Below are positions 1-64,000 of a stretch of 64,000 nucleotides of DNA, piece after piece. The DNA comes from Hausera hauseri (lineage: Eukaryota). Under the pieces are notes generated by a model that saw only the letters and a program-made list of their open reading frames with translations, did no database searches and had not been told where the DNA came from. Position 1 is the stretch's first letter; each line of letters begins with the position of its first letter. The DNA is taken from the NCBI GenBank assembly GCA_046269625.1, contig JBJURY010111096.1, positions 1 to 64,000 of the forward strand, in the 5' to 3' direction. The position numbers and the translations under genes are program-made.

Positions 1-130
1 CACCACCCGGATCTCCGCCTGAAGTGGGTGGTGCTGGAGGTTGAGGCTCTGCAGGGCTTGGGTTTCCCGGTTGCGCGGTGGCCCCGGCTTGAAACTGCCC
101 CGATGCTACAAATGGATCGTTATATACCAT
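1..130 (-). CDS. 5' part of a Pro-rich protein running off the left edge; possibly capsid scaffolding protein
   Basis: ATG at 130, frame open to the edge: MVYNDPFVASGQFQAGATAQPGNPSPAEPQPPAPPTSGGDPGG. Not in the ORF track. The scaffold call is positional inference only. Confidence 0.4.
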   Translation of the reverse strand, partial: MVYNDPFVASGQFQAGATAQPGNPSPAEPQPPAPPTSGGDPGG

Positions 131-143
131 AAATTAAGTGTTT

Positions 144-626
144 CTATGCGTTGGCAGCAGCAGCAATAGCGGCTGCAGTCTGCGCGGTGCGATATGTGTC
201 CATAATATCGGCTGTGGCATTTTGCACCATAACAACTGCATTGGAGCTGTTAAGTGTATGAACGCCTACCAACCAAATATCATCAACATTTACATTTCGC
301 GGAGTTTGCTGGCTTGCGGTATATCCGGTAGCCGGTGCGCCAGGATCGAGGGTAGTTAATGATACAGAATGTACGTCAGTTGTATTGGCTGCGTTCATTC
401 GTGAATTAACCGTTGCGATCGATTCTGAAACAATGATATTTGCAAGATACGTATTGTCGTAACCGGCATATTGGATTTGAGAGCCCAGCGCTGATGCGCC
501 ATTGGCTTGATTGTAAATAACACTTCCTGCCTTAACTACTCTTTTAGTATTAAGGTACAAAACAGAAGAAGGGTTGTATAGAATTTGATCCTTACGAACT
601 GCTGTGATCTGAAATAATTTTGCCAT
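144..626 (-). CDS. hypothetical protein, probably virion structural/decoration protein
   Basis: 160 aa, rich in A/T/N/V; two similar halves, each ending in an amphipathic helix (VSESIATVNSRMNAA / TAQTAAAIAAAANA); has its own promoter. Confidence 0.45.
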   Translation of the reverse strand: MAKLFQITAVRKDQILYNPSSVLYLNTKRVVKAGSVIYNQANGASALGSQIQYAGYDNTYLANIIVSESIATVNSRMNAANTTDVHSVSLTTLDPGAPATGYTASQQTPRNVNVDDIWLVGVHTLNSSNAVVMVQNATADIMDTYRTAQTAAAIAAAANA

Positions 627-647
627 GATGTTTGATTATTTATAAAC

Positions 648-655
648 CAAAGGTA
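648..655 (-). promoter_or_regulatory. Bacteroidota sigma-A -7 element TACCTTTG
   Basis: Matches TAnnTTTG, about 20 nt upstream of the ATG at 626. Confidence 0.6.
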
Positions 656-710
656 GTCCTTATATCAGACAACAAATATAAATAATCTAAAGTTATTCAC
701 CAAATTAATG

Positions 711-1601
711 TTAAAGCATGAAGTAATAACCCTGGCTGCCCGGGTACTCGTTCCTTGCACGGTGGGGCATATCTGCCCGTTTAGTCAGAGCGCTGTAATG
801 CGCAATCAACGATCTCCTTTTTAATAAAGGATCGAACGGTATGCTTCCGGTATGCGCCAACCGGCTGTGCCATATTAATACATCCCCCTTTTTAGGTAGG
901 AACTGCTTCTTTTCTAACCCCAATCGTCGGCACTCACTTTCCAGCGCCCGGCTTACCCAAGGCTCACTGAAATATACCCAATCGGATCCATTGCGCAAAT
1001 GTTGAGGAACGTATTTGATCACCTTCTCCATGCGTATGAAGTCCATGCGGTGCGATCCCGGATAGAACTCAAACGGACCACTATCGGGGTGAATGTCCTC
1101 TAATGCAATCCATACCCCGGCATACCAACTATTGATGAAGGAAGGGTTTAAATAATCGTCTTGATGCATTGCCCTGCGTGTACTCACCCAACCGGTAAGG
1201 TTCAGATGCAGCCCCATTTCATCGCCAATTAGTCGCTTTAAAATATCAGAAAGCATATCGTGACAGCAAATGTTTCGGATCTCGGGATGCTGCATATAAG
1301 GTGTTCCTGCGCTCCATCCAATGTCCGGCATGGGTTCGCGAAGCTTTATATAAGCATCTACTAAATCAGAGTTGATCAATCCCGGCACCACAACATATCC
1401 GTATTTTATCCAGTCATTTTCTAACCCGGTAAAGTCCGGCTGTGAGGAATTTATCTGGTCCAGCCTCGTTAAAAGAGTGGGATCTGCTGCTGGTTCAGAG
1501 ATATGTTTGAAGGTTATGTTGCATCCGCAAACCCCTTCAATGATAATTGTTTTGCAAGCTTCACATTGCTTTTGCGTGGCGTATATTGCTTGTTCTTCCA
1601 T
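711..1601 (-). CDS. phytanoyl-CoA dioxygenase (PhyH) family 2OG-Fe(II) oxygenase
   Basis: YGYVVVPGLI, HQD facial-triad motif, VWIALEDIHPDSGPFEFYPGSH, KKGDVLIWHSRLAHTG, distal RRS. Confidence 0.85.
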   Translation of the reverse strand: MEEQAIYATQKQCEACKTIIIEGVCGCNITFKHISEPAADPTLLTRLDQINSSQPDFTGLENDWIKYGYVVVPGLINSDLVDAYIKLREPMPDIGWSAGTPYMQHPEIRNICCHDMLSDILKRLIGDEMGLHLNLTGWVSTRRAMHQDDYLNPSFINSWYAGVWIALEDIHPDSGPFEFYPGSHRMDFIRMEKVIKYVPQHLRNGSDWVYFSEPWVSRALESECRRLGLEKKQFLPKKGDVLIWHSRLAHTGSIPFDPLLKRRSLIAHYSALTKRADMPHRARNEYPGSQGYYFML

Positions 1602-1603
1602 AA

Positions 1604-2212
1604 TTAGAGTGATATTGATCCTGGAAATGTTTTTTCTCTTTTTTTAAATAATACGGTCATTCCATTGCCCACCTTATCATCGATCTCTAAAAATTCGACA
1701 ATATCCAATTCACACGTTTCCGCAATGTATTCACAAAATTCCCGGAAATTGGCTACTCCCCAAATGTTCCAGTGATCATCGGCAATTGATTCATCAGTTT
1801 TTTGGATGTTACCTAAATGCCGGTTGATCAGCTCTGCCAGTGGTGTAGGCGTTTTATCTTTATCAAAAGTCAGATCCATACGTGGTACGGTGATAAAAAT
1901 AAACTTTTTAGCTACTCTTGTCCACTCTTTTAGCACCTGGATCGGTTGCCAATGGTGTTCCAGCATGTGAGAGCTGATTATGAAATCAAAGCTATCATCG
2001 GTGAAAGGCAGTTTAGCAGCGTCAGCCACTATATCGACCTTTGCGAACTTACCGCACATTTTCAATTCTTCCTCTTTATACACTGTCATTTCAGAAGTGT
2101 AGTCAACGTTTATTGTGTCTAGTCGGAATGAATTGTGTTCGGATGCTCCAATTTCGATACCTTTTAATTGTTTCAAGTAACGGTTTGCTAAGGGGCTTGT
2201 AGGGAATATCAT
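1604..2212 (-). CDS. class I SAM-dependent methyltransferase (Methyltransf_11-like)
   Basis: GIEIGA motif I; DIVADAAKLPFTDDSFDFIISSHMLEH; EWTRV. Confidence 0.85.
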   Translation of the reverse strand: MIFPTSPLANRYLKQLKGIEIGASEHNSFRLDTINVDYTSEMTVYKEEELKMCGKFAKVDIVADAAKLPFTDDSFDFIISSHMLEHHWQPIQVLKEWTRVAKKFIFITVPRMDLTFDKDKTPTPLAELINRHLGNIQKTDESIADDHWNIWGVANFREFCEYIAETCELDIVEFLEIDDKVGNGMTVLFKKREKTFPGSISL

Positions 2213-2549
2213 AGAGTTGGTGGTTGTTGAAGAATGATTTTAATAAGTTGGCGTGGCAATAACCGGCTTCATTGCAAAAACAAATATAGTCGGTTGCTGC
2301 CAAACAAAGTTTGAAATTTGTTTTTCCGATAAACTCTCGGATGCAAGGCATAGCGTACTTGCGATACAGCATGGCTGCTTGGCGTGGAGTAATATATTCA
2401 ACATCTTCCTTTATAATGTGAACATATCGCTCCGGGATAGATCCACCCGGGAGAAAGGGATTGTCAAGGGGGCTGCCCTTACCAACCCACAATCTCCCAT
2501 TAGGATCTAATTCAAATTGATAATCCTGCTTCTTAGAAAGGTAAATCAC
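2103..2549 (-). CDS. DUF4326-family protein
   Basis: VGKGSPLDNPF and CFC...CHA motifs typical of DUF4326. Confidence 0.6.
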   Translation of the reverse strand: MIYLSKKQDYQFELDPNGRLWVGKGSPLDNPFLPGGSIPERYVHIIKEDVEYITPRQAAMLYRKYAMPCIREFIGKTNFKLCLAATDYICFCNEAGYCHANLLKSFFNNHQLYDIPYKPLSKPLLETIKRYRNWSIRTQFIPTRHNKR

Positions 2550-2904
2550 CGGTAGGGGGTGCTGTTAGCGGGGCAGATAAGGGGTCCAATGCAGGGGCTG
2601 CTGCATCTTCGCCGCCCGGAGGAAGGTTCTCGTTAGTTTGGCGAACGAAATCATTCACCTTCGCATTACCATACCAGTACTGCGCTCCAGTTTTAGCGGT
2701 AGCTCCCCATAAGCTTACACGAAGCTCTACCATCCCATCCTCGGTAGGATTTTTTTGTAGTTCCTCCATTAATGATTTGGGATCAATGACAAGCTTTCCC
2801 CATAGGGTAGGCTTCTTGTCACCGGGCTGGCGACCATTGTTGATGAATACGCTAAGATCTCCGTTCTTGCGCTGACGGTTTGAGTTTGATTGTTCTTCTG
2901 ACAT
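2533..2904 (-). CDS. putative single-stranded DNA-binding protein
   Basis: SVFINN..GDKKPTLWG..VSLW core, flexible linker and SSB-type acidic C-terminal DLPF. Confidence 0.55.
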   Translation of the reverse strand: MSEEQSNSNRQRKNGDLSVFINNGRQPGDKKPTLWGKLVIDPKSLMEELQKNPTEDGMVELRVSLWGATAKTGAQYWYGNAKVNDFVRQTNENLPPGGEDAAAPALDPLSAPLTAPPTGDLPF

Positions 2905-2908
2905 AAGT

Positions 2909-3916
2909 TTAAGTTGTTAAGAGTTGATGAAATAAGTTGTAACGAATAAGATTGTAATATGATAAGTTTTGGCGCTGCTGAATATATTCGCGAGCTGCAT
3001 TTACTAACGTGCAATGTAAATTATGACTAAGATAAATAGCGTCTTGCACTGCTCTGTTAAAATCCATGATATTTTCATAGATGATCGTGCCGGGCTTTTT
3101 CCACTCCGGCCACGCAGGGCATACACAAACTGCACCAGCCATTGTTGCCTCTAAGTACAAAATATTACTCTTGCAACGATTGAAGGGCGTATCTTCAAGC
3201 ATACATACCCACACCTTCCATTGAGGTGTACTGATTTTTAAGAAATAATCAATTAAATTCGATCCCGGTATGTGTCGTGCATTGGCAATACGTGAGGTCC
3301 AGTACCAGGGATTGTAGCCAAAAAAATCAAACATAACATCCGGATTGTCGAGCATAACGGTATCGTAGTAACCACGAAATATATCCAAGTCAGCTACGTG
3401 CGTTTCCGATCCTCTCCATAACACTCTTTTGCAATCGCTAACATAATTCTTCGCTTCAAGCTGACGAGCTTCCAAACAATTCGGAATGGTAAAAATCTGA
3501 TGATCTAAAATGTTCCATTTCTCCTTCATCTGATCTTGCAGCGCTTTTGTGGAAACGGTAATAGTAATGTTAGGCAAAGTCATGATGCCTTCAATAGCAT
3601 CTTTAATATGGGGCGAATTATACATGGCATACACCGGACTGGAAGGGTGAATATCCCAAAGCATATCATCGTAATCTACCCATACCTTTAATCCAAAAAA
3701 CTGCGCTTGCCGGGCTATCTTCAACTGCTCCAAAGAGCAGGGGCGCTGTAAAAATAAAATGTCAAAATTCATCAATATATCCCAACTCACATCGGATAGA
3801 CCGAACTCTTGAAATTGGAAATCTGCATACTTTTGTTGCATCCGGATTAGCGGAAGAGAGCTGCGATACCATGCTGTACCATCGCTCGGGTTGGGGCTGA
3901 TTACTGCTACTTTCAT
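2909..3916 (-). CDS. glycosyltransferase, GT-B fold
   Basis: GTAWYR, FLQRP, VDYDD, TVSTKAL, IPNCL, WRGSETH, FNRCKSNILYLEA motifs typical of phage GT-B enzymes. Confidence 0.8.
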   Translation of the reverse strand: MKVAVISPNPSDGTAWYRSSLPLIRMQQKYADFQFQEFGLSDVSWDILMNFDILFLQRPCSLEQLKIARQAQFFGLKVWVDYDDMLWDIHPSSPVYAMYNSPHIKDAIEGIMTLPNITITVSTKALQDQMKEKWNILDHQIFTIPNCLEARQLEAKNYVSDCKRVLWRGSETHVADLDIFRGYYDTVMLDNPDVMFDFFGYNPWYWTSRIANARHIPGSNLIDYFLKISTPQWKVWVCMLEDTPFNRCKSNILYLEATMAGAVCVCPAWPEWKKPGTIIYENIMDFNRAVQDAIYLSHNLHCTLVNAAREYIQQRQNLSYYNLIRYNLFHQLLTT

Positions 3917-4197
3917 ATATTATCTCTAAGTTTGATTCTGTACTTTTCGGGATTGAAATTACGCATACGACCATCTTCATCTTCTAAAGTAAAATCTCCC
4001 GAATCCGGATTATAGGTAAATGATTTTAGCTTCTCAAATTGAGGCTCTTTAGCGCCATGCGTTCTAAGGGATCCACTTGTTTCCATGTAATCTTCAAATC
4101 CCTTTTTTCCGACAAACCACTGCTCCATTTTAGGAGAGTAAAAGGCTACCTTGTCTATAAGGTTCTCGTCACCTTTTAATTTTTGCATCCAGCTCAT
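3913..4197 (-). CDS. hypothetical protein
   Basis: Tightly packed ORF in the operon, ATGA overlap with the next gene. Confidence 0.55.
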   Translation of the reverse strand: MSWMQKLKGDENLIDKVAFYSPKMEQWFVGKKGFEDYMETSGSLRTHGAKEPQFEKLKSFTYNPDSGDFTLEDEDGRMRNFNPEKYRIKLRDNI

Positions 4198-4198
4198 T

Positions 4199-4384
4199 CT
4201 ATTTTAATTTTAGTTCATGTTCTGCGTACCATACGCCATTTACTTCATACCAATAAGCACCATTATTCGACTGCCTAATGCTGGTAATTATACCGCTTCC
4301 TCCGCTAACTATATCAACTTCCCATTGCTTTCTGTACTTGGGTATTGCGAATTTTATCTGATTCTTTCCAGTCATCGTCACCAT
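4199..4384 (-). CDS. small hypothetical protein (SH3/YorP-like beta fold)
   Basis: PKY...V...GIITSI...YWYEV...WYAEHEL pattern. Confidence 0.45.
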   Translation of the reverse strand: MVTMTGKNQIKFAIPKYRKQWEVDIVSGGSGIITSIRQSNNGAYWYEVNGVWYAEHELKLK

Positions 4385-4685
4385 TATTTATTTTGAAATA
4401 ATACTCCCTTGTGTACTCATGCTCGTAGCGATTGATCAGCCTTCTGCAAAGAAACTCTGTTAGCGGCTTACCTCGACCTGCCTGGAAATAGTTTACCATC
4501 TTCTGAATGTCGATCTCTCGCTCTCTCGCTTTACGCTTTGCGTTAAGCAATAACGTTATCTCGTTCAAACATTCTTTCTCCAGGTCAGTTAGATTAAAGA
4601 TGAATCGCACACCAATCTGCGCACGTTCTCTATCATCCATCTTCTCCAACCTTTTGTCGGTTATGTCTATCGGGCGTGGTAGCAT
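4314..4685 (-). CDS. hypothetical protein
   Basis: 123-aa ORF abutting its neighbours. Confidence 0.5.
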   Translation of the reverse strand: MLPRPIDITDKRLEKMDDRERAQIGVRFIFNLTDLEKECLNEITLLLNAKRKAREREIDIQKMVNYFQAGRGKPLTEFLCRRLINRYEHEYTREYYFKINNGDDDWKESDKIRNTQVQKAMGS

Positions 4686-5129
4686 TTATCCTAATAGTGT
4701 TGTTAATCTCAATAAATATTTGAAGTAGTTTTGCTTAAATGTTTCAAGATCCTTAATAATCCAATACTCGCCACCGGCAGCTTCTAACTCTTCTTGTCGC
4801 TTCTTCTGATATTCGCTCTGCACATCCTTTCCGATCTTTATCTCCACCCCAATTTTAAAACCATAATTCTTTCCCTTCAAACACACCATCATAGTTACAT
4901 CCACATCCTCGTAACCTCTCCTGGTCATTGACGTTCTCCATTTACCAATAGATTCATCATAAATACCAGTTGTGTTCACCCTTCTTGCAGTACCTCCGCA
5001 AATTTTAACGTACTTAATTACTTGATCCGTTAAAACGCTTGCCGGGGATGGCTTCTTGGATTTCTTCTTGGCTTTTTCTCTGACCGGCCTTAATTCAGAA
5101 CTCGGTCCAATACCTTCGCGATAAATCAT
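4686..5129 (-). CDS. VRR-NUC / PD-(D/E)xK nuclease (Holliday junction resolvase-like)
   Basis: RVNTTG, GYEDV, GVEIKIGKDVQSEYQ, AAGGEYWII. Confidence 0.8.
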   Translation of the reverse strand: MIYREGIGPSSELRPVREKAKKKSKKPSPASVLTDQVIKYVKICGGTARRVNTTGIYDESIGKWRTSMTRRGYEDVDVTMMVCLKGKNYGFKIGVEIKIGKDVQSEYQKKRQEELEAAGGEYWIIKDLETFKQNYFKYLLRLTTLLG

Positions 5130-5359
5130 AGCTTTTCGTCTAATCCTTTAGCAATAATAGCGGTTTTCCCATGATAAAGAATATCACGGATGGCCTGGTT
5201 GCGGGTAACTTTTCTGTTCTCGGCATACTTGTCGATAAACTCCATCAAATCATAATTCTCCCCAACAGACAGGCTAAGAGAAGTTGTCACCCGGCCATTT
5301 ACATCGGCAGTAGTTACTAATCTCGGTTTTTTCTTTTTAATAAATGTATCGGTGGCCAT
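5126..5359 (-). CDS. ribbon-helix-helix transcription regulator
   Basis: TTSLSL strand, then EFIDKYAE..VTRNQAIRDIL; first gene behind a divergent promoter. Confidence 0.6.
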   Translation of the reverse strand: MATDTFIKKKKPRLVTTADVNGRVTTSLSLSVGENYDLMEFIDKYAENRKVTRNQAIRDILYHGKTAIIAKGLDEKL

Positions 5360-5376
5360 ATTTTCTGATTATGTTG

Positions 5377-5455
5377 CAAATATACACAAAAAATTATAAA
5401 TATGCGTTTTGTTAATAACTTTTACATTTTCTAATTGCCCTTCCCTTTATATTTG
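5377..5455. promoter_or_regulatory. divergent promoter pair (TATATTTG minus 5377-5384; TATATTTG plus 5448-5455)
   Basis: Two perfect TAnnTTTG elements facing the RHH operon and the primase gene. Confidence 0.7.
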
Positions 5456-5499
5456 CCCTAAGATTTTTTTCTAACTTTCACCAACCATACTACTATAAT

Positions 5500-7968
5500 A
5501 TGTCAACGGAATTGTTCCCTCGAATCGCTATCTCTCGTTTTGAACCTCGACTTGGAAAAAAGGGTAAGTATGTACCCGGTACGAAACCCGAAGATGATGA
5601 TTTATACACAGAGCTTTTTAAGTTTAAGGAGGGTGCATACGCATCGACCATCGAAGAACTCCGCACCATTAAAAATAAGAAGGAACGTGACGAATATAAG
5701 GCGCAGAACCTCCCTTCCTTCACCTTTTCAGCAACGGTAAGGGATTATCGCGAAACCAACAATATCATTGCGCACACCGGCATACTGGTTATTGATATTG
5801 ATGATGTGGGGATCACTCCCTATTTAAAAGAGCGCAGAGCTGCAGTAGGTGCTTACAGCATCGCTGATTTCCGGGATGAAGTATGTCGTGTTGACGATCA
5901 AGGAAAGACGCATATACTATATGGAGGGCTGAGTGCTTCCGGAGCCGGGTTGTTTTTGATGTTCCTCATTGATCCAAGTAAACACCTGGAATGTTTTGAA
6001 TCGTTAGCGTGGGAGTTTGACAAGTACTACAACATTAAAATTGATATTGCATGCAAAGATGTTCTCCGGCTGCGCTTCTGTACGTTTGATCCCTTTTCCA
6101 TAATCCGGCCATTGGAGGAAGTAATACGCTACGAGCCATCGGATGAATACTTGGCGTGGCAAGAAATGCAGGAGCGCAGGAAAGAAGAGATCCGCAACAG
6201 CCCTACTGCTTTTAGATCCCATGCCGAAGGCGCTGCCAAAGTTGTCGATATAGCAGTACACATGATCGATAACGCCATTGAAGGGTATCGCCATACGCAA
6301 ACTCGGAACGCTGCCCGACTGCTCGGAGGGTATGTAGCCAGTGGCGTGATCGAACTGGAGTATGCTCGCATGGCCCTGCGTACTGCAGCAGAATCGAAAG
6401 GTGGCTGGGATGATCCGCTGGAGGATGCGTATCGAGCGATTGACTGGGGATTGGAGAAAGGGATGCAGTCGCCCATTGAGTTTAACGTGATGAATCCGGA
6501 TGATCCCAATTTTACGCTCTTTGCCCGGGCAGACCAGGAGCGACAAGATGAAATCAAGGAGCTCTATGCCGAAATCCACAAGCTGAATCGTTCGGGAACA
6601 CCTATCAATGCAATCGCCATACACACGTTTTGCAGCCAATACAACGTAGATCCGGATCGGCTGGAGGCTATGATCAAAAAGATCTACCGGGATAATACTG
6701 ACGAGCATAATATTGACAAAGCGCCCACGATCATCAAGCACGAAGTGTATATGAGTAAGCGGTGGGAATTTACCAAAAACGATATTACCCAAGATTTTTA
6801 CTGTCGCCTCAAAGCCAGCGGCAACAAATGGATCAAAACCACTCCCGAAGATACCTACCTCATGGTATCAAAAACCGGATTTAACGCCTCTTTTATCGAG
6901 ATCCAACGACTTTTCGCCTCCACCAATTTTATACGTCACTTCAACCCAATTCACGAATACTTCAAAGCCAACGAAAAGAATTATGATGGTCAAACCGACT
7001 ACATAGCCCAGTTAGCTTCTTACTTTAAGATCGAAGATAGCACCATGCTTTACTTCACCGAAATGTTACGGAAAATGCTCGTGCGAACGGTTAAGTGCGC
7101 TATGGATGGACACTACGTTAACCGGTACTTGTTCGTGCTGGCCTCGGAGAAGCAGAACACCGGTAAGTCGTGGTTTTTGCGCTGGCTCAGTCCTTGGGGG
7201 ATGGATCAGTACTATGCCGAAACACCGATGGAAGAACACAAGGACAGCCGAATACGTATGTGCGAAGTGCTGATTTACAACCTTGAAGAGTTATCCACGC
7301 TGACCAAGATGGATGTGAATAGGCTAAAGGCCATTATCTCGCAGGGCAATATCAAAGAGCGCAGACCATACTCCCGGACCAGCGAAACCATGAACCGGCT
7401 CTGCAGCTTTTGGGGCTCCACCAACAGAACTCATTTCTTAACCGATGATCAGAACACCCGCTGGCTCATTTTCAACGTTTCCACAATCGATTGGTCATAT
7501 CGCACCGCCATCAATGTGCATAACATTTGGGCGCAAGCTATGTTCTTATACAAATCCGGCTTCAACTGCGAGCTTAACGCCTCGGAAGCAGCCATGCGCG
7601 ATAACCGGAACCTGGACTACAACGAGGAAACGTATGAAGATACCCTTTTAAATCTCTACTTCGCACCAATTGGCCCCGGACAGCCCGGAGCAATCCGCAT
7701 GACCTCCTCGGCAATAGCTACAAAGCTTCAAGAATTGTCGGGAAACAACAAGCTGAACATTACTGCGATAGCTATGGGCCGGATCCTGCGCAAACACTCC
7801 TACGTTTTTGGCCGACATGGAAGAATACGCTATGTGTACGTAAAGCCGATCAACCAAAATCCACTGGCTTGCCAAGACATTTCGCTCATGCACAAAAATT
7901 CCGATCTGCTGACCGAAGAAATGCCATCCCACGAACAACCCAATGATAACTCCGATATACCATTTTAA
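5500..7968 (+). CDS. primase-helicase: BT4734/VirE-N AEP-type N-terminal domain plus VirE/VapE P-loop ATPase
   Basis: K..LPSFTFS, HTGILVIDID, SASGAGL, DIACKDVLRLRF; Walker A QNTGKS, NLEEL, RRPY, SFWGSTN, TRWL; C-terminal DIPF. Confidence 0.85.
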   Translation: MSTELFPRIAISRFEPRLGKKGKYVPGTKPEDDDLYTELFKFKEGAYASTIEELRTIKNKKERDEYKAQNLPSFTFSATVRDYRETNNIIAHTGILVIDIDDVGITPYLKERRAAVGAYSIADFRDEVCRVDDQGKTHILYGGLSASGAGLFLMFLIDPSKHLECFESLAWEFDKYYNIKIDIACKDVLRLRFCTFDPFSIIRPLEEVIRYEPSDEYLAWQEMQERRKEEIRNSPTAFRSHAEGAAKVVDIAVHMIDNAIEGYRHTQTRNAARLLGGYVASGVIELEYARMALRTAAESKGGWDDPLEDAYRAIDWGLEKGMQSPIEFNVMNPDDPNFTLFARADQERQDEIKELYAEIHKLNRSGTPINAIAIHTFCSQYNVDPDRLEAMIKKIYRDNTDEHNIDKAPTIIKHEVYMSKRWEFTKNDITQDFYCRLKASGNKWIKTTPEDTYLMVSKTGFNASFIEIQRLFASTNFIRHFNPIHEYFKANEKNYDGQTDYIAQLASYFKIEDSTMLYFTEMLRKMLVRTVKCAMDGHYVNRYLFVLASEKQNTGKSWFLRWLSPWGMDQYYAETPMEEHKDSRIRMCEVLIYNLEELSTLTKMDVNRLKAIISQGNIKERRPYSRTSETMNRLCSFWGSTNRTHFLTDDQNTRWLIFNVSTIDWSYRTAINVHNIWAQAMFLYKSGFNCELNASEAAMRDNRNLDYNEETYEDTLLNLYFAPIGPGQPGAIRMTSSAIATKLQELSGNNKLNITAIAMGRILRKHSYVFGRHGRIRYVYVKPINQNPLACQDISLMHKNSDLLTEEMPSHEQPNDNSDIPF

Positions 7969-8681
7969 TGCAAAACTGGATCATATACCTTAGACGAAGC
8001 AAAAAAGAAAAGCTCGATGCACAGCTTTCCCTTTCTGCTCAAATGCATGCTGCCAAAATGCACATCGCCTCTGCCGGGGGCAAGGTGAAAGCCATCTACG
8101 TAGAGCTGGAATCAGCTACCGCCAAGGGCCGAAAGAAAAGAGTGGTCATCCTGGAGGCCATCGCCAAAACAAAAGAGCTCGGAGCGAAACTGCTTATCGC
8201 CAAGATCGACCGGTTAAGTCGCGATACCGAATTTACCTCTAACCTCTACAATACCGGTGTTCCCTTCGTATGCTGCGACAACCCCGGTGCCAATGAGCTC
8301 ACCATAAAAATCCTTTCTTCCGTAGCCGAAGATGAAGCAAAGCGAATATCCAAGCGTACAACCGATGCGCTTGCTCAACGCAAAGCCTCCGGACTACCAA
8401 TGGGGTGCAACGCACATAAAAAACCCGGATCTAAATTTTCCAAAGCCACGCAGAAGGCCGGTGGTGCTGCCATGCGTAATAAGGCCCTGCAGAACGAGAA
8501 TAACCGCAAGGGCAAGGCATACGCCCAATCACTCTACCGGCAAGGTCTATCCGTTTATAAAGTGGCTGATATGCTCAACGAGAGTGGCTACACATCCTCA
8601 CAAGGAAAAAAAGTGCTTCCTCAAACTATAAGCCGGTGGGTAAATAAAAAAGCCCCCAAGCAGGTGGAGGCTTTTTTATAA
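7968..8681 (+). CDS. serine recombinase (resolvase/invertase family)
   Basis: IYLRRS catalytic motif, SLSAQ, ESAT, AKIDRLSR, VAEDEAKRISKRT, C-terminal DNA-binding region; TAATG-coupled to the primase. Confidence 0.9.
   Translation: MQNWIIYLRRSKKEKLDAQLSLSAQMHAAKMHIASAGGKVKAIYVELESATAKGRKKRVVILEAIAKTKELGAKLLIAKIDRLSRDTEFTSNLYNTGVPFVCCDNPGANELTIKILSSVAEDEAKRISKRTTDALAQRKASGLPMGCNAHKKPGSKFSKATQKAGGAAMRNKALQNENNRKGKAYAQSLYRQGLSVYKVADMLNESGYTSSQGKKVLPQTISRWVNKKAPKQVEAFL
8646..8677. terminator. probable bidirectional intrinsic terminator
   Basis: AAAAAA-GCCCCCA-agcagg-TGGAGGC-TTTTTT between convergent genes. Confidence 0.65.
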
Positions 8682-8697
8682 AATTTTATTGATGCAG

Positions 8698-8982
8698 TCA
8701 ACATCGAAGGTTATACCGGCTAATCGGGTGACCATTCAAGGTTTTTGTTGAAATCTCCATATCGGATGCCGGTCGATTATAACTTAGGCACCTAATTTCT
8801 TCAAACGCACAACTATTATAGTTTAGCGCTTGTAGTACGATTGGAGTTGCGACTGGCTGCTCGCCCACTACAAGGCAAGTGCCTACATCATTATCTACCG
8901 CCTTTGCTGATCCGTAATCAACAGTGAGGAAGCTTGCTGTCAGCAGTAACATTCCCAGCAAACCCATGATTAGATTTCTCAT
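8698..8982 (-). CDS. small exported protein (probable start MRNLIMG at 8982)
   Basis: N-terminal hydrophobic signal-like segment; TACTATTG promoter-like element at 8987-8994. Confidence 0.5.
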   Translation of the reverse strand: MRNLIMGLLGMLLLTASFLTVDYGSAKAVDNDVGTCLVVGEQPVATPIVLQALNYNSCAFEEIRCLSYNRPASDMEISTKTLNGHPISRYNLRC

Positions 8983-9009
8983 ACAGCAATAGTAAATACA
9001 AATTTTCAA

Positions 9010-9306
9010 TTATCCAACTAAATCCCTCAATCTTTTGCTAATTGAGTAGAGCTTGACGCTAATTTCTGATGCTCTTTGCTTTTCATTTTCAAGCATAGCT
9101 ACCAAACAATTTTCAACTTGCTCCTTTCTTTCTTGTGCCTCATTTTCAGTCCTCGGGCCAGTAATCTTGTCCAAATATTCGTCAATTTGTCTAATGATCT
9201 CACGCTGCTCTGTGTGAGCATTGCGAATAGTGTCCATTTGTTCTACTAAGATCGGCCTGCGTTCTACTGCTAGGCCGCCATCGGGAAGGGGGTTTTTTAA
9301 GTCCAT
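9010..9306 (-). CDS. coiled-coil hypothetical protein
   Basis: 98 aa, two helical segments; preceded by a structured leader and promoter. Confidence 0.6.
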   Translation of the reverse strand: MDLKNPLPDGGLAVERRPILVEQMDTIRNAHTEQREIIRQIDEYLDKITGPRTENEAQERKEQVENCLVAMLENEKQRASEISVKLYSISKRLRDLVG

Positions 9307-9312
9307 TTTAAT

Positions 9313-9397
9313 TACAAGGCCCCCAACACGTAGCAGAGTGAAGGAGGCCCATTGTAGGTGAATCAGCCACCATGATCGCTGCTACCCAATCATGATG
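9313..9397 (-). ncRNA. two-hairpin kissing-loop leader RNA
   Basis: Minus strand: CATCATGATTG[GGTAGCAG]CGATCATGGTG, then a long hairpin with loop TCTGCTAC. The loops are complementary over 7 nt. TATATTTG promoter at 9403-9410. Confidence 0.6.
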
Positions 9398-9410
9398 CGC
9401 TACAAATATA

Positions 9411-9668
9411 CTAAATCTCCTCAACAAACATAGGCTTGATCAAAGCTTCATCCTGGCTTACCACAGCGTACACGATCTTATCCAGTAGAAAACTCTCCGA
9501 CTGCTCGGTTGGATGCAGCTCGCACCACGCAAACAAGCGATAGCCCCCCGGACCGCGCCGGAAGCTTATAGGGTACACATTTCGATACATCCCATTGTAC
9601 CGGATCATCACATATCTGTTCTCCCTAATCGCTTTTTTACACACCCGAAGTACGCTCTCATAGTCCAT
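9411..9668 (-). CDS. stand-alone WYL-domain protein (probable start MDYESV at 9668)
   Basis: AIRENRYVMIRY...RNVYP...YRLFAWC...SFLLDKI WYL pattern; TAACTTTG at 9674-9681. Confidence 0.75.
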   Translation of the reverse strand: MDYESVLRVCKKAIRENRYVMIRYNGMYRNVYPISFRRGPGGYRLFAWCELHPTEQSESFLLDKIVYAVVSQDEALIKPMFVEEI

Positions 9669-9779
9669 TTCTACAAAGTTAGCATAAAAAAAACCTTTTT
9701 CACCACCTCCCAAACCCCCATTTTCGCTAATCGATTGTGCGTCAGCAAGATCACTGAAATCGACACCAACGTAAACGGT

Positions 9780-10069
9780 TGATAATCAATGAGTGCAAGA
9801 TAGTTTGCTGATAATCAATGCTAAATCAAAAAGGTGACAGATAAATATGACAGATTTCTTGTTGCAACACAGCAACTTAGGGCCATGTGACAGATTTTAA
9901 GCAAATGTCACACTTTCTATAATTGAACGTTTTCTATGTATCAGTTACATACCATATTTTACACCATTATAAAAGATATATATATATATATATAATATGG
10001 TTAACTATATAATAATCAATAACTAATCTGTCACTTCTTCTATTGTACCCATCTGACATGCATCTGTCA
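9780..10069. repeat. ori-like iteron region
   Basis: TGACAGAT at 9835, 9848 and 9888; inverted ATCTGTCA at 10026 and 10062; central (AT)n run 9976-9994; TGATAATCAATG at 9780 and 9809. Confidence 0.65.
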
Positions 10070-10507
10070 CTTGTCATTGTACTTTATTTTGATTTGCTTG
10101 TATTATGGAAAGATAACGGCCGGTTGGGGTCAATATTATACGCTTTCCCCCACCTCCAGCGCATCCGAAACGGATTTGCGCGAGGCGGGTAGGTGTCTGT
10201 GATGTTTTGCGTGTAATATGGCGACCAAACCGAAACCGCAACGAAGTGGGAAGAAAGCAAAGCAAAATCAAAGAGCAACCAACTAAGCGCATCAAAGGAC
10301 ATTGAAGCAACGACCAATCAAATAGATCGCAAACCTGTAACGCTCGTTACTGATTTGCTACAAATCTGCATCCATAACCGCCCGACGTTTGCGCCAATGG
10401 TTCAGCCATTGCCTTCAATCCTGATCGTTTCGACCATTTCAGCCCAAAAGTTCAGCAGACCGAAGAAAATTGCTAAAATGCACCAAATCAATTCTTTTCC
10501 ATAAATA

Positions 10508-10620
10508 ATAAAAATAATATTACAAAAAAATATTACCTATTTTACGTAATGGCTTTTAGGTAACAAAAAATAGCATTGATACTCAATGACTTTTATAAAT
10601 TATAAAAATAATATTACAAA
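10508..10620. repeat. 19-bp direct repeat ATAAAAATAATATTACAAA upstream of the early promoter
   Basis: Identical copies at 10508-10526 and 10602-10620. Confidence 0.7.
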
Positions 10621-10646
10621 TAATAAGGATCGTATAGATTTAGAAC

Positions 10647-10654
10647 TATATTTG
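10647..10654 (+). promoter_or_regulatory. promoter of the early gene array (TATATTTG)
   Basis: TAnnTTTG 26 nt before the ATG at 10681, in AT-rich context. Confidence 0.7.
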
Positions 10655-10680
10655 TATAAATAATAAAAATAATTAACACC

Positions 10681-10950
10681 ATGAGCAATTCAATAAAGCA
10701 TAATTTCAAATTAGAGGCACTTAACAGCATATTGAGAAACCTTCAAAACAACGGGTTTAAAGAATATTTAAACACTTGGGAAAAACTAACAGTAACCGGT
10801 GACGAGGATATGAACCATATTGCTTTAACCTGTACAAAAGGATATTACAATGGGGTGATAGCCGATATTTATTACAATGAGAAAACTGGGAGGAGTTGGA
10901 TTGAATATTCAGGACAACGCAAAGACATTGATACATCAGCATTAAATTAA
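10681..10950 (+). CDS. hypothetical early protein
   Basis: First ORF of the co-oriented small-gene array. Confidence 0.6.
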   Translation: MSNSIKHNFKLEALNSILRNLQNNGFKEYLNTWEKLTVTGDEDMNHIALTCTKGYYNGVIADIYYNEKTGRSWIEYSGQRKDIDTSALN

Positions 10951-10991
10951 TAATTGTAAAAAAAATATTAACCATTAAAAAAATAAACACT

Positions 10992-11594
10992 ATGAAAAAA
11001 CTACTTACTACTTGCGGAATGGTACTAATGTACTTCGCAATCCCATTTCTAACCTTCCAAGTGATTTGCGCCCTTGTATCGTGGGTTAATCCCATAGAAT
11101 TAATGCGGGACATTAAAGGCGATTTCGCCATGTGCAAAATTCTCGGATTTTTTGTGGGTTTGTTTTGTCTGTTTTATATGATTTCAGAACAGATGGAGGA
11201 AAATAAAAAGGGGGGGGCAACGATGATTCGGAACATTCATACCAACATCATGGGAACAATCAGTTTCGAAATGAAGCTAAAAGGGTGGCGCAAATTTCAA
11301 GACTTTATTGTATACCCTATCAGCAAGGGTTCGCAGAGTAAAAAGATCACAATACAGAGTGACACAAGAATAGGAACGCTAAACGTTGAGAGTGGCAAAG
11401 GGATTATCTCTTTGCCACATTCGGGCGGTGCTTACTTTGTCCACCTTCAAACTGATCCACTCACTGAATTTGAATTGACTTCTTTAGATGCTCAATCTTT
11501 ACGCTTGGCAATTTTTACGAGTGCTGATAGCCATGCGGGTAGTCGGGGGATTATTTCAGATAATAGTGGGGCTATTAATATACTTAACGCATGA
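10992..11594 (+). CDS. membrane protein fused across a G8 tract to a soluble domain (internal start at 11223)
   Basis: Two TM helices, then KKGGAT-MIRNIHTN; G8 at 11210-11217. Confidence 0.55.
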   Translation: MKKLLTTCGMVLMYFAIPFLTFQVICALVSWVNPIELMRDIKGDFAMCKILGFFVGLFCLFYMISEQMEENKKGGATMIRNIHTNIMGTISFEMKLKGWRKFQDFIVYPISKGSQSKKITIQSDTRIGTLNVESGKGIISLPHSGGAYFVHLQTDPLTEFELTSLDAQSLRLAIFTSADSHAGSRGIISDNSGAINILNA

Positions 11595-12028
11595 ACATCA
11601 TGGAGCAATATTACGACCTCAGACCAACGCACAAAGCGAACAATATACAAGTGCAATTTCATAAGCGAGTTTATTATGCGGGTATGCCAGTTGATTCATT
11701 GGAATTACAGAAAACTACCGACATGGCTGACTATTACGATGTAATTTCTAAAGGTTTAAAACTTGGTAGCATCATATTAAGCCATGAAGATTCTAAGGAA
11801 ATAAACTACGTTTTGAATCGGGTACAATTCAAGTTGATTAGTGGCAGTTATGTATGCCATTATTTACGCATTGCGAACGATTACAGCGATGCAATTCGTT
11901 TGGCTAAGGGATTGCAACCACAAGGGAAAAAGTATCATTCTAAGAGGTTCGGGGGTGGCATTGCTTTCGATTGCTCCGAAGATGATTTGATAAATCTTAA
12001 TAAACAGATTCAAGACCTTAACGCATGA
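11591..12028 (+). CDS. hypothetical early protein
   Basis: ATGA overlaps on both sides; GKKYHSKRFGGGIAF motif. Confidence 0.6.
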   Translation: MNIMEQYYDLRPTHKANNIQVQFHKRVYYAGMPVDSLELQKTTDMADYYDVISKGLKLGSIILSHEDSKEINYVLNRVQFKLISGSYVCHYLRIANDYSDAIRLAKGLQPQGKKYHSKRFGGGIAFDCSEDDLINLNKQIQDLNA

Positions 12029-12561
12029 ACAAGATTGAAAAGATTGTAAAAACTAAGGGCATCAATGGGCTGACTGATCAAGAAATCAGTCAGCTCTTGA
12101 ATGTACAACGTCCACACGTTGAAGAATTGGTAATCGAGTATGCAAGACGCAAACATCAAAAGCGCATTTGGGAGCAAGAAAGACAACAAAAAATACCTTC
12201 TTCTGTTGAGGCTTATGAATACATCACGCCCTTCTTGATGGGCTTGGAGGTTGAGCATTTTTATTGTCTGTATATGCGCAGAAATAATTCAATCATAAGC
12301 ATCCGCAAGATTGGGGAGGGTGGTATTAATGCTTGTACTGTTGATGCTCGTATCATTTTAAAACACGCTATTTTGTTAGGTGCTACCGCTTTGATTTTGG
12401 CGCACAATCACCCAAGAGGAACAAAGAAGCCGAGCGAATCAGATATAAAACTGACTAGGCAAATTAAAGAGAGTGCAAAAATTATGGAGATCATGGTAAT
12501 GGATCACCTTATCTATACTGACAATGGCTATTACTCCTTCGCTGATGAAGGGCAGATATAA
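12025..12561 (+). CDS. radC: RadC-family (UPF0758) JAB/MPN domain protein
   Basis: EHFYCLY, GEGGINACTVD, ILAHNHPRG..PSESD, DHLI..YYSFADEG. Confidence 0.9.
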   Translation: MNKIEKIVKTKGINGLTDQEISQLLNVQRPHVEELVIEYARRKHQKRIWEQERQQKIPSSVEAYEYITPFLMGLEVEHFYCLYMRRNNSIISIRKIGEGGINACTVDARIILKHAILLGATALILAHNHPRGTKKPSESDIKLTRQIKESAKIMEIMVMDHLIYTDNGYYSFADEGQI

Positions 12562-12566
12562 AGCAA

Positions 12567-12845
12567 ATGAAAAATCTAAATCTATTAAACTACTCCGCAA
12601 AGTGCGTAGTAGTTTACGGGGATGGCACGAAAGACCACAAGACTGAATTAAAGCAAATGGGCGGTAAATGGAATAGCCACTTGAAGCATCCACAAACGGG
12701 CGAAACCTTCGGAGGATGGATCTATCCAACCAAGAAAGAAAACGATCTCAAAGCCTTTATAAATGCCAATGCAAAGGAAGTAGAGAGTAACGAACTCGCC
12801 TACATTGATGGGGCGTTAATTGATGCTTACACTGGCGCAAAATAA
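12567..12845 (+). CDS. conserved hypothetical protein (DUF5710-like)
   Basis: YSAKCVVVYGDGTKDHKTELKQMGGKWN..GGWIY pattern. Confidence 0.5.
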   Translation: MKNLNLLNYSAKCVVVYGDGTKDHKTELKQMGGKWNSHLKHPQTGETFGGWIYPTKKENDLKAFINANAKEVESNELAYIDGALIDAYTGAK

Positions 12846-12895
12846 TTCAATCAATGGGGAGGGGTTCGCCTCTCCCCTTAAAAAGCTACCACAAC

Positions 12896-13051
12896 ATGAA
12901 AGCAAAACGCACACGCATCAAAATGAGCCTAACAAAAGTTGGTGAGGCGGTATTCTTAGTAAAGCACAAAAGTCCGTTCGGATGGCATTACAAAGGCATG
13001 ACCACGCAATCACTTGCGACTGCTCGGCAATGGTACAGATCGGGAAACTAA
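12896..13051 (+). CDS. small basic hypothetical protein
   Basis: Start MKAKRT is more plausible than 12854, which lies in a hairpin. Confidence 0.45.
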   Translation: MKAKRTRIKMSLTKVGEAVFLVKHKSPFGWHYKGMTTQSLATARQWYRSGN

Positions 13052-13085
13052 ATAATAATTTAAACCAATAAAAAACAAAAGCAAA

Positions 13086-13556
13086 ATGGGATTAGATATG
13101 TATTTATCAAAAAGAACCTACGCGGGAGCAAACTATAAACACCGCAACGTAGAGGGCAAAGTAAAACTAACTGCCAACAAAAAACCAATTAACATTAAGA
13201 TGGAGCGAATATCCATCATTGACGAGGTTATTGGGTATTGGCGTAAAGCAAACCATATCCATCATTGGTTTGTCACCCATTGTCAAGATGGGGTTGACGA
13301 TTGTAGAGAGGCGGAGGTAAGTAAAGAGCAATTATTAAAACTACTTGCCGACTGCAAGGCTATAAAAGACAATCACTCCCTTGCCGAAAGTGTTATGCCT
13401 ACTCAATCGGGGTTCTTCTTTGGCGGAACTGATTACGATGAAGGGTATTTTGAAGATATTAACTATACTATAAAAATCATTGAAGATTTGATAGACGAAG
13501 GCAACAAGGAGGGAGAATATTTAGGGTTCGATGTTTATTATTCATCATCTTGGTAA
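13086..13556 (+). CDS. conserved phage hypothetical protein (MGLDMYL / YWRKAN family)
   Basis: MGLDMYL, YWRKANHIHHWF, PTQSGFFFG, YYSSSW signature widespread in phages. Confidence 0.7.
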   Translation: MGLDMYLSKRTYAGANYKHRNVEGKVKLTANKKPINIKMERISIIDEVIGYWRKANHIHHWFVTHCQDGVDDCREAEVSKEQLLKLLADCKAIKDNHSLAESVMPTQSGFFFGGTDYDEGYFEDINYTIKIIEDLIDEGNKEGEYLGFDVYYSSSW

Positions 13557-13622
13557 TTGTTTCATAACAAATAAACTTAAAGCGGGGTGAAGCATCCGAG
13601 CAAAACACTTCTTAAACAACAA

Positions 13623-14012
13623 ATGGAAATCAAACTAACTAAAGAAGAAAGCGAGGAGTATTTCTACAATGCTCTATGCAACGGATTAAGCCTAATTGAA
13701 AGCTATGGCTTTGTATTAGATTATGATGAACCCAAGTATGAGGAAGCGAGGAAAAAACTTGTTGATAACAAACAAAATTCTTGCTATGATGATACTTTAA
13801 TGCAACTGCTTCGTGATGGTGGAACGCTGACAATGGTAGACATTGAGGGAGATGGTGATGGCAATAGCACCATCAATTTAAACGATGTGCATGAGCGTGT
13901 ACAGAAAACAGATATTAGGCATCTGTCTGACATGATTAACGAAAATGATGACGGAGAAACCGCAGACGTAATACTGCAATTCGTATTCTTCGGATCAATA
14001 ATCTACTCTTAA
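13623..14012 (+). CDS. acidic hypothetical early protein
   Basis: C-terminal DGETADVILQFVFFGSIIY motif; likely start MEIKL. Confidence 0.6.
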   Translation: MEIKLTKEESEEYFYNALCNGLSLIESYGFVLDYDEPKYEEARKKLVDNKQNSCYDDTLMQLLRDGGTLTMVDIEGDGDGNSTINLNDVHERVQKTDIRHLSDMINENDDGETADVILQFVFFGSIIYS

Positions 14013-14026
14013 AACAACAATCAGCT

Positions 14027-14440
14027 ATGTTAAAACTAAAAGCAATTATTAATGTTGATCTTCCTATAAAAAAGGATTTGATTAATTCGGGGGCATTTCC
14101 TCTCAACGTTGGCGCACTAACCATTCGCTCTAAGGATGGAAAAAGAGAATATGTAATTGATTCCTCACATACAAATTATATCTCCCCAAAAACAAAAGGG
14201 GGTGTTCTCTCCTTTGAATCTCAGTGCGATGTTGATCTCGAAATTTTTCCTTTGGCAAAAGACAATTATAATATTACCGAAGAAGATTTGCATGATTGTG
14301 TCGGGGTGTTTTATTGTTCAGATACGGATTGTGAAGATGGCGAGGATTGTTTTGATTATGATAAAGCAAGAGCAATAGCAATCATCACTGATATTGATAC
14401 TGAAAAAGAATATAAAATTCCTATAACGTTAGAAGTTTAA
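14027..14440 (+). CDS. hypothetical early protein
   Basis: 137-aa ORF in the array. Confidence 0.55.
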   Translation: MLKLKAIINVDLPIKKDLINSGAFPLNVGALTIRSKDGKREYVIDSSHTNYISPKTKGGVLSFESQCDVDLEIFPLAKDNYNITEEDLHDCVGVFYCSDTDCEDGEDCFDYDKARAIAIITDIDTEKEYKIPITLEV

Positions 14441-14481
14441 AAATCGGGAGGGGCAACCCTCCCTTAAAACCTATTAATAAC

Positions 14482-14979
14482 ATGAAACAATTAACAGACA
14501 AACAAAATCAAATTATAGCCTCGATAACTGAGGAGTTTAACAGAATCAACGAAAGCAACATTCCAAGTGGATCATTCAACTTGATTGACATTGATGGGCT
14601 GAACAGAAAAAATCGTGAAAACGCAGAGGATAGAGCCATGATTGAGACAGACAGACAGACATGGGAGAAAATGGCGATTGACGAAGCCAATACAATAGTT
14701 GAACTGCTTAAAAAGGATTTACCGCCCTATATAAAGGCAGAAAGAAAACCTAAGAGCGTATATCCCGAAATAACAATCTACGACCACGACCATAAGTATA
14801 TAATAGGCATAATGATCAAAGTTATTTATGAAAGAGTTGAACTGCGCCATGACTTTATTACTCAAAAAGGAAAAGAATTGAGGTATTGCTTTGCTAAATT
14901 AGAATGTTGCACAAAAGAAGAACTATTTCAATCCAATTACTTTACCAAAGAATTTAGAAAATTATTAAAACTCTCTTAA
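14482..14979 (+). CDS. hypothetical early protein
   Basis: 165-aa ORF in the array. Confidence 0.55.
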   Translation: MKQLTDKQNQIIASITEEFNRINESNIPSGSFNLIDIDGLNRKNRENAEDRAMIETDRQTWEKMAIDEANTIVELLKKDLPPYIKAERKPKSVYPEITIYDHDHKYIIGIMIKVIYERVELRHDFITQKGKELRYCFAKLECCTKEELFQSNYFTKEFRKLLKLS

Positions 14980-14982
14980 CAA

Positions 14983-15453
14983 ATGGAAACTAAAACTTAT
15001 TTGGTTACTCGTGCCGATACGAACAACGAGTGGAATCAGTGTGAATTTGGTATTATTCCGATTGATGACAAGTTTATCAAATGGCTTGAAACAATCAGTG
15101 ATGCCACTAAATTTATGTGTAAGACGTTAGCGGATGCTAAACATATCGACCAATATGACTTTCAAAATATCAAACTGAGAAATTTAGATTTGAATTTTTT
15201 TGCGAATGCAGATGAAATCTTTTTAGAGGATGAACATGATTTTATGATTGTAGATTTGAGCGATCGGGAGATTGAAGGTTTTACTGCATTGGATAGAGGG
15301 GTTTCATCCGATTACATACTCTTTGACGCAGTTGGCTTTATCCAATGGACTGCGTATGGCAAAAATGAAGGCGAAGAGTATTGGAGTATGGAATTAAGAC
15401 TTGCCAATATTATAAAACAATATACAACCTTTAAAAACCAAATTACTCAATGA
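14983..15453 (+). CDS. acidic hypothetical early protein
   Basis: 156-aa D/E-rich ORF. Confidence 0.55.
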   Translation: METKTYLVTRADTNNEWNQCEFGIIPIDDKFIKWLETISDATKFMCKTLADAKHIDQYDFQNIKLRNLDLNFFANADEIFLEDEHDFMIVDLSDREIEGFTALDRGVSSDYILFDAVGFIQWTAYGKNEGEEYWSMELRLANIIKQYTTFKNQITQ

Positions 15454-17043
15454 GTACAGAAGCAAAATTTCTTGTAAAAGACATATCGGGCAGAGGCTAC
15501 CGCTACTCCGATACATTGTCAAACATCTTACCTAAAATTAATAAGGAAGAAGATGCGGAATTATACGAGTGGCTTGAAGATGCGGAGTTTGGTGATGAAT
15601 ACACCGATATGCAATCAGCAACCAAATACATCAGAATAGAATAAAGTATGGACATATTAACTCTCATTCTAAACGTGATTGACAAGCATAATTGCTTTAG
15701 TCATTCTAATCTGACCATTGGTGATGTTCGATTTGTACGTGACACTATTGAGGTGTGGCGTGAAGATGAACCACTCGCCAGTGATGAAACACTAATCGAA
15801 AAAATGTTAATTAACTTAATGAACCCACCGAAATGACTAAAAACGAAAAACGACTAAATGAGTTCTTCAATCTAATTTACACTGAAGATGAAATTGTAGA
15901 AAAGTATTTCTACATCACTAATCCGAGCAGAGGAAAGCACTGCTCGGAAAAAGCCTTACGTAGAGGCTATAAAAACAACCGCATCGGCAGTATGCTACGC
16001 ATATACGATCCGATAGCTTATCAATTAACCATTAAAGAATATATACTATGATTACACAAAAAACAATTCCGCAAGGTGATGTTTGGATCAATGATGAATT
16101 GGGCTATCCCGAAAATCTTGGATGCAACGAAAGTGGTATTAAAGAAATATTGGGCGATCTTCTTCAAAAGATCGGCGATGAAAAGGGGATGCTATCTATT
16201 GTTAGTCTTGCCAACAAGTATTTGCCTATTGCCATAAACAAGGCACAAACACCACAAGACCTTGTTCTGTTTACTGCCACTATTCTACTTTACATCAGCT
16301 TCTATTTTGAAGATAATAAGCAAAGGGGAAGGAGCATGGAGGTAAAGGACATGATTGTTATTGAGAACCTGGATGAAATGGTTAAGAATGGCAATCCATT
16401 GGCAAAGGAGTTAAAGGAACTCATTAAAAGCGAAACGATGTTACGGAGCGCACTTGAAGAATCTCACCAATTAATTTACGCAGTATCTAAAATGATAAAA
16501 CAACCTAAAAAGCAAGGAGGTCAAGATGGCAAACAAGCATGATGCCGACAAAGTAATTATTAAGGAGTGTGCGGTGGGAACGGAATGGTTCAGCACCCAA
16601 CCCTCAAACAACATCCAATCGTTTGCGAGATCGATTGGCGTGGAGGTTAAAAGCCAATTAAACTACGTTATAGAGAAGGAATCGGGTACTTCATCACGTA
16701 TATGGAAATATACGATCACTGACAGACCGCAATTAGAGGAAACTGAATCAGCAGTAGAAATAAAGGAGGCACTATGAATCATAAGGTAATAAAAATACTT
16801 GACGTATTTTGTAGCAACCGGAAAGAGTATGGTGAACTGGTGATGATGGCTTCCGAATTGTGGGCAGTAGGATTGGCTGACTATAAGGACAATCATTTAA
16901 AGGAACACATCTATTCTGCCGATCCCGACATTTATAAAGAGAGGGAGGATGAACTAACAATCGAAACGAAGGATCTTTTGGCTCAAATACTCCCAATCTG
17001 TGAGAAGAAAGATTGTTGTTATTTTAGGCTATTAATATCGTAA
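15450..17043 (+). CDS. run of six coupled small hypothetical genes (15450-15644, 15648-15836, 15833-16051, 16048-16542, 16526-16777, 16774-17043)
   Basis: Co-oriented with overlapping start/stop codons; no recognisable motifs. Confidence 0.55.
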
Positions 17044-17053
17044 TTAGCCATTT

Positions 17054-17071
17054 ACAGCCCCGTAAGGCTGT
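17054..17071 (+). terminator. hairpin ACAGCC-ccgtaa-GGCTGT, possible terminator
   Basis: Lies between the stop at 17043 and a new promoter. Confidence 0.4.
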
Positions 17072-17107
17072 TATTAAAATTTTTACCTAATTTTACCCTA
17101 AAGGATA

Positions 17108-17115
17108 TATATTTG
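17108..17115 (+). promoter_or_regulatory. TATATTTG promoter, probably leaderless mRNA
   Basis: 4 nt before the ATG at 17120. Confidence 0.65.
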
Positions 17116-17119
17116 TACC

Positions 17120-18361
17120 ATGTACACGCTTGTAAAGAATAGCGAAAACGGATTGCAACCCTACTACGAAACCGATAGAGAGTTTGGTGGTACGGATGGT
17201 GCTATCTTGCTGATGATGGACATTTCATTGGCTGAATTAAATGAAGATAGGCATGGTGTATCGGAGGATACGTACAATGAGTTAAACCGATTGATGATAT
17301 TCGGCAGTGTGAAGGAGTGCATTGATTTTTGGTCAGCGCATCCCGAAGTAAACGTGAAAGAATTACACTTAATATTAACGCAGGAATTTCTTGCAGGACA
17401 AAAACTCTTATTCTAATGGCAGACATTAAATGGATCTTCAACGAAGGTCGTACAGTGGTGCTTGATTCACAAGCGATGAAAAAAAATGAAGTTTATAAAA
17501 TCTCGGAAGAGAGGGCGCAAGTTTTAACACAACGCCTATTACAATTTGCAGAAATGAGAATTAGATTAAAGGTTGGCGAACCCTTAAAATTCGCTTATGA
17601 GATTTGTGAAAACATAGAAGAGTTTATGTATTGCATTGAGTTTGCGGGTAATCTTGAAGGTAGGAATCAATTTATAGCTATGGTTTCAAATATTGATCCA
17701 CCGATGGCAGCATTGCTAAAACTATCATTAAGTGATTTCGTAAACGGAAAAAACAACCCCAAGTTACAATGAGAGTAGGAGTAATAATTATTTGGATATG
17801 CGTGATCGCCATGTTTGGTGTGCTATACGTCAGCCAATCCGCCCATACTGCAATAGTGGAGTACAAAAGAATTAACCCAAGTGGTGTAGTGGATTCAGCA
17901 TTATGCCAACGCATCATAATAAAATACCAACTTAACCATGCACAACAAAATCAATTCTATCGAAGCATCAAATGATCATTCGGTGCAAGAGCTATTCTAC
18001 GATCAAATCTTTGACGAGTTGGATGAAGAAGGACATTACTACTTCCGTTCATCAAGGATATGTTTGATCCGTAAAGGCAACTACCTGGTAGGCTCAAAAG
18101 CATCACTGGAGCGTGTGAAGTTGGAGGTGAGTGAACAATACTTTAGCAAAAAATTCAGACATGACACCCATAGCGACATTAACTAATTTAGACAGAGCAG
18201 TACAATGCTTGGTTAAAGATGAAAGCTTACACCTTAGTATGTTCATCACCCCGAAAGGATTACTCATTTATACACTTTATATAACTCATGGAACCAACCA
18301 ACCAAGAAACGAAACCGAGCCACCAACTAGAAACAATGGTGGCAACACTGCCGGAAACTAA
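17120..18361 (+). CDS. small hypothetical genes (17120-17416, 17416-17772, 17769-17975 membrane, 17938-18186, about 18161-18361)
   Basis: Coupled ORFs without recognisable motifs. Confidence 0.5.
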
Positions 18362-19454
18362 GGCAAAAGTCTTATTAGAAAAGTTTAATGATTACTTCGA
18401 CATTGCCTCGCAGTGGGAAGCCAAGCTTAACACCCTTGTCGTGACTGATGAAAGTCAAGTGGTGGAGATGCGGATGGCGGGTGAAGCTCGTAAATTCTTA
18501 AAGAAAAAGCGCACCGAGATCGAAGCAACTCGCAAGGAGATGAAGGAGGATGCTTTGAGAGAGGGCAACATGATTGATGGCATTGCGAAGGTGCTAAAAA
18601 GCCTTATCGAGCCATTGGAGAGCAAGGCGCAGATGATCGAAACATTTGCCGAGCGCATGGCAGAAAATCGCAAGAAAGAGCTTTATAACACCCGATTGGC
18701 GATCCTACAAGCGTATGAATACGTGGATGTAGGACTGATTAAGTTTGGTGACATGGATGAAGAGCAGTTTGAAGCCCACCGCAATGGCGTAGAGATTGCC
18801 TACAATGTTAAAAAGGAGAATGAGCGCAAGGCAGCCGAAGAACTCAAAGAGAAGCTAAGATTGACCAAGCTTCACAACGAGCGCAAGGAGTTGCTATTGC
18901 CCTATTGGTCGATGATCCCGATGGACAAGCGTAATTTAGATTTCAGCACGTACAACGAAGCGGATTGGGATAAGATTATTGCCCACTACAAGGATGCGAA
19001 GGAGAAGCAAGATGCGGAGAATAAGCGCATCCAGGAAGAGAATGAAAGGTTACGCAAGGAGCAAGCCGAAACGACACGCAGAACCACGATGCTAAAGCCA
19101 TACATGAGTTTGGTTACTGATTTAGGAGCGTTGATTTCTATGAGTAGTGAAGATTTAGATAAAGAAATGCAGCGATTGATTAAGGAGAGGGCAGAGCAGT
19201 ATAAAAAAGAGCAAGAGGAAAAGAACAAAGCTGCTGCATCTATACCGGCTACACCACCACCGGCAGTCACACCGCCCCCACCGGCTACATCAAACGACAA
19301 GCACCGGTTACTGGCTTTGATAGAGCAGTACAAACAAATCGAAATGCCGACCATGACGAGCGCAAAAGGGATGCAAGCGACCGTTAGCATTGCTGAGTTA
19401 AGAAATCGTTTCACAAATTATATAAAGCAGAAAGCAGATGAATTATCAGTATAG
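18288..19454 (+). CDS. long coiled-coil phage protein (DUF1351-like)
   Basis: VTDESQ..ARKFLKKKRTEIEATRKEMKE..GNMIDG; E/K-rich heptads. Confidence 0.6.
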   Translation: MEPTNQETKPSHQLETMVATLPETKAKVLLEKFNDYFDIASQWEAKLNTLVVTDESQVVEMRMAGEARKFLKKKRTEIEATRKEMKEDALREGNMIDGIAKVLKSLIEPLESKAQMIETFAERMAENRKKELYNTRLAILQAYEYVDVGLIKFGDMDEEQFEAHRNGVEIAYNVKKENERKAAEELKEKLRLTKLHNERKELLLPYWSMIPMDKRNLDFSTYNEADWDKIIAHYKDAKEKQDAENKRIQEENERLRKEQAETTRRTTMLKPYMSLVTDLGALISMSSEDLDKEMQRLIKERAEQYKKEQEEKNKAAASIPATPPPAVTPPPPATSNDKHRLLALIEQYKQIEMPTMTSAKGMQATVSIAELRNRFTNYIKQKADELSV

Positions 19455-21050
19455 CAAAAAGGTAGGGGGCTTCATATATGATTTCGATCAATGGGAGCGC
19501 AACATCATTCGCAAGGGATTGCGGATAGAACACAAGAAAATGGCAAAAAAAATAACTCCCGAAACGAAACCGCTTGTGGAAAGACTGGAAGCGATGATTG
19601 AAGGGTTGGGGGCGGAATATAGGCATTAAATTATGGACATAAAAAAATACATGAAGCACTTGCCAACTTGCAATATCATGCAAGATTGGAGCGAAGCATT
19701 AACGGCAATGGCAGACACGCCCGAAAAATTCAGAGATCGTGGATGGGAACAAGCCAGGAAGGAAATGAATATAAAAATGAGAACCTGTAATTGTGGCTTA
19801 ATCGAAGCGTTAGATTACTTAAACTCAAATCAAAAAAAATAATGAAAACACTAGCAATCATCATCATTTTAGTAGTAGTATTCGGAATGATCGGCATGAT
19901 CCGGTCCATGACACCTAAAAATCATAATAAATCGAAAAAATAAGAAATAAAAAATGTTCAAACTAAAAATAACCTACGGTGGTCGGGAGATCGAGATTGA
20001 GTGCGAGATTGACACTGGTTCAATAGGATATTCCTCTGACCACATCATCCAAATAGTTCAAGAAACAGTTAAACAAATAAAAATTCTAAACGAAGAATGA
20101 AAACGAAGTATTGTTGTGTCAGTAATTGCACAAGAGAGGCAACTGTTTGGCGAGGCAAGTTGATTAAGAGTAGAGATAATGTGGTCGCAGGGTTTTGCGA
20201 AGAACATGATGGTATTCCTTGTCCCAATCTATTTGGAAAGAAAAATGTTTACGGTATTTACAATAAAAATCTACAACTAATTAAATAAGATGAAAACAAA
20301 AGAAGAATTGATAGATAGAATATTATCTCGTGTTCAAGATGAACCGTTTACAGAACTTTTAGACATTTTTAAAGAAGAACTCCCCGACTACGACCCTCGC
20401 AGGATTGACGAGGAGAGATTGATTAAAATATGGGGGGAGTCTGAAATACATTCGGCAGAGCAAGCTATTTTCAAGTACAACTCCACTCTCCCCGAAGAAT
20501 TTCCCGTATGGATTAACGAGAAACCCGAACTGCCGGATGTGACGAAATTGGCAGATTTGATAGGTTCTCTGTATTCAAAATTAAATTCAAATTACGAAGT
20601 AGCCCAACACATCATCGACACCTACGCTCTACACTCGCAGAAGCGTGAGTGGTGGATGGATTGTGAATACTTTGTGTACAATGGAGTGACCCATAAAAAA
20701 GATTCACACCGAGTATATCCCGATGGCGGTGCATTTCTTTATTCGGGACTTAATATACTTTACGATGTCAAAGACTGCACCCCCTACATCGAGCCATCCA
20801 TGACCGAGCAATTATACGCAATGAATGTAACAGAAGAGCAGATTCAGCAACTTTTAAAGGAGAGAGGCAAATGAGGTGGAATACAGATAAAGTACAGCAT
20901 AAGCAAATAGTACTAACATTCTTTGCTTGGTTTCCCGTTACAGTCAGAGGCGAAACAAGATGGCTTGAGAAGGTTTCTATAAAAGGTTATTGGTTTCTTG
21001 GAAGTGGCAATGAAGATTGGATTTTCTTTAAGGAAAAATTCATCGACTAA
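19438..21050 (+). CDS. small hypothetical genes (19438-19629, 19633-19842, 20097-20288 Cys-rich, 20290-20874, 20871-21050)
   Basis: Coupled ORFs; 20871-21050 (59 aa, FFAWFPV..ETRWLE) is missing from the track. Confidence 0.5.
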
Positions 21051-21062
21051 AAAACAAAAATC

Positions 21063-21272
21063 ATGGATGAGACAATTGGCGTATGGTGTTGCCCTATCTG
21101 TCATGGGATGGGCAACATCAAGAAGCCTCACGGAAAGCAAAAGGAAATGGAATTGAAACGCAATCATGCTAAATCCTTAAGAGATATTGGATATTCCATT
21201 CGTGAGATTATGATTATAATGGGATACAAAAGCCCAAGAAGTGTACAAGATTTATTAAATCTAAAAGCATGA
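21063..21272 (+). CDS. small Zn-knuckle plus HTH DNA-binding protein
   Basis: CPICHG followed by LRDIGYSIREIMIIMGYKSPRSVQ. Confidence 0.6.
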   Translation: MDETIGVWCCPICHGMGNIKKPHGKQKEMELKRNHAKSLRDIGYSIREIMIIMGYKSPRSVQDLLNLKA

Positions 21273-21517
21273 TACTAACAAAAAGACAGTTATTGGTATT
21301 ACAACAAGCGATGGGATATGCTGTAATGTATGCAAAAACCGAAAGCGAAACTGCTGAATTTGCATTGCTGAAATTGGATGTTGATTCAGCAATAATAAGA
21401 TTGGAAGCAGAAGAACAGCAAAAAGCAGAACACGATAAAATGGGGTGCCCCTTCAATTATTGTTTTATGAAACCGCCATGTAAAAACCGTTGTCATATTT
21501 TTTCGAAACAGAACTAA
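21269..21517 (+). CDS. hypothetical protein, Cys-rich C-terminus
   Basis: CPFNYC..PPCKNRC. Confidence 0.5.
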   Translation: MILTKRQLLVLQQAMGYAVMYAKTESETAEFALLKLDVDSAIIRLEAEEQQKAEHDKMGCPFNYCFMKPPCKNRCHIFSKQN

Positions 21518-21520
21518 TCC

Positions 21521-21666
21521 GGTCGGGTGGCGGAATGGCAAAGCAGTCAATTGGTGGATGAAAGTATGCACTTAGTAGCTTGAACAACTACATAAAGACA
21601 AGAGACATCGGACTTAAAAACCACCGGAATAAAAACAAGTTGCAAGTTCGAATCTTGCCCCGACCA
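21521..21666 (+). ncRNA. tRNA-like RNA (Leu-like ends) with expanded central domain
   Basis: Acceptor GGTCGGG/CCCGACC plus A; D-like TGGCGGAATGG; perfect T arm GCAAG-TTCGAAT-CTTGC; 146 nt long. Confidence 0.7.
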
Positions 21667-21688
21667 CTAATAAAAATCTAAACGATAA

Positions 21689-22757
21689 ATGAAAGAAGCA
21701 ATAAATTCCGAAGATGTAAAACGATGGTATCAAATACTTATCGGCAAATCTGAACAAGCAATGTTAGAGGACATTAATAACACTTTACGCTCCCAGCCCT
21801 CTACATCGCTTCCGAGTGATGAGGACGAATTAATGAAACTGATTTTTGGAGATAAATATTTACAAATTGTTGGGGTAAGATATGATTCTCCCAGTCAATA
21901 CAACGACATTACCGGAGGCGTAAAACTTGCCATTAATTATTTTAAACCGATAATCGCTGAACTCGAAAAGGAGTTGAGGGAGGTGAAGGAGTTTACAGAA
22001 CAGGTGATGAGTTTTGCTGATGGAATGAAAGTGCTGGATGGAGATGCATTGCTTGTTCTGAAAAAAACAGCACGTAGAGTTTTATCGGATAAACCCACAT
22101 CACTACCAAGAACCTCGGCGGAGTGACGCACACAGAACCATGAACGAAGACGATCTAATCATACTCACGCAATTAATTAATAAGGCTGTAGAGAAACAAC
22201 AATACGGTTTTGCACACGAATTAAAGCAATTGCGAGATAGGTTACAGGTGGAATTAACTAAGGAATGGTTAAATAATATCTTGATTGAAGCAACGAAACC
22301 TTAAAAAATAATATCATGTTAAAAAAACTCAGACACCATGAAACTAGATATACAATACATCAACAGATCAAGATTTTTAAATCTAAAATACTATATTTAT
22401 CATTTTAGACAATACAATTCGCAACGAGGATTTATACTTACTCTTTTTGGTTTTGAAATCAAATATAGAGAATACGTATATCCATATAAAATGAGTTCTG
22501 TATTTCTTGTTTTTCAGAATAAACTTAACAATAACGAAAACCTCAAACCTATACCTTCATATTTATATGTTAGTGGAAATGTAAAAAGCATTAGTGAAGA
22601 TGCCAACCTTAAAGAATCGGTTCGGGGACTTTTCGCTAGCGAACCAGTGTATTTAGGAATTACGTGCGGAACTAATCCTACTAAATTTCCAATAATTGCA
22701 ATGAAAGATGGCAAAAGAACAAAATTAAAAAAATTATCTTGGATAAAAATTTATTAA
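21689..22757 (+). CDS. hypothetical genes (21689-22126, about 22140-22304, 22338-22757)
   Basis: Co-oriented ORFs. Confidence 0.45.
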
Positions 22758-22761
22758 AACC

Positions 22762-22989
22762 ATGAACGAACAAACTAAAGAACCGATGAACTTAATGGAC
22801 GGACTATTATATGAGATGAACAGAGTTCGAGAAATCATTAAGGAGTACGAAGCATTACCAAACAAAGCGGGTTTGCTTGGTGCAGCATTAATGAAGGTAA
22901 ACATTCAACAAGCGGAGTGGGCAATTCGCAATAACGATGTTGTTGAAATGTTAAAATATTATTCAGTGCTTAAAGAAATTGAACTATGA
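22762..22989 (+). CDS. conserved small helical phage protein
   Basis: EMNRVRE..YE..AG..GAALM..AI..NDVVEML pattern. Confidence 0.6.
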   Translation: MNEQTKEPMNLMDGLLYEMNRVREIIKEYEALPNKAGLLGAALMKVNIQQAEWAIRNNDVVEMLKYYSVLKEIEL

Positions 22990-23127
22990 ACCACACAACG
23001 AAATGGAATAGAGTGAGCGTAAATAAGCCCCTATTGGAGGCGATACGATACGCTAAGGAGAGTTTATACCTCAAAGGAGAAAAGCCTGCCTATAAAGTGG
23101 CTAAAGGGATTTCTCATACGGTTAGTT

Positions 23128-23379
23128 ATGGGAAGTGAAGAGAAAGGGGGTGATGTGAAACCGATGACACCTACTGAGCCAAAAGTTCAAGGCATAATAT
23201 TGATTGATTTTACAGTTCAATGTCCGCATTGCGATGAAAATATGTATCATTCTATGGATAGGAAGTGGTTTGAAAAAACTATGGGGTTTTCATTCCCGAC
23301 TGATGGAGTGGATGGCGATTATGAAGCAGAATGTCCGGAATGCAAAAAGTCTTTTGTGATAGAAGGATTTTCTCAATAG
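23128..23379 (+). CDS. zinc-ribbon protein
   Basis: CPHC and CPEC pairs. Confidence 0.6.
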   Translation: MGSEEKGGDVKPMTPTEPKVQGIILIDFTVQCPHCDENMYHSMDRKWFEKTMGFSFPTDGVDGDYEAECPECKKSFVIEGFSQ

Positions 23380-23386
23380 GTATTGC

Positions 23387-23524
23387 CACTAACGGTCGGG
23401 TATTGCCGAAGGCGGGGATTTGAAAGACAAAAGTTTCAGCCCTGCACAAATGCCCAATAGGATTACAAATGATTAATTAACCGAGAATGCCCTGCTTTTG
23501 GCAATACCTTGTTAGGTGCAGTGC
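23387..23524 (-). mobile_element. integron attC-like recombination site
   Basis: Minus strand reads ACCTAAC-AA-GGTATTGCC-AAAAGCAGG ... CCCGCCTTC-GGCAATACC-CGACC-GTTAGTG, i.e. RYYYAAC...GTTA ends with a long imperfect palindrome. Confidence 0.65.
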
Positions 23525-23544
23525 TTCTCACAAATTTTAAAAAG

Positions 23545-23721
23545 ATGAATAAATTTTTGATATGTGCGTTATTGCAAATCGTTCTTTTCATACCATTCTA
23601 TTTTATTTGGAGGAATGATTGCAAAACAATAGGTAAAGACAATTTAGCTGTCAGTTTACAAGAACGATTTTTGTATTGGCTGATATTTTGTCCAATTTGG
23701 TTAGTTGGTGTGTTGGATTAG
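23545..23721 (+). CDS. small two-TM membrane protein carried in the attC-like cassette
   Basis: MNKFLICALLQIV...; bounded by GTTAGGTGCAGTGC (23511) and GCATTGCACCTAAC (23721). Confidence 0.6.
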   Translation: MNKFLICALLQIVLFIPFYFIWRNDCKTIGKDNLAVSLQERFLYWLIFCPIWLVGVLD

Positions 23722-23768
23722 CATTGCACCTAACGTATTATTGCCGAACAAACCTACTTAAAAACGAT

Positions 23769-24122
23769 ATGATTCATGAATTAAAAACACATCCACAATA
23801 CTTATCAAGGGCTTTTCTCGAAGTCAATCAATATCCGAGTGAAAAAATACTGTTTACGGTGGGAGATACTGTCAGAAGCTATAAATGTGGATTTAATAAT
23901 GACAAACCTTTCAAGAATTACTTTATTGAAGGTGTTGTAATAGCGACCAAAGATAAAGTTTTAGGCGATAAATACATTGTAGTGAAATGGCAGATTGAAA
24001 ACTATTTTGGAGCGATTTACAAGTTTAAGTTGCCCCATGATGGTAGCGACACCTTCGCCATCAGCGTGTGTTGTCCTTGGCTTGTCAAAATAAACAAATT
24101 GCAATTGGCACTGGCTTTATAG
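23769..24122 (+). CDS. hypothetical protein, possibly chimeric (DUF3850/ASCH-like first residues)
   Basis: Starts MIHELKTHPQY and then diverges; followed by an attC-end remnant. Confidence 0.4.
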   Translation: MIHELKTHPQYLSRAFLEVNQYPSEKILFTVGDTVRSYKCGFNNDKPFKNYFIEGVVIATKDKVLGDKYIVVKWQIENYFGAIYKFKLPHDGSDTFAISVCCPWLVKINKLQLALAL

Positions 24123-24168
24123 CACTGCCACTAAATTCCCTCACAAACCAATTTAAACCAAGGATAAA

Positions 24169-24459
24169 ATGAAATTTAACCAAGATCAATTAGCCACGTT
24201 ACACAGATTGATAAAATCTGACTATGACGAGATCCCAAAGCGTTACCGGTCCGACATCCAACGCATCGAACACGCAAAACAACTTAGTTTAATAGCCTTG
24301 AAGTTAGGACTGGATGAACTAACGAAGCAGATAGAAGAAGATCTTGCAGCGAATGAGGAAAGAGAAAATAGGGGCGATCCGAATGAAGATTATGATAATG
24401 ATGCAGCTTACCGCAACGAGCGTGAATTAAATTACAGAAGGGTATTCAAAAATAATTAA
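24169..24459 (+). CDS. hypothetical protein, last of the early array
   Basis: Converges with the leftward operon at 24456. Confidence 0.55.
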   Translation: MKFNQDQLATLHRLIKSDYDEIPKRYRSDIQRIEHAKQLSLIALKLGLDELTKQIEEDLAANEERENRGDPNEDYDNDAAYRNERELNYRRVFKNN

Positions 24460-24725
24460 CGCAAGCCATTCTCTCCGACATAGCAAATATCTAAGCTTAG
24501 ATAATAAAGAAAGCGCCTACGATCAATTTCTCTTAGGCGCTTTTTCATGTTCTCAATATTTTCAGTCATTTTTGCAGCAAGTCTTTCAAACTCCAAAATC
24601 TCGCTACCCATGTGCATTAACGGATTATAATTAAGGTAGGCTGCCCTAATTGATTCAGCCACGAAAACTTTATCCAATAGCTGATTGTAATCACGTATAA
24701 GCTCATGGATGCTCTGATAAATCAT
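24456..24725 (-). CDS. hypothetical protein
   Basis: Coupled to the exonuclease. Confidence 0.5.
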   Translation of the reverse strand: MIYQSIHELIRDYNQLLDKVFVAESIRAAYLNYNPLMHMGSEILEFERLAAKMTENIENMKKRLREIDRRRFLYYLSLDICYVGENGLR

Positions 24726-25707
24726 TTTGGATGGCGTTTCTCTTGCGATGATAAGCTATGATATGCTCAAAAATATCTACTTTCTTCAAAACGTTTTCAT
24801 TGAACTCTTCACCCAATCGGATTGTACCAGTAGGAACCAGGAATGTTCCGGGAACTTTCATCAGCTCCACTTTTGCCAGGTCAACGAGCAGATCAAACTT
24901 TTGCGCATCGACACTACTGGATTGATCCCTTAAATTATAGCTTGGCGTGGTTTTCCAATCTTTCGGTGACCAGTTGAAAATCTTCTCTACAAAGAGATCC
25001 GGCCACTCGTTATGGATCAAATGGCGATAGCTTTCCAGTTGTATGGCGTGTTCCTCATAAAAGCCCTTCCTGCCGGACTTATGATCTACTGAAGCCAGTA
25101 TTCTGCGCGAAATAAGATTGCTTGCTATCGCCTTTTTAGTAGGATCTAATTTCTCTTGAATAGTCATGTAGCAAATTAAGTCGATCGTTCCTGCGTAGCC
25201 ATCGGGATGCGCTAACATGATTTCAATGGCGATCGGTTCTACTTGGTAATCGGCACAGAATTGAGCGAAGGCAAGCAAATCGGATGTGAGATCATCAATC
25301 CACACTGATCGTTCAACTGTTGGTCGCTCCACGTTGGTCAGCTTATTTTCTATGGTTGCATCGACAAGTGCCGGGATGGTGGTTAAGTCAAACGTTTTAT
25401 TGATTAGAAAATCTGCAATAATATCGTGCATGAGCGTTCCATACGCAGCTCTCGTGGCTGCGTAGATGCGTGATTGCTCCAGGCCGGTATCAATTAACCA
25501 CTTCAAAAGCCCTTCACCCATTGGAACAAGCTTTTTAATCATCGTTGTAACGCCCAAATAGACATCCACCTTCTCGGTTTCGTCTATGGTGTAATAGTAT
25601 CTACCTTTCGGAGTGTAGATGCGTCTAAGGACTTGCCTTGGCTCTCTGATTGCGTTTGCGTTGAAGAAGAGAGGAGCTACCTCTTCAATTAAGAAGTCAT
25701 TTTTCAA
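24703..25707 (-). CDS. PD-(D/E)xK exonuclease (phage recombination exonuclease-like)
   Basis: GVTT, YGTLMH, AIE, YAGTID, VDHKSG, IQLESY. Confidence 0.8.
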   Translation of the reverse strand: MKNDFLIEEVAPLFFNANAIREPRQVLRRIYTPKGRYYYTIDETEKVDVYLGVTTMIKKLVPMGEGLLKWLIDTGLEQSRIYAATRAAYGTLMHDIIADFLINKTFDLTTIPALVDATIENKLTNVERPTVERSVWIDDLTSDLLAFAQFCADYQVEPIAIEIMLAHPDGYAGTIDLICYMTIQEKLDPTKKAIASNLISRRILASVDHKSGRKGFYEEHAIQLESYRHLIHNEWPDLFVEKIFNWSPKDWKTTPSYNLRDQSSSVDAQKFDLLVDLAKVELMKVPGTFLVPTGTIRLGEEFNENVLKKVDIFEHIIAYHRKRNAIQNDLSEHP

Positions 25708-25873
25708 ATTTTATTTCTTTTTGTTCTCCAAGTTCTAATTTTTCAATTGCTTTGTCAACTTCACGCTCTAACTTTTTCGCTTCCGAAAGGATGAATGGCG
25801 AACGTGTTTGAAAGTACGCCTTCTGCTTGGCGCGAAGTGTTTTTACCAGTTGTAAGAATCGGTCGTGGTTCAT
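25697..25873 (-). CDS. 58-aa conserved phage protein (not in track)
   Basis: MNHDRFLQLVKTLRAKQKAYFQTRSPFILSEAKKLEREVDK; fills the gap exactly. Confidence 0.65.
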   Translation of the reverse strand: MNHDRFLQLVKTLRAKQKAYFQTRSPFILSEAKKLEREVDKAIEKLELGEQKEIKFEK

Positions 25874-25876
25874 AAG

Positions 25877-26335
25877 TTATCCTATATTATTTCTTTTAGT
25901 AAACTCCATCCATTTATCATAATGTCCGGGCGAAATCACTATCTGAATATCATCACAATTTGATTTGATGTAGTCAGCAGTTACCTTTTCACCAAATTCA
26001 CCTATCATAGCTTCCACAATAGTCCAATTTAAGTTAATATGAACTTTTGGTGGTGGTGCATCTTCAAGCTGCTTTGCGAATTTTTCCCATTGCTCAATTG
26101 TTATCTCATTTTTCTTAAACTCATTGTATGGAATACCTTTCAAGTGCAAATCCTCCCATAATTTTTTGTCACGTATATAGCTTCTGCCAGCTCTCACCTT
26201 CGCAGTTACATATTCCTCATAGGTAGGATAATTGCAATCAGCATCCGATCCTTTGATTACACACTGATCCAGTGGAAGCACTTTTGGAGGCACTACGTCA
26301 AACACAGTGATTAAATTATGTTTTTTATCAGCCAT
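25877..26335 (-). CDS. hypothetical protein
   Basis: 152-aa ORF. Confidence 0.55.
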   Translation of the reverse strand: MADKKHNLITVFDVVPPKVLPLDQCVIKGSDADCNYPTYEEYVTAKVRAGRSYIRDKKLWEDLHLKGIPYNEFKKNEITIEQWEKFAKQLEDAPPPKVHINLNWTIVEAMIGEFGEKVTADYIKSNCDDIQIVISPGHYDKWMEFTKRNNIG

Positions 26336-26353
26336 GACTATTGATTTTATAAA

Positions 26354-26528
26354 GCCTCCTATTCACCGGAGGCCCAAGACTTGCGTTTTGGAATGGTTGA
26401 GCTACTTCGCAGACAGATCGAGCGTCACCTTAATCTGAATTAATTCCCTTTATCTCAACTGTAAGGGGAGAAACACCGCTATTCCTTTTCAAACATGGAC
26501 CGGATCAAGTCCGGGATGTGATAACGCT
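26354..26528 (-). ncRNA. candidate structured intergenic RNA
   Basis: Several hairpins plus long-range pairings in a roughly 210-nt non-coding gap (see findings). Confidence 0.45.
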
Positions 26529-26548
26529 TCTCTCTCATTGCATAAGTA

Positions 26549-26881
26549 TTATTCGTAGATAGTCCAATCTTCTGCCAACATATCAGTTTGTGAAGCGAGC
26601 CAACCGGTTAAGATTTTTTTGTCAGCAGTAAACATCCGGATGCTTCCTAAAGCTTCAAATGTGTCTGTGCCAAGCTCTCTTTCAACCACCTCGCGCAATC
26701 TAGGATCGTGAATAGCTTTTGTTGGCACCGTTCCTGCTGGCAAAAGGAATAGAAACATATTTTTTCCATTCCACCCCGCCCGAGCAACACGTTTTCCCTT
26801 TTTCAATGCTTCAATTGCATCTCCAAAATTTCTGTTTACCAATGCTCTTCCATCGGCGTTTAATTCTTCATTTTGATTCAT
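26549..26881 (-). CDS. DUF2829 / Tad2-like anti-defence nucleotide-sponge protein
   Basis: NFGDAIEALKKGKRVARAGWNGKNMFL...GWLASQTDMLAEDW, the hallmark of DUF2829. Confidence 0.85.
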   Translation of the reverse strand: MNQNEELNADGRALVNRNFGDAIEALKKGKRVARAGWNGKNMFLFLLPAGTVPTKAIHDPRLREVVERELGTDTFEALGSIRMFTADKKILTGWLASQTDMLAEDWTIYE

Positions 26882-27021
26882 GATTTTTTTGTTTTTAAAG
26901 TTTAACTAAATTAATTGGTATGTAATGATAACCTTTTTCTTTGCTCGTTGGAGGAATCCAGGTAGGCTTAATAAGCTGCCCCTTTCTTTTAATCTCCTTC
27001 ACTTTAAGTTGTAGCTCTTTT

Positions 27022-27846
27022 TTATTTCGCTTCTCCTTCTCCCAATTCAGCTTTTCCATCAATTGCTTTGATATTTCCATCTGATAATTGTTCTAATTTG
27101 TTAATGTTCATTGTTAAGAGCGCAACCTTATTCGGATCACCGCCTTTGTCCAGGTAGTTTTTAACTGCTACGATATTATCCTCCGTAAAGTTAGGTACAA
27201 GTGTTACCACCGGAAAGTTTGTAGATTGTACTCCACCATCCAATCCATAGGCTTTACCGCTTACTTTTTGCACGATCAAATCAAAGGGTAGCCCACGAAT
27301 CGTTCCTGCATTTTGAATGACCGTATCAAACGTTTTAACAATGTCGGGGATGCTCGATTTAGATCCTCTTGTGGTGAGCTGCCACATACCAAGAACGCCC
27401 GGTATATCCAGCGCTACAAAGCGCAGTGTTAATACAGTTTTCCATTTAAACCCTTCTGCAACGACTTTTAGTTGGGGATCGTCTGCTTTATAAGAAACAT
27501 ACTTTTGCAATTGATTGTTGAATACATGAAAAGTTTCGCCATCACCATATCCAAATTTAAAACCTCGTGTTTTACCATTCTCCCAACATTCCCAACGTTC
27601 ATCACAAACGTCCTTAAAATCATCGCTGATGAATGAGATTCGGAGCTTTGTGGGTTTCTCTCCAAGTATCTCGTGAAACATTTTTGCGTACCGGCCAAGT
27701 GGATCAGCTAAAAAATAATCCAAGCTTACCGGGTAAGATGTGCCGGAGGCGGTCTTTTTTTTCTCGCCAAGCTTTATTTTACCAAGGATAGGCAAATACA
27801 CTTTGGGGGTTTCGTTTGTACTTTTTACTATTCTACCGTTTGCCAT
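27022..27846 (-). CDS. Gp3-like (recombination directionality factor-like) protein
   Basis: LGKIKLGEKK..YPVSLDYF, P..LRI, GVLGMWQLTTRGSKS, GLPFDL, FPVV. Confidence 0.6.
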   Translation of the reverse strand: MANGRIVKSTNETPKVYLPILGKIKLGEKKKTASGTSYPVSLDYFLADPLGRYAKMFHEILGEKPTKLRISFISDDFKDVCDERWECWENGKTRGFKFGYGDGETFHVFNNQLQKYVSYKADDPQLKVVAEGFKWKTVLTLRFVALDIPGVLGMWQLTTRGSKSSIPDIVKTFDTVIQNAGTIRGLPFDLIVQKVSGKAYGLDGGVQSTNFPVVTLVPNFTEDNIVAVKNYLDKGGDPNKVALLTMNINKLEQLSDGNIKAIDGKAELGEGEAK

Positions 27847-27849
27847 AAG

Positions 27850-28032
27850 TTATTTTTTAAATATATTTTCGTGTTCTTTTGAAATTAAATAGCGCACCAT
27901 ATCGCTTGGCTTCCGTTGATGAAAGTCAGAAATGGATTGCAGTTGACTAAGTTCTTTTCCTTCAAAAACTTGCCGGTGCTTTCCAACCCGGATTGATTTT
28001 TTCTTAATAAGTGACTTTTTACGACTTGACAT
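27850..28032 (-). CDS. small RHH-like DNA-binding protein
   Basis: RKPSDMVRYLI helix; TATCTTTG promoter at 28051-28058 favours the start at 28032. Confidence 0.5.
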   Translation of the reverse strand: MSSRKKSLIKKKSIRVGKHRQVFEGKELSQLQSISDFHQRKPSDMVRYLISKEHENIFKK

Positions 28033-28110
28033 AATATCTATGTGTTTTGACAAAGATATGCTAATCTAGCCTAAAAGGTAAAAAATATTCCTTAAATTTT
28101 CTTTTGATTA

Positions 28111-28689
28111 TCAGAAGATTCCGTAACCATACTTTAGGGTTACTTGCTTATTGGTAAAATTATAGCCGCCACCAAAAGCATTTCGGCCTCTTAAATACAA
28201 AGCTCCAGCGCCATAGGAATTTTTAACGCCAAGATTAGCCTCCACGAAGGGATATAGTGCAACATTTTTTGTAGGTGTATAGAAAGGAACAAATTCAGTG
28301 ACCTTTTCTTTAACGACCATGCTTTTGATTTTATACGTAGAATAGAAAGTATCTACTTCATGGCCGACTACTCTTGCGGTCACTTCCATATCCAAATTTT
28401 CATCTTTAATAAAGTAATCCCATTCGGATGTGTCGAGCATACAACTGCGATCGTAGTCGCTCGGACCAGGAGGACGAATTGGATTATTCTTTTTCTTGTA
28501 ACGAGCAGTATCGCGAACAGCTCTGCCGGTGTCCTTCTTGGCCGGTAGATAAACATAAAATGTATCAATCTGAATAATCGGATCGGGTAATTTCACTGGT
28601 GGACAATCCGGACATTTGACAAAATATTGATAGAGCAGAAAAATGATAATACCGATGAAGGCAATTCTTTCTAAAGTATGTTTAGCCAT
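28111..28689 (-). CDS. putative spanin-like lysis protein
   Basis: N-terminal TM, Pro-rich linker, C-terminal amphipathic beta strands ending YGYGIF; last gene of the lysis cluster. Confidence 0.5.
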   Translation of the reverse strand: MAKHTLERIAFIGIIIFLLYQYFVKCPDCPPVKLPDPIIQIDTFYVYLPAKKDTGRAVRDTARYKKKNNPIRPPGPSDYDRSCMLDTSEWDYFIKDENLDMEVTARVVGHEVDTFYSTYKIKSMVVKEKVTEFVPFYTPTKNVALYPFVEANLGVKNSYGAGALYLRGRNAFGGGYNFTNKQVTLKYGYGIF

Positions 28690-29303
28690 TGTGCAGGAGT
28701 TTTAAGGATGCCCATTGCTGAACGTTTCAAGTTAGTCATTGGAGCGAGTGGGGTATTGCCATAAATAGGACTTATCAAAACGCTGCAATCCATCTGATGT
28801 GGAGCCGGAAGATCCGCATCTTCAAAGTAGAAATACTGCATATACCCACCCACGCCAAACATAGAAAAAGGTGAACAATTAAAATCATACGTTTTAACTG
28901 TTTGCTTTTTATAAATTCCGTTAATGGTGAAGGTGACTTTTTTAGTCAATTCATTAAATATTACACTACCATCATATTCGATGTTCTCCAAGACAATCCC
29001 AAGCTTTCTCGGTGCTACTACATACCTTCCATTTAAAGAAAGGTAGGCGTGAAGTTCTGCATTGCCCGGAGGTAGCTGATCACCACCATGCGAGCTGCAG
29101 CGATACCCTAGTCTTATGATTTGCTGTTTTAGAGGATCTAAAGTGACACCTCCGATTTTTTGTATATCTGTACTCTCTGCCCGGTAAAATGCTGATGGAT
29201 GTAATTTAAAAACGAAATTAAACCCAATTACTTTTGGTTTCAGCGCGGGGAATTTGGTTCCCTTACTATAATAATGATTTTCCGGGATTGTGTAGAGATA
29301 CAT
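28671..29303 (-). CDS. beta-rich hypothetical protein in the lysis cluster
   Basis: YTIPENHYYS, QKIGG, RLGYR, YF..APHQM pattern. Confidence 0.45.
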   Translation of the reverse strand: MYLYTIPENHYYSKGTKFPALKPKVIGFNFVFKLHPSAFYRAESTDIQKIGGVTLDPLKQQIIRLGYRCSSHGGDQLPPGNAELHAYLSLNGRYVVAPRKLGIVLENIEYDGSVIFNELTKKVTFTINGIYKKQTVKTYDFNCSPFSMFGVGGYMQYFYFEDADLPAPHQMDCSVLISPIYGNTPLAPMTNLKRSAMGILKTPAQWLNIL

Positions 29304-29306
29304 AAA

Positions 29307-29648
29307 TTATTGATCGGGTGTATTTTTTTTCACTTTGCCCTCTATAAATATCATAACGTGCCTAAAGAAGCTGGAATTGGCATAGCCAACGAAAAGACTT
29401 ATTGCAGCTCCCCACGATTCATCCAATTGCCCGGAGTAATCGAAAGCGATCAAACAAGCAGTGCTGCAAAATAAAGATACGAGCCATTCGCGAATATGAG
29501 TATCAAAAAATATTCTCAAATTGAAATCAGCTTTGTACTTTGTTTTCTTTGCTCCTAATCGCATTAGCCCATGAATTAGGAGGCCCAGGATCATCATCAG
29601 CCAATGAACCATGCCCAGGTCTTGAAGGAAAGAGATAATTTTATGCAT
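29307..29648 (-). CDS. putative holin
   Basis: 113 aa, three hydrophobic segments, basic C-terminus, next to the endolysin. Confidence 0.6.
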   Translation of the reverse strand: MHKIISFLQDLGMVHWLMMILGLLIHGLMRLGAKKTKYKADFNLRIFFDTHIREWLVSLFCSTACLIAFDYSGQLDESWGAAISLFVGYANSSFFRHVMIFIEGKVKKNTPDQ

Positions 29649-29967
29649 TTGCGTTTATACGTTCATGTAATTTTTCAATTGATTCCTTAGTGTTGCGCTC
29701 CATCTTATCGACAGAAGCAGCAATGTTTTGCACCATAACCTTGATTTCGGTTAATATTAAATCAGAGCGATGCATATCTTTTCGGATAACACCAAGCTCT
29801 TCTTCTTTTTTATCTAAACCTTGTTCCAAGCTCATGATTTTTGTATTTAATTCAGCGAATTTATCTTTGAATGATTTTTGAACTGACTTATACATTCCAA
29901 ATTGAACTCCAACCGAGAATATCAATGTTCCGAGTGTAATCCCTAAATTAGTTAAATTTCCATCCAT
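29641..29967 (-). CDS. membrane-anchored coiled-coil lysis protein (holin/antiholin-like)
   Basis: N-terminal TM plus coiled coil. Confidence 0.5.
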   Translation of the reverse strand: MDGNLTNLGITLGTLIFSVGVQFGMYKSVQKSFKDKFAELNTKIMSLEQGLDKKEEELGVIRKDMHRSDLILTEIKVMVQNIAASVDKMERNTKESIEKLHERINANA

Positions 29968-30427
29968 GTTGTGCGTTGACGATTTTTAAGCGTATATATT
30001 CTTGTTTAGCGAGCGCAGGGTGATTTTTGATGTATGGGAATAAGTGTTGATTGAACGCAGTCCTGCTATCGTATATGTGCTTTTTGTCGTGACGCATACC
30101 AGGTAAAGGACAGCCTTCGGTTTCTTCGTGGGTATTGCCCGGATGATAACGCACTCCAGTCCACTTATTCTGCCCATCAATTATTTCATAATTTTCTGAA
30201 TTGTAAATTATTGGCAAATCTTTTTGGAAACGATTACTAAAAGTAATGCCAACCATGTATTCGCCTTCGGGGATAGCAGTATCTCCTTGCAGCTTCACTC
30301 CTAACGGTCGAGCGACATCTTCCAAAACGTGACAAATAAAGGTATGATTCGCTCCATTATACGCATAGATGGACCCGAACGTAGCCGATAGTGTAAATAA
30401 ATTCCTTATTTGAATTAAATCATACAT
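29948..30427 (-). CDS. DUF5675-family putative endolysin
   Basis: ATFGSI, CHVLED, TAIPEGEY, SNRF, GVRYHPGNT..TEGCPLPG. Confidence 0.8.
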   Translation of the reverse strand: MYDLIQIRNLFTLSATFGSIYAYNGANHTFICHVLEDVARPLGVKLQGDTAIPEGEYMVGITFSNRFQKDLPIIYNSENYEIIDGQNKWTGVRYHPGNTHEETEGCPLPGMRHDKKHIYDSRTAFNQHLFPYIKNHPALAKQEYIRLKIVNAQHGWKFN

Positions 30428-30436
30428 ATTGCGTTA

Positions 30437-30455
30437 CGAAGTTATGCTATATTTG
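30437..30455. promoter_or_regulatory. overlapping divergent promoters (TAACTTCG minus; TATATTTG plus)
   Basis: 44-nt gap between the lysis and packaging modules. Confidence 0.55.
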
Positions 30456-30471
30456 TTTCAAACAAAAGCCT

Positions 30472-31185
30472 ATGAAAATCATTATGAACAATGTACTGGT
30501 TAAAAGTGATCCAAACAATGAGTTGGTCTTAGCCGGGGGATTCAAACTATTTTTAGACAATAGATTTGAACTGGAAAAAAATGCACCCCAGTCCGGTATT
30601 GTGGTTCAACTTCCCGAAAAATTAGTTTTTAACCACGATTCAGCCGATAGTACAATGTTCGATGTGAATATCGAGTTGCAAGTTGGTGATATAGTTATTT
30701 TCAATTACTTGGCACACGACTATGCTGTAAAAAGCGGTGCTGTGATTGATGGAAATATCCTTATCCGGTACGATAGCATCTACGTGGCTATTCGCGATGG
30801 TAAAGTAATTCCGATCAACGGAGGTATCATTGTTGAGCCATTGAACGAGCTTATCAAAACAGATCTTTACATACCCGATAGCTACAACAAGCGACTGAAA
30901 AATTTAGGAAAAGTCGTACATGCCGGTGTTCCGGATCGTGGACATTGGGGCCGACGAGCCGAGCCACCACAGCGCCCAATGTTATCAACTAATAGTGGGT
31001 TTTCACAATCCGACCGGTATGCCGAGCCAGGTGATCGAGTGTATTTTCATTACGCCAATGCAATTCCGTTGCAGCACAACCACGAGCTGCATGGTAAGGT
31101 CAGCAAAACGATTCTGTACCGGATGAATCATAGTGACATTGAATTAATTGATACGTCAGATAAACTAATTCCACATGAAGCCTAA
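30472..31185 (+). CDS. tandem GroES/Cpn10-like protein
   Basis: NNVLVK..GIVVQLP..LQVGDIVIF and a second repeat PINGGIIVEP..LYIPD..GKVVHAG..PGDRVYF. Confidence 0.7.
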   Translation: MKIIMNNVLVKSDPNNELVLAGGFKLFLDNRFELEKNAPQSGIVVQLPEKLVFNHDSADSTMFDVNIELQVGDIVIFNYLAHDYAVKSGAVIDGNILIRYDSIYVAIRDGKVIPINGGIIVEPLNELIKTDLYIPDSYNKRLKNLGKVVHAGVPDRGHWGRRAEPPQRPMLSTNSGFSQSDRYAEPGDRVYFHYANAIPLQHNHELHGKVSKTILYRMNHSDIELIDTSDKLIPHEA

Positions 31186-31867
31186 CGAACAACTTTTCGC
31201 CGATCGTGATTTTGAGAGTTTGATGTACCCGATCCAAGAACTCAAAAAAGGAGAATCTTTATTAACAAAGTTTCCTAATTTGTTGATAATGCCCTCTTTT
31301 GCCAATTATCATCGCCAAGAGGTAGGCCCGGATCAAGTGCTGTTGGATGTAAACCTGGTTATTCGATATATTATTTATGCCTACGACCGGGAAAGTCCGA
31401 TCGTTAAAAGATTCATGAACGATGTTGAAAAGCGCAAAACCCTGGCCAGTGATTATGCAGGATTTCCGTACAACGAGCAGGGTATTTTTTCGCTCGATGT
31501 TGATCGAATGATGAAGTGCAAGAACCGATACGTAAACTCAATGATCATTGATTACACGAGGCAATACAATGATCCCGAATACGCATTGTTAATAAGTGGA
31601 TATGATGCCTACTGGCAAAAGCTTACCCAGGCCACCACCGTTGAAGAAGGTGATGATGCAAAACGTGATGCTTTTCAGATTGAAGAAACAAAAGGTAAGA
31701 TTTTTGATCAAGCTCGTAAAATGGCTGGCGTACTTTCGGAGCTATCCGAAAAAATACTATCAGACGATAATAAATTATTGAAACAAGATTTTTATAGTGT
31801 TATTGACAAAGCTGTACGCAATCGGCTTCGTATTACTCCCGAGCGTGTAGCCGGATTAGAGGACTAA
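31175..31867 (+). CDS. hypothetical protein, candidate terminase small subunit
   Basis: Helical protein coupled directly upstream of TerL. Confidence 0.4.
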   Translation: MKPNEQLFADRDFESLMYPIQELKKGESLLTKFPNLLIMPSFANYHRQEVGPDQVLLDVNLVIRYIIYAYDRESPIVKRFMNDVEKRKTLASDYAGFPYNEQGIFSLDVDRMMKCKNRYVNSMIIDYTRQYNDPEYALLISGYDAYWQKLTQATTVEEGDDAKRDAFQIEETKGKIFDQARKMAGVLSELSEKILSDDNKLLKQDFYSVIDKAVRNRLRITPERVAGLED

Positions 31868-33993
31868 TGGAAATTGAAAGCAGATACCTGGAGGCTGAAA
31901 CCAAGATCATTTTTAACCAAGATGATCCCGATCTGCATCCCATAGAATATTTTATTGGTGAGCCTCCCCCGGTAGAAGAGATGCTCAATTATGAGCTGCC
32001 GGAAGAAGAATGTTACTGGAAGCGCTTTGCAGTACCGCCAAAGCTTTTAATGCTGGACCGGGATTTAACTCTTACACCACACCAAAAGATAGAGCAAATT
32101 GAACAAAATCAAGAGTACTATAAAAATGAGATAGAGTACATTTTGCGCGACATTGAGTTTGGGCAGAAAGGATTTTGGATGATCATCAAGGATCGCCCTT
32201 ACTATGTTCCTCCGCAATACTACCTTTATTTACAATGGTGGCCGATTGATGGAAAGTATGTAGAGTTCAGAAATCGGGATCGAAAATTTTTCCTTTTCGA
32301 TAAGATGGTTGATGAAGATCCCAATTCAATCGGCTTTAATTATCCCAAGCATCGAAGGGAGGGAGCGACCAACAAAATCTCTTCCAAACGGAAAAACCTG
32401 GCACAATCTACTGCTTTTGCTAAAGTAGGTATGCAGAGTAAAGACGAGAAACACGCCAAGAAAATTCATGAGGACATGATACTTATGAATTGGAGGTATT
32501 ACACACCATTTTGGCGCAAACCAGTTTACAACGGACTTAACAACGACACCACATCCCTTTCATTCAGCTCCCCCACTGCCAAGAGTAACCCCGATTATGG
32601 ACGCATTGCTCTTAACAGCCTTATCGACTTCCGGGATAGTGGTGAGAAAGCTTACGATGGATTAAAGCTTAAACACCTATTCAATGACGAGATTGGTAAA
32701 ACCGCAGAGGTTGACGTAAAGCGCAGGATGGAGATTCAGAGGCAGTGTTTAGCCGATGGATCTACAATCTTCGGAAAGATGGTGAACGCTTCCACCGTTG
32801 ACGAAATGGAGAAAGGGGGAGGAAAAGTATTTAAGAAGATCTGTGATCAAAGCCACTACCACGTAAAGAACAAAAACACCGGGCGCACCGCCAGTTGGCT
32901 GTATAATTTCTTCATGCCAGCCGGAGAAGGTTTTGGTGGAAAGATCCCCGAACCGCTACGCAAACAATTCGGTTGCGATACATGGATCGATAAGTACGGA
33001 TTTGATGTGATGGATCCCGAAACGGGCAGACCTGCAGCCGAGCTTTTTCACCTTTCCGTTCGCGAAGAATACCGCAGAAATAATGATTTTGAAGGATTGA
33101 TCGAATATACCCGGCAGTTCCCCTTGCGATGGAAGGATTGCTGGAAACAAGCTGTAAATGAGTGCAATTTCAATCTTGAAATCATTGAAGATAGATTAGA
33201 TCACTACCGAAATGGCAACACCGACAAACAGCGTGGTGACTTCATGTGGCTGGACAATATACCCGACACACAAGTAATTTGGGTTCTCAATCCAGTTTCC
33301 GGAAAATTTTACATTTCCTACCAGTTCCCGGATCCCCGCGATTCCAATAAGTATTTCATAAGCAATGGCATAAAGATCCCCGGCAATACTCGAAAGTTTT
33401 GTGGTGGGGGCGATCCGTTCAAGTTTAAGACCACCAAAGGCGGTAAAAAATCGTTGGGGGGCGGCGCAGTATTTATGAAGCACGACATAATACTGGATCC
33501 TCCGGGCCTGGATATTTCCAAGTATCGATCAAACAGATTCGTATGTACATACTCTAACCGGCCATCGGATAAGAAGATTTACGGAGAGGATATGATCATG
33601 ATGTGCGTTTATTTTGGTTGCGAAATGTTCCCGGAAATCAACGTGGAGTTCCTTTGGGATTACTTCATGGAAAGGGGTTATGGGGGCTATTTAATGTACG
33701 CAATAGATCCTAACACCAATAAAGTTAGTATTACGCCCGGAGCCAATACGACAGATAAAACAAAAGAAGCTATTTTTAGGGAGTATCAATTTTACATTCA
33801 GCATCATGGACATAGGGAGGTTCACGATGAAATATTGGAGCAATGTAAAGAGATTGAAGATGATATGGGTGACTACGATTTATTTGTTGCAGGAGGACTT
33901 GCGCTCATTGGCGCAGGGAAGCAGTCGTTTATTACCCAAGAACAATCAACAAGAGATATTGAAGAATTAATACCAACCTATTATCATAATTAA
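31867..33993 (+). CDS. terL: terminase large subunit
   Basis: KHRREGAT Walker A variant, YDGLKL..FNDEIGK Walker B, ASTV, RQFP, GGDPF RNase-H Asp, YSNRP, PEIN, DYDLFVAGG. Confidence 0.85.
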   Translation: MEIESRYLEAETKIIFNQDDPDLHPIEYFIGEPPPVEEMLNYELPEEECYWKRFAVPPKLLMLDRDLTLTPHQKIEQIEQNQEYYKNEIEYILRDIEFGQKGFWMIIKDRPYYVPPQYYLYLQWWPIDGKYVEFRNRDRKFFLFDKMVDEDPNSIGFNYPKHRREGATNKISSKRKNLAQSTAFAKVGMQSKDEKHAKKIHEDMILMNWRYYTPFWRKPVYNGLNNDTTSLSFSSPTAKSNPDYGRIALNSLIDFRDSGEKAYDGLKLKHLFNDEIGKTAEVDVKRRMEIQRQCLADGSTIFGKMVNASTVDEMEKGGGKVFKKICDQSHYHVKNKNTGRTASWLYNFFMPAGEGFGGKIPEPLRKQFGCDTWIDKYGFDVMDPETGRPAAELFHLSVREEYRRNNDFEGLIEYTRQFPLRWKDCWKQAVNECNFNLEIIEDRLDHYRNGNTDKQRGDFMWLDNIPDTQVIWVLNPVSGKFYISYQFPDPRDSNKYFISNGIKIPGNTRKFCGGGDPFKFKTTKGGKKSLGGGAVFMKHDIILDPPGLDISKYRSNRFVCTYSNRPSDKKIYGEDMIMMCVYFGCEMFPEINVEFLWDYFMERGYGGYLMYAIDPNTNKVSITPGANTTDKTKEAIFREYQFYIQHHGHREVHDEILEQCKEIEDDMGDYDLFVAGGLALIGAGKQSFITQEQSTRDIEELIPTYYHN

Positions 33994-33994
33994 C

Positions 33995-36319
33995 ATGGCA
34001 AACATTCCTTACACTCAAAGGTATAACAGCTCTAAATATCGGAATCCGATTGATGATATTGATCCGCAAATCAAACAAGGAAAAATCAAAAAAACGGATG
34101 AAAATGGCGAGGACATAGCTCGTAGATACTTCCGCGAGAAATGCGAATACATTTACGCTTGCTATTTGCGTGATGATGCATTTATTCCATACAGCGCAAC
34201 CACTGATTACAGAATTAATAGAGCGTATGCGCAGGGCAAACAGCCCCCTGCAAAATACAAGCAGCAACTCACCATTAAAGATAAGCAAACCGGACTTCGC
34301 AAGGGATGGATGAATATCAGTTGGGATATAATGCCTATTCTTCCAAAATTCAGAAGCTTGGTATTGGGTAAATTCGATGATATTGATTACACCGTTTACA
34401 CCCGGGCGATTGACGAAGCCAGCAATACAGTGAGAGAGGACATTAAAATGCAAGTTGTTATTGAACGTAAATATGGTGAAATGCTGCAAGAGTTTCGTGA
34501 TGCTATTGGTATCAAAGAAGATGAAATGGCCAATGGAACTGCGAGCTTACCATTTATGCCTAAGAGCATTGAAGAGTTTAATATGCTCTCTCAGATGAAC
34601 GCTTTTCGACTAGCTTGGGAGATCAGCATGGATAAGCTGATGATCGACACTGCCATGAAATCTAATTTTCCGGAACTTAAAAGAAGATTGATGGAAGATG
34701 CGGTTGATTTAGGAATGATAGCCATGCAAGCTGTTACCGATAAGCAGTCCAATACGCCAATGATGGAGTACCTTGATCCGGAGTATTTAATCGTTCGTCA
34801 AACACGCAGAAACGACTACTATGATATTTCCGAGTGGGGATATATTAAGTGGGCTACCGTTGCTCAATTAAAAGATTTCGGATTAACCGATGCAGAAATA
34901 CGTGAAGCAGCCGGAGCATACAGCAGTATGTGGGGCAACCCTACTATCAATGCCGGTGCTTATGGTGGAGGAACAGATGCAAGAGGCTCTTATGACAGTT
35001 TCAGAATTGCATATTTGGATACGGAGTTTATGAGCTTCGATCGGTATTTTTATGAGAGCAGGATGATAAATAACAAAGAGGTATTTTTTGATCTCGATTA
35101 TCCTGGAGAACCTACCAGCAAAAAGAACAAGGTTTATCCTAAACAGAAGCAGAAACTTTATCGCGCCAAGTGGATTATAGGTACAAATATTGTTTTTGAT
35201 TATGGATTGCAGTACGATGTTCCTTACGATCAAGAAGGAAAGCCAACGCCAAGTTTACATTGCTATCGTATCTCTGATCGTAGTATGATAAATCAATGTA
35301 TTGCCAATGCTGATGATGTGCAGATTTCTGTTCTGAAATTTAGAAATGCTGTTGCAGAAAGTGCTCCTAACGGTCTTATGGTAGAATGGTCGTCGATCAG
35401 CAACATTACGCATGGAGGTGATACAATGAGCCCATACGATATTTTGCAAATCAAAAAGGATCGAGGGGATCTGTTGTTTAAGTATGCTGTCAATCCTGCC
35501 AACGGTATGCCCATTCAAGGTGGTATTGCTCCAGTAACGCCACTAGCAGGTGGTATTGGACCTTATTTAGATGAACTGATCAGATCATTGGATTGGCAAA
35601 TCAATATGATTCGTGAAATCACCGGTATCAACGCAGTGGTTGATTCAAGCGCACCTCAACCTGGCGCATTGGTAGGCACTGCAAAAATTGCCGAAGCCGC
35701 TACGAATTACGTGTTGCGCCCATTGTTATCCGGGTATAAAAGCGTTAAATCAAGATTATTCGCTAACATTTGTAATAGATGGCAAATAACAGCCATGTAC
35801 TACAAGGATGAAGTGGTTATTGATGGTGGTCCGAACGCAGCTTTTGAAACAATCGGACTGGGAGCTGATATTTATAAGCCAGTGTTCGCAGTGCATTGCG
35901 ATGTACTCATTGCCGAGGAAGATAAAATGAAGCTCGACCAAGCTTGCCTTGAATCCCTGCGAGCTGCTAAAACCGGAAGCGTTGGCATAACGCCAATGGA
36001 TTATTTCTACATTCAGCAGCTCATTCAAGTTGGTAATATACGCTGGGCGTGGGTTTATTTAAGTTACCGCGAACAAATCCTTAAAGATGAAGCGCATCGT
36101 CAATCAATAGAAACGCAGAAAGTTCAAGCCGAAGGAGTGGCCAAAGCAAACAAAGAAGCGTCTGATGCTAAGGTTAATGAAATCAAAATAGCCGAGGAAG
36201 AAAAGCGCAAAACGTTGATTTTGGAATATCAACTGAAAAAAGATTTAGATCTAGCCAAGATCAGAGAAACGAATATGCAAAAGAAGGAAGCGGGAGCAAC
36301 TGCCCCGACAAGCAGCTAA
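33995..36319 (+). CDS. portal protein (crAss-like type)
   Basis: Follows TerL; RAYAQGKQ..KYK, NISWDIMPILPKF, MIREITGIN; C-terminal coiled coil. Confidence 0.8.
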   Translation: MANIPYTQRYNSSKYRNPIDDIDPQIKQGKIKKTDENGEDIARRYFREKCEYIYACYLRDDAFIPYSATTDYRINRAYAQGKQPPAKYKQQLTIKDKQTGLRKGWMNISWDIMPILPKFRSLVLGKFDDIDYTVYTRAIDEASNTVREDIKMQVVIERKYGEMLQEFRDAIGIKEDEMANGTASLPFMPKSIEEFNMLSQMNAFRLAWEISMDKLMIDTAMKSNFPELKRRLMEDAVDLGMIAMQAVTDKQSNTPMMEYLDPEYLIVRQTRRNDYYDISEWGYIKWATVAQLKDFGLTDAEIREAAGAYSSMWGNPTINAGAYGGGTDARGSYDSFRIAYLDTEFMSFDRYFYESRMINNKEVFFDLDYPGEPTSKKNKVYPKQKQKLYRAKWIIGTNIVFDYGLQYDVPYDQEGKPTPSLHCYRISDRSMINQCIANADDVQISVLKFRNAVAESAPNGLMVEWSSISNITHGGDTMSPYDILQIKKDRGDLLFKYAVNPANGMPIQGGIAPVTPLAGGIGPYLDELIRSLDWQINMIREITGINAVVDSSAPQPGALVGTAKIAEAATNYVLRPLLSGYKSVKSRLFANICNRWQITAMYYKDEVVIDGGPNAAFETIGLGADIYKPVFAVHCDVLIAEEDKMKLDQACLESLRAAKTGSVGITPMDYFYIQQLIQVGNIRWAWVYLSYREQILKDEAHRQSIETQKVQAEGVAKANKEASDAKVNEIKIAEEEKRKTLILEYQLKKDLDLAKIRETNMQKKEAGATAPTSS

Positions 36320-36383
36320 GAAAAAGCTGCTGCGATTAATGATACAAGTAACATAATTCCTCTGATCAATTCAAAGGTACTCT

Positions 36384-36620
36384 CTAAGCTTTCTTTTTTA
36401 CTACTGGCTCCCATCGGACATTACACTCAATCACTGGCACCGCTACTTTCAGTGTATCATTGTTCCACCGGTTAATCATTTTAAACATATTGGATTTTCG
36501 TGTGTACCGTTCGCTAGGGTGTACCGGTTCTCCGTTGCGAGCAACAAGACGAAAACTCCATTGTCCTTTGCTCTTTCTCCATTTAATAAATGTTACTATT
36601 GGTTTTTTACTTGCGCTCAT
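36384..36620 (-). CDS. DUF1508/YegP-like protein
   Basis: KSKGQWSFRLVARNGE..SERYTRKSN. Confidence 0.65.
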   Translation of the reverse strand: MSASKKPIVTFIKWRKSKGQWSFRLVARNGEPVHPSERYTRKSNMFKMINRWNNDTLKVAVPVIECNVRWEPVVKKKA

Positions 36621-36631
36621 ATATTTAAGGT

Positions 36632-37852
36632 TTAATAGATTTCCATTACCACGCATATTCCACCCGAACCATTACCGCCCGCACCAGATGGTGTACCGTT
36701 GAGAGAAGCATAACCACCGCCACCGCCAGCTCCGTAGTTACCACCATTACCCGCATTTGAAGAAGGGAAACCGCCGCCACCACCCGTACCTAATCCTATT
36801 ACGGTACTTAATGATGTACTCATGGATAAAAATAAACTTTGATTGTTTGCCCCCGCAGTAGCAGATGCAGCACCCGCAATCAATACGCCATTTTGATAAA
36901 CTCCACCACCAGCACCTCCTGCTGTAGCCGATACGTTCGATGAGTTGATGCCACCACCACCTCCCCCACCTGGTGCTGCTTGACCACCCGCAAAACCAGT
37001 AGTACCAGCACTACCCGCAGCGTTGGTTGATCCCGCACCACCATTCGCTCCTGCCAATGCAAAGCCACCAAAAGAAGGTGTACAAGTATTGGCAGAACCT
37101 CCACCACCAAGCGTACCCGATGCTGTTGTTCCTCCTACACCTCCGGAACCGCCCCTTGCAATCACCAAAGCCCCAAATGACGTATCGCCACCCGCAGTAC
37201 CCGTATTACCATTGGATGATGATGACGCTTGTGCTGTACCTCCCGTGCCTACCGTTCCCGTTGTTACCGCTACGGTTGATGTTAGGTCGGCAGCCGTTAT
37301 ACCACGCCAAACGACAGCACCGCCACCGCCACCGCCACCGCCAAAACGATTCTCCCCTGCTGCGCCTTGCCTTCCCGAACCACCACCACCGCCAGCACCT
37401 ACGCACGTAACTAAAACTCGCTTCAATCCGCTTGGCTTAGTCCATGTGCCATTAGCAGTAAAGGTTGTGAATATGATCGATTCCTGGGATGATGTAGAGT
37501 TGATCTTCCAACCGAAATCCCGAGAGTATTCAAGCGTATCACCTACTTGAAGCAATGCCCTGCGGATAATGTACTCCGTTCCCGAAACGTCTTTTTTAAC
37601 AATGACCGTTTTTGCGGTAGTGTCGTTATTATAAAGAGATAAATAGGTAATTTGTCTTGTTGTTGATATGCCTGCAGCACCCACTAAATCAACATCGGTA
37701 GTATTATTAGTATCTACATTAAAAGACGATTGAGGCAAGATCTGACCCGTAGATATAATGTCTTGATAGGATGCGGTGCATTGTACTTGTTGGGTCGTTA
37801 CCGCACCCGTCAATACAACTTGAACCTTTTCATTTGCTCCGTTTATGTACAT
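36632..37852 (-). CDS. glycine-rich tail-fibre-like protein
   Basis: [23 protein letters not shown]...[11 protein letters not shown] glycine-rich domain. Confidence 0.7.
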
Positions 37853-37855
37853 GGT

Positions 37856-38482
37856 TTAATAGGATGCGATTAACGCCATTATATAATTAACTGATGGTTT
37901 TGTATCAGCATACGCCTTCACTGTTGGAGTGTCCGGGTATGTTCCTGCTGCACCGTTTATGTTTGTCGTTTTATTGGCTACATTTTCCGGAGTGAATCCA
38001 AGTGCATTTTGTTTCCCATCAAATATAGCAAAATCCGTAGCCGATAAATATCCATCAGTTATTGGATCAGCTTCGGGCATAGATAATGTTCTATCGGCGG
38101 TCAAATCACCGCCGCCAGTTAGCGGGGCAGTCGTATTAATTTTTCGTGATAATGGTACACCTACAACAGCTACCAATGGACTTCCAGGCGTTCCATCCCC
38201 AGTAATGGTTGAGCCATCAACAGAAATTTGAACTACCGGGTTAGCTGGATCAGTATTGTTGGTATCAAGTCCGGTAACAGAAGATACTCCACCGCCACCA
38301 GCAGAAGGAACAAAGTAATATTCCCCTGGCTGTGCGATCCATTTCTTACCGAATGGCATCGCTGTTTGAATGTAAAGTTTGCTGCCATAAATATCCAGTG
38401 CGCGAACACCAGCCTTTGCCGGAAGGTTGGGCACTCCCGAACAAATAAAATCTACGATAACAAAATTTACCAATTGGTTCAT
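37856..38482 (-). CDS. tail-fibre-like structural protein
   Basis: INTTAPLTGGGDL, DGYLSATDF..FDGKQNALGFTPENVANK, YPDTPTVKAY fibre motifs. Confidence 0.65.
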   Translation of the reverse strand: MNQLVNFVIVDFICSGVPNLPAKAGVRALDIYGSKLYIQTAMPFGKKWIAQPGEYYFVPSAGGGGVSSVTGLDTNNTDPANPVVQISVDGSTITGDGTPGSPLVAVVGVPLSRKINTTAPLTGGGDLTADRTLSMPEADPITDGYLSATDFAIFDGKQNALGFTPENVANKTTNINGAAGTYPDTPTVKAYADTKPSVNYIMALIASY

Positions 38483-41400
38483 GGCGCTAACGTTTTCCAG
38501 TTAACGAAATCACTCCACTCGCTATAAACGTATGATCCGTTTACATTACAAAAGGATCTAATCTTGCTCTTATAATTTCTGCCCGGCCTCAAATTGCGAA
38601 TTAACACATTGTTAATTCCGGGATTACATGGAGTATAAGTTTCTTTCTGTGTAGTATAATCATACACATAAATTTGATATGCATCGGAAGTGTTACTGCC
38701 AGTCCACCGTACTCTCGTGCTATATTTTGAAATGGTAGATACTCGGTAATCGGTAGGGGTAAAACAAGCTGTGTCGCAAGGAATAGAAACAACATCAATC
38801 GTATCATAACCGATAATGTATGTTCCATAATCTATTGTTTGCGCAAACAGATTGTACGATCCCTCGCTACTCACATAAACAGAATCTCCCGTTTTTCCGT
38901 TTGACCAGGTTAAAATTGGAATATCACTTGGAGGAATAGTATCATATCCCGAAGTACCAGTTGTATCTCTTAATGTAGCAACAAGTAAAACACTATCTCC
39001 TTCACAAAATACACCTACTTGTCGAATATTTAATATCCCATTAACATAAGTAGGCTGACTACCCCCTCCACCGGTTCCCGTACCTTGTGGCATAAAAATA
39101 GTGTCCGGATTAGTTGTAAAAACAAATTTATCAACTTCAATACCATTACTTAAACTAGCTAAAATAATATGCGTGTCAGTATCATCATCATGATCTAAAT
39201 ACAAACCACCAGTGGGCAAAACCCCTCCAATCTGACCGGAATTATACCACCTCCACGTTGTATCTGTATTCACTGGCATAATGTAAACCGAAGCTGACCC
39301 TAAATTATTCCACCTTAAATTTGAAGTTACATCAATTTTTAACCAAAGACTATCTTCGGTACCAACAGTTAAATCTCTTGCACGTACCCACAAGTAATAT
39401 AGTGTATCTTGGGTAAATCCAATGTTATAACTGTTTGATGATAACATACCAGCCCCACGTAAAGTAGTTGTAAAATCAGTAAAATATTTTGTTGATCCGG
39501 AAACACTATTTGGAAAATACGTTCTTGTATGGGCGTGACGATAATAAGGCGCTCCCGGTAAATCATAATTCTCAAACTCTGTATAAATATCTTTATTCCA
39601 TCGTTCCGGGTGAGTGCGTTCGTGCCATTCATCTAAATAAATAACCGTTGCCGAATCTGTATTAAATAGATACGTACTGCCCTGCTCTCTTGTTTTAAAA
39701 ACATAATTAGTAGCTCCAATCTTTACTTTGGCAAGTTTTGTTTCTTCAATTTGACCTTTTTGATTTGATTGAGGCTGCAGCGTGGTAGATAACACGTATT
39801 CATTTCTGCCCGAGCTGTCCTTCTTACAAACGGTAAACACTCTTGGATCTCCGGACCATAATGAAAGACCATCGAATGTTGTGGTTTTTGTTGGATCAGC
39901 ATAAGTATCTGAAATGTAGTTGCCGAACATACATAATGTATCAGCTCTCCCAGCAACCGCATGAGCATAACTTGGAATAACAAATTGCCAAGTATAACCC
40001 TTGGGATGTGGAGGGGGATTTGATGTGCTGTATGAAGATTGATCGTTGAAGAAACCTACATGATAAAAATCAACTCCGACTAAATGCAAAGCTTTTGTTA
40101 ACCCAAGCCATCTACCCGGGCGCATATTTAACTCCTCATTTTTATTCCATCCCGGAGCGATAAATGGTGCAGAAACTTTATCCCCCTGCTGAATTTCATT
40201 ATACCTTGATTCAATCATTGGCTGTAATCCATGCCACGCAGAGTTCCATGTTTTCCAGTTGTACGGATAACGTGGATAGAAATCTGATGTGCTATACTTT
40301 CTCCCTTTAAAATTGTACTGAACAGCTTTGTAGGTTGACCAATTAATTTGGTAGTAATTTCTTCCGTTGGTACTATCCCAAGCCCCTACATTATATTGTA
40401 GAAATGCAGCTCCAGGGAGTACGGACATGAATGTATCGCGATAATTACCTACAAATGTTGCATATTTTGATCCAAGATAAGCACGTTGATTTGGCTGCCC
40501 ACTCAATCCATAACTTGTGACCACTGCCGGATCTAACATTAGTGTACTGCTACTTATCAATGGCAGTGCTTCGTCATTTTCAGAAACAAAATCAATTGTA
40601 CTTGGGCTCATCGCATTTAAAATAGAAGTCATTTTTGATTTTGTCGTTACGCCTTCCGTATTTAAAATTGGAGTTGGCGGTGCTGCCGGTGATAATACCT
40701 TGCTCGTAGTAACACTGCCATTTTTATCTATGTATTGATTTGAACTATTACGCAAATAGTAATTGGGTGCTAATGATTGGCTTTTGATATTACCGGGCAA
40801 CTGACTTAACAGCGTAATGACAGAAGTATGCCATCCCGGATTTCTTTTAGCAACTCTACACCACTTTCCATCAAATTTAGTAGTATCAGTATAATAGCTT
40901 GTGTTGGTCAGTGTTACATTGGTAGCAGTTAAAAAGCTGTACTTATATTTAGAAAACAATTTAATCTGCAAATCCGCTGATGTTTCAACTGGATTTGCAA
41001 TATCAGTTTGAAATAGTCCTCCATAATAATCGGGCGCTCCCCAGTTAATTAATCTACTCAATGCACTGTCCAAGACATATCGTGGATGATGCATAGTTGT
41101 TAATTGAGTTAATGCGCTATTTGAACAATTCTTACTTGATGTAGATCCCAAAACATATCCATAAGGAAAATCTAACGTATCAAGCGGAGCTGTTAATTGC
41201 GGAGTGGAAGGAACCGAACTAGCATTAGCGGTATTGTAATGATCCCCGGCTATAAAATCTTGGTAATTTTTATAAATCTGCGAAGCCGATAGTGTACTGG
41301 TATAAATCGCAATTTCATCTAAATACCCCGAATACTGTGTATAGTTTACGGTAGTATTTAAGTACAACCTTTGATCTGCGTTGGCTGTAATAGATCCGGT

Positions 41401-41967
41401 TGCTCCGGTACTCTCACCTACTTTCAATCCATCAATGTAGATTTGTTTTACGCCACTTCCCGGATTGAGCGTGAACGCAAGATGATGCCATGCACTATCC
41501 AACAGCCAGCTTAACGATCCGCGATTTACTCCATTAAATAAATAGGTTTGCGTATGGCTAACATTATTCACTCTTGTTTCAAAGGATAAGTAATAATCAA
41601 ACGTAGTTCCATAGGGTATTCCAAATTTAGCTGCGATATTCCCATGAAAGAATAATTGGTTATCTCTTCCATATAAAAAATAATGCCCTGGTTTAAAGAG
41701 CATTTGAATGGTGTACCCGGAAACCGGTGTAACGCTACCCCCGGTTATTCGACCATAGGTACTTCCAGTTTTATCAGAGAGATCTAGGCAGTTACCAACC
41801 TTCCCCGGCACAATTGCATAGGCATTGCTGGTGCTCAGATTTCCCGATCCCACTCTTGGCGATAAGGGATTTGTCTGATCAAAATCATAGTATAATGATG
41901 GTGGCGTTTGGGCGTATCCGTAAAAACTGATAAGCGTCAATAATAGTAGTGTGAGTTTTTTTATCAT
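38479..41967 (-). CDS. large signal-peptide protein: LamG/ConA domain, glycan-active-like core, Ig and FN3 domains
   Basis: MIKKLTLLLLTLISFYGYAQ; WHHLAFT..IYIDG..GYLDEIAIY..LSASQI; FCEGDSVLL..WSNG; C-terminal FN3 (NLRPGRNY..IRSFC..SEWS). Confidence 0.7.
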   Translation of the reverse strand: MIKKLTLLLLTLISFYGYAQTPPSLYYDFDQTNPLSPRVGSGNLSTSNAYAIVPGKVGNCLDLSDKTGSTYGRITGGSVTPVSGYTIQMLFKPGHYFLYGRDNQLFFHGNIAAKFGIPYGTTFDYYLSFETRVNNVSHTQTYLFNGVNRGSLSWLLDSAWHHLAFTLNPGSGVKQIYIDGLKVGESTGATGSITANADQRLYLNTTVNYTQYSGYLDEIAIYTSTLSASQIYKNYQDFIAGDHYNTANASSVPSTPQLTAPLDTLDFPYGYVLGSTSSKNCSNSALTQLTTMHHPRYVLDSALSRLINWGAPDYYGGLFQTDIANPVETSADLQIKLFSKYKYSFLTATNVTLTNTSYYTDTTKFDGKWCRVAKRNPGWHTSVITLLSQLPGNIKSQSLAPNYYLRNSSNQYIDKNGSVTTSKVLSPAAPPTPILNTEGVTTKSKMTSILNAMSPSTIDFVSENDEALPLISSSTLMLDPAVVTSYGLSGQPNQRAYLGSKYATFVGNYRDTFMSVLPGAAFLQYNVGAWDSTNGRNYYQINWSTYKAVQYNFKGRKYSTSDFYPRYPYNWKTWNSAWHGLQPMIESRYNEIQQGDKVSAPFIAPGWNKNEELNMRPGRWLGLTKALHLVGVDFYHVGFFNDQSSYSTSNPPPHPKGYTWQFVIPSYAHAVAGRADTLCMFGNYISDTYADPTKTTTFDGLSLWSGDPRVFTVCKKDSSGRNEYVLSTTLQPQSNQKGQIEETKLAKVKIGATNYVFKTREQGSTYLFNTDSATVIYLDEWHERTHPERWNKDIYTEFENYDLPGAPYYRHAHTRTYFPNSVSGSTKYFTDFTTTLRGAGMLSSNSYNIGFTQDTLYYLWVRARDLTVGTEDSLWLKIDVTSNLRWNNLGSASVYIMPVNTDTTWRWYNSGQIGGVLPTGGLYLDHDDDTDTHIILASLSNGIEVDKFVFTTNPDTIFMPQGTGTGGGGSQPTYVNGILNIRQVGVFCEGDSVLLVATLRDTTGTSGYDTIPPSDIPILTWSNGKTGDSVYVSSEGSYNLFAQTIDYGTYIIGYDTIDVVSIPCDTACFTPTDYRVSTISKYSTRVRWTGSNTSDAYQIYVYDYTTQKETYTPCNPGINNVLIRNLRPGRNYKSKIRSFCNVNGSYVYSEWSDFVNWKTLAP

Positions 41968-42608
41968 GATAATCGTTCTAGTGATTTTTTGAAGCTAATT
42001 GCCGAATAAACAACAGCTCCAGCCGTAGTAATTACAACTGGACCGCTGCCTTCTGTAAAAGAAAGTGTTTTAGATTCATAAACTTGTGTTGTTTTGCCAT
42101 TATATGAAGTCATATTTAAATTAATAATATCTCCAGACCCGGGTTGAATATTTGTAGTTATTTCATCAAGCTGTATGCCCTTTGTGTAATATGCCATAGG
42201 AGTATCGATTGGATCTGTATCACCATAATCTTGCGAATCTGCCACTTCAATTTTGTTGTTGTCTAAAACCGAAACAATTTTAAAAATACGATTAGATGTA
42301 TCAATAATATAGTCAATCTGAGAAACATTAGCATTGCCTTCATTTCCGGAAACCCACATTGGTTGATCTTGACCTTGACCATTAGCAAGACCATTGGGCG
42401 GATTGCCTTTTAAAATTTCGTCTATTGCATTTCCATCAGCATTATCGCATACAAGAAAATATTTATTTGGTCCCGCCCCCGAATTGTCAATGATACTTAC
42501 CTTCCAGTTGGTACCGCTTAATGTAAAACTATATCCAACACCTGCGATGTAAGCGTTAGCAGGATCTATTGGATAGCCCCCGTTTTGATTAATGTTAATT
42601 AGTGCCAT
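41964..42608 (-). CDS. hypothetical, probably structural protein
   Basis: G/N/D-rich beta protein between the giant protein and the fibre genes. Confidence 0.5.
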   Translation of the reverse strand: MALININQNGGYPIDPANAYIAGVGYSFTLSGTNWKVSIIDNSGAGPNKYFLVCDNADGNAIDEILKGNPPNGLANGQGQDQPMWVSGNEGNANVSQIDYIIDTSNRIFKIVSVLDNNKIEVADSQDYGDTDPIDTPMAYYTKGIQLDEITTNIQPGSGDIINLNMTSYNGKTTQVYESKTLSFTEGSGPVVITTAGAVVYSAISFKKSLERLS

Positions 42609-42609
42609 T

Positions 42610-45600
42610 TTATAAGTTTATATTAATGTTATACATGATTTTCATTCTCTTTTCCAGTTCAGTAAACTCGATAGCATCAATTGTTTTCAGCGCTGCGTTC
42701 TCTGTTTCGATTTTTATCCAGTCGTGAACCGTTTTTAATTTATTGGCTAATTTATTACTTTTTTCTTCCCTTATAAACCGGGAGAGCTCTTTTTTTGTAG
42801 CAGTTATCTGTTTAAAGATTTCTTGTGTCGGCTCTCGATCGAGCTTCTTGTCACCAGTAGGCTCAAATTTGTTCACCGCTTCCACAATATTGTAGATTTG
42901 AACGCTCAAATCCACCGGAAACTCTTCATCCAATTCTAAGATAGCTAATTGTAAATTAGTGTCTTGCACCAATCCTAGCAAGTCTTTTAGATCCTCATTG
43001 ATTTTGTGCTTTATAATGACCTTTGTTACATCGCGCTGCCACAATTGAAGTTCAAGCTTCGATGGCCTGGCGCTCAACATATCTTGATTCTTGGGATTTG
43101 TAATAGCGTTATACTCCAATCTTGTATCAGCCGATTTGTTGTAAAATTCATTGAATGATTCACCTCTAAAGATTAGCTCTTTTCGGGCCATGTTCATTAC
43201 GTTGAATTTCTCCCAATCACCATTCATCGCCAGCTCCGACATAGAATAAACGCCTCGACCTAACAATCCCCGGGTTAAAAACTCGATCTGTTTTGGTGAA
43301 ATATTATACCCTATTCTGTTAAGATCCTGGCTCAAACTGATAGCTTGTGGAGGCGTTAATGCATCGTATCGCATTGGATAAGGTACATTGTCCATGTAAG
43401 CCGGAGTAATAGATCCCACGAACGGATAAGTACGTAGATTCAACGCAGTTTGAAGGCCGGTAGCCGCAATTGTTGGCAACCATGAGAATCCACCCCGGAT
43501 CACTCCACCAGCTCCGCTGCCATACGGACTTTTCGTAATGGCTAAAGAATATGGATTGTATTCATCGGGTATCACTTTCGCCATAATTTCAACATATCGC
43601 TCCGGGCTTATATCTGCAGCCGAGAGGTAATTCATTGTTGCCAATGCTGCTGTGCCAGTAATGGCTCCTACCTGGTCCGGAATACGGATCTGAACAAAGC
43701 CTTTAGCATTGTCCGGGTAGAAAGGAATTATCTTTTTGGGTAAAATAAGATTTTGTGACAGTGTTCGCGCATCCAAATTTATCGCCATCTTCTTCTCTTC
43801 ATCATCCATCAATCCCCACGAATAGATCCAATAAGCAATTGTAGCGGTTGTAAGTCCTCCAATTACTGCTGCGGTACGTGTACGACCTTCCTCGGTATTT
43901 AGGTTCTTAGCCCACGTTCCAAGCGCATTAATCATTGCTCGTTTGTAAATAATCAAAGAAAGGTATTTGTTCCAGCCTACGCTTGATCCTCTTCTTAAAA
44001 AGTTAGTAGATGCCTCACCGGCCATACGCATTTTAACAACATCGGATTTGCCCATGCTTTCAGCTTTAACCCATTCGTTCAATCGACCAGCAATCTCTGT
44101 TATGTCAGTACCAAGCTTTAAGAATTCACCTAAAGTTGGGATTGCATTATCAACCACTGCAGATTTCGCCTTTCTGATAAATCCGGAATCCTTACGTGCG
44201 CCAATAGCCCTCTCCAAAATTTCAATCGGATCAGTTTCATTTAAACTACCTAAAAACGTTTGATCAGCCCCCATCACACTCAAATAATTATTGATCGCTT
44301 CAAAATCATCCATCACTGGCGGCCTGCCTAATTTCTTTTCAAGATGATCAAAAATCACACTCCGCATAGCAATAGCTTCGTTGGTCAAATCGACTACTCC
44401 CATTAAGATTGATTCCACTGCCATAGATCCGGCAGTTGCCATCGGGTTATGACCTAATTCACGCAGCTTCTTATATTTTAATGCTTGGCCTTTTGCAATT
44501 TCTTTACCCAACAAGGTAAGGTTCTTCACATCACCCACAACAGCCATGTTCGCAGCTTTCTTGCCAATGCCACCCTTCATTTTAGCTTTGCTATTTTGAA
44601 GGCGTGTAATTAAGTCCACCGTATAGTTTAAGGCAACCCATACTGGATAAATTGCAGTGGTGCTATATTGCAACCATCTTGCTCCGGTATGGAAGAAATC
44701 ATAAATAAAATCCTTGGCTGCATTAGCACTCTTTTGCGCTGCAGCCCACTGATTGTTCATTATGTTATTGTAGAAAGTCATAATGGCCGGATCAGTAATT
44801 TCATACATCACCCTTTTACCATTACGATAAAACTCAATCGTATTGTTGACTTGCTTTTTTTGTGGGAAAACTCTTTTTATAGTTTTCACCTTAGTCACCG
44901 GATCTATTTCGCTTACGATAGAACCTTCCACCTCTCTGAAATTTCTCGCAATGTATGTACCTGGATTGGCAAGCGCCATGTTTGCAAGGTTATTCCAAAT
45001 CATATTTTCATACCCCTTCTTAAACACCTCTTGAACAAAAAACATTTGACCAACCATAGGATCGACAATTGTTTTTGCACTTCCCTTGTATTGCATGAAT
45101 GCTCCAATTTTTAACTTGGATGCGTTAGGATGCTGATTAAAAATTGATTCACTATCTTCATAAACCTCCTGCTCCACAAATCTCATGAAACGGGCATAAC
45201 CAAACGTATTCAAATAATCCTTTGCTTGTTCTACTCGTAACCTTCCAGTTGCCACAGCCATTAATATCATGTCACGATTAATCTCATCGTACATTTCCAT
45301 TGGTTTTTTAAAGATATTCTCAAACATCGTATATACTTCGGCAGTATATGTTTCAGTTCGTGGAGTAGAACCTTCATCCGGATCATAGCTTTTAACTACC
45401 TGCAAAGGATTTTGATTATTATCTAATAAAATGACTGTATCAAGTCCTTTTTCTACAATTTCTTTAATGTTCCACGTTGTATTAAGATTATGAATAGCGT
45501 TCTCCCATAAAACTTCAAACATACGCACACTACCACCTTCATTCTTCATACGATTATTAATAGTAATCATATTTAAAGCATGGTCAAAAAGTTGCCTTCT

Positions 45601-48600
45601 TGTATCACGATACGATTCCATCATCCCCGGCATTTGAGGATCTTTAGGATCAGTTAATCTTATATCATATAATTTATTAAGCAATTGTGCTGCAAGTGTT
45701 TCATATTTTCCTTGCGAATGTTTGAAATCTTCGTATTGTGCGTAAAATCTTCTAGCAACTAAAAAATTACTAAACTCATAATTAATCGGGCGATTGTAAT
45801 CACGAATAGTTTGATACCCCTTGTCTGTTTTAGTTAAATCTTGCGCCTCTCTTCCAATTTTATCCACTTCATCCATCACTTGTTTGATAGTGTATTTTAT
45901 TGGAGTAAAGTTATTCCCGGATGCGAACCTGACCGCTTGCGCCCCAATAGCATTGCTAAGTAATGTTGATTCGTGACCTCCAATCACCGCTGCTGCTTGA
46001 TTTGCCCTCTGCCTCCACAAATAGTACGCATTATAAACACTATATTTTGCGTTAGAATTAGGATCAGAAATAACGTCTTGCCCGTATTCTTTATCTAATT
46101 TTTCTGCAAATGCAGCTTCATCAAATAGTGGTACTATTACTTTTTCATGAAACCAGTTCCAGCTAAAAGGTCGATCATATCCTGGCGCTTCTTCTGCATA
46201 TTGATCCCTCCTTTCAAACATCACATTCGTCATTAACTTACCGGCTGGATCTAAGCTCTCATACCTTCCAAGCATTTTTAAAAATTCATCTTGAAGCGCA
46301 TTAATGGCATCGTTATTAAACGGACCACCCGGAGTTAGTACTTTACTTGTAATTCCATAATTCCAAATATCGGGCGTGTTCAATGATCGTTCCATGATAC
46401 AAGCTAATGCTTCGGAAACAGTGGTACGCATATTTTTTAAAGCCGAACCCGGATTACCATAATAATTTGAAACAATATCCTTCATTTCTTGAATATCTTG
46501 CGCGGTTGCATTTTGCAAGATTTGATCTACCATAGTAAGCCCCATTGCATTTGCATTTTTGGATGAAAGGGTAGCCCAATGCATACCTTCGTGTATTGCA
46601 GTAAACACATTTAATGAAGTCTGCATACGAATAGATTCACTAGCTCCATAATACATTCCCAAATAACGCCTCTTCAAATGACTAATATTGGCAGTAGGAA
46701 CTCCAGCTTTGCGCAATGCATCAATAACCTCTTGACCAAAGTTTATTGGCGCAGCTTTACCAAATAACCACTGTTTCCATCTTGGTATTTGTTTTCCTGG
46801 ATCGGGGTTAACGTCTAACTTGTTAAGTTTATCGTGCCTATCGAAAAATGGACTTTCAACTACTGCTTGCTCAATGGTATAATCACCACTCCCCGCTGTT
46901 TTACTTTCCGGATATAACGTTAATGCTTCCGGCAATGATGTTGGTCCGCCGGGAAGAAATTTAATAAGATGCTTTTCTATTGTATCAATAGTGTTTTCAG
47001 CTTCTTTTACAGAATTAAACTCTCCAATGATCCTGTTTTCAGCGTATGCTAAAAATGTTTTTCTTCGATTTGACATTGGGCCTCTCAATAACCCATTCGT
47101 TATCTTAACTGTTATCCCGTTTATTGTTTTTTGTGATATTGGATGCCACCAGTTAAAAGGTAATTGACGCACATCGTTATTGGTTCTGCCAATTAATTTG
47201 TCAGAACCAATAGTAAAGTTATTCTGTAATTCATTTTCTAACTCCGCAGCTTGAGATGGCGTTAACAGTCCAGGACTTTCTTTTGTGCTTCTTGCTGGTA
47301 AATCTTCAAATGGAGATTCAACAGCGGTTTCATCCGTATCTATATCAATATCCGATTCCTCTCCTTGACCAAACTCTAATTCAGCATCCCACATTGCAGC
47401 TTCAATTTCAGATGGATCCTCGCCAACTTGAATAGTTCTTACAACTTTTCTTTTATTATCCCAAACATATTTCTTCTTATCATCAGCAGCCGATCCTTCA
47501 ATCCACATTAAAAGCATCCTTGTCGGAGATTTAGAATTGCGCCTGCTGAAACGATGAATTAACTGATCCATCATATCACCGGCCCAGGGAGGACTAACAA
47601 TCAAAACATCCCTACGAGCATCACCAACCTGGTCATCAAGATCAATACCGGTTCCACCAGTATCGGGAGTTAAAATAGTAACCCTTTTCTTACCGGATTG
47701 GAAATCTTTTACATTTTGCTCAATCGGATTTTTACCATATATTAAAGCAATTTCATCTCTCGTAATTCCAATTTTTTCAAATTGTTTAATTAATTCTTCT
47801 GCAATAGATGGGTGCAATGCTTCAGTGCTATTATATACGCCACTAACTGAAAGTTTATTCCAAAATGGTATTACAATAGCAACTTGGCGGCCTTGATTTA
47901 AACTGAATTTAGCTTGATTTACAACTGCCTCTGCTTTATAAATGGTGGAAAATCGCTGCTGCTGACCAACACGAGCCATGCCATTCTTAATATTTTCATT
48001 TATACTTTCCTGCCCGGCATAATAATCAGGCAAGCCAGGGATGGTAGCTGGCATTATAGTCACCTCTTCGATGCTTCCAAAATAAGGGAACTCCCTTCTT
48101 AAAAATGCACCTTCTTGCATCAGCTTTTTCCTTTTATATTGAATAGCTGCTTTTACTCGATCCCATGTAGCTCCCTTTTTAAGCTTCATGTCCATTGCCA
48201 TATCACCAGTATTCTTATTAACTTGAATGTTAACATCAATACCAAGATCCCATGCAACACTTCTAATTTTGTCCTCAATAGCCTTACCAGGTCGAGCATC
48301 GATCAATGGAGCCATCCAATAAAGTACAGTTGTAATTTTATCGTTAGGCGTAGCAGTTGCAAAAACAGTATTATCAGATAGTGAATTGGCATACTTAAAC
48401 CCTACAGATGCCCGAGAAGATTTGTCGAGGTTCTTTAAAGCATGACTTTCATCGAATATGATTATCGAATATGGCTTTTCTTCCATATCATCCACCTTTT
48501 CGGGTTTCCTCAATCCAATTTTTTTATTGGTCATATCGCCATAATGACCAATAAAAACCTTAACATTCTTATCATTTACATTTTCCTTTTGAATAGAAAT

Positions 48601-51600
48601 TATATCCGGATCAAGACCTAATGCAGCAGCTTCTTTCTTGAATTGAGGTAAAATGTTTTTATTAAGAGTATAAATAATTGCTGGCTTACCAGTACGATTA
48701 GCCATTTCAATTGCTGCAATCAATTCGGTTCTCGTCTTTCCTACACCTGGTCCATCAGCCAGTACAAATGCTTTAGATTGATATAATCCACCAGCAAACG
48801 GAGGATCATACGAAACTTCACCATCCATAACTGCCTTTTTAAAGCGTTCAGCTACTTCTATCCACTTCTTTTCCTTCTCAATAGCTGCTTGCGGACTACC
48901 GGTTTTTCTTCGCGTATCTTTATTCTTTGCTTGCTCTTTTAAATCTGCAATTCGTTCATTGTGCGATTTTATTATTTGATCCCCAATTGCCAATAAAAAA
49001 TCTTTCTCTGATTTTGGCTGATCTATTTTATTCCATTCTAAATCGTTCCAATAATGATACATTCCAGCATTTAACTCCCATTGCCAACCATACGCACTAA
49101 CACCAGGAGGCCATCCCGGACTGGTAAATAGTTTTTCAAATTTCTCTTTATCACTCATAACAATGTGCTGCGGATCTGCAAACACACTAATGTCTAAAGA
49201 AGTGATCCAATCTGTACCCCAAATTACTGGCTTGCTTTTTTGGCGTGTATTACCATCCTTACCTAAAAATCTTTGTAGGATCATATTTACAGCATACACT
49301 TGATCTTCGCCAAGAGCATATTTATCATTTTCAATGATCTGCTCCGGTACCAAAAGATCTTCACGATTAACCCATACCATCGGAGGCCGGGTTAAAATCA
49401 GCTTCTTGATATTCTTATACCAATTGATAGCTTCATCGCTTGCAGCCCAGGAATTGTATGTAATAATTACCTTGCCAGCATAACGGATTTCCGGGCCTTC
49501 CTCACCTAAATGTAATTCATATTGCCAAGCTTTATCGGGATATTTATACTCAAACCAATCGGCAAAATCTGCATAATGCTGACGAAGTGTTAACGGCCTC
49601 CCTTCATTTTTGATTTCTTCCGGAGTTTTATCATCAATAACCTCTGCTGTTTTTGTATTAGCAGTAAATGATTTGATCAACTCGTCAATATCTAATCCTT
49701 CAACCATTTCGGGGGTTGAGTATTGAGATTGAACACCTGGATCTAAATCAAAATAAGCATCAATGTATTCAATTCCTATGTTTGGCGCTGCTTCTTTTAA
49801 TGCATCGACTGAACCCAGTTGATTGAACGCATAAAACAATACCTCTTCGTATGTTTTAAATCCACTATCAATAGCTTGGCTTACCAAACTTTTCGGATCA
49901 GTATCACTTGGATTAGAAACATTGTTGGGCGCTGCTCCGGTTGGATTTTTAGTGTTTAAAACATGAATTTGAGAACCTTGAACAAATACAAAGTCATTGG
50001 TATTTCCAAGTGGAGAGTAATAGTTGGAAATCATCTTTAAGCTTTCCATGTGATTCAATGGCATAAAATTGGTCACTGGAATAATCTTGATCGCTTCGGG
50101 ATTAGCTGCAATAGCCATCCTTACAGCCGGATCAATAATGCTCTTTCCATAAATCACTCCAACTACTTTTGCTCGAGCATCAGCTAGTACAAATCCAAAT
50201 TTAGGAGCTGCTCCAGCATGAAGGCCCATGACAAATTGTGCAGCATCTTCAATTGAATCAAGAGTTATAGATTTCTTCAATCCTGCATCACTAAATATTC
50301 GTGGAGAAACAGAGTATGTTTTTATCTCTGATGGATTATCTGTTATCGGTTTGTATTTTTCTTGACCACCCTGGCCACTAAACTTCATTACTTCCGGAAC
50401 AGTACTATAATCAACAAGACTATTGGTATAATAATTTGAACGATATGAAGTAAATGATCCACTGTTTAAGTCAATAATGATCCCATCATGTACTTCGATT
50501 CCAGTATTCTCCGCAAGTGTTCTTAAAGTAATATCAGTTTTCATATCAGCTTGCGAATATTGTAAATTACCGCTTGGATGATTATGAACATGCCACAATC
50601 TTACAGCTCCAAATTGTTTCGCAATATTGAAAATGTTTTTTGTATCTACCGGGGTCATTATCGAATTACCACTTCCGGCATGAAGTACAATTTGTTTTCC
50701 TTGTGCATTTTGCATTAAAACAAAGAAATGCTCCAAAGATTCATTCTCTAGGCTTCTAAAAATGTTAGCTACGTCAGCATTAGATGAAGCACTTTCTTTC
50801 CCTCCAAAAAACTTCCAGTCACCACTCTTTTTAGCTACAACGGTAGAGCGTTGAAATTCATTATCTACCGGGTTGCGCCCTAAAGCAGTTGACATGGCCT
50901 TGTAGGCAATCGTGTCGCCATCGGTTTTAGCAACTTTTATACCTTCATGAAACTGAAAGTTTTCATGCTGTTCCAACATATTCTTATCTTGATCCGTTGC
51001 AGCTCCGGTATATCCCATTGTTTTGAACTTAAATGGATTAAAAAACAATCCATTCTGATCGTGGAACATATACATATCACCCTTCTCGGTGAATACCTTG
51101 CTAACTTTTACTTCCGGAAATTCCAGCTTTAATTTTTCAAGATTTTCTGCTGAAACAACGGATGCTTGCGCCATGCCGGTCAATTCACTAAATCCATATT
51201 GCAAAGCTTTATTGGCTAAACTCTCTGCCGGATAGGGCTTGCTAGGATCGTATGAATATTTGTTGTCAATAGTGGCTCCTAATTGATTATTTAAGGCAAA
51301 CGATTCCAGCCTTCCATGTTCAACAAGATTGGCTGGTACTACGCTTTCTTTGTGGGGGATTTCGCTTGGGGTGTTTTCGACTTTGTTGTTATCATCCCCC
51401 TCTCCTTTACTATCTTCCGCTTTGCGGATTTGAGTAATTCCTGCGATGTCTTTTTCATGTGCTTCTACATTAAAGGTTTGTTTAATTGCTTTTTCAATTG
51501 ATAATCCTGGTGTTGGTTCGGGATTCATCAAATCCGCTGGCTTGTCTTTTACAAGACTAGCATACGTTTTCATTAAAGGTTTTAATTCGCCTTGCTTCTT

Positions 51601-54600
51601 GGCATCAATTAAACGTTTAGCAATATTCAACTCCAGTGGCGTAAAAATTTGCATCGGAGCCGCATTTTTAAACATATCAATTGACTTCAACCAAGTATCA
51701 AAATCTGCATTATTTTCAAGAAAATCATACGCAGCTACAATTGCATTTTGGATAGTAGGAAGCAAACTCTTTCCAATAGGAGCATCATAAATAGAAGGAA
51801 GGGCAAGCTGCAAATTTCTTTGAATTGTATTCGGAAGATTATCAAACATCTGCCTTACTTCAATTGCAGCATTATTAAACATAAGCTCGTTTGCAAGCTC
51901 TATAATGTTGTTTACGCCATTCGTTGATAATTCTGATCTATTTGCTTCATTGGTTAAGTTAGAAAGAAGAGAAGGCTGAACATACAGCTTTAAAAGATTA
52001 ATTATGTGAGCATCATTAGCACGAACAGCTTGATTCACCGTTTCGTAATTGGAATCCAAGATGAAATCCGCTAATCTCGCCTTATGAAAAGCGCTCATTC
52101 TGTTTATAACAGCAATAGGATTTATTTTTCTATTCTTATTTCCGGTTTCTAAATCAAGAACCTCATAGTTTCCTAATACAACAGCATAGTTGTCTGCTAC
52201 ATTTAATTTTCGTGTGAGTACCGGTTTTTCAAAAGCCATTATTTGCTCCGGAGAAAAACCAAATTTTTCTGCATTATCAATCAGATATTGTTTGTACTCG
52301 CCTCCACTTGGAAATAACTGATAAAATCTCTTCAATGCAACACTTCTATTATTGCCTTGTATAGCTTCATCATGCGCATTTACTACTGGAGTGCCAACGT
52401 ATGCAACCGGACTTTCTGTGATCTCTTTAAGATTCATATTATAAATAATATTATCTTGTTGAGCTTTACTTTCTGCATCATTTCTTTCTTTCGGTTGCCC
52501 CTTGCTAATTCCATGTTTAGGATTTCGCTGCCCGGAAGATAAATGTGAAGCTTGAAGATTAGTAGATTCCGTTAAAGAATAATGTCCGGTAACATATACT
52601 CCATCAGCAAACTTTATTGAAACATCAGCACCTACGGGACCTTTAGTGGCCGGATTGCGCAAATCTTTATTTATATCATTATCATCATCACCTCCAAAAA
52701 AGTTTTTAAGTACTTTTTTAAGGAATGTGATGAAATCATCTTTGGCGTTATCATTCTTTGCAAATAATTCACCAGTGTCTAAGCTAATAACAAAATCGTT
52801 ATCATCATGTTTGATTTCCATGAAACGATACGCTTTATCGCCATCATAGAACTGGTCAATTTTATAATTCTCAAAAGCATCGGGAATATTATTAAACAAA
52901 TTAGTACCAAGAACATCCTTCAAATTGGTAGCAACAGAATCCGATTTAATCCAATCGTATTTTGAGTTTAAATATTCTCTATACTTATCTGAATTAAAAA
53001 TTTCTTTGATTACTGCCTCTTTGAGTGCCGGTGGTTTTACCTCCTCTCCGACAACATCAATTACAACTCGCGATTCTTTTAGTGCCTTCTCTCTTGCAAC
53101 TTCATCGAACTCCCCTAATTTTTGTGTGAGCTGTTCGTATTCCGCAGCAAGTGGTTGAAGGTTTTCCGGAAGATCTTCAATTTTTATAGAGGCATCTGTA
53201 TCATTTCTCTTGATTAAGCTAACTTCATTGTCATAATCTGTATTAATATCATAACCACTATTGGAAAACTCCCTCTCAATTTCCACCATCCTATCCGTAT
53301 ATGGCTTTATTGCATTGACTTTATCATCCATATTAGGCTCCCCGGAAATCGGTGGGTTATTTTTGCCCATTTCAGCCAGGATAGCATCAATGATTGGAGG
53401 CAAACGTTTTGCTGCAACAGCCTTGGTCATAGCGCCCAGGGAACTTATTGCTGCTTGCGTTATTTCCTCGGGAGATGCAAGCGGATTATCTACAATAGCA
53501 GATACTAACTCTTCTTGCTTTCCTTCGGGGAAGAACTTGTCGATTGTTTTTCGCTGTCCTTCTTCGATATTTTCAATGGCGGCGCGAACTCGCTGTTTTG
53601 TGGAACTCCGCTGGCTGTCAGTGCCAGCCCCGCTGCTACCTCCCGGCCCACCAGGGTTTCTTTGATTCGATCCGATAGGCTCAAACCCTTCATCATCGGT
53701 TTTTTCATTTTTTTCTATTCCTTTATCGTAGGTATCTTCATTAGTTGGAAGTAGCTCTACTGGTTTTAACGAAACAATTTCATTTAAGAATGAATACAAA
53801 TAATCTAACACACTTTGCTTATCTGCTGCTGCGGTTGTTTCAATAGACTGGACATCATTGATCATTTTATCCACTGCATCAAACGCCTCTTGTGCATCTT
53901 GTTCTGTCATAAACGGTTTATTGGCATCCATTCTTGCCAAGGCCATATCAATAACATCATTAGGAGATTCTGTAATAGCCATGATCTCATTCATCCCGGC
54001 ATCCCATACATTCCCCCTTGTCTGCTGAATAAGATTTTCTAAATATTCACGATAAGAATTTATTGCATTTTTAGTTTGTGCAACATCGTATAAAAATTTA
54101 CTATCTCCATAAGAAAACTCTGTATCTGATTCAATGTAACCACTAATTCTAGGTGGTATTGATCTTATAGCATCATACAAATCCTTTGCAGTATTAATAC
54201 CACGTTGAGCTAACTGATCCAGCACATCCTTCATAGTTTCAGAAGTATGCTGACCTTTGACTACCGTATCGGGAATTTTAATACCTAAATGCTTGGCTGC
54301 AGCTACAACCATTTGCACTGCACGACCGGAAACAGTTGATCCCTCTAAATTGAAAGCTTCATTGAGTGGTCCGTTTATTTCATTGAGCAAACCACTATAT
54401 AATGGCTGAACAGTATAAACCGGAACCTTGTTACCTTCCGGCATACCGGGATCTCCTTTCTGCTCTGCTTCCGTATTATTGCCTTCCTTAGAAATAGCAT
54501 CGGTAACATCCTTCTTAAACTCCGCATCTTTAACTGCATCCGCCTTTTTCTTTCTGTTGGCTTCAATAGTTTTGTCCTCGTCAAGTAGGGCTGCCGGAGA

Positions 54601-57600
54601 TTGGTCAGCGCGAAGCTTACGGGCTGCACGTGACCTGGAATCCACCATTTCTGGTGTGGCTTTTCCGTATATTGATTCAGCCATCTTGTTCTGCCAAAAA
54701 TTTGACATCGCAATAGCCATATCGTAAAGAGTATTCTTGTCGGTTATTTTAACGTGGTTTCCTTCTTCATCTAAGAAATCGGAACTCATTAACGCACCAT
54801 TTTCATCAAAGTTATTCGTAATCCAGCGCAGGGGCTTGCCATCGCTAATCCAAGTTACTCCATCTTCTTGCAACCCTTCGGAAATATCTTTTACCTCACC
54901 GGCTTCAAGCTTACTCTGATCAACAAGATTTGTTTCAACAGTTTCTAATTCCTGCTTTTTAGTGTTTAAATCAGCAGTTAGGGCATCGATCAACTCTTCA
55001 TCCGGAGCTTCTTCTTTCTGCAATTCTACTAACTGCTTATCAATTGCCATAATCGAATTTTCGATTTCGCTTTTTTGTTCAGCTAGTTTTGTACTCTGCG
55101 ATCCTTCTCCTTTAACCGTTGGCTTATCGCCCTTCGGCTTATTCTGATCTTGTATTGCAACCGGCTTGGGGGTTATGCCGGGAGGGAGTAATTTAGTTTG
55201 CGCTTCATAATCTGCTTTAGCTTTCGCATCCGCAGCTTCTTTCTCCTTTCTCTTTTGATCATTTATTAAATCATAAATAGACTTAAATCGAGATTCGATT
55301 GTAGGATCATTAAATATCTCAATGCTAAGTTTACCATCGAGCATATCCTGGCGCACTTGCGAGTAATTATCAAGCTTCTTTAAAATATCAGCTCGCCCTA
55401 CCGGTTTGCCATCGACCATGTACCTTGGAACTTTTATCTTATAGGTGTAGTCAATGTAATTATCCAGCTCGTTAATTTGCTGTTGAGTTTGCTCTAAAAA
55501 TTCCGGAGTTTGTACCTTGCCTTCGCTTTGCTTTAGCAGATTGTTCTTTTCTGCAATCAATCGGAACAATTTAGCTTTAGTTTTATCGTCAACGTTAGGC
55601 GGTACTTGGTCATAGGCTAATTTTAAATCACCTAAAATCTGCGTTACTCGATCCTTCTGCTCCGGGGTAATATCCCCTCTTGCAGCTTGCATCTCTATAT
55701 AATTTACCAGCTTGTCATAATTACCAACAGAAGAATAGATTGCGTCAATCTCAATATCACTCTTTCCTTTTATATCGGTAAATCCTTTAAATAATCCAGA
55801 AGTAGCAAACGTTAAAATACCGGTTTCGATAAATTCATCAGCGTTAAAATCTACCTCAACAGCTTCATCACCTAACGCCAGGTTAGTCATGTAATCAACG
55901 CCCATTCCTCCAAACTCCTGCATGTACTCCTGCACAACCTCGCCTACACCTTCCTTCCTAATATCTTTCGCTGCAAGCTTCATGGCACTATATCGATCAA
56001 CTCCTTGTGTAAGATATTTGATATAATCACCTTTGAGCTTACTGAGCATTGTTTCTTTGAACAAATAAGTTTGTGGATTTACAAGCTCTAAAGAAGATAC
56101 AATGGCGCTACGCACTCCTGCATATAACCGGGCATCTGAATCCTCAACTAAAGGATTGTTGTTTAAAAAATCCGTATAAGCATTTTCATACTCGGTTAAA
56201 TAACCACTAAGTATCAAACCTCCCTTTGAAGTTCTCATTAGTTTACCAAGCTTATTAGCGCCATACAAAAGAGTGAACATATCTGTACCGGTACGTGCTA
56301 ATTTTGGCAGTATTAAATCACCTCGGAAATCAACTACTTTTTCACCTTTAGTTTTGTTGCTATCATAAAATTCTTGTGGACTTTGAAACATTAGGGGCCA
56401 GTCAGATAAGCTATATCCGTTTTCAGTACGAACATCAGAAACCTTATCTCCGTTGGAATAAAATCGTAATTTCTTTCCTCCTATATCAAGCATAGTATAA
56501 CGATCAATCAAAGGTGCTTGCATATTACTTGGGATTCCAAACCATCCCTCTGTAATTCTAAATTGTGCATCTGCAATTGATCCGGCCCATCTTGAAAACA
56601 GATCGGGTGTACCGGGCTGATCCAAAATACCAGCAGCAAAATTGGCTGTATAATCTACAAGACCGCGAGCAACATTATCTCCAATTGCCTTTCCAATCTC
56701 ACCACCCGGATAGGTAATGTTTGCCATCGGAGCTTTCAGATCAGTTTTCAATTGCATTGTTTCTTGATCTGCTCTGCGCTGCACAACTGCCGGGTATAAA
56801 TTTGCAAGTTTCGACATTGTTTTTGAAACGCTCGCCTTTACCGCTTGGGCTTTCAACAATTCCTCCGGAGTTGAATTTTTGTTGGTTAATACGCTTTCAG
56901 CTTGGCTACTCATAAAAGATAGCGCATCCGCATCAAACTTTAATTGACGCTGTTGGGTACGCAACAAATCACCAGTAGTAGCTTGGGGATTATTTCTAAG
57001 ATAATTATATTTTGAAACGTTTTCGTCAAAATCTCCCACCTCAACTTTAGACGCATTTGCTCCTGGATCATTGCGATCAAAAGAAAATGCTTCCATTGTC
57101 ATTGGCACTGCACCGGCTTTATTGATAGCTTTGAAGTTTTTCAAATACCTATCATAATCTTTTACAACAAGCTTGTCGCGATTATAATCATGATACATTT
57201 TTCTCGCCAAGCTCAATGTAGCGCCATCATCAAAAACAGAATTAGATTGTACCTTATTTTGTTTTTTTAATTGAGCAGTAATATCTTTTGTTGCTTCTAG
57301 GACTTCATTTTTATGAAGATGAATAAGGGGCAAGATTTTATTTTTGTAAATCTCGTTCGTTGCTGCTTGGTTACCGGCTGCTTGTTGCAATAATCCCATC
57401 GCCTCTTTAAAAGCCTCCGGCTCCAACTTTGCGACAGCTTGCATTTGCGCCCCTTGTAGAGCATTTTCAAGTGAGGCTACTTTTGCTTCATGGCCCGGAG
57501 GAAGTGGAATAGTTGCTAATGCACCATTCACCTCTCTATTGTAATAATCAAGACGTTTTTGCTGATCCCTTTTAATATCATCAACCGCAATTGCAGCCTG

Positions 57601-58203
57601 CTGCTCGATTGCTCTCTGCGTTGCAGGAGTACTGGATTCACTAGCTGCAGGAGTGCCTAACGAATCAGCTTTGGCTTGCTCAATAAGTGATTTTGTTTTG
57701 CCGGATTTTTGGCGTACCTCTTCCAATCGCTGCTTTAAAGATTCAACTTCCTCTGCACCAGACGATTTAGTTAGCGCTTTAAAATAATTATCCTTCCATA
57801 CCTGGTCATCCCACTTATTTTCGCGGTCAAGTACTTCAATACTTTTCTTCAATAATGCAGACGAATAGGCAGCTTTAGAATGGGGAGTTGCGCCACGCTT
57901 CTGCGAATTTGCTCCAGGCGTAGCACCATCTTTTCCACCAGTTCCGTTTTGATTTTTTTTTTCAGCGTAAACTCTTTTTGCCTTCGGATCGAGCGTCAAA
58001 AATTCTTTAATCGCATCAGTTTCATCAATGGTAAAATCAACCGTATCGCCATTTGAAGAAACATACGATTCCAGCTCTTTTGCTCCCGGATCTAACTTAG
58101 CAACGTCATTAAACTCCTCGTCGCTAGTTAGCTCTACAATTTCTCCGCTTGATAATTTCATCCCTCTTTTCTTCGGGGGATCTCCTTGAAGTGTTGTACT
58201 CAT
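42610..58203 (-). CDS. giant polyvalent putative virion/ejection protein (ddrB-ParB, JAB, Strawberry-notch-like SF2 helicase, zincin, LPD38-like)
   Basis: QPKER..GTPVV..IQGNNRS (about 52150-52620); HVHNHPSG..SQAD (about 50450-50790); LADGPGVGKT, DESH, TATP, GTGIDL, QLIHRFSR (about 47520-49320); HEGMH (46579-46593); LPD38-like C-terminus. Confidence 0.8.
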   Translation of the reverse strand: MSTTLQGDPPKKRGMKLSSGEIVELTSDEEFNDVAKLDPGAKELESYVSSNGDTVDFTIDETDAIKEFLTLDPKAKRVYAEKKNQNGTGGKDGATPGANSQKRGATPHSKAAYSSALLKKSIEVLDRENKWDDQVWKDNYFKALTKSSGAEEVESLKQRLEEVRQKSGKTKSLIEQAKADSLGTPAASESSTPATQRAIEQQAAIAVDDIKRDQQKRLDYYNREVNGALATIPLPPGHEAKVASLENALQGAQMQAVAKLEPEAFKEAMGLLQQAAGNQAATNEIYKNKILPLIHLHKNEVLEATKDITAQLKKQNKVQSNSVFDDGATLSLARKMYHDYNRDKLVVKDYDRYLKNFKAINKAGAVPMTMEAFSFDRNDPGANASKVEVGDFDENVSKYNYLRNNPQATTGDLLRTQQRQLKFDADALSFMSSQAESVLTNKNSTPEELLKAQAVKASVSKTMSKLANLYPAVVQRRADQETMQLKTDLKAPMANITYPGGEIGKAIGDNVARGLVDYTANFAAGILDQPGTPDLFSRWAGSIADAQFRITEGWFGIPSNMQAPLIDRYTMLDIGGKKLRFYSNGDKVSDVRTENGYSLSDWPLMFQSPQEFYDSNKTKGEKVVDFRGDLILPKLARTGTDMFTLLYGANKLGKLMRTSKGGLILSGYLTEYENAYTDFLNNNPLVEDSDARLYAGVRSAIVSSLELVNPQTYLFKETMLSKLKGDYIKYLTQGVDRYSAMKLAAKDIRKEGVGEVVQEYMQEFGGMGVDYMTNLALGDEAVEVDFNADEFIETGILTFATSGLFKGFTDIKGKSDIEIDAIYSSVGNYDKLVNYIEMQAARGDITPEQKDRVTQILGDLKLAYDQVPPNVDDKTKAKLFRLIAEKNNLLKQSEGKVQTPEFLEQTQQQINELDNYIDYTYKIKVPRYMVDGKPVGRADILKKLDNYSQVRQDMLDGKLSIEIFNDPTIESRFKSIYDLINDQKRKEKEAADAKAKADYEAQTKLLPPGITPKPVAIQDQNKPKGDKPTVKGEGSQSTKLAEQKSEIENSIMAIDKQLVELQKEEAPDEELIDALTADLNTKKQELETVETNLVDQSKLEAGEVKDISEGLQEDGVTWISDGKPLRWITNNFDENGALMSSDFLDEEGNHVKITDKNTLYDMAIAMSNFWQNKMAESIYGKATPEMVDSRSRAARKLRADQSPAALLDEDKTIEANRKKKADAVKDAEFKKDVTDAISKEGNNTEAEQKGDPGMPEGNKVPVYTVQPLYSGLLNEINGPLNEAFNLEGSTVSGRAVQMVVAAAKHLGIKIPDTVVKGQHTSETMKDVLDQLAQRGINTAKDLYDAIRSIPPRISGYIESDTEFSYGDSKFLYDVAQTKNAINSYREYLENLIQQTRGNVWDAGMNEIMAITESPNDVIDMALARMDANKPFMTEQDAQEAFDAVDKMINDVQSIETTAAADKQSVLDYLYSFLNEIVSLKPVELLPTNEDTYDKGIEKNEKTDDEGFEPIGSNQRNPGGPGGSSGAGTDSQRSSTKQRVRAAIENIEEGQRKTIDKFFPEGKQEELVSAIVDNPLASPEEITQAAISSLGAMTKAVAAKRLPPIIDAILAEMGKNNPPISGEPNMDDKVNAIKPYTDRMVEIEREFSNSGYDINTDYDNEVSLIKRNDTDASIKIEDLPENLQPLAAEYEQLTQKLGEFDEVAREKALKESRVVIDVVGEEVKPPALKEAVIKEIFNSDKYREYLNSKYDWIKSDSVATNLKDVLGTNLFNNIPDAFENYKIDQFYDGDKAYRFMEIKHDDNDFVISLDTGELFAKNDNAKDDFITFLKKVLKNFFGGDDDNDINKDLRNPATKGPVGADVSIKFADGVYVTGHYSLTESTNLQASHLSSGQRNPKHGISKGQPKERNDAESKAQQDNIIYNMNLKEITESPVAYVGTPVVNAHDEAIQGNNRSVALKRFYQLFPSGGEYKQYLIDNAEKFGFSPEQIMAFEKPVLTRKLNVADNYAVVLGNYEVLDLETGNKNRKINPIAVINRMSAFHKARLADFILDSNYETVNQAVRANDAHIINLLKLYVQPSLLSNLTNEANRSELSTNGVNNIIELANELMFNNAAIEVRQMFDNLPNTIQRNLQLALPSIYDAPIGKSLLPTIQNAIVAAYDFLENNADFDTWLKSIDMFKNAAPMQIFTPLELNIAKRLIDAKKQGELKPLMKTYASLVKDKPADLMNPEPTPGLSIEKAIKQTFNVEAHEKDIAGITQIRKAEDSKGEGDDNNKVENTPSEIPHKESVVPANLVEHGRLESFALNNQLGATIDNKYSYDPSKPYPAESLANKALQYGFSELTGMAQASVVSAENLEKLKLEFPEVKVSKVFTEKGDMYMFHDQNGLFFNPFKFKTMGYTGAATDQDKNMLEQHENFQFHEGIKVAKTDGDTIAYKAMSTALGRNPVDNEFQRSTVVAKKSGDWKFFGGKESASSNADVANIFRSLENESLEHFFVLMQNAQGKQIVLHAGSGNSIMTPVDTKNIFNIAKQFGAVRLWHVHNHPSGNLQYSQADMKTDITLRTLAENTGIEVHDGIIIDLNSGSFTSYRSNYYTNSLVDYSTVPEVMKFSGQGGQEKYKPITDNPSEIKTYSVSPRIFSDAGLKKSITLDSIEDAAQFVMGLHAGAAPKFGFVLADARAKVVGVIYGKSIIDPAVRMAIAANPEAIKIIPVTNFMPLNHMESLKMISNYYSPLGNTNDFVFVQGSQIHVLNTKNPTGAAPNNVSNPSDTDPKSLVSQAIDSGFKTYEEVLFYAFNQLGSVDALKEAAPNIGIEYIDAYFDLDPGVQSQYSTPEMVEGLDIDELIKSFTANTKTAEVIDDKTPEEIKNEGRPLTLRQHYADFADWFEYKYPDKAWQYELHLGEEGPEIRYAGKVIITYNSWAASDEAINWYKNIKKLILTRPPMVWVNREDLLVPEQIIENDKYALGEDQVYAVNMILQRFLGKDGNTRQKSKPVIWGTDWITSLDISVFADPQHIVMSDKEKFEKLFTSPGWPPGVSAYGWQWELNAGMYHYWNDLEWNKIDQPKSEKDFLLAIGDQIIKSHNERIADLKEQAKNKDTRRKTGSPQAAIEKEKKWIEVAERFKKAVMDGEVSYDPPFAGGLYQSKAFVLADGPGVGKTRTELIAAIEMANRTGKPAIIYTLNKNILPQFKKEAAALGLDPDIISIQKENVNDKNVKVFIGHYGDMTNKKIGLRKPEKVDDMEEKPYSIIIFDESHALKNLDKSSRASVGFKYANSLSDNTVFATATPNDKITTVLYWMAPLIDARPGKAIEDKIRSVAWDLGIDVNIQVNKNTGDMAMDMKLKKGATWDRVKAAIQYKRKKLMQEGAFLRREFPYFGSIEEVTIMPATIPGLPDYYAGQESINENIKNGMARVGQQQRFSTIYKAEAVVNQAKFSLNQGRQVAIVIPFWNKLSVSGVYNSTEALHPSIAEELIKQFEKIGITRDEIALIYGKNPIEQNVKDFQSGKKRVTILTPDTGGTGIDLDDQVGDARRDVLIVSPPWAGDMMDQLIHRFSRRNSKSPTRMLLMWIEGSAADDKKKYVWDNKRKVVRTIQVGEDPSEIEAAMWDAELEFGQGEESDIDIDTDETAVESPFEDLPARSTKESPGLLTPSQAAELENELQNNFTIGSDKLIGRTNNDVRQLPFNWWHPISQKTINGITVKITNGLLRGPMSNRRKTFLAYAENRIIGEFNSVKEAENTIDTIEKHLIKFLPGGPTSLPEALTLYPESKTAGSGDYTIEQAVVESPFFDRHDKLNKLDVNPDPGKQIPRWKQWLFGKAAPINFGQEVIDALRKAGVPTANISHLKRRYLGMYYGASESIRMQTSLNVFTAIHEGMHWATLSSKNANAMGLTMVDQILQNATAQDIQEMKDIVSNYYGNPGSALKNMRTTVSEALACIMERSLNTPDIWNYGITSKVLTPGGPFNNDAINALQDEFLKMLGRYESLDPAGKLMTNVMFERRDQYAEEAPGYDRPFSWNWFHEKVIVPLFDEAAFAEKLDKEYGQDVISDPNSNAKYSVYNAYYLWRQRANQAAAVIGGHESTLLSNAIGAQAVRFASGNNFTPIKYTIKQVMDEVDKIGREAQDLTKTDKGYQTIRDYNRPINYEFSNFLVARRFYAQYEDFKHSQGKYETLAAQLLNKLYDIRLTDPKDPQMPGMMESYRDTRRQLFDHALNMITINNRMKNEGGSVRMFEVLWENAIHNLNTTWNIKEIVEKGLDTVILLDNNQNPLQVVKSYDPDEGSTPRTETYTAEVYTMFENIFKKPMEMYDEINRDMILMAVATGRLRVEQAKDYLNTFGYARFMRFVEQEVYEDSESIFNQHPNASKLKIGAFMQYKGSAKTIVDPMVGQMFFVQEVFKKGYENMIWNNLANMALANPGTYIARNFREVEGSIVSEIDPVTKVKTIKRVFPQKKQVNNTIEFYRNGKRVMYEITDPAIMTFYNNIMNNQWAAAQKSANAAKDFIYDFFHTGARWLQYSTTAIYPVWVALNYTVDLITRLQNSKAKMKGGIGKKAANMAVVGDVKNLTLLGKEIAKGQALKYKKLRELGHNPMATAGSMAVESILMGVVDLTNEAIAMRSVIFDHLEKKLGRPPVMDDFEAINNYLSVMGADQTFLGSLNETDPIEILERAIGARKDSGFIRKAKSAVVDNAIPTLGEFLKLGTDITEIAGRLNEWVKAESMGKSDVVKMRMAGEASTNFLRRGSSVGWNKYLSLIIYKRAMINALGTWAKNLNTEEGRTRTAAVIGGLTTATIAYWIYSWGLMDDEEKKMAINLDARTLSQNLILPKKIIPFYPDNAKGFVQIRIPDQVGAITGTAALATMNYLSAADISPERYVEIMAKVIPDEYNPYSLAITKSPYGSGAGGVIRGGFSWLPTIAATGLQTALNLRTYPFVGSITPAYMDNVPYPMRYDALTPPQAISLSQDLNRIGYNISPKQIEFLTRGLLGRGVYSMSELAMNGDWEKFNVMNMARKELIFRGESFNEFYNKSADTRLEYNAITNPKNQDMLSARPSKLELQLWQRDVTKVIIKHKINEDLKDLLGLVQDTNLQLAILELDEEFPVDLSVQIYNIVEAVNKFEPTGDKKLDREPTQEIFKQITATKKELSRFIREEKSNKLANKLKTVHDWIKIETENAALKTIDAIEFTELEKRMKIMYNININL

Positions 58204-58205
58204 AA

Positions 58206-59744
58206 TTATCTTTTTCTAGCGATTTTTATAAATTCCAATTTTTGCTTATCTGTTAATTTTGATTTGTATGCATTGGCTTCTTCTGTTGTCATGCTCTTAA
58301 AATCCTTTGATGAAGGTGGAAAGCCTTTAGGTGCATAGTTCTTCGGACCAGCAGGAGTTTTAGATGCTTTAGGTGGTGCAGGTGCGGTACCGGCTTTTGC
58401 AGCACCTTTGCTGGTTCCAGTACGTTTTGCTGGGTTCTTTTCATTCTCCCAATCTCTATCAGCTTGTGCTTTCAGTCGATCATATACATCCTGCCAATCA
58501 TCCCCATACTTTCTAAGTATCTCTTCGTTCTCATTGGTAAGCGCAATTTCTTTAACAACACCTTGCTTTAATGTTTTTGATACGGGATCAAATGGCTGTA
58601 TTCTTATTGAGGGCTTTTCACCTTCTTTCATGGTAAGACCAAAAATTTTACCTTCAATAGTATAGTAACCATTTGGATCAATATTATTGCCATCATTATC
58701 GGTATCTCTACCAATAATATTTTTCAAATCTGTGCCGGTAACTTTTATTACATCAATAGGTGCTGTTGCAACGCCACTTGTTTTGTTTGGCTGAATACCC
58801 ATAAAATACTTTCCATCTTCACTGGTTCTTTTCAAAGACCATATACCTTTTTTATTCGTACTGGTAGATCCATTGTCAATATACATTCCATCATTTCCAT
58901 ACTCTCTCAACGAAACAGCATCCTTTGTAACATTCTTGTATCTCGGAAGTAGCGCAGCATAGGCTCTGTCAACCATGAATTCATCATACTTAGCTTTTTG
59001 TTCAGCCGGAGATAATTGAGCTACACCAGGATTATTGGCTATAAATGAAGTTTGCAATTCAACCTTCATTGCATCCTGGAAATTTTGAGGAAGCAATGGC
59101 ATTGAATCTTTAATTGCTTGTCTTAACTTAACACCATCAATAATCGTTCTGTATGAAGAAGATCCCGCACCGGTTTTGCCAGTAAATTTATTCACCTTAA
59201 CTTCGGGAGCATACTTTACAAGCTTTGTTAATTCCTGCAATGCGCTTTGTGTTGTTGCAGCTTTTACTTTCGGAAAATCAGATCTGTCTTTTAATTTTGT
59301 TTTCCTCCAATTATCTAGTTCATCAAAGTCGCCCTGCCCATATCTAAAGCGTTCATCACTAGAGAACCTTTTTTCAAGCTCTTGGTTAGTGGCTCTGTTT
59401 TTTGCTGATTTGGTAATATAAGTGCGAAGCGCAAATTGTTCATTCTGTATATCGTACCACTTTTCTCTGCGTGTTTTTTGATCTCTCGTTTGCTCGTAAT
59501 CCTTTAATTTATCAGTGAGATTTTTATACATTTCTTGCAATTCGGGGAGATCGTTATCCCACGCTTGCCCCATCGCACTGCCTATTGAAGCTAACGCTTG
59601 ATCCGGCTTTCTATCTTTTAAATTAGTTTGCGCACCTAATCTATATGCATCCAAAAGTGGTTGCATATTCGCGCTCTCTCCAAGCACTGCAGCAGCACCG
59701 GTATTATCTTGTTTATTAAAAACTAATCCTAATCCGTCAGCCAT
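58206..59744 (-). CDS. putative internal virion (ejection) protein
   Basis: Position between the pilot-like gene and the giant gene; helical N-terminus. Confidence 0.5.
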   Translation of the reverse strand: MADGLGLVFNKQDNTGAAAVLGESANMQPLLDAYRLGAQTNLKDRKPDQALASIGSAMGQAWDNDLPELQEMYKNLTDKLKDYEQTRDQKTRREKWYDIQNEQFALRTYITKSAKNRATNQELEKRFSSDERFRYGQGDFDELDNWRKTKLKDRSDFPKVKAATTQSALQELTKLVKYAPEVKVNKFTGKTGAGSSSYRTIIDGVKLRQAIKDSMPLLPQNFQDAMKVELQTSFIANNPGVAQLSPAEQKAKYDEFMVDRAYAALLPRYKNVTKDAVSLREYGNDGMYIDNGSTSTNKKGIWSLKRTSEDGKYFMGIQPNKTSGVATAPIDVIKVTGTDLKNIIGRDTDNDGNNIDPNGYYTIEGKIFGLTMKEGEKPSIRIQPFDPVSKTLKQGVVKEIALTNENEEILRKYGDDWQDVYDRLKAQADRDWENEKNPAKRTGTSKGAAKAGTAPAPPKASKTPAGPKNYAPKGFPPSSKDFKSMTTEEANAYKSKLTDKQKLEFIKIARKR

Positions 59745-59746
59745 CT

Positions 59747-60517
59747 CTATTTATTTTTACCAGTGAACATTGGCATATAAACCCTCATAAAAATATCGTC
59801 AGTCATTGGACCAAAAATACCTTCTGCATCTTCTCTGATTTTTGCGTAATCGTATGTGTCAACCGATCCAGTATCAATACCGGCTCCGGCTCCAGTTTTA
59901 TTTCCCATAAAATCACCAAACTTTGAAGGATCTTTAAATGCACCCATCGCATCCATCGCTAATCCGTTAATTCCGGTATTTGCCAATCCAACTAAAGCGT
60001 CTTGTGAATTTCGCATTGATGCATTTTCTAATGCGCTCTTGGCTCCCATTGCATCTACGTAAGGCTGCTTTGTGTTCCAATCCCAATTCTCCATATCCTG
60101 CTGCCCCATTGTGTTTAGCGCATTATAATAAGCAGGAAGCTGGCTGGCCCGATATTGTGCAGCTTGCACACCTAAATTAGCCATCTGTTCTCCCGATTGC
60201 TGTTGTGTACCTAAAAATCCGGCCATCATTGTTGCTGGACTTTGTTGGCTTTCCGCAATAGAGCGCATAGCGTTACCTTGTGTTGCTCGGAGCTGATTTA
60301 AAATGCCACTCTCCCCCGGAAGCCCACTTGCATAAGCTTCATTGGCCGTACTGGTAAGATAATCTTTATAATACTCGCTCGTCTTTCTTTCCGGGCGTGG
60401 ATAATCGCGCCCCAACTTTTCGGCTGCTTTTTTCTGTTTGCGACTAACAATAAACTTATTAATCTCGGGCGCAGCTTGCAGTGCCATAGCTGCTGCCGGT
60501 AGTAACCATGCTGGCAT
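59747..60517 (-). CDS. putative DNA pilot/ejection protein
   Basis: Hydrophobic N-terminus, A/Q/G/M-rich helical body, follows the stabilisation protein. Confidence 0.6.
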   Translation of the reverse strand: MPAWLLPAAAMALQAAPEINKFIVSRKQKKAAEKLGRDYPRPERKTSEYYKDYLTSTANEAYASGLPGESGILNQLRATQGNAMRSIAESQQSPATMMAGFLGTQQQSGEQMANLGVQAAQYRASQLPAYYNALNTMGQQDMENWDWNTKQPYVDAMGAKSALENASMRNSQDALVGLANTGINGLAMDAMGAFKDPSKFGDFMGNKTGAGAGIDTGSVDTYDYAKIREDAEGIFGPMTDDIFMRVYMPMFTGKNK

Positions 60518-60528
60518 TTTATTTTAGA

Positions 60529-63500
60529 TTATGAGTTTTCGCTACTAAAGTAAAGAATTTCTACACTATATATAGTTGAAACTGTACTATCATTATTCAC
60601 AATTTTGATCTCCGCTTCTTGACCTACCATTGACCGGCCATTAATCCATCCCTCGTTCTGACTGGTTGCATTGGGCGTAAGTTTATCCCTTTGTATCGCT
60701 GCATACTGAATACCCTCCTTTACCTTGAAGTGGGCAAGAGTTAGCTCCGATTCCATTCCGGTAGGAACCCCCTGGTAAGGTGGAATCATAATCAACGGAA
60801 CACTATTCAATCCAACTCCGTTTATGCTGATCGCCTTGTAATTTTTAAGTTTCGGGAAATCGGTATTTGTTACCAATGTCAGTTCGCGGCTATACTGAAC
60901 GCCAAAGAAATTTTTAGCTGGCCCCGATCCGAACAGCCACATTTCACCATCCTTGAAAGCAACAATTTGATTTCTAAGCCTTCCGTACATTTCCGGGGTG
61001 AATGAATAACGTTGAGGCCAACCATTCTTGCTCTTACTAAATGCAATCGTAAAAGCTTCAAACGGAGCTTGGTCACCTCCTGCACTATATTGGCTCCACT
61101 GAAAAGCATAATACTTGCTCTCCACACTTGAATCCGGGGATCTTTGAAAGCGCACATCCACTACCAAGTTTTGTAGCGATGGCGTTGAATCCGTAGCGGT
61201 AACGGTAAGCGTTCCGTTAGGATTAATGACAGTGGTGTACCCAATATTATTGAATAAGTTTAAAATAGCATTGATGATGCTCGTTGTCACCGGTCCGGTA
61301 GATCCGTACAATGATCCCGATGGCTGCAGCCTCAAAATAACGTTGATCACTACCCCGGGAGCTGGAAGGTCAATATTAAAAATATCAATTGTTACCGATG
61401 GCAAAACTCTTGGTTTTGGGTTCAGCGCTCCAATTGTTAATATGTACTCGTCATGGTACAAATCATAGACTGCCGGACACTCGCTCTTTTCAAGATCCAA
61501 GTATCTGCGCTTCAAAGCTACTTCGTTAAAGGTGCGCTTTTGGTAGTAATCACTAATGTTGATCAGTCCGTTGCTACTGCTACGGTAAACAGCTCCTTCG
61601 GTTTCATCCAACCCAATCATATCTCCTTCATCATTCGTGCAGACCGATTCGGGATTGTTGGTGCCATAGGTTCGCTGGATGATATGGCTGTTTGCAACTA
61701 CATCATCAACTACTGAAATAATTGGGGAAGCCCCCTGCGCCTGGCGTATTAAACCTTGATTTACGTAAATACTTAATTGAGCATTTAAGAAGATCAGCCG
61801 GAGAACGTCATTGTTTAAAACAATCATTTTGGACATCCGGCCATAATTGGTGTTGTACTGGCGGTCATTTGCCGGTTCGATTGCACAAAGTCCATTCGTT
61901 TCCGTTCCGGAAATATATCGATTGGTGAATTTGTGAGCTGTTGGCCGGTAAATCTGACCGATTAGCGCAATGAAATTAGCGCGACCAAATCCATTGTAGG
62001 CATTGGCGGTATATTCACTCGGAGCATTGGAATAAATGTAGCTTGGCGGTCCTTTAGTCCATGCAGTAGAAGGCTGAATATTGTAGTATTTATCTCGTTT
62101 ACGATAAAAAGCACCACCATTTTCGATTGTAACTATTGCTGGAGTATTGATATTTAACGGAGATCCACCATAGGTTTGATCCTGCGATAAACCTTTGTGC
62201 CTCTTTTTGGTTATTCCGTTTACTACAATAGTTTCAACTTCATAGCAAGCGCCAATTTCAAAATAAGTTTGCTTGGTTTCATCAGCTTCATCCCGGATGG
62301 AATAGATCTCAATCCAGTTGTTTCTTCCTACTGGTGACAGTAATGTTAAGTCAAATGGCGTTCCTGGTAAATACTGGATATAGATTTTATCCCCGGTAGT
62401 AGATAATATTTCATAGTCATACTGAAACTTATAAATCGTACCACCTAACTGCGCCAAAACTCTAAGCCGATCTCCCTTTTTAAAAGTATAACTTATCTCG
62501 GCTCCTAAATTAGCATTGTTAACGTAGTGGCCAATACTGCTCATATCAATCTCCCAATAAATAGGATTGACTATTGTTTGCACAAATTGATCATTCACTC
62601 TGTTTACTTGCGCAGGGAAGAAGCACAGATAACTCTCTTCGGTAAGATCCGGAGTAATTACAATCTGATATTTAGTAGCCCAACTCGGAGGCTCATGATT
62701 TATTTTCAGTTCCAAGTATGGAACGAAAGCTTGCGTATCTAAGTTAGTAAAAAAGGTATTATCAAACAGATGCGGTATTTCGATAGGTTCTTCCGTAATT
62801 ACACAAACACCACTCTTGCGATCAGCATTATCATAATAGACAATACCCACAAATCCTTTGTAACCATACTTAAACCCTCGCTTAGAAATGTATGGAATTG
62901 AAGTGTAGAAAAGAGTGTTTAAAATATCAGTATATTTTACCTCAATAGTCGCATTAGGAACGAGAGAATCATACCCCTCGGTAATTGCTCCCAACCAAAT
63001 TCTTTCATCAATATAAGCCATGCTTTCAGCCTTCAATGGCACTGCATGATAGGGTAACAATGCAGTGGAAGTAGCAGCAGCAATGAATAGCTCGTTGCTG
63101 AAGTAATTATATTTTCTACCACTGATTGTCGCAAACTCATGTCGATCAAACTCTGCAATATCTCCCCACGTTACCCCATTATCTTCACTCACAGCCAGGC
63201 GTACTTTTTTAATTGTAGATAAATAATTGATATTATTCAGCCATTTATCATCGAAGTTGACCACTACGAATTTATTGTAAACGGTTTGTAGCAATGGCAT
63301 TTGACCGATAGCACCATACACGCTCTGCTCGTAATCTAAAAAAATGTATCGGCATCTGAATAGTAACGTTTTCGATAGGATGGAATAGTTTATGAAATTT
63401 GATACTGTTCCAGTATCAAAATCAAACCAGTATGCAAGCGTAGTAGCTCCAAACGTAAAATTGGGGCCATCATCAATATTCACTCTGAACTCGATTTGGC

Positions 63501-64000
63501 TGGTTGCTAAATTTAATGCGCTCCATGATCCACCTTTAACCTCGCACGTACACGCAAATCCGGTTACGATCATTGATATTCTTCCGGTAACTCCGACAGT
63601 ATAAGAGTTAATGTTAACGGTAATATTGAATGTTCCGGCAGCATTAGCCCCTAACGAATGATCATAAATTACCGTTCCATCGCTAAGGGTAAAAGTCAAT
63701 GTGCTTGGTGGTCCGAAATTCCATGCAGTAACAATAAACTGAATATTGAAAGTAAAATCAAATTGCTCATTAATAGTAGCATTATAATAATCCAATGGCT
63801 GCGGAAAATTACCGGTTAAATTCCAGTTGGTAGTACCAAGCACAAAATTTTGACCAAGAAAGAAAGCTGCATTACCATCGAAATATGAAGTAGGAGGGCA
63901 AAACGGAGGGTATTTAATCTGCTTAAATACATCAAGTGTTAGTGGAGGATAACTTACTCCTGCACCTAAAATGTAATCGGCATAGTGGTTTCCCGGAAGA
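60529..64000 (-). CDS. tail stabilisation protein (P22 gp10-like / crAss muzzle-like), 5'-truncated by the window
   Basis: Frame stays open beyond 63843 to the edge; VPLKAES..RIWLG..EGYD, GIVYYDNADRKS, PPSWATKYQ, YGTNNPES, YSFTPE, NFFGVQY, KEG. Confidence 0.75.
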   Translation of the reverse strand, partial: LPGNHYADYILGAGVSYPPLTLDVFKQIKYPPFCPPTSYFDGNAAFFLGQNFVLGTTNWNLTGNFPQPLDYYNATINEQFDFTFNIQFIVTAWNFGPPSTLTFTLSDGTVIYDHSLGANAAGTFNITVNINSYTVGVTGRISMIVTGFACTCEVKGGSWSALNLATSQIEFRVNIDDGPNFTFGATTLAYWFDFDTGTVSNFINYSILSKTLLFRCRYIFLDYEQSVYGAIGQMPLLQTVYNKFVVVNFDDKWLNNINYLSTIKKVRLAVSEDNGVTWGDIAEFDRHEFATISGRKYNYFSNELFIAAATSTALLPYHAVPLKAESMAYIDERIWLGAITEGYDSLVPNATIEVKYTDILNTLFYTSIPYISKRGFKYGYKGFVGIVYYDNADRKSGVCVITEEPIEIPHLFDNTFFTNLDTQAFVPYLELKINHEPPSWATKYQIVITPDLTEESYLCFFPAQVNRVNDQFVQTIVNPIYWEIDMSSIGHYVNNANLGAEISYTFKKGDRLRVLAQLGGTIYKFQYDYEILSTTGDKIYIQYLPGTPFDLTLLSPVGRNNWIEIYSIRDEADETKQTYFEIGACYEVETIVVNGITKKRHKGLSQDQTYGGSPLNINTPAIVTIENGGAFYRKRDKYYNIQPSTAWTKGPPSYIYSNAPSEYTANAYNGFGRANFIALIGQIYRPTAHKFTNRYISGTETNGLCAIEPANDRQYNTNYGRMSKMIVLNNDVLRLIFLNAQLSIYVNQGLIRQAQGASPIISVVDDVVANSHIIQRTYGTNNPESVCTNDEGDMIGLDETEGAVYRSSSNGLINISDYYQKRTFNEVALKRRYLDLEKSECPAVYDLYHDEYILTIGALNPKPRVLPSVTIDIFNIDLPAPGVVINVILRLQPSGSLYGSTGPVTTSIINAILNLFNNIGYTTVINPNGTLTVTATDSTPSLQNLVVDVRFQRSPDSSVESKYYAFQWSQYSAGGDQAPFEAFTIAFSKSKNGWPQRYSFTPEMYGRLRNQIVAFKDGEMWLFGSGPAKNFFGVQYSRELTLVTNTDFPKLKNYKAISINGVGLNSVPLIMIPPYQGVPTGMESELTLAHFKVKEGIQYAAIQRDKLTPNATSQNEGWINGRSMVGQEAEIKIVNNDSTVSTIYSVEILYFSSENS

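Follow-up and report, generated by a model that had tools for sequence, protein, structure and literature searches.

The 341-nt unit at 23393–23733 (+) of the window, as we call the whole stretch of 64,000 nt of phage DNA analysed here, is quite likely a hairpin cassette of a family found in phages and Bacteroidota, which carries its gene in the orientation opposite to that of the hosts' cassettes and would be moved by a XerA-like recombinase of the host acting on a folded single strand. We read it as a cassette because of its hairpin, the fold of one strand only, the matching ends, the change of neighbours at AAC, the linkage of the hairpin to its flank, the mirror orientation of the gene and an attI-like motif.

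Phage genome

The window is the first part of a 74,829-nt contig with a terminal overlap of 77 nt, and this contig is a complete circular tailed-phage genome. It encodes TerL, a portal protein, a primase-helicase, an exonuclease and a resolvase-type serine recombinase, and a series of small genes on the + strand, at about 11,000–24,459, ends at the cassette locus. The family of the hairpin site points to a Bacteroidota host. With the cassette region as query, blastn against 50,697 GenBank phages gave no match, and neither did the same search with the site of the related phage locus L024; a plasmid search gave five weak partial matches, all in Flavobacteriales. A second copy of the region was not found in the source assembly, and three pattern matches on other contigs of this assembly were rejected as they were not hairpin sites.

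The gene for the serine recombinase (7968–8681, +) adjoins the primase-helicase gene and encodes the sole recombinase found in the genome; a link to the cassette is not evident. Three AT-rich repeats of 23–32 nt, with gaps of 94 and 61 nt, lie at the start of the early region (10496–10673) and are possibly promoters or an origin. Scans for promoters and terminators gave chance-level results only. A tRNA-like Rfam match at 21521–21666 (+; 35 bits) exceeds with its 146 nt the normal length of a tRNA and possibly holds an insertion, and the late region contains an ORF of 5197 aa at 42610–58203 (−).

Hairpin site and cassette ends

Based on its fold, and on a right arm that is found family-wide, an attC-like hairpin site TAAC...GTTA of 125 nt was located at 23390–23514 (+). 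The earlier note had described an imperfect palindrome at 23387–23517 with + as the folding strand, and this was confirmed: the DNA fold of the + strand reached −20.5 kcal/mol (z −3.12), equalled by none of 200 shuffles, whereas the − strand gave −12.2 kcal/mol (z 0.12), with 95 of 200 shuffles as good. The stem carries the L-box-like pair ATTGCCG / GGCAAT, with three unpaired bases on the AAC arm and none in the L-like box. An Rfam search of the window found only a tRNA and nothing credible at the hairpin site.

The left outer flank of the hairpin, GTATTGCCACTAA (23380–23392, +), looks like the right end of a preceding cassette, and the predicted mobile cassette (23393–23733) comprises the hairpin body, the GTT box, a gene for a protein of 58 aa and the closing ...CCTAA. 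The GTT box with its outer extension, GTTAGGTGCAGTGC (23511–23524, +), would find its partner in the circle at 23721–23734 (+), where the closing end of the cassette, GCATTGCACCTAAC, overlaps the stop codon. The complementarity that had been noticed between these ends holds at 13 of 14 positions, or 14 of 15 with one more base, and the single mismatch is a G-T pair on +. The further end strings were found likewise, GTATTGCCACTAAC at 23380–23393, TAACGTATTATTGCCGAA from 23731 and GCACTGCCACTAA at 24122–24134. When the circle is closed by joining 23721–23733 to 23393, the stem becomes longer (−30.8 versus −22.3 in the linear form) and the site reads ACCTAAC...GTTAGGT, which follows the consensus RYYYAAC/GTTRRRY. 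The end motif GCAYTGCMMCTAA, with one mismatch allowed, has four copies in the 64 kb, all within 23380–24134; shuffled sequences held 0.73 copies on average and reached four in 1 of 100 cases.

The hairpin detector described below found just one full site on the whole 74,829-nt contig, the window's own, so that the genome with one full site against a minimum of two is not a CALIN. Up to nine co-oriented sites in 5 kb were found in related phages (L024).

Site family in phages and Bacteroidota

A search for the site in other phages and in Bacteroidota, as the earlier note had suggested, revealed a large family in both. A scan with the right-arm motif gave at least 122 viral and at least 125 genome stretches, some of which are chance matches with no left arm, and among the 80 listed genome loci 68 belong to Bacteroidota or Ignavibacteria. 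The detector, which takes YAAC, a stem and GTTR with the longer spacer on the left and was derived from the same data, detected 389 sites across 276 loci (1.6 Mb), compared with 16 in reversed sequences; two of the 389 are copies of the site in the window. The sites form co-oriented arrays in phages and Bacteroidota alike, and the strand chosen by the detector was the better folder for 299 of 351 distinct sites. Within a cassette, the two ends agree at 7.3 of 10 positions in the viral (n = 135) and 6.5 of 10 in the bacterial set (n = 34), compared to 3.5 when both flanks of a single hairpin are matched and 3.7 for shuffled pairs. The median cassette length is 361 nt in the viral and 840 nt in the bacterial set.

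These likenesses raise the question of whether the unit is a classical attC cassette (CALIN) that came from a host integron and is served by ordinary IntI, with its gene inverted by a rare top-strand event or by chance. The circular site fits the classical consensus, and its G-T pairs favour one strand as they do in classical attC sites (PMC5027507, available part). Moreover, CALINs are known from phages, and IntI1 recombined five of the six sites tested, according to the text at hand of PMC9892861. However, the geometry differs: near-symmetric classical spacers were seen in only 23 hairpins in the same loci, against the 389 asymmetric ones. Cassettes common to phages and hosts were not found either when 135 viral cassettes were compared with 36 bacterial ones. 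Together with the orientation and the enzyme, discussed below, this makes a classical origin very unlikely.

At family sites Rfam gave no match in 14 locus searches. The Flavo-1 RNA motif (RF01705) is likewise a repeated structured intergenic element of Bacteroidota, as described in the accessible parts of PMC2864571 and PMC9723704; it was considered and rejected, since its one match in the array loci is a different sequence away from the sites and none was found in the window. Across the family, Watson-Crick pairing in the circle is rare at the seventh base after GTTR (5% of 129 cassettes); in the window this base makes a G-T pair, and the outer stem thus carries a conserved wobble or mismatch.

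The 58-aa gene and its relatives

The cassette gene (23545–23721, +) lies on the folding strand and encodes, judging from hydropathy, a membrane protein of 58 aa with both ends hydrophobic. The protein belongs to no PHROG or Pfam family, and an atlas search with it gave only leads below 0.9. On IMG/VR viral contigs we found 26 relatives of the gene with 66–96% identity; among 401 Bacteroidota genomes it was not found, in a search that had no positive control.

The upstream GTT box and the closing ...CTAAC are both kept in 15 of the 26 relatives. The closing end is kept in 18, and 17 different 30-mers come after it. We aligned the window with 11 of the 15 relatives that keep both ends; these 12 copies are unconserved upstream of the left TAAC and conserved on the gene side up to the right TAAC, and judged by this alignment the neighbours of the 58-aa cassette change at AAC. 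The end pairs co-vary, with GTTAGGTGCAGTGC/GCATTGCACCTAAC in eight rows and GTTAGTGGCTGGGC/GCCTTGCCACTAAC in four. In the outer stem 97.6% of the cells are paired, and three pairs are changed on both sides, which represents two variants and one evolutionary event. Several different hairpin bodies were observed among the copies, suggesting that bodies are also exchanged inside the site.

Seven distant relatives (66–83% identity) lack the cassette ends and are placed like any ordinary phage gene. A tree of 23 rows, with L260 and three partial loci left out, contained no starred branch, and its four most distant relatives are free of the cassette. A single origin of the cassette form was neither shown nor rejected by this tree (p-AU 0.43), which is too weak to give a direction.

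Which end is cut

The assignment of the hairpin to one of its two neighbouring genes was derived from pairs of sites with a flank in common. Viral hairpin bodies had a likeness of 0.80 among 127 pairs that share the 3' flank, the pairs not being independent of each other, and of 0.47 among 39 pairs that share the 5' flank, none of which reached 0.8; random pairs gave 0.50. The bacterial sites provided only one pair for this comparison. Additionally, 129 adjacent cassettes were compared, after 41 of 170 spacers had been excluded because their ends matched poorly. In all 129 the base before AAC equals the other end of its own cassette, whereas it agrees with the hairpin that it abuts in 113. Taken together, these two observations indicate that each hairpin goes with the gene on its 3' side and that the cut would fall within the AAC of the folding strand, which makes 23393–23733 the unit. 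The mobile unit predicted by the earlier note is thus supported by the linkage of the hairpin to its 3' flank, by the boundaries in the aligned copies and by the base before AAC. The exact position of the cut, A|C, we infer by analogy with classical integrons.

The extra bases sit on the AAC arm of the hairpin, opposite to the classical arrangement. By the classical rule (PMC5027507, in the part available) the − strand would then recombine. The variety of hairpin bodies among copies of the 58-aa cassette also speaks against the assignment. Linkage, folding and the polarity of attI instead make + the predicted recombining strand.

Gene orientation in phages and hosts

For the orientation count, we took the polarity from the asymmetry of the spacers alone and the main ORF between adjacent sites. 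Of the 135 viral spacers, 112 had the gene on the folding strand, none had it on the opposite strand and 23 were ambiguous, whereas the 35 bacterial spacers had it on the folding strand in 2, on the opposite strand in 24 and ambiguous in 9. Counted by locus, the ratio was 54:0 in the viral set (five ties) versus 2:9 in the bacterial set of 13 loci (two ties), with a Fisher p of 1.7e-9. An initial count, in which ORF starts within the hairpin had been disregarded, yielded 97:1 in the viral and 1:20 in the bacterial set, and the contrast between phages and hosts holds whichever strand is named 'bottom'. Accordingly, the inversion that the earlier note had seen in the window holds when its gene is compared with host cassettes of this site family, and it is shared by phages in general (112:0 vs 2:24). 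As the phage rule, it speaks against the accident that a classical cassette would need. The two bacterial exceptions are MAG contigs of 1.5 and 3.5 kb and may be pieces of phages.

As the folding strand in phages is also the mRNA strand, and an ORF starts inside the hairpin at 79 of 209 viral versus 9 of 93 bacterial sites, the hairpins could also be RNA elements or translation-start modules on the early transcript, the genes being shuffled by homologous recombination between repeats that resemble each other, with no site-specific enzyme. The mixed hairpin bodies among copies of one cassette would fit this as well. However, the matching 10-nt ends flank the gene and pair only in a circle, the boundaries lie at AAC, the folding strand in bacteria is the non-coding one, and Rfam gave no match; an attI-like motif and linkage to a recombinase are also present. 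We therefore consider RNA elements highly improbable and keep to the cassette reading.

The inversion is needless for expression alone, because a landing site could face either way. One idea is that mirror cassettes may be silent in the other party's array. Another is that the coding-strand hairpin of a gene co-directed with the fork may, by analogy, lie on the lagging-strand template, a position that raises the folding and excision of attC (PMC5371416, available part).

Neighbouring genes

The gene upstream of the cassette (23161–23379, +; alternative ATG start at 23128) encodes a putative zinc-ribbon protein of 72 aa with weak Pfam matches below the cut-off. In L277 and L278, with 77% and 88% protein identity, this gene comes after a full hairpin and ends in a matching ...GCTAAC; the likeness of these loci to the window begins near 23178–23184. 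Downstream, a gene for 117 aa (23769–24122, +) has 17 protein relatives, most of which start with a translated hairpin arm (..GAVSSRA..). It is a cassette in relatives and has lost its hairpin here, with a differing N-terminus. DNA context was available for three loci of these relatives: L296 has a hairpin and GTTAGCAGTAGGGC ... GCCTTACTGCTAAC, and the closing end is also present in L297. The start MIHELKTHPQY at 23769–23801 resembles the beginning of ASCH/DUF3850 phage proteins, and loss of the hairpin may have created a fusion gene here. Its cassette-type closing end GCACTGCCACTAA (24122–24134, +) lacks the C of AAC and continues into ordinary phage sequence, and no attI-like score was found behind it.

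The related ends that had been noticed right after the stops of the neighbours, GTATTGCCACTAAC at 23380 and GCACTGCCACTAA at 24122, were thus corroborated, and the neighbours are cassettes elsewhere. From these comparisons both appear to be former cassettes with their hairpins lost, and the locus appears to be a worn, decaying array that still has one intact cassette and a landing site, its other two genes having become fixed. A relative that lacks exactly 23393–23733 was not found, because the backbone genes have no close relatives: the exonuclease reached 31–32% identity, 24169–24459 had no relative, and the 117-aa gene had none in viral contigs. In one run holding the locus, probably the source sample and searched as contigs only, no excision joint skipping the cassette was found.

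Recombinase and landing site

A motif scan found eight tyrosine recombinase genes in 7 of 80 long genome loci; it missed the phage-borne recombinases, which tblastn detected. The six array-adjacent recombinases that were scored all had NF040815 (XerA-like) as best match, and on TIGR02249 they reached 179–235 bits in two pieces, with a cut-off of 265. The array-adjacent recombinase lacks about 43 residues of VchIntIA, its residues 254–274 spanning 185–248 of 2A3V. Messier and Roy (2001) reportedly described this integron-specific insert as the defining feature of IntI. The earlier note had proposed a host integron integrase. A host enzyme is indeed likely, but IntI is not supported, given the TIGR02249 score and the missing residues. 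Judging from its linkage to the arrays, this XerA-like tyrosine recombinase is probably the partner enzyme. The absence of IntI from the window extends to the whole genome, as the relevant tyrosine recombinase family was not found in the 74,829 nt (best tblastn E 0.53). For a classical cassette, an enzyme with no IntI insert beside the arrays is unexpected, as is the failure of one family member with IntI1 (PMC9892861, text at hand).

The recombinase was found at E <= 1e-60 in 28 of 121 Bacteroidota genomes. In a sample that started from the recombinase (29 loci, one of 30 having been dropped as its ORF was not found), a hairpin site lay within about 1.5 kb in 12 of 29 loci, all facing the gene, and an attI-like motif was present in 13 of 29 versus 3 on the wrong strand. 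Beside 7 of 8 host recombinase genes we picked by eye the motif AAC-N6-ATA(T/G)..., one per locus and within about 320 nt, which stands at the end of the array wherever an array was seen. With a matrix derived from the hosts, 27 of 43 hairpin-less phage array ends scored above the 95th percentile of 4658 control sites, with a signal at the 6-nt spacing only. The attI-like motif AAC-N6-xT(A/T)xxCG, derived from the same data, is thus common to the ends of phage arrays and the surroundings of host recombinase genes.

In the window, AAC-N5-ATTGCCGAAC at 23732–23749 (+) has no hairpin partner. It scored 7.4 with a matrix of the 43 phage array ends and a 5-nt spacer, three spacings having been tried, and 0.6% of 4658 control AAC sites reach this value; 5-nt spacers were also seen by eye in L010, L036 and L037. 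The earlier note had taken this place for a truncated second site. The sequence is present, but by its resemblance to array ends it is at least as likely to be an attI-like landing site, the alternative being a cut-down left arm of a hairpin.

Immediately after the landing motif, the same recombinase was detected in 3 of 152 viral loci (two distinct, one interrupted), a number that is a minimum because 42 of the loci measure about 600 nt or less and none exceeds 11 kb. These loci, L256:2180–3044, L030:229–1100 and L042:4170–4884, hold in a row a cassette array, an attI-like site and their own recombinase of about 270 aa, and represent a complete phage-borne version of the system, with the copy in L256 interrupted. 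Such loci could mean that the cassette is mobile but is moved by the enzyme of a helper phage, or is now inert, the host enzyme being inactive on cassettes of the phage type. The loss of the hairpins in two of the three cassette-derived genes of the window and the lack of cassette sharing between phages and hosts point the same way. Against this, the enzyme is found in only those few viral loci and not in the complete genome of the window, and the right arm and the attI-like motif also occur in hosts. A helper phage or an inert cassette is therefore unlikely, and we continue with the host enzyme. No strong homologue of the recombinase was found in the source assembly (best E 3e-14, on fragments), which does not imply its absence.

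At L161:13736–14887, an element that starts with a tyrosine recombinase of 262 aa cuts a family hairpin at its GTT. The recombinases of L332 and L334 are similar to that of L161 and are followed by a putative IS91-type transposase.

Proposed mechanism

In the proposed mechanism the + strand would fold when single-stranded, and a XerA-like recombinase would cut within AAC, as IntI does. The cassette would leave as a circle in which 23511–23524 is paired with 23721–23734, and the circle would enter at another hairpin or at an attI-like site. By looping out three to four bases of the AAC arm, the spacing between AAC and the L-like box would become about that of the double-stranded landing site, and this loop-out may replace the extra-helical bases that are read by the IntI insert. 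The phage of the window, which has no such enzyme, would use that of the host during infection, whereas a few phages carry their own. The early transcript would read the genes of the cassettes, which would consequently need no promoter.

On a wider scale, Bacteroidota and their phages could have one hairpin-reading recombinase system other than IntI with two mirror-image gene pools, in which the phages use the host enzyme in trans, turn their own genes into folding-strand cassettes and possess landing sites of the attI-like type. We offer this only tentatively, with somewhat less than even confidence in the whole. If it is true, a phage cassette in a host array, or a host defence cassette in a phage array, would face away from the promoter and be silent. 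The coding-strand hairpin would be exposed by transcription and, in genes co-directed with the fork, by lagging-strand synthesis, and phage arrays would reshuffle fast as a viral integron on a borrowed enzyme.

Relation to known systems

The system resembles the classical integron, as far as it is described in the available parts of PMC5027507 and PMC5371416, in its imperfect palindrome with RYYYAAC/GTTRRRY ends and one better-folding, G-T-rich strand, in the cassette ends that would pair in the circle with a crossover at the AAC end (here on comparative evidence), in the attI-like site beside a tyrosine recombinase, and in its promoterless single-gene cassettes in co-oriented arrays. It differs in three features. 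Classical attC sites have extra-helical bases opposite the cut AAC and a near-symmetric central spacer (PMC5027507, same part), whereas here the extra bases sit on the AAC arm; about 43 residues of VchIntIA are missing from the enzyme, whose TIGR02249 score stays under the cut-off; and in classical cassettes the gene lies on the non-folding strand ahead of the site, whereas the phage gene lies behind the hairpin on the folding strand, often starting in the loop. The host cassettes of the family obey the classical placement (24:2). In these comparisons, the unit of the window seems to work like an integron cassette and not to be a classical attC/IntI member on the three features tested.

Previously, 17 phage CALINs with attC-type sites in phages that lack an integrase were reported (Qi et al. 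2023, PMC9892861, part available). Among the six sites tested there, P12002L_attC1 from a Polaribacter phage was the only one with no verified IntI1 junction, and it had been predicted by HattCI alone and not by HattCI with INFERNAL. In our analysis this site is a member of the window's family and lies on the coding strand of methylase genes. On orientation, the available text of PMC9892861 goes no further than 'divergent directions' in P12002L; a systematic inversion, a landing site in phages and an enzyme other than IntI are not described there.

In Bacteroidales, rAID-1 comprises low-GC genes that all run in one direction, a XerD-like recombinase on their 5' side, more than 44% identical to BF9343_RS08045, and intergenic repeats said to be 'reminiscent of integrons' (bioRxiv 10.1101/471110, in part). 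We found Bacteroides-genus homologues of the array recombinase with 44–50% identity in 5 of 41 genomes, and a sixth at 40% that is linked to a transposase. Their loci mostly have DNA of lower GC downstream, and the hairpin detector found no site in the eight loci examined. The rAID-1 report, in the part at hand, deals with immunity genes of gut Bacteroidales and not with phages, and describes no hairpin model; the comparison was made by description. rAID-1 may be a host branch of the window's system.

Already in print, as far as these sources are available, are thus phage CALINs and one family site untouched by IntI1 (PMC9892861), and rAID-1 (10.1101/471110). Bacteroidota are merely listed among the phyla with integrons in PMC8618304, and IntegronFinder detected no integrons in Elizabethkingia (PMC11523902). 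In full-text literature that covers few subscription papers, neither inverted phage cassettes nor this pair of enzyme and site was found described. If the reading holds, site-specific recombination, and not random mosaicism, would account for much of the turnover that small early genes undergo in Bacteroidota phages, and viruses would be shown to use an evolvability device of the host with their own reversed grammar. It also points to an integron-like system in a phylum where the standard search can report none, and to an enzyme lacking the insert that was thought necessary for reading folded sites. The birth of new cassettes would become testable with the cassette-free relatives of the 58-aa gene that are part of phage backbones, and so would the origin of IntI from Xer-like enzymes.

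The cultured lytic Polaribacter phage P12002L (L328, NC_028924) holds at 29,900–39,250 more family sites than the two tested in print, and they lie on the coding strand of the methylase region.
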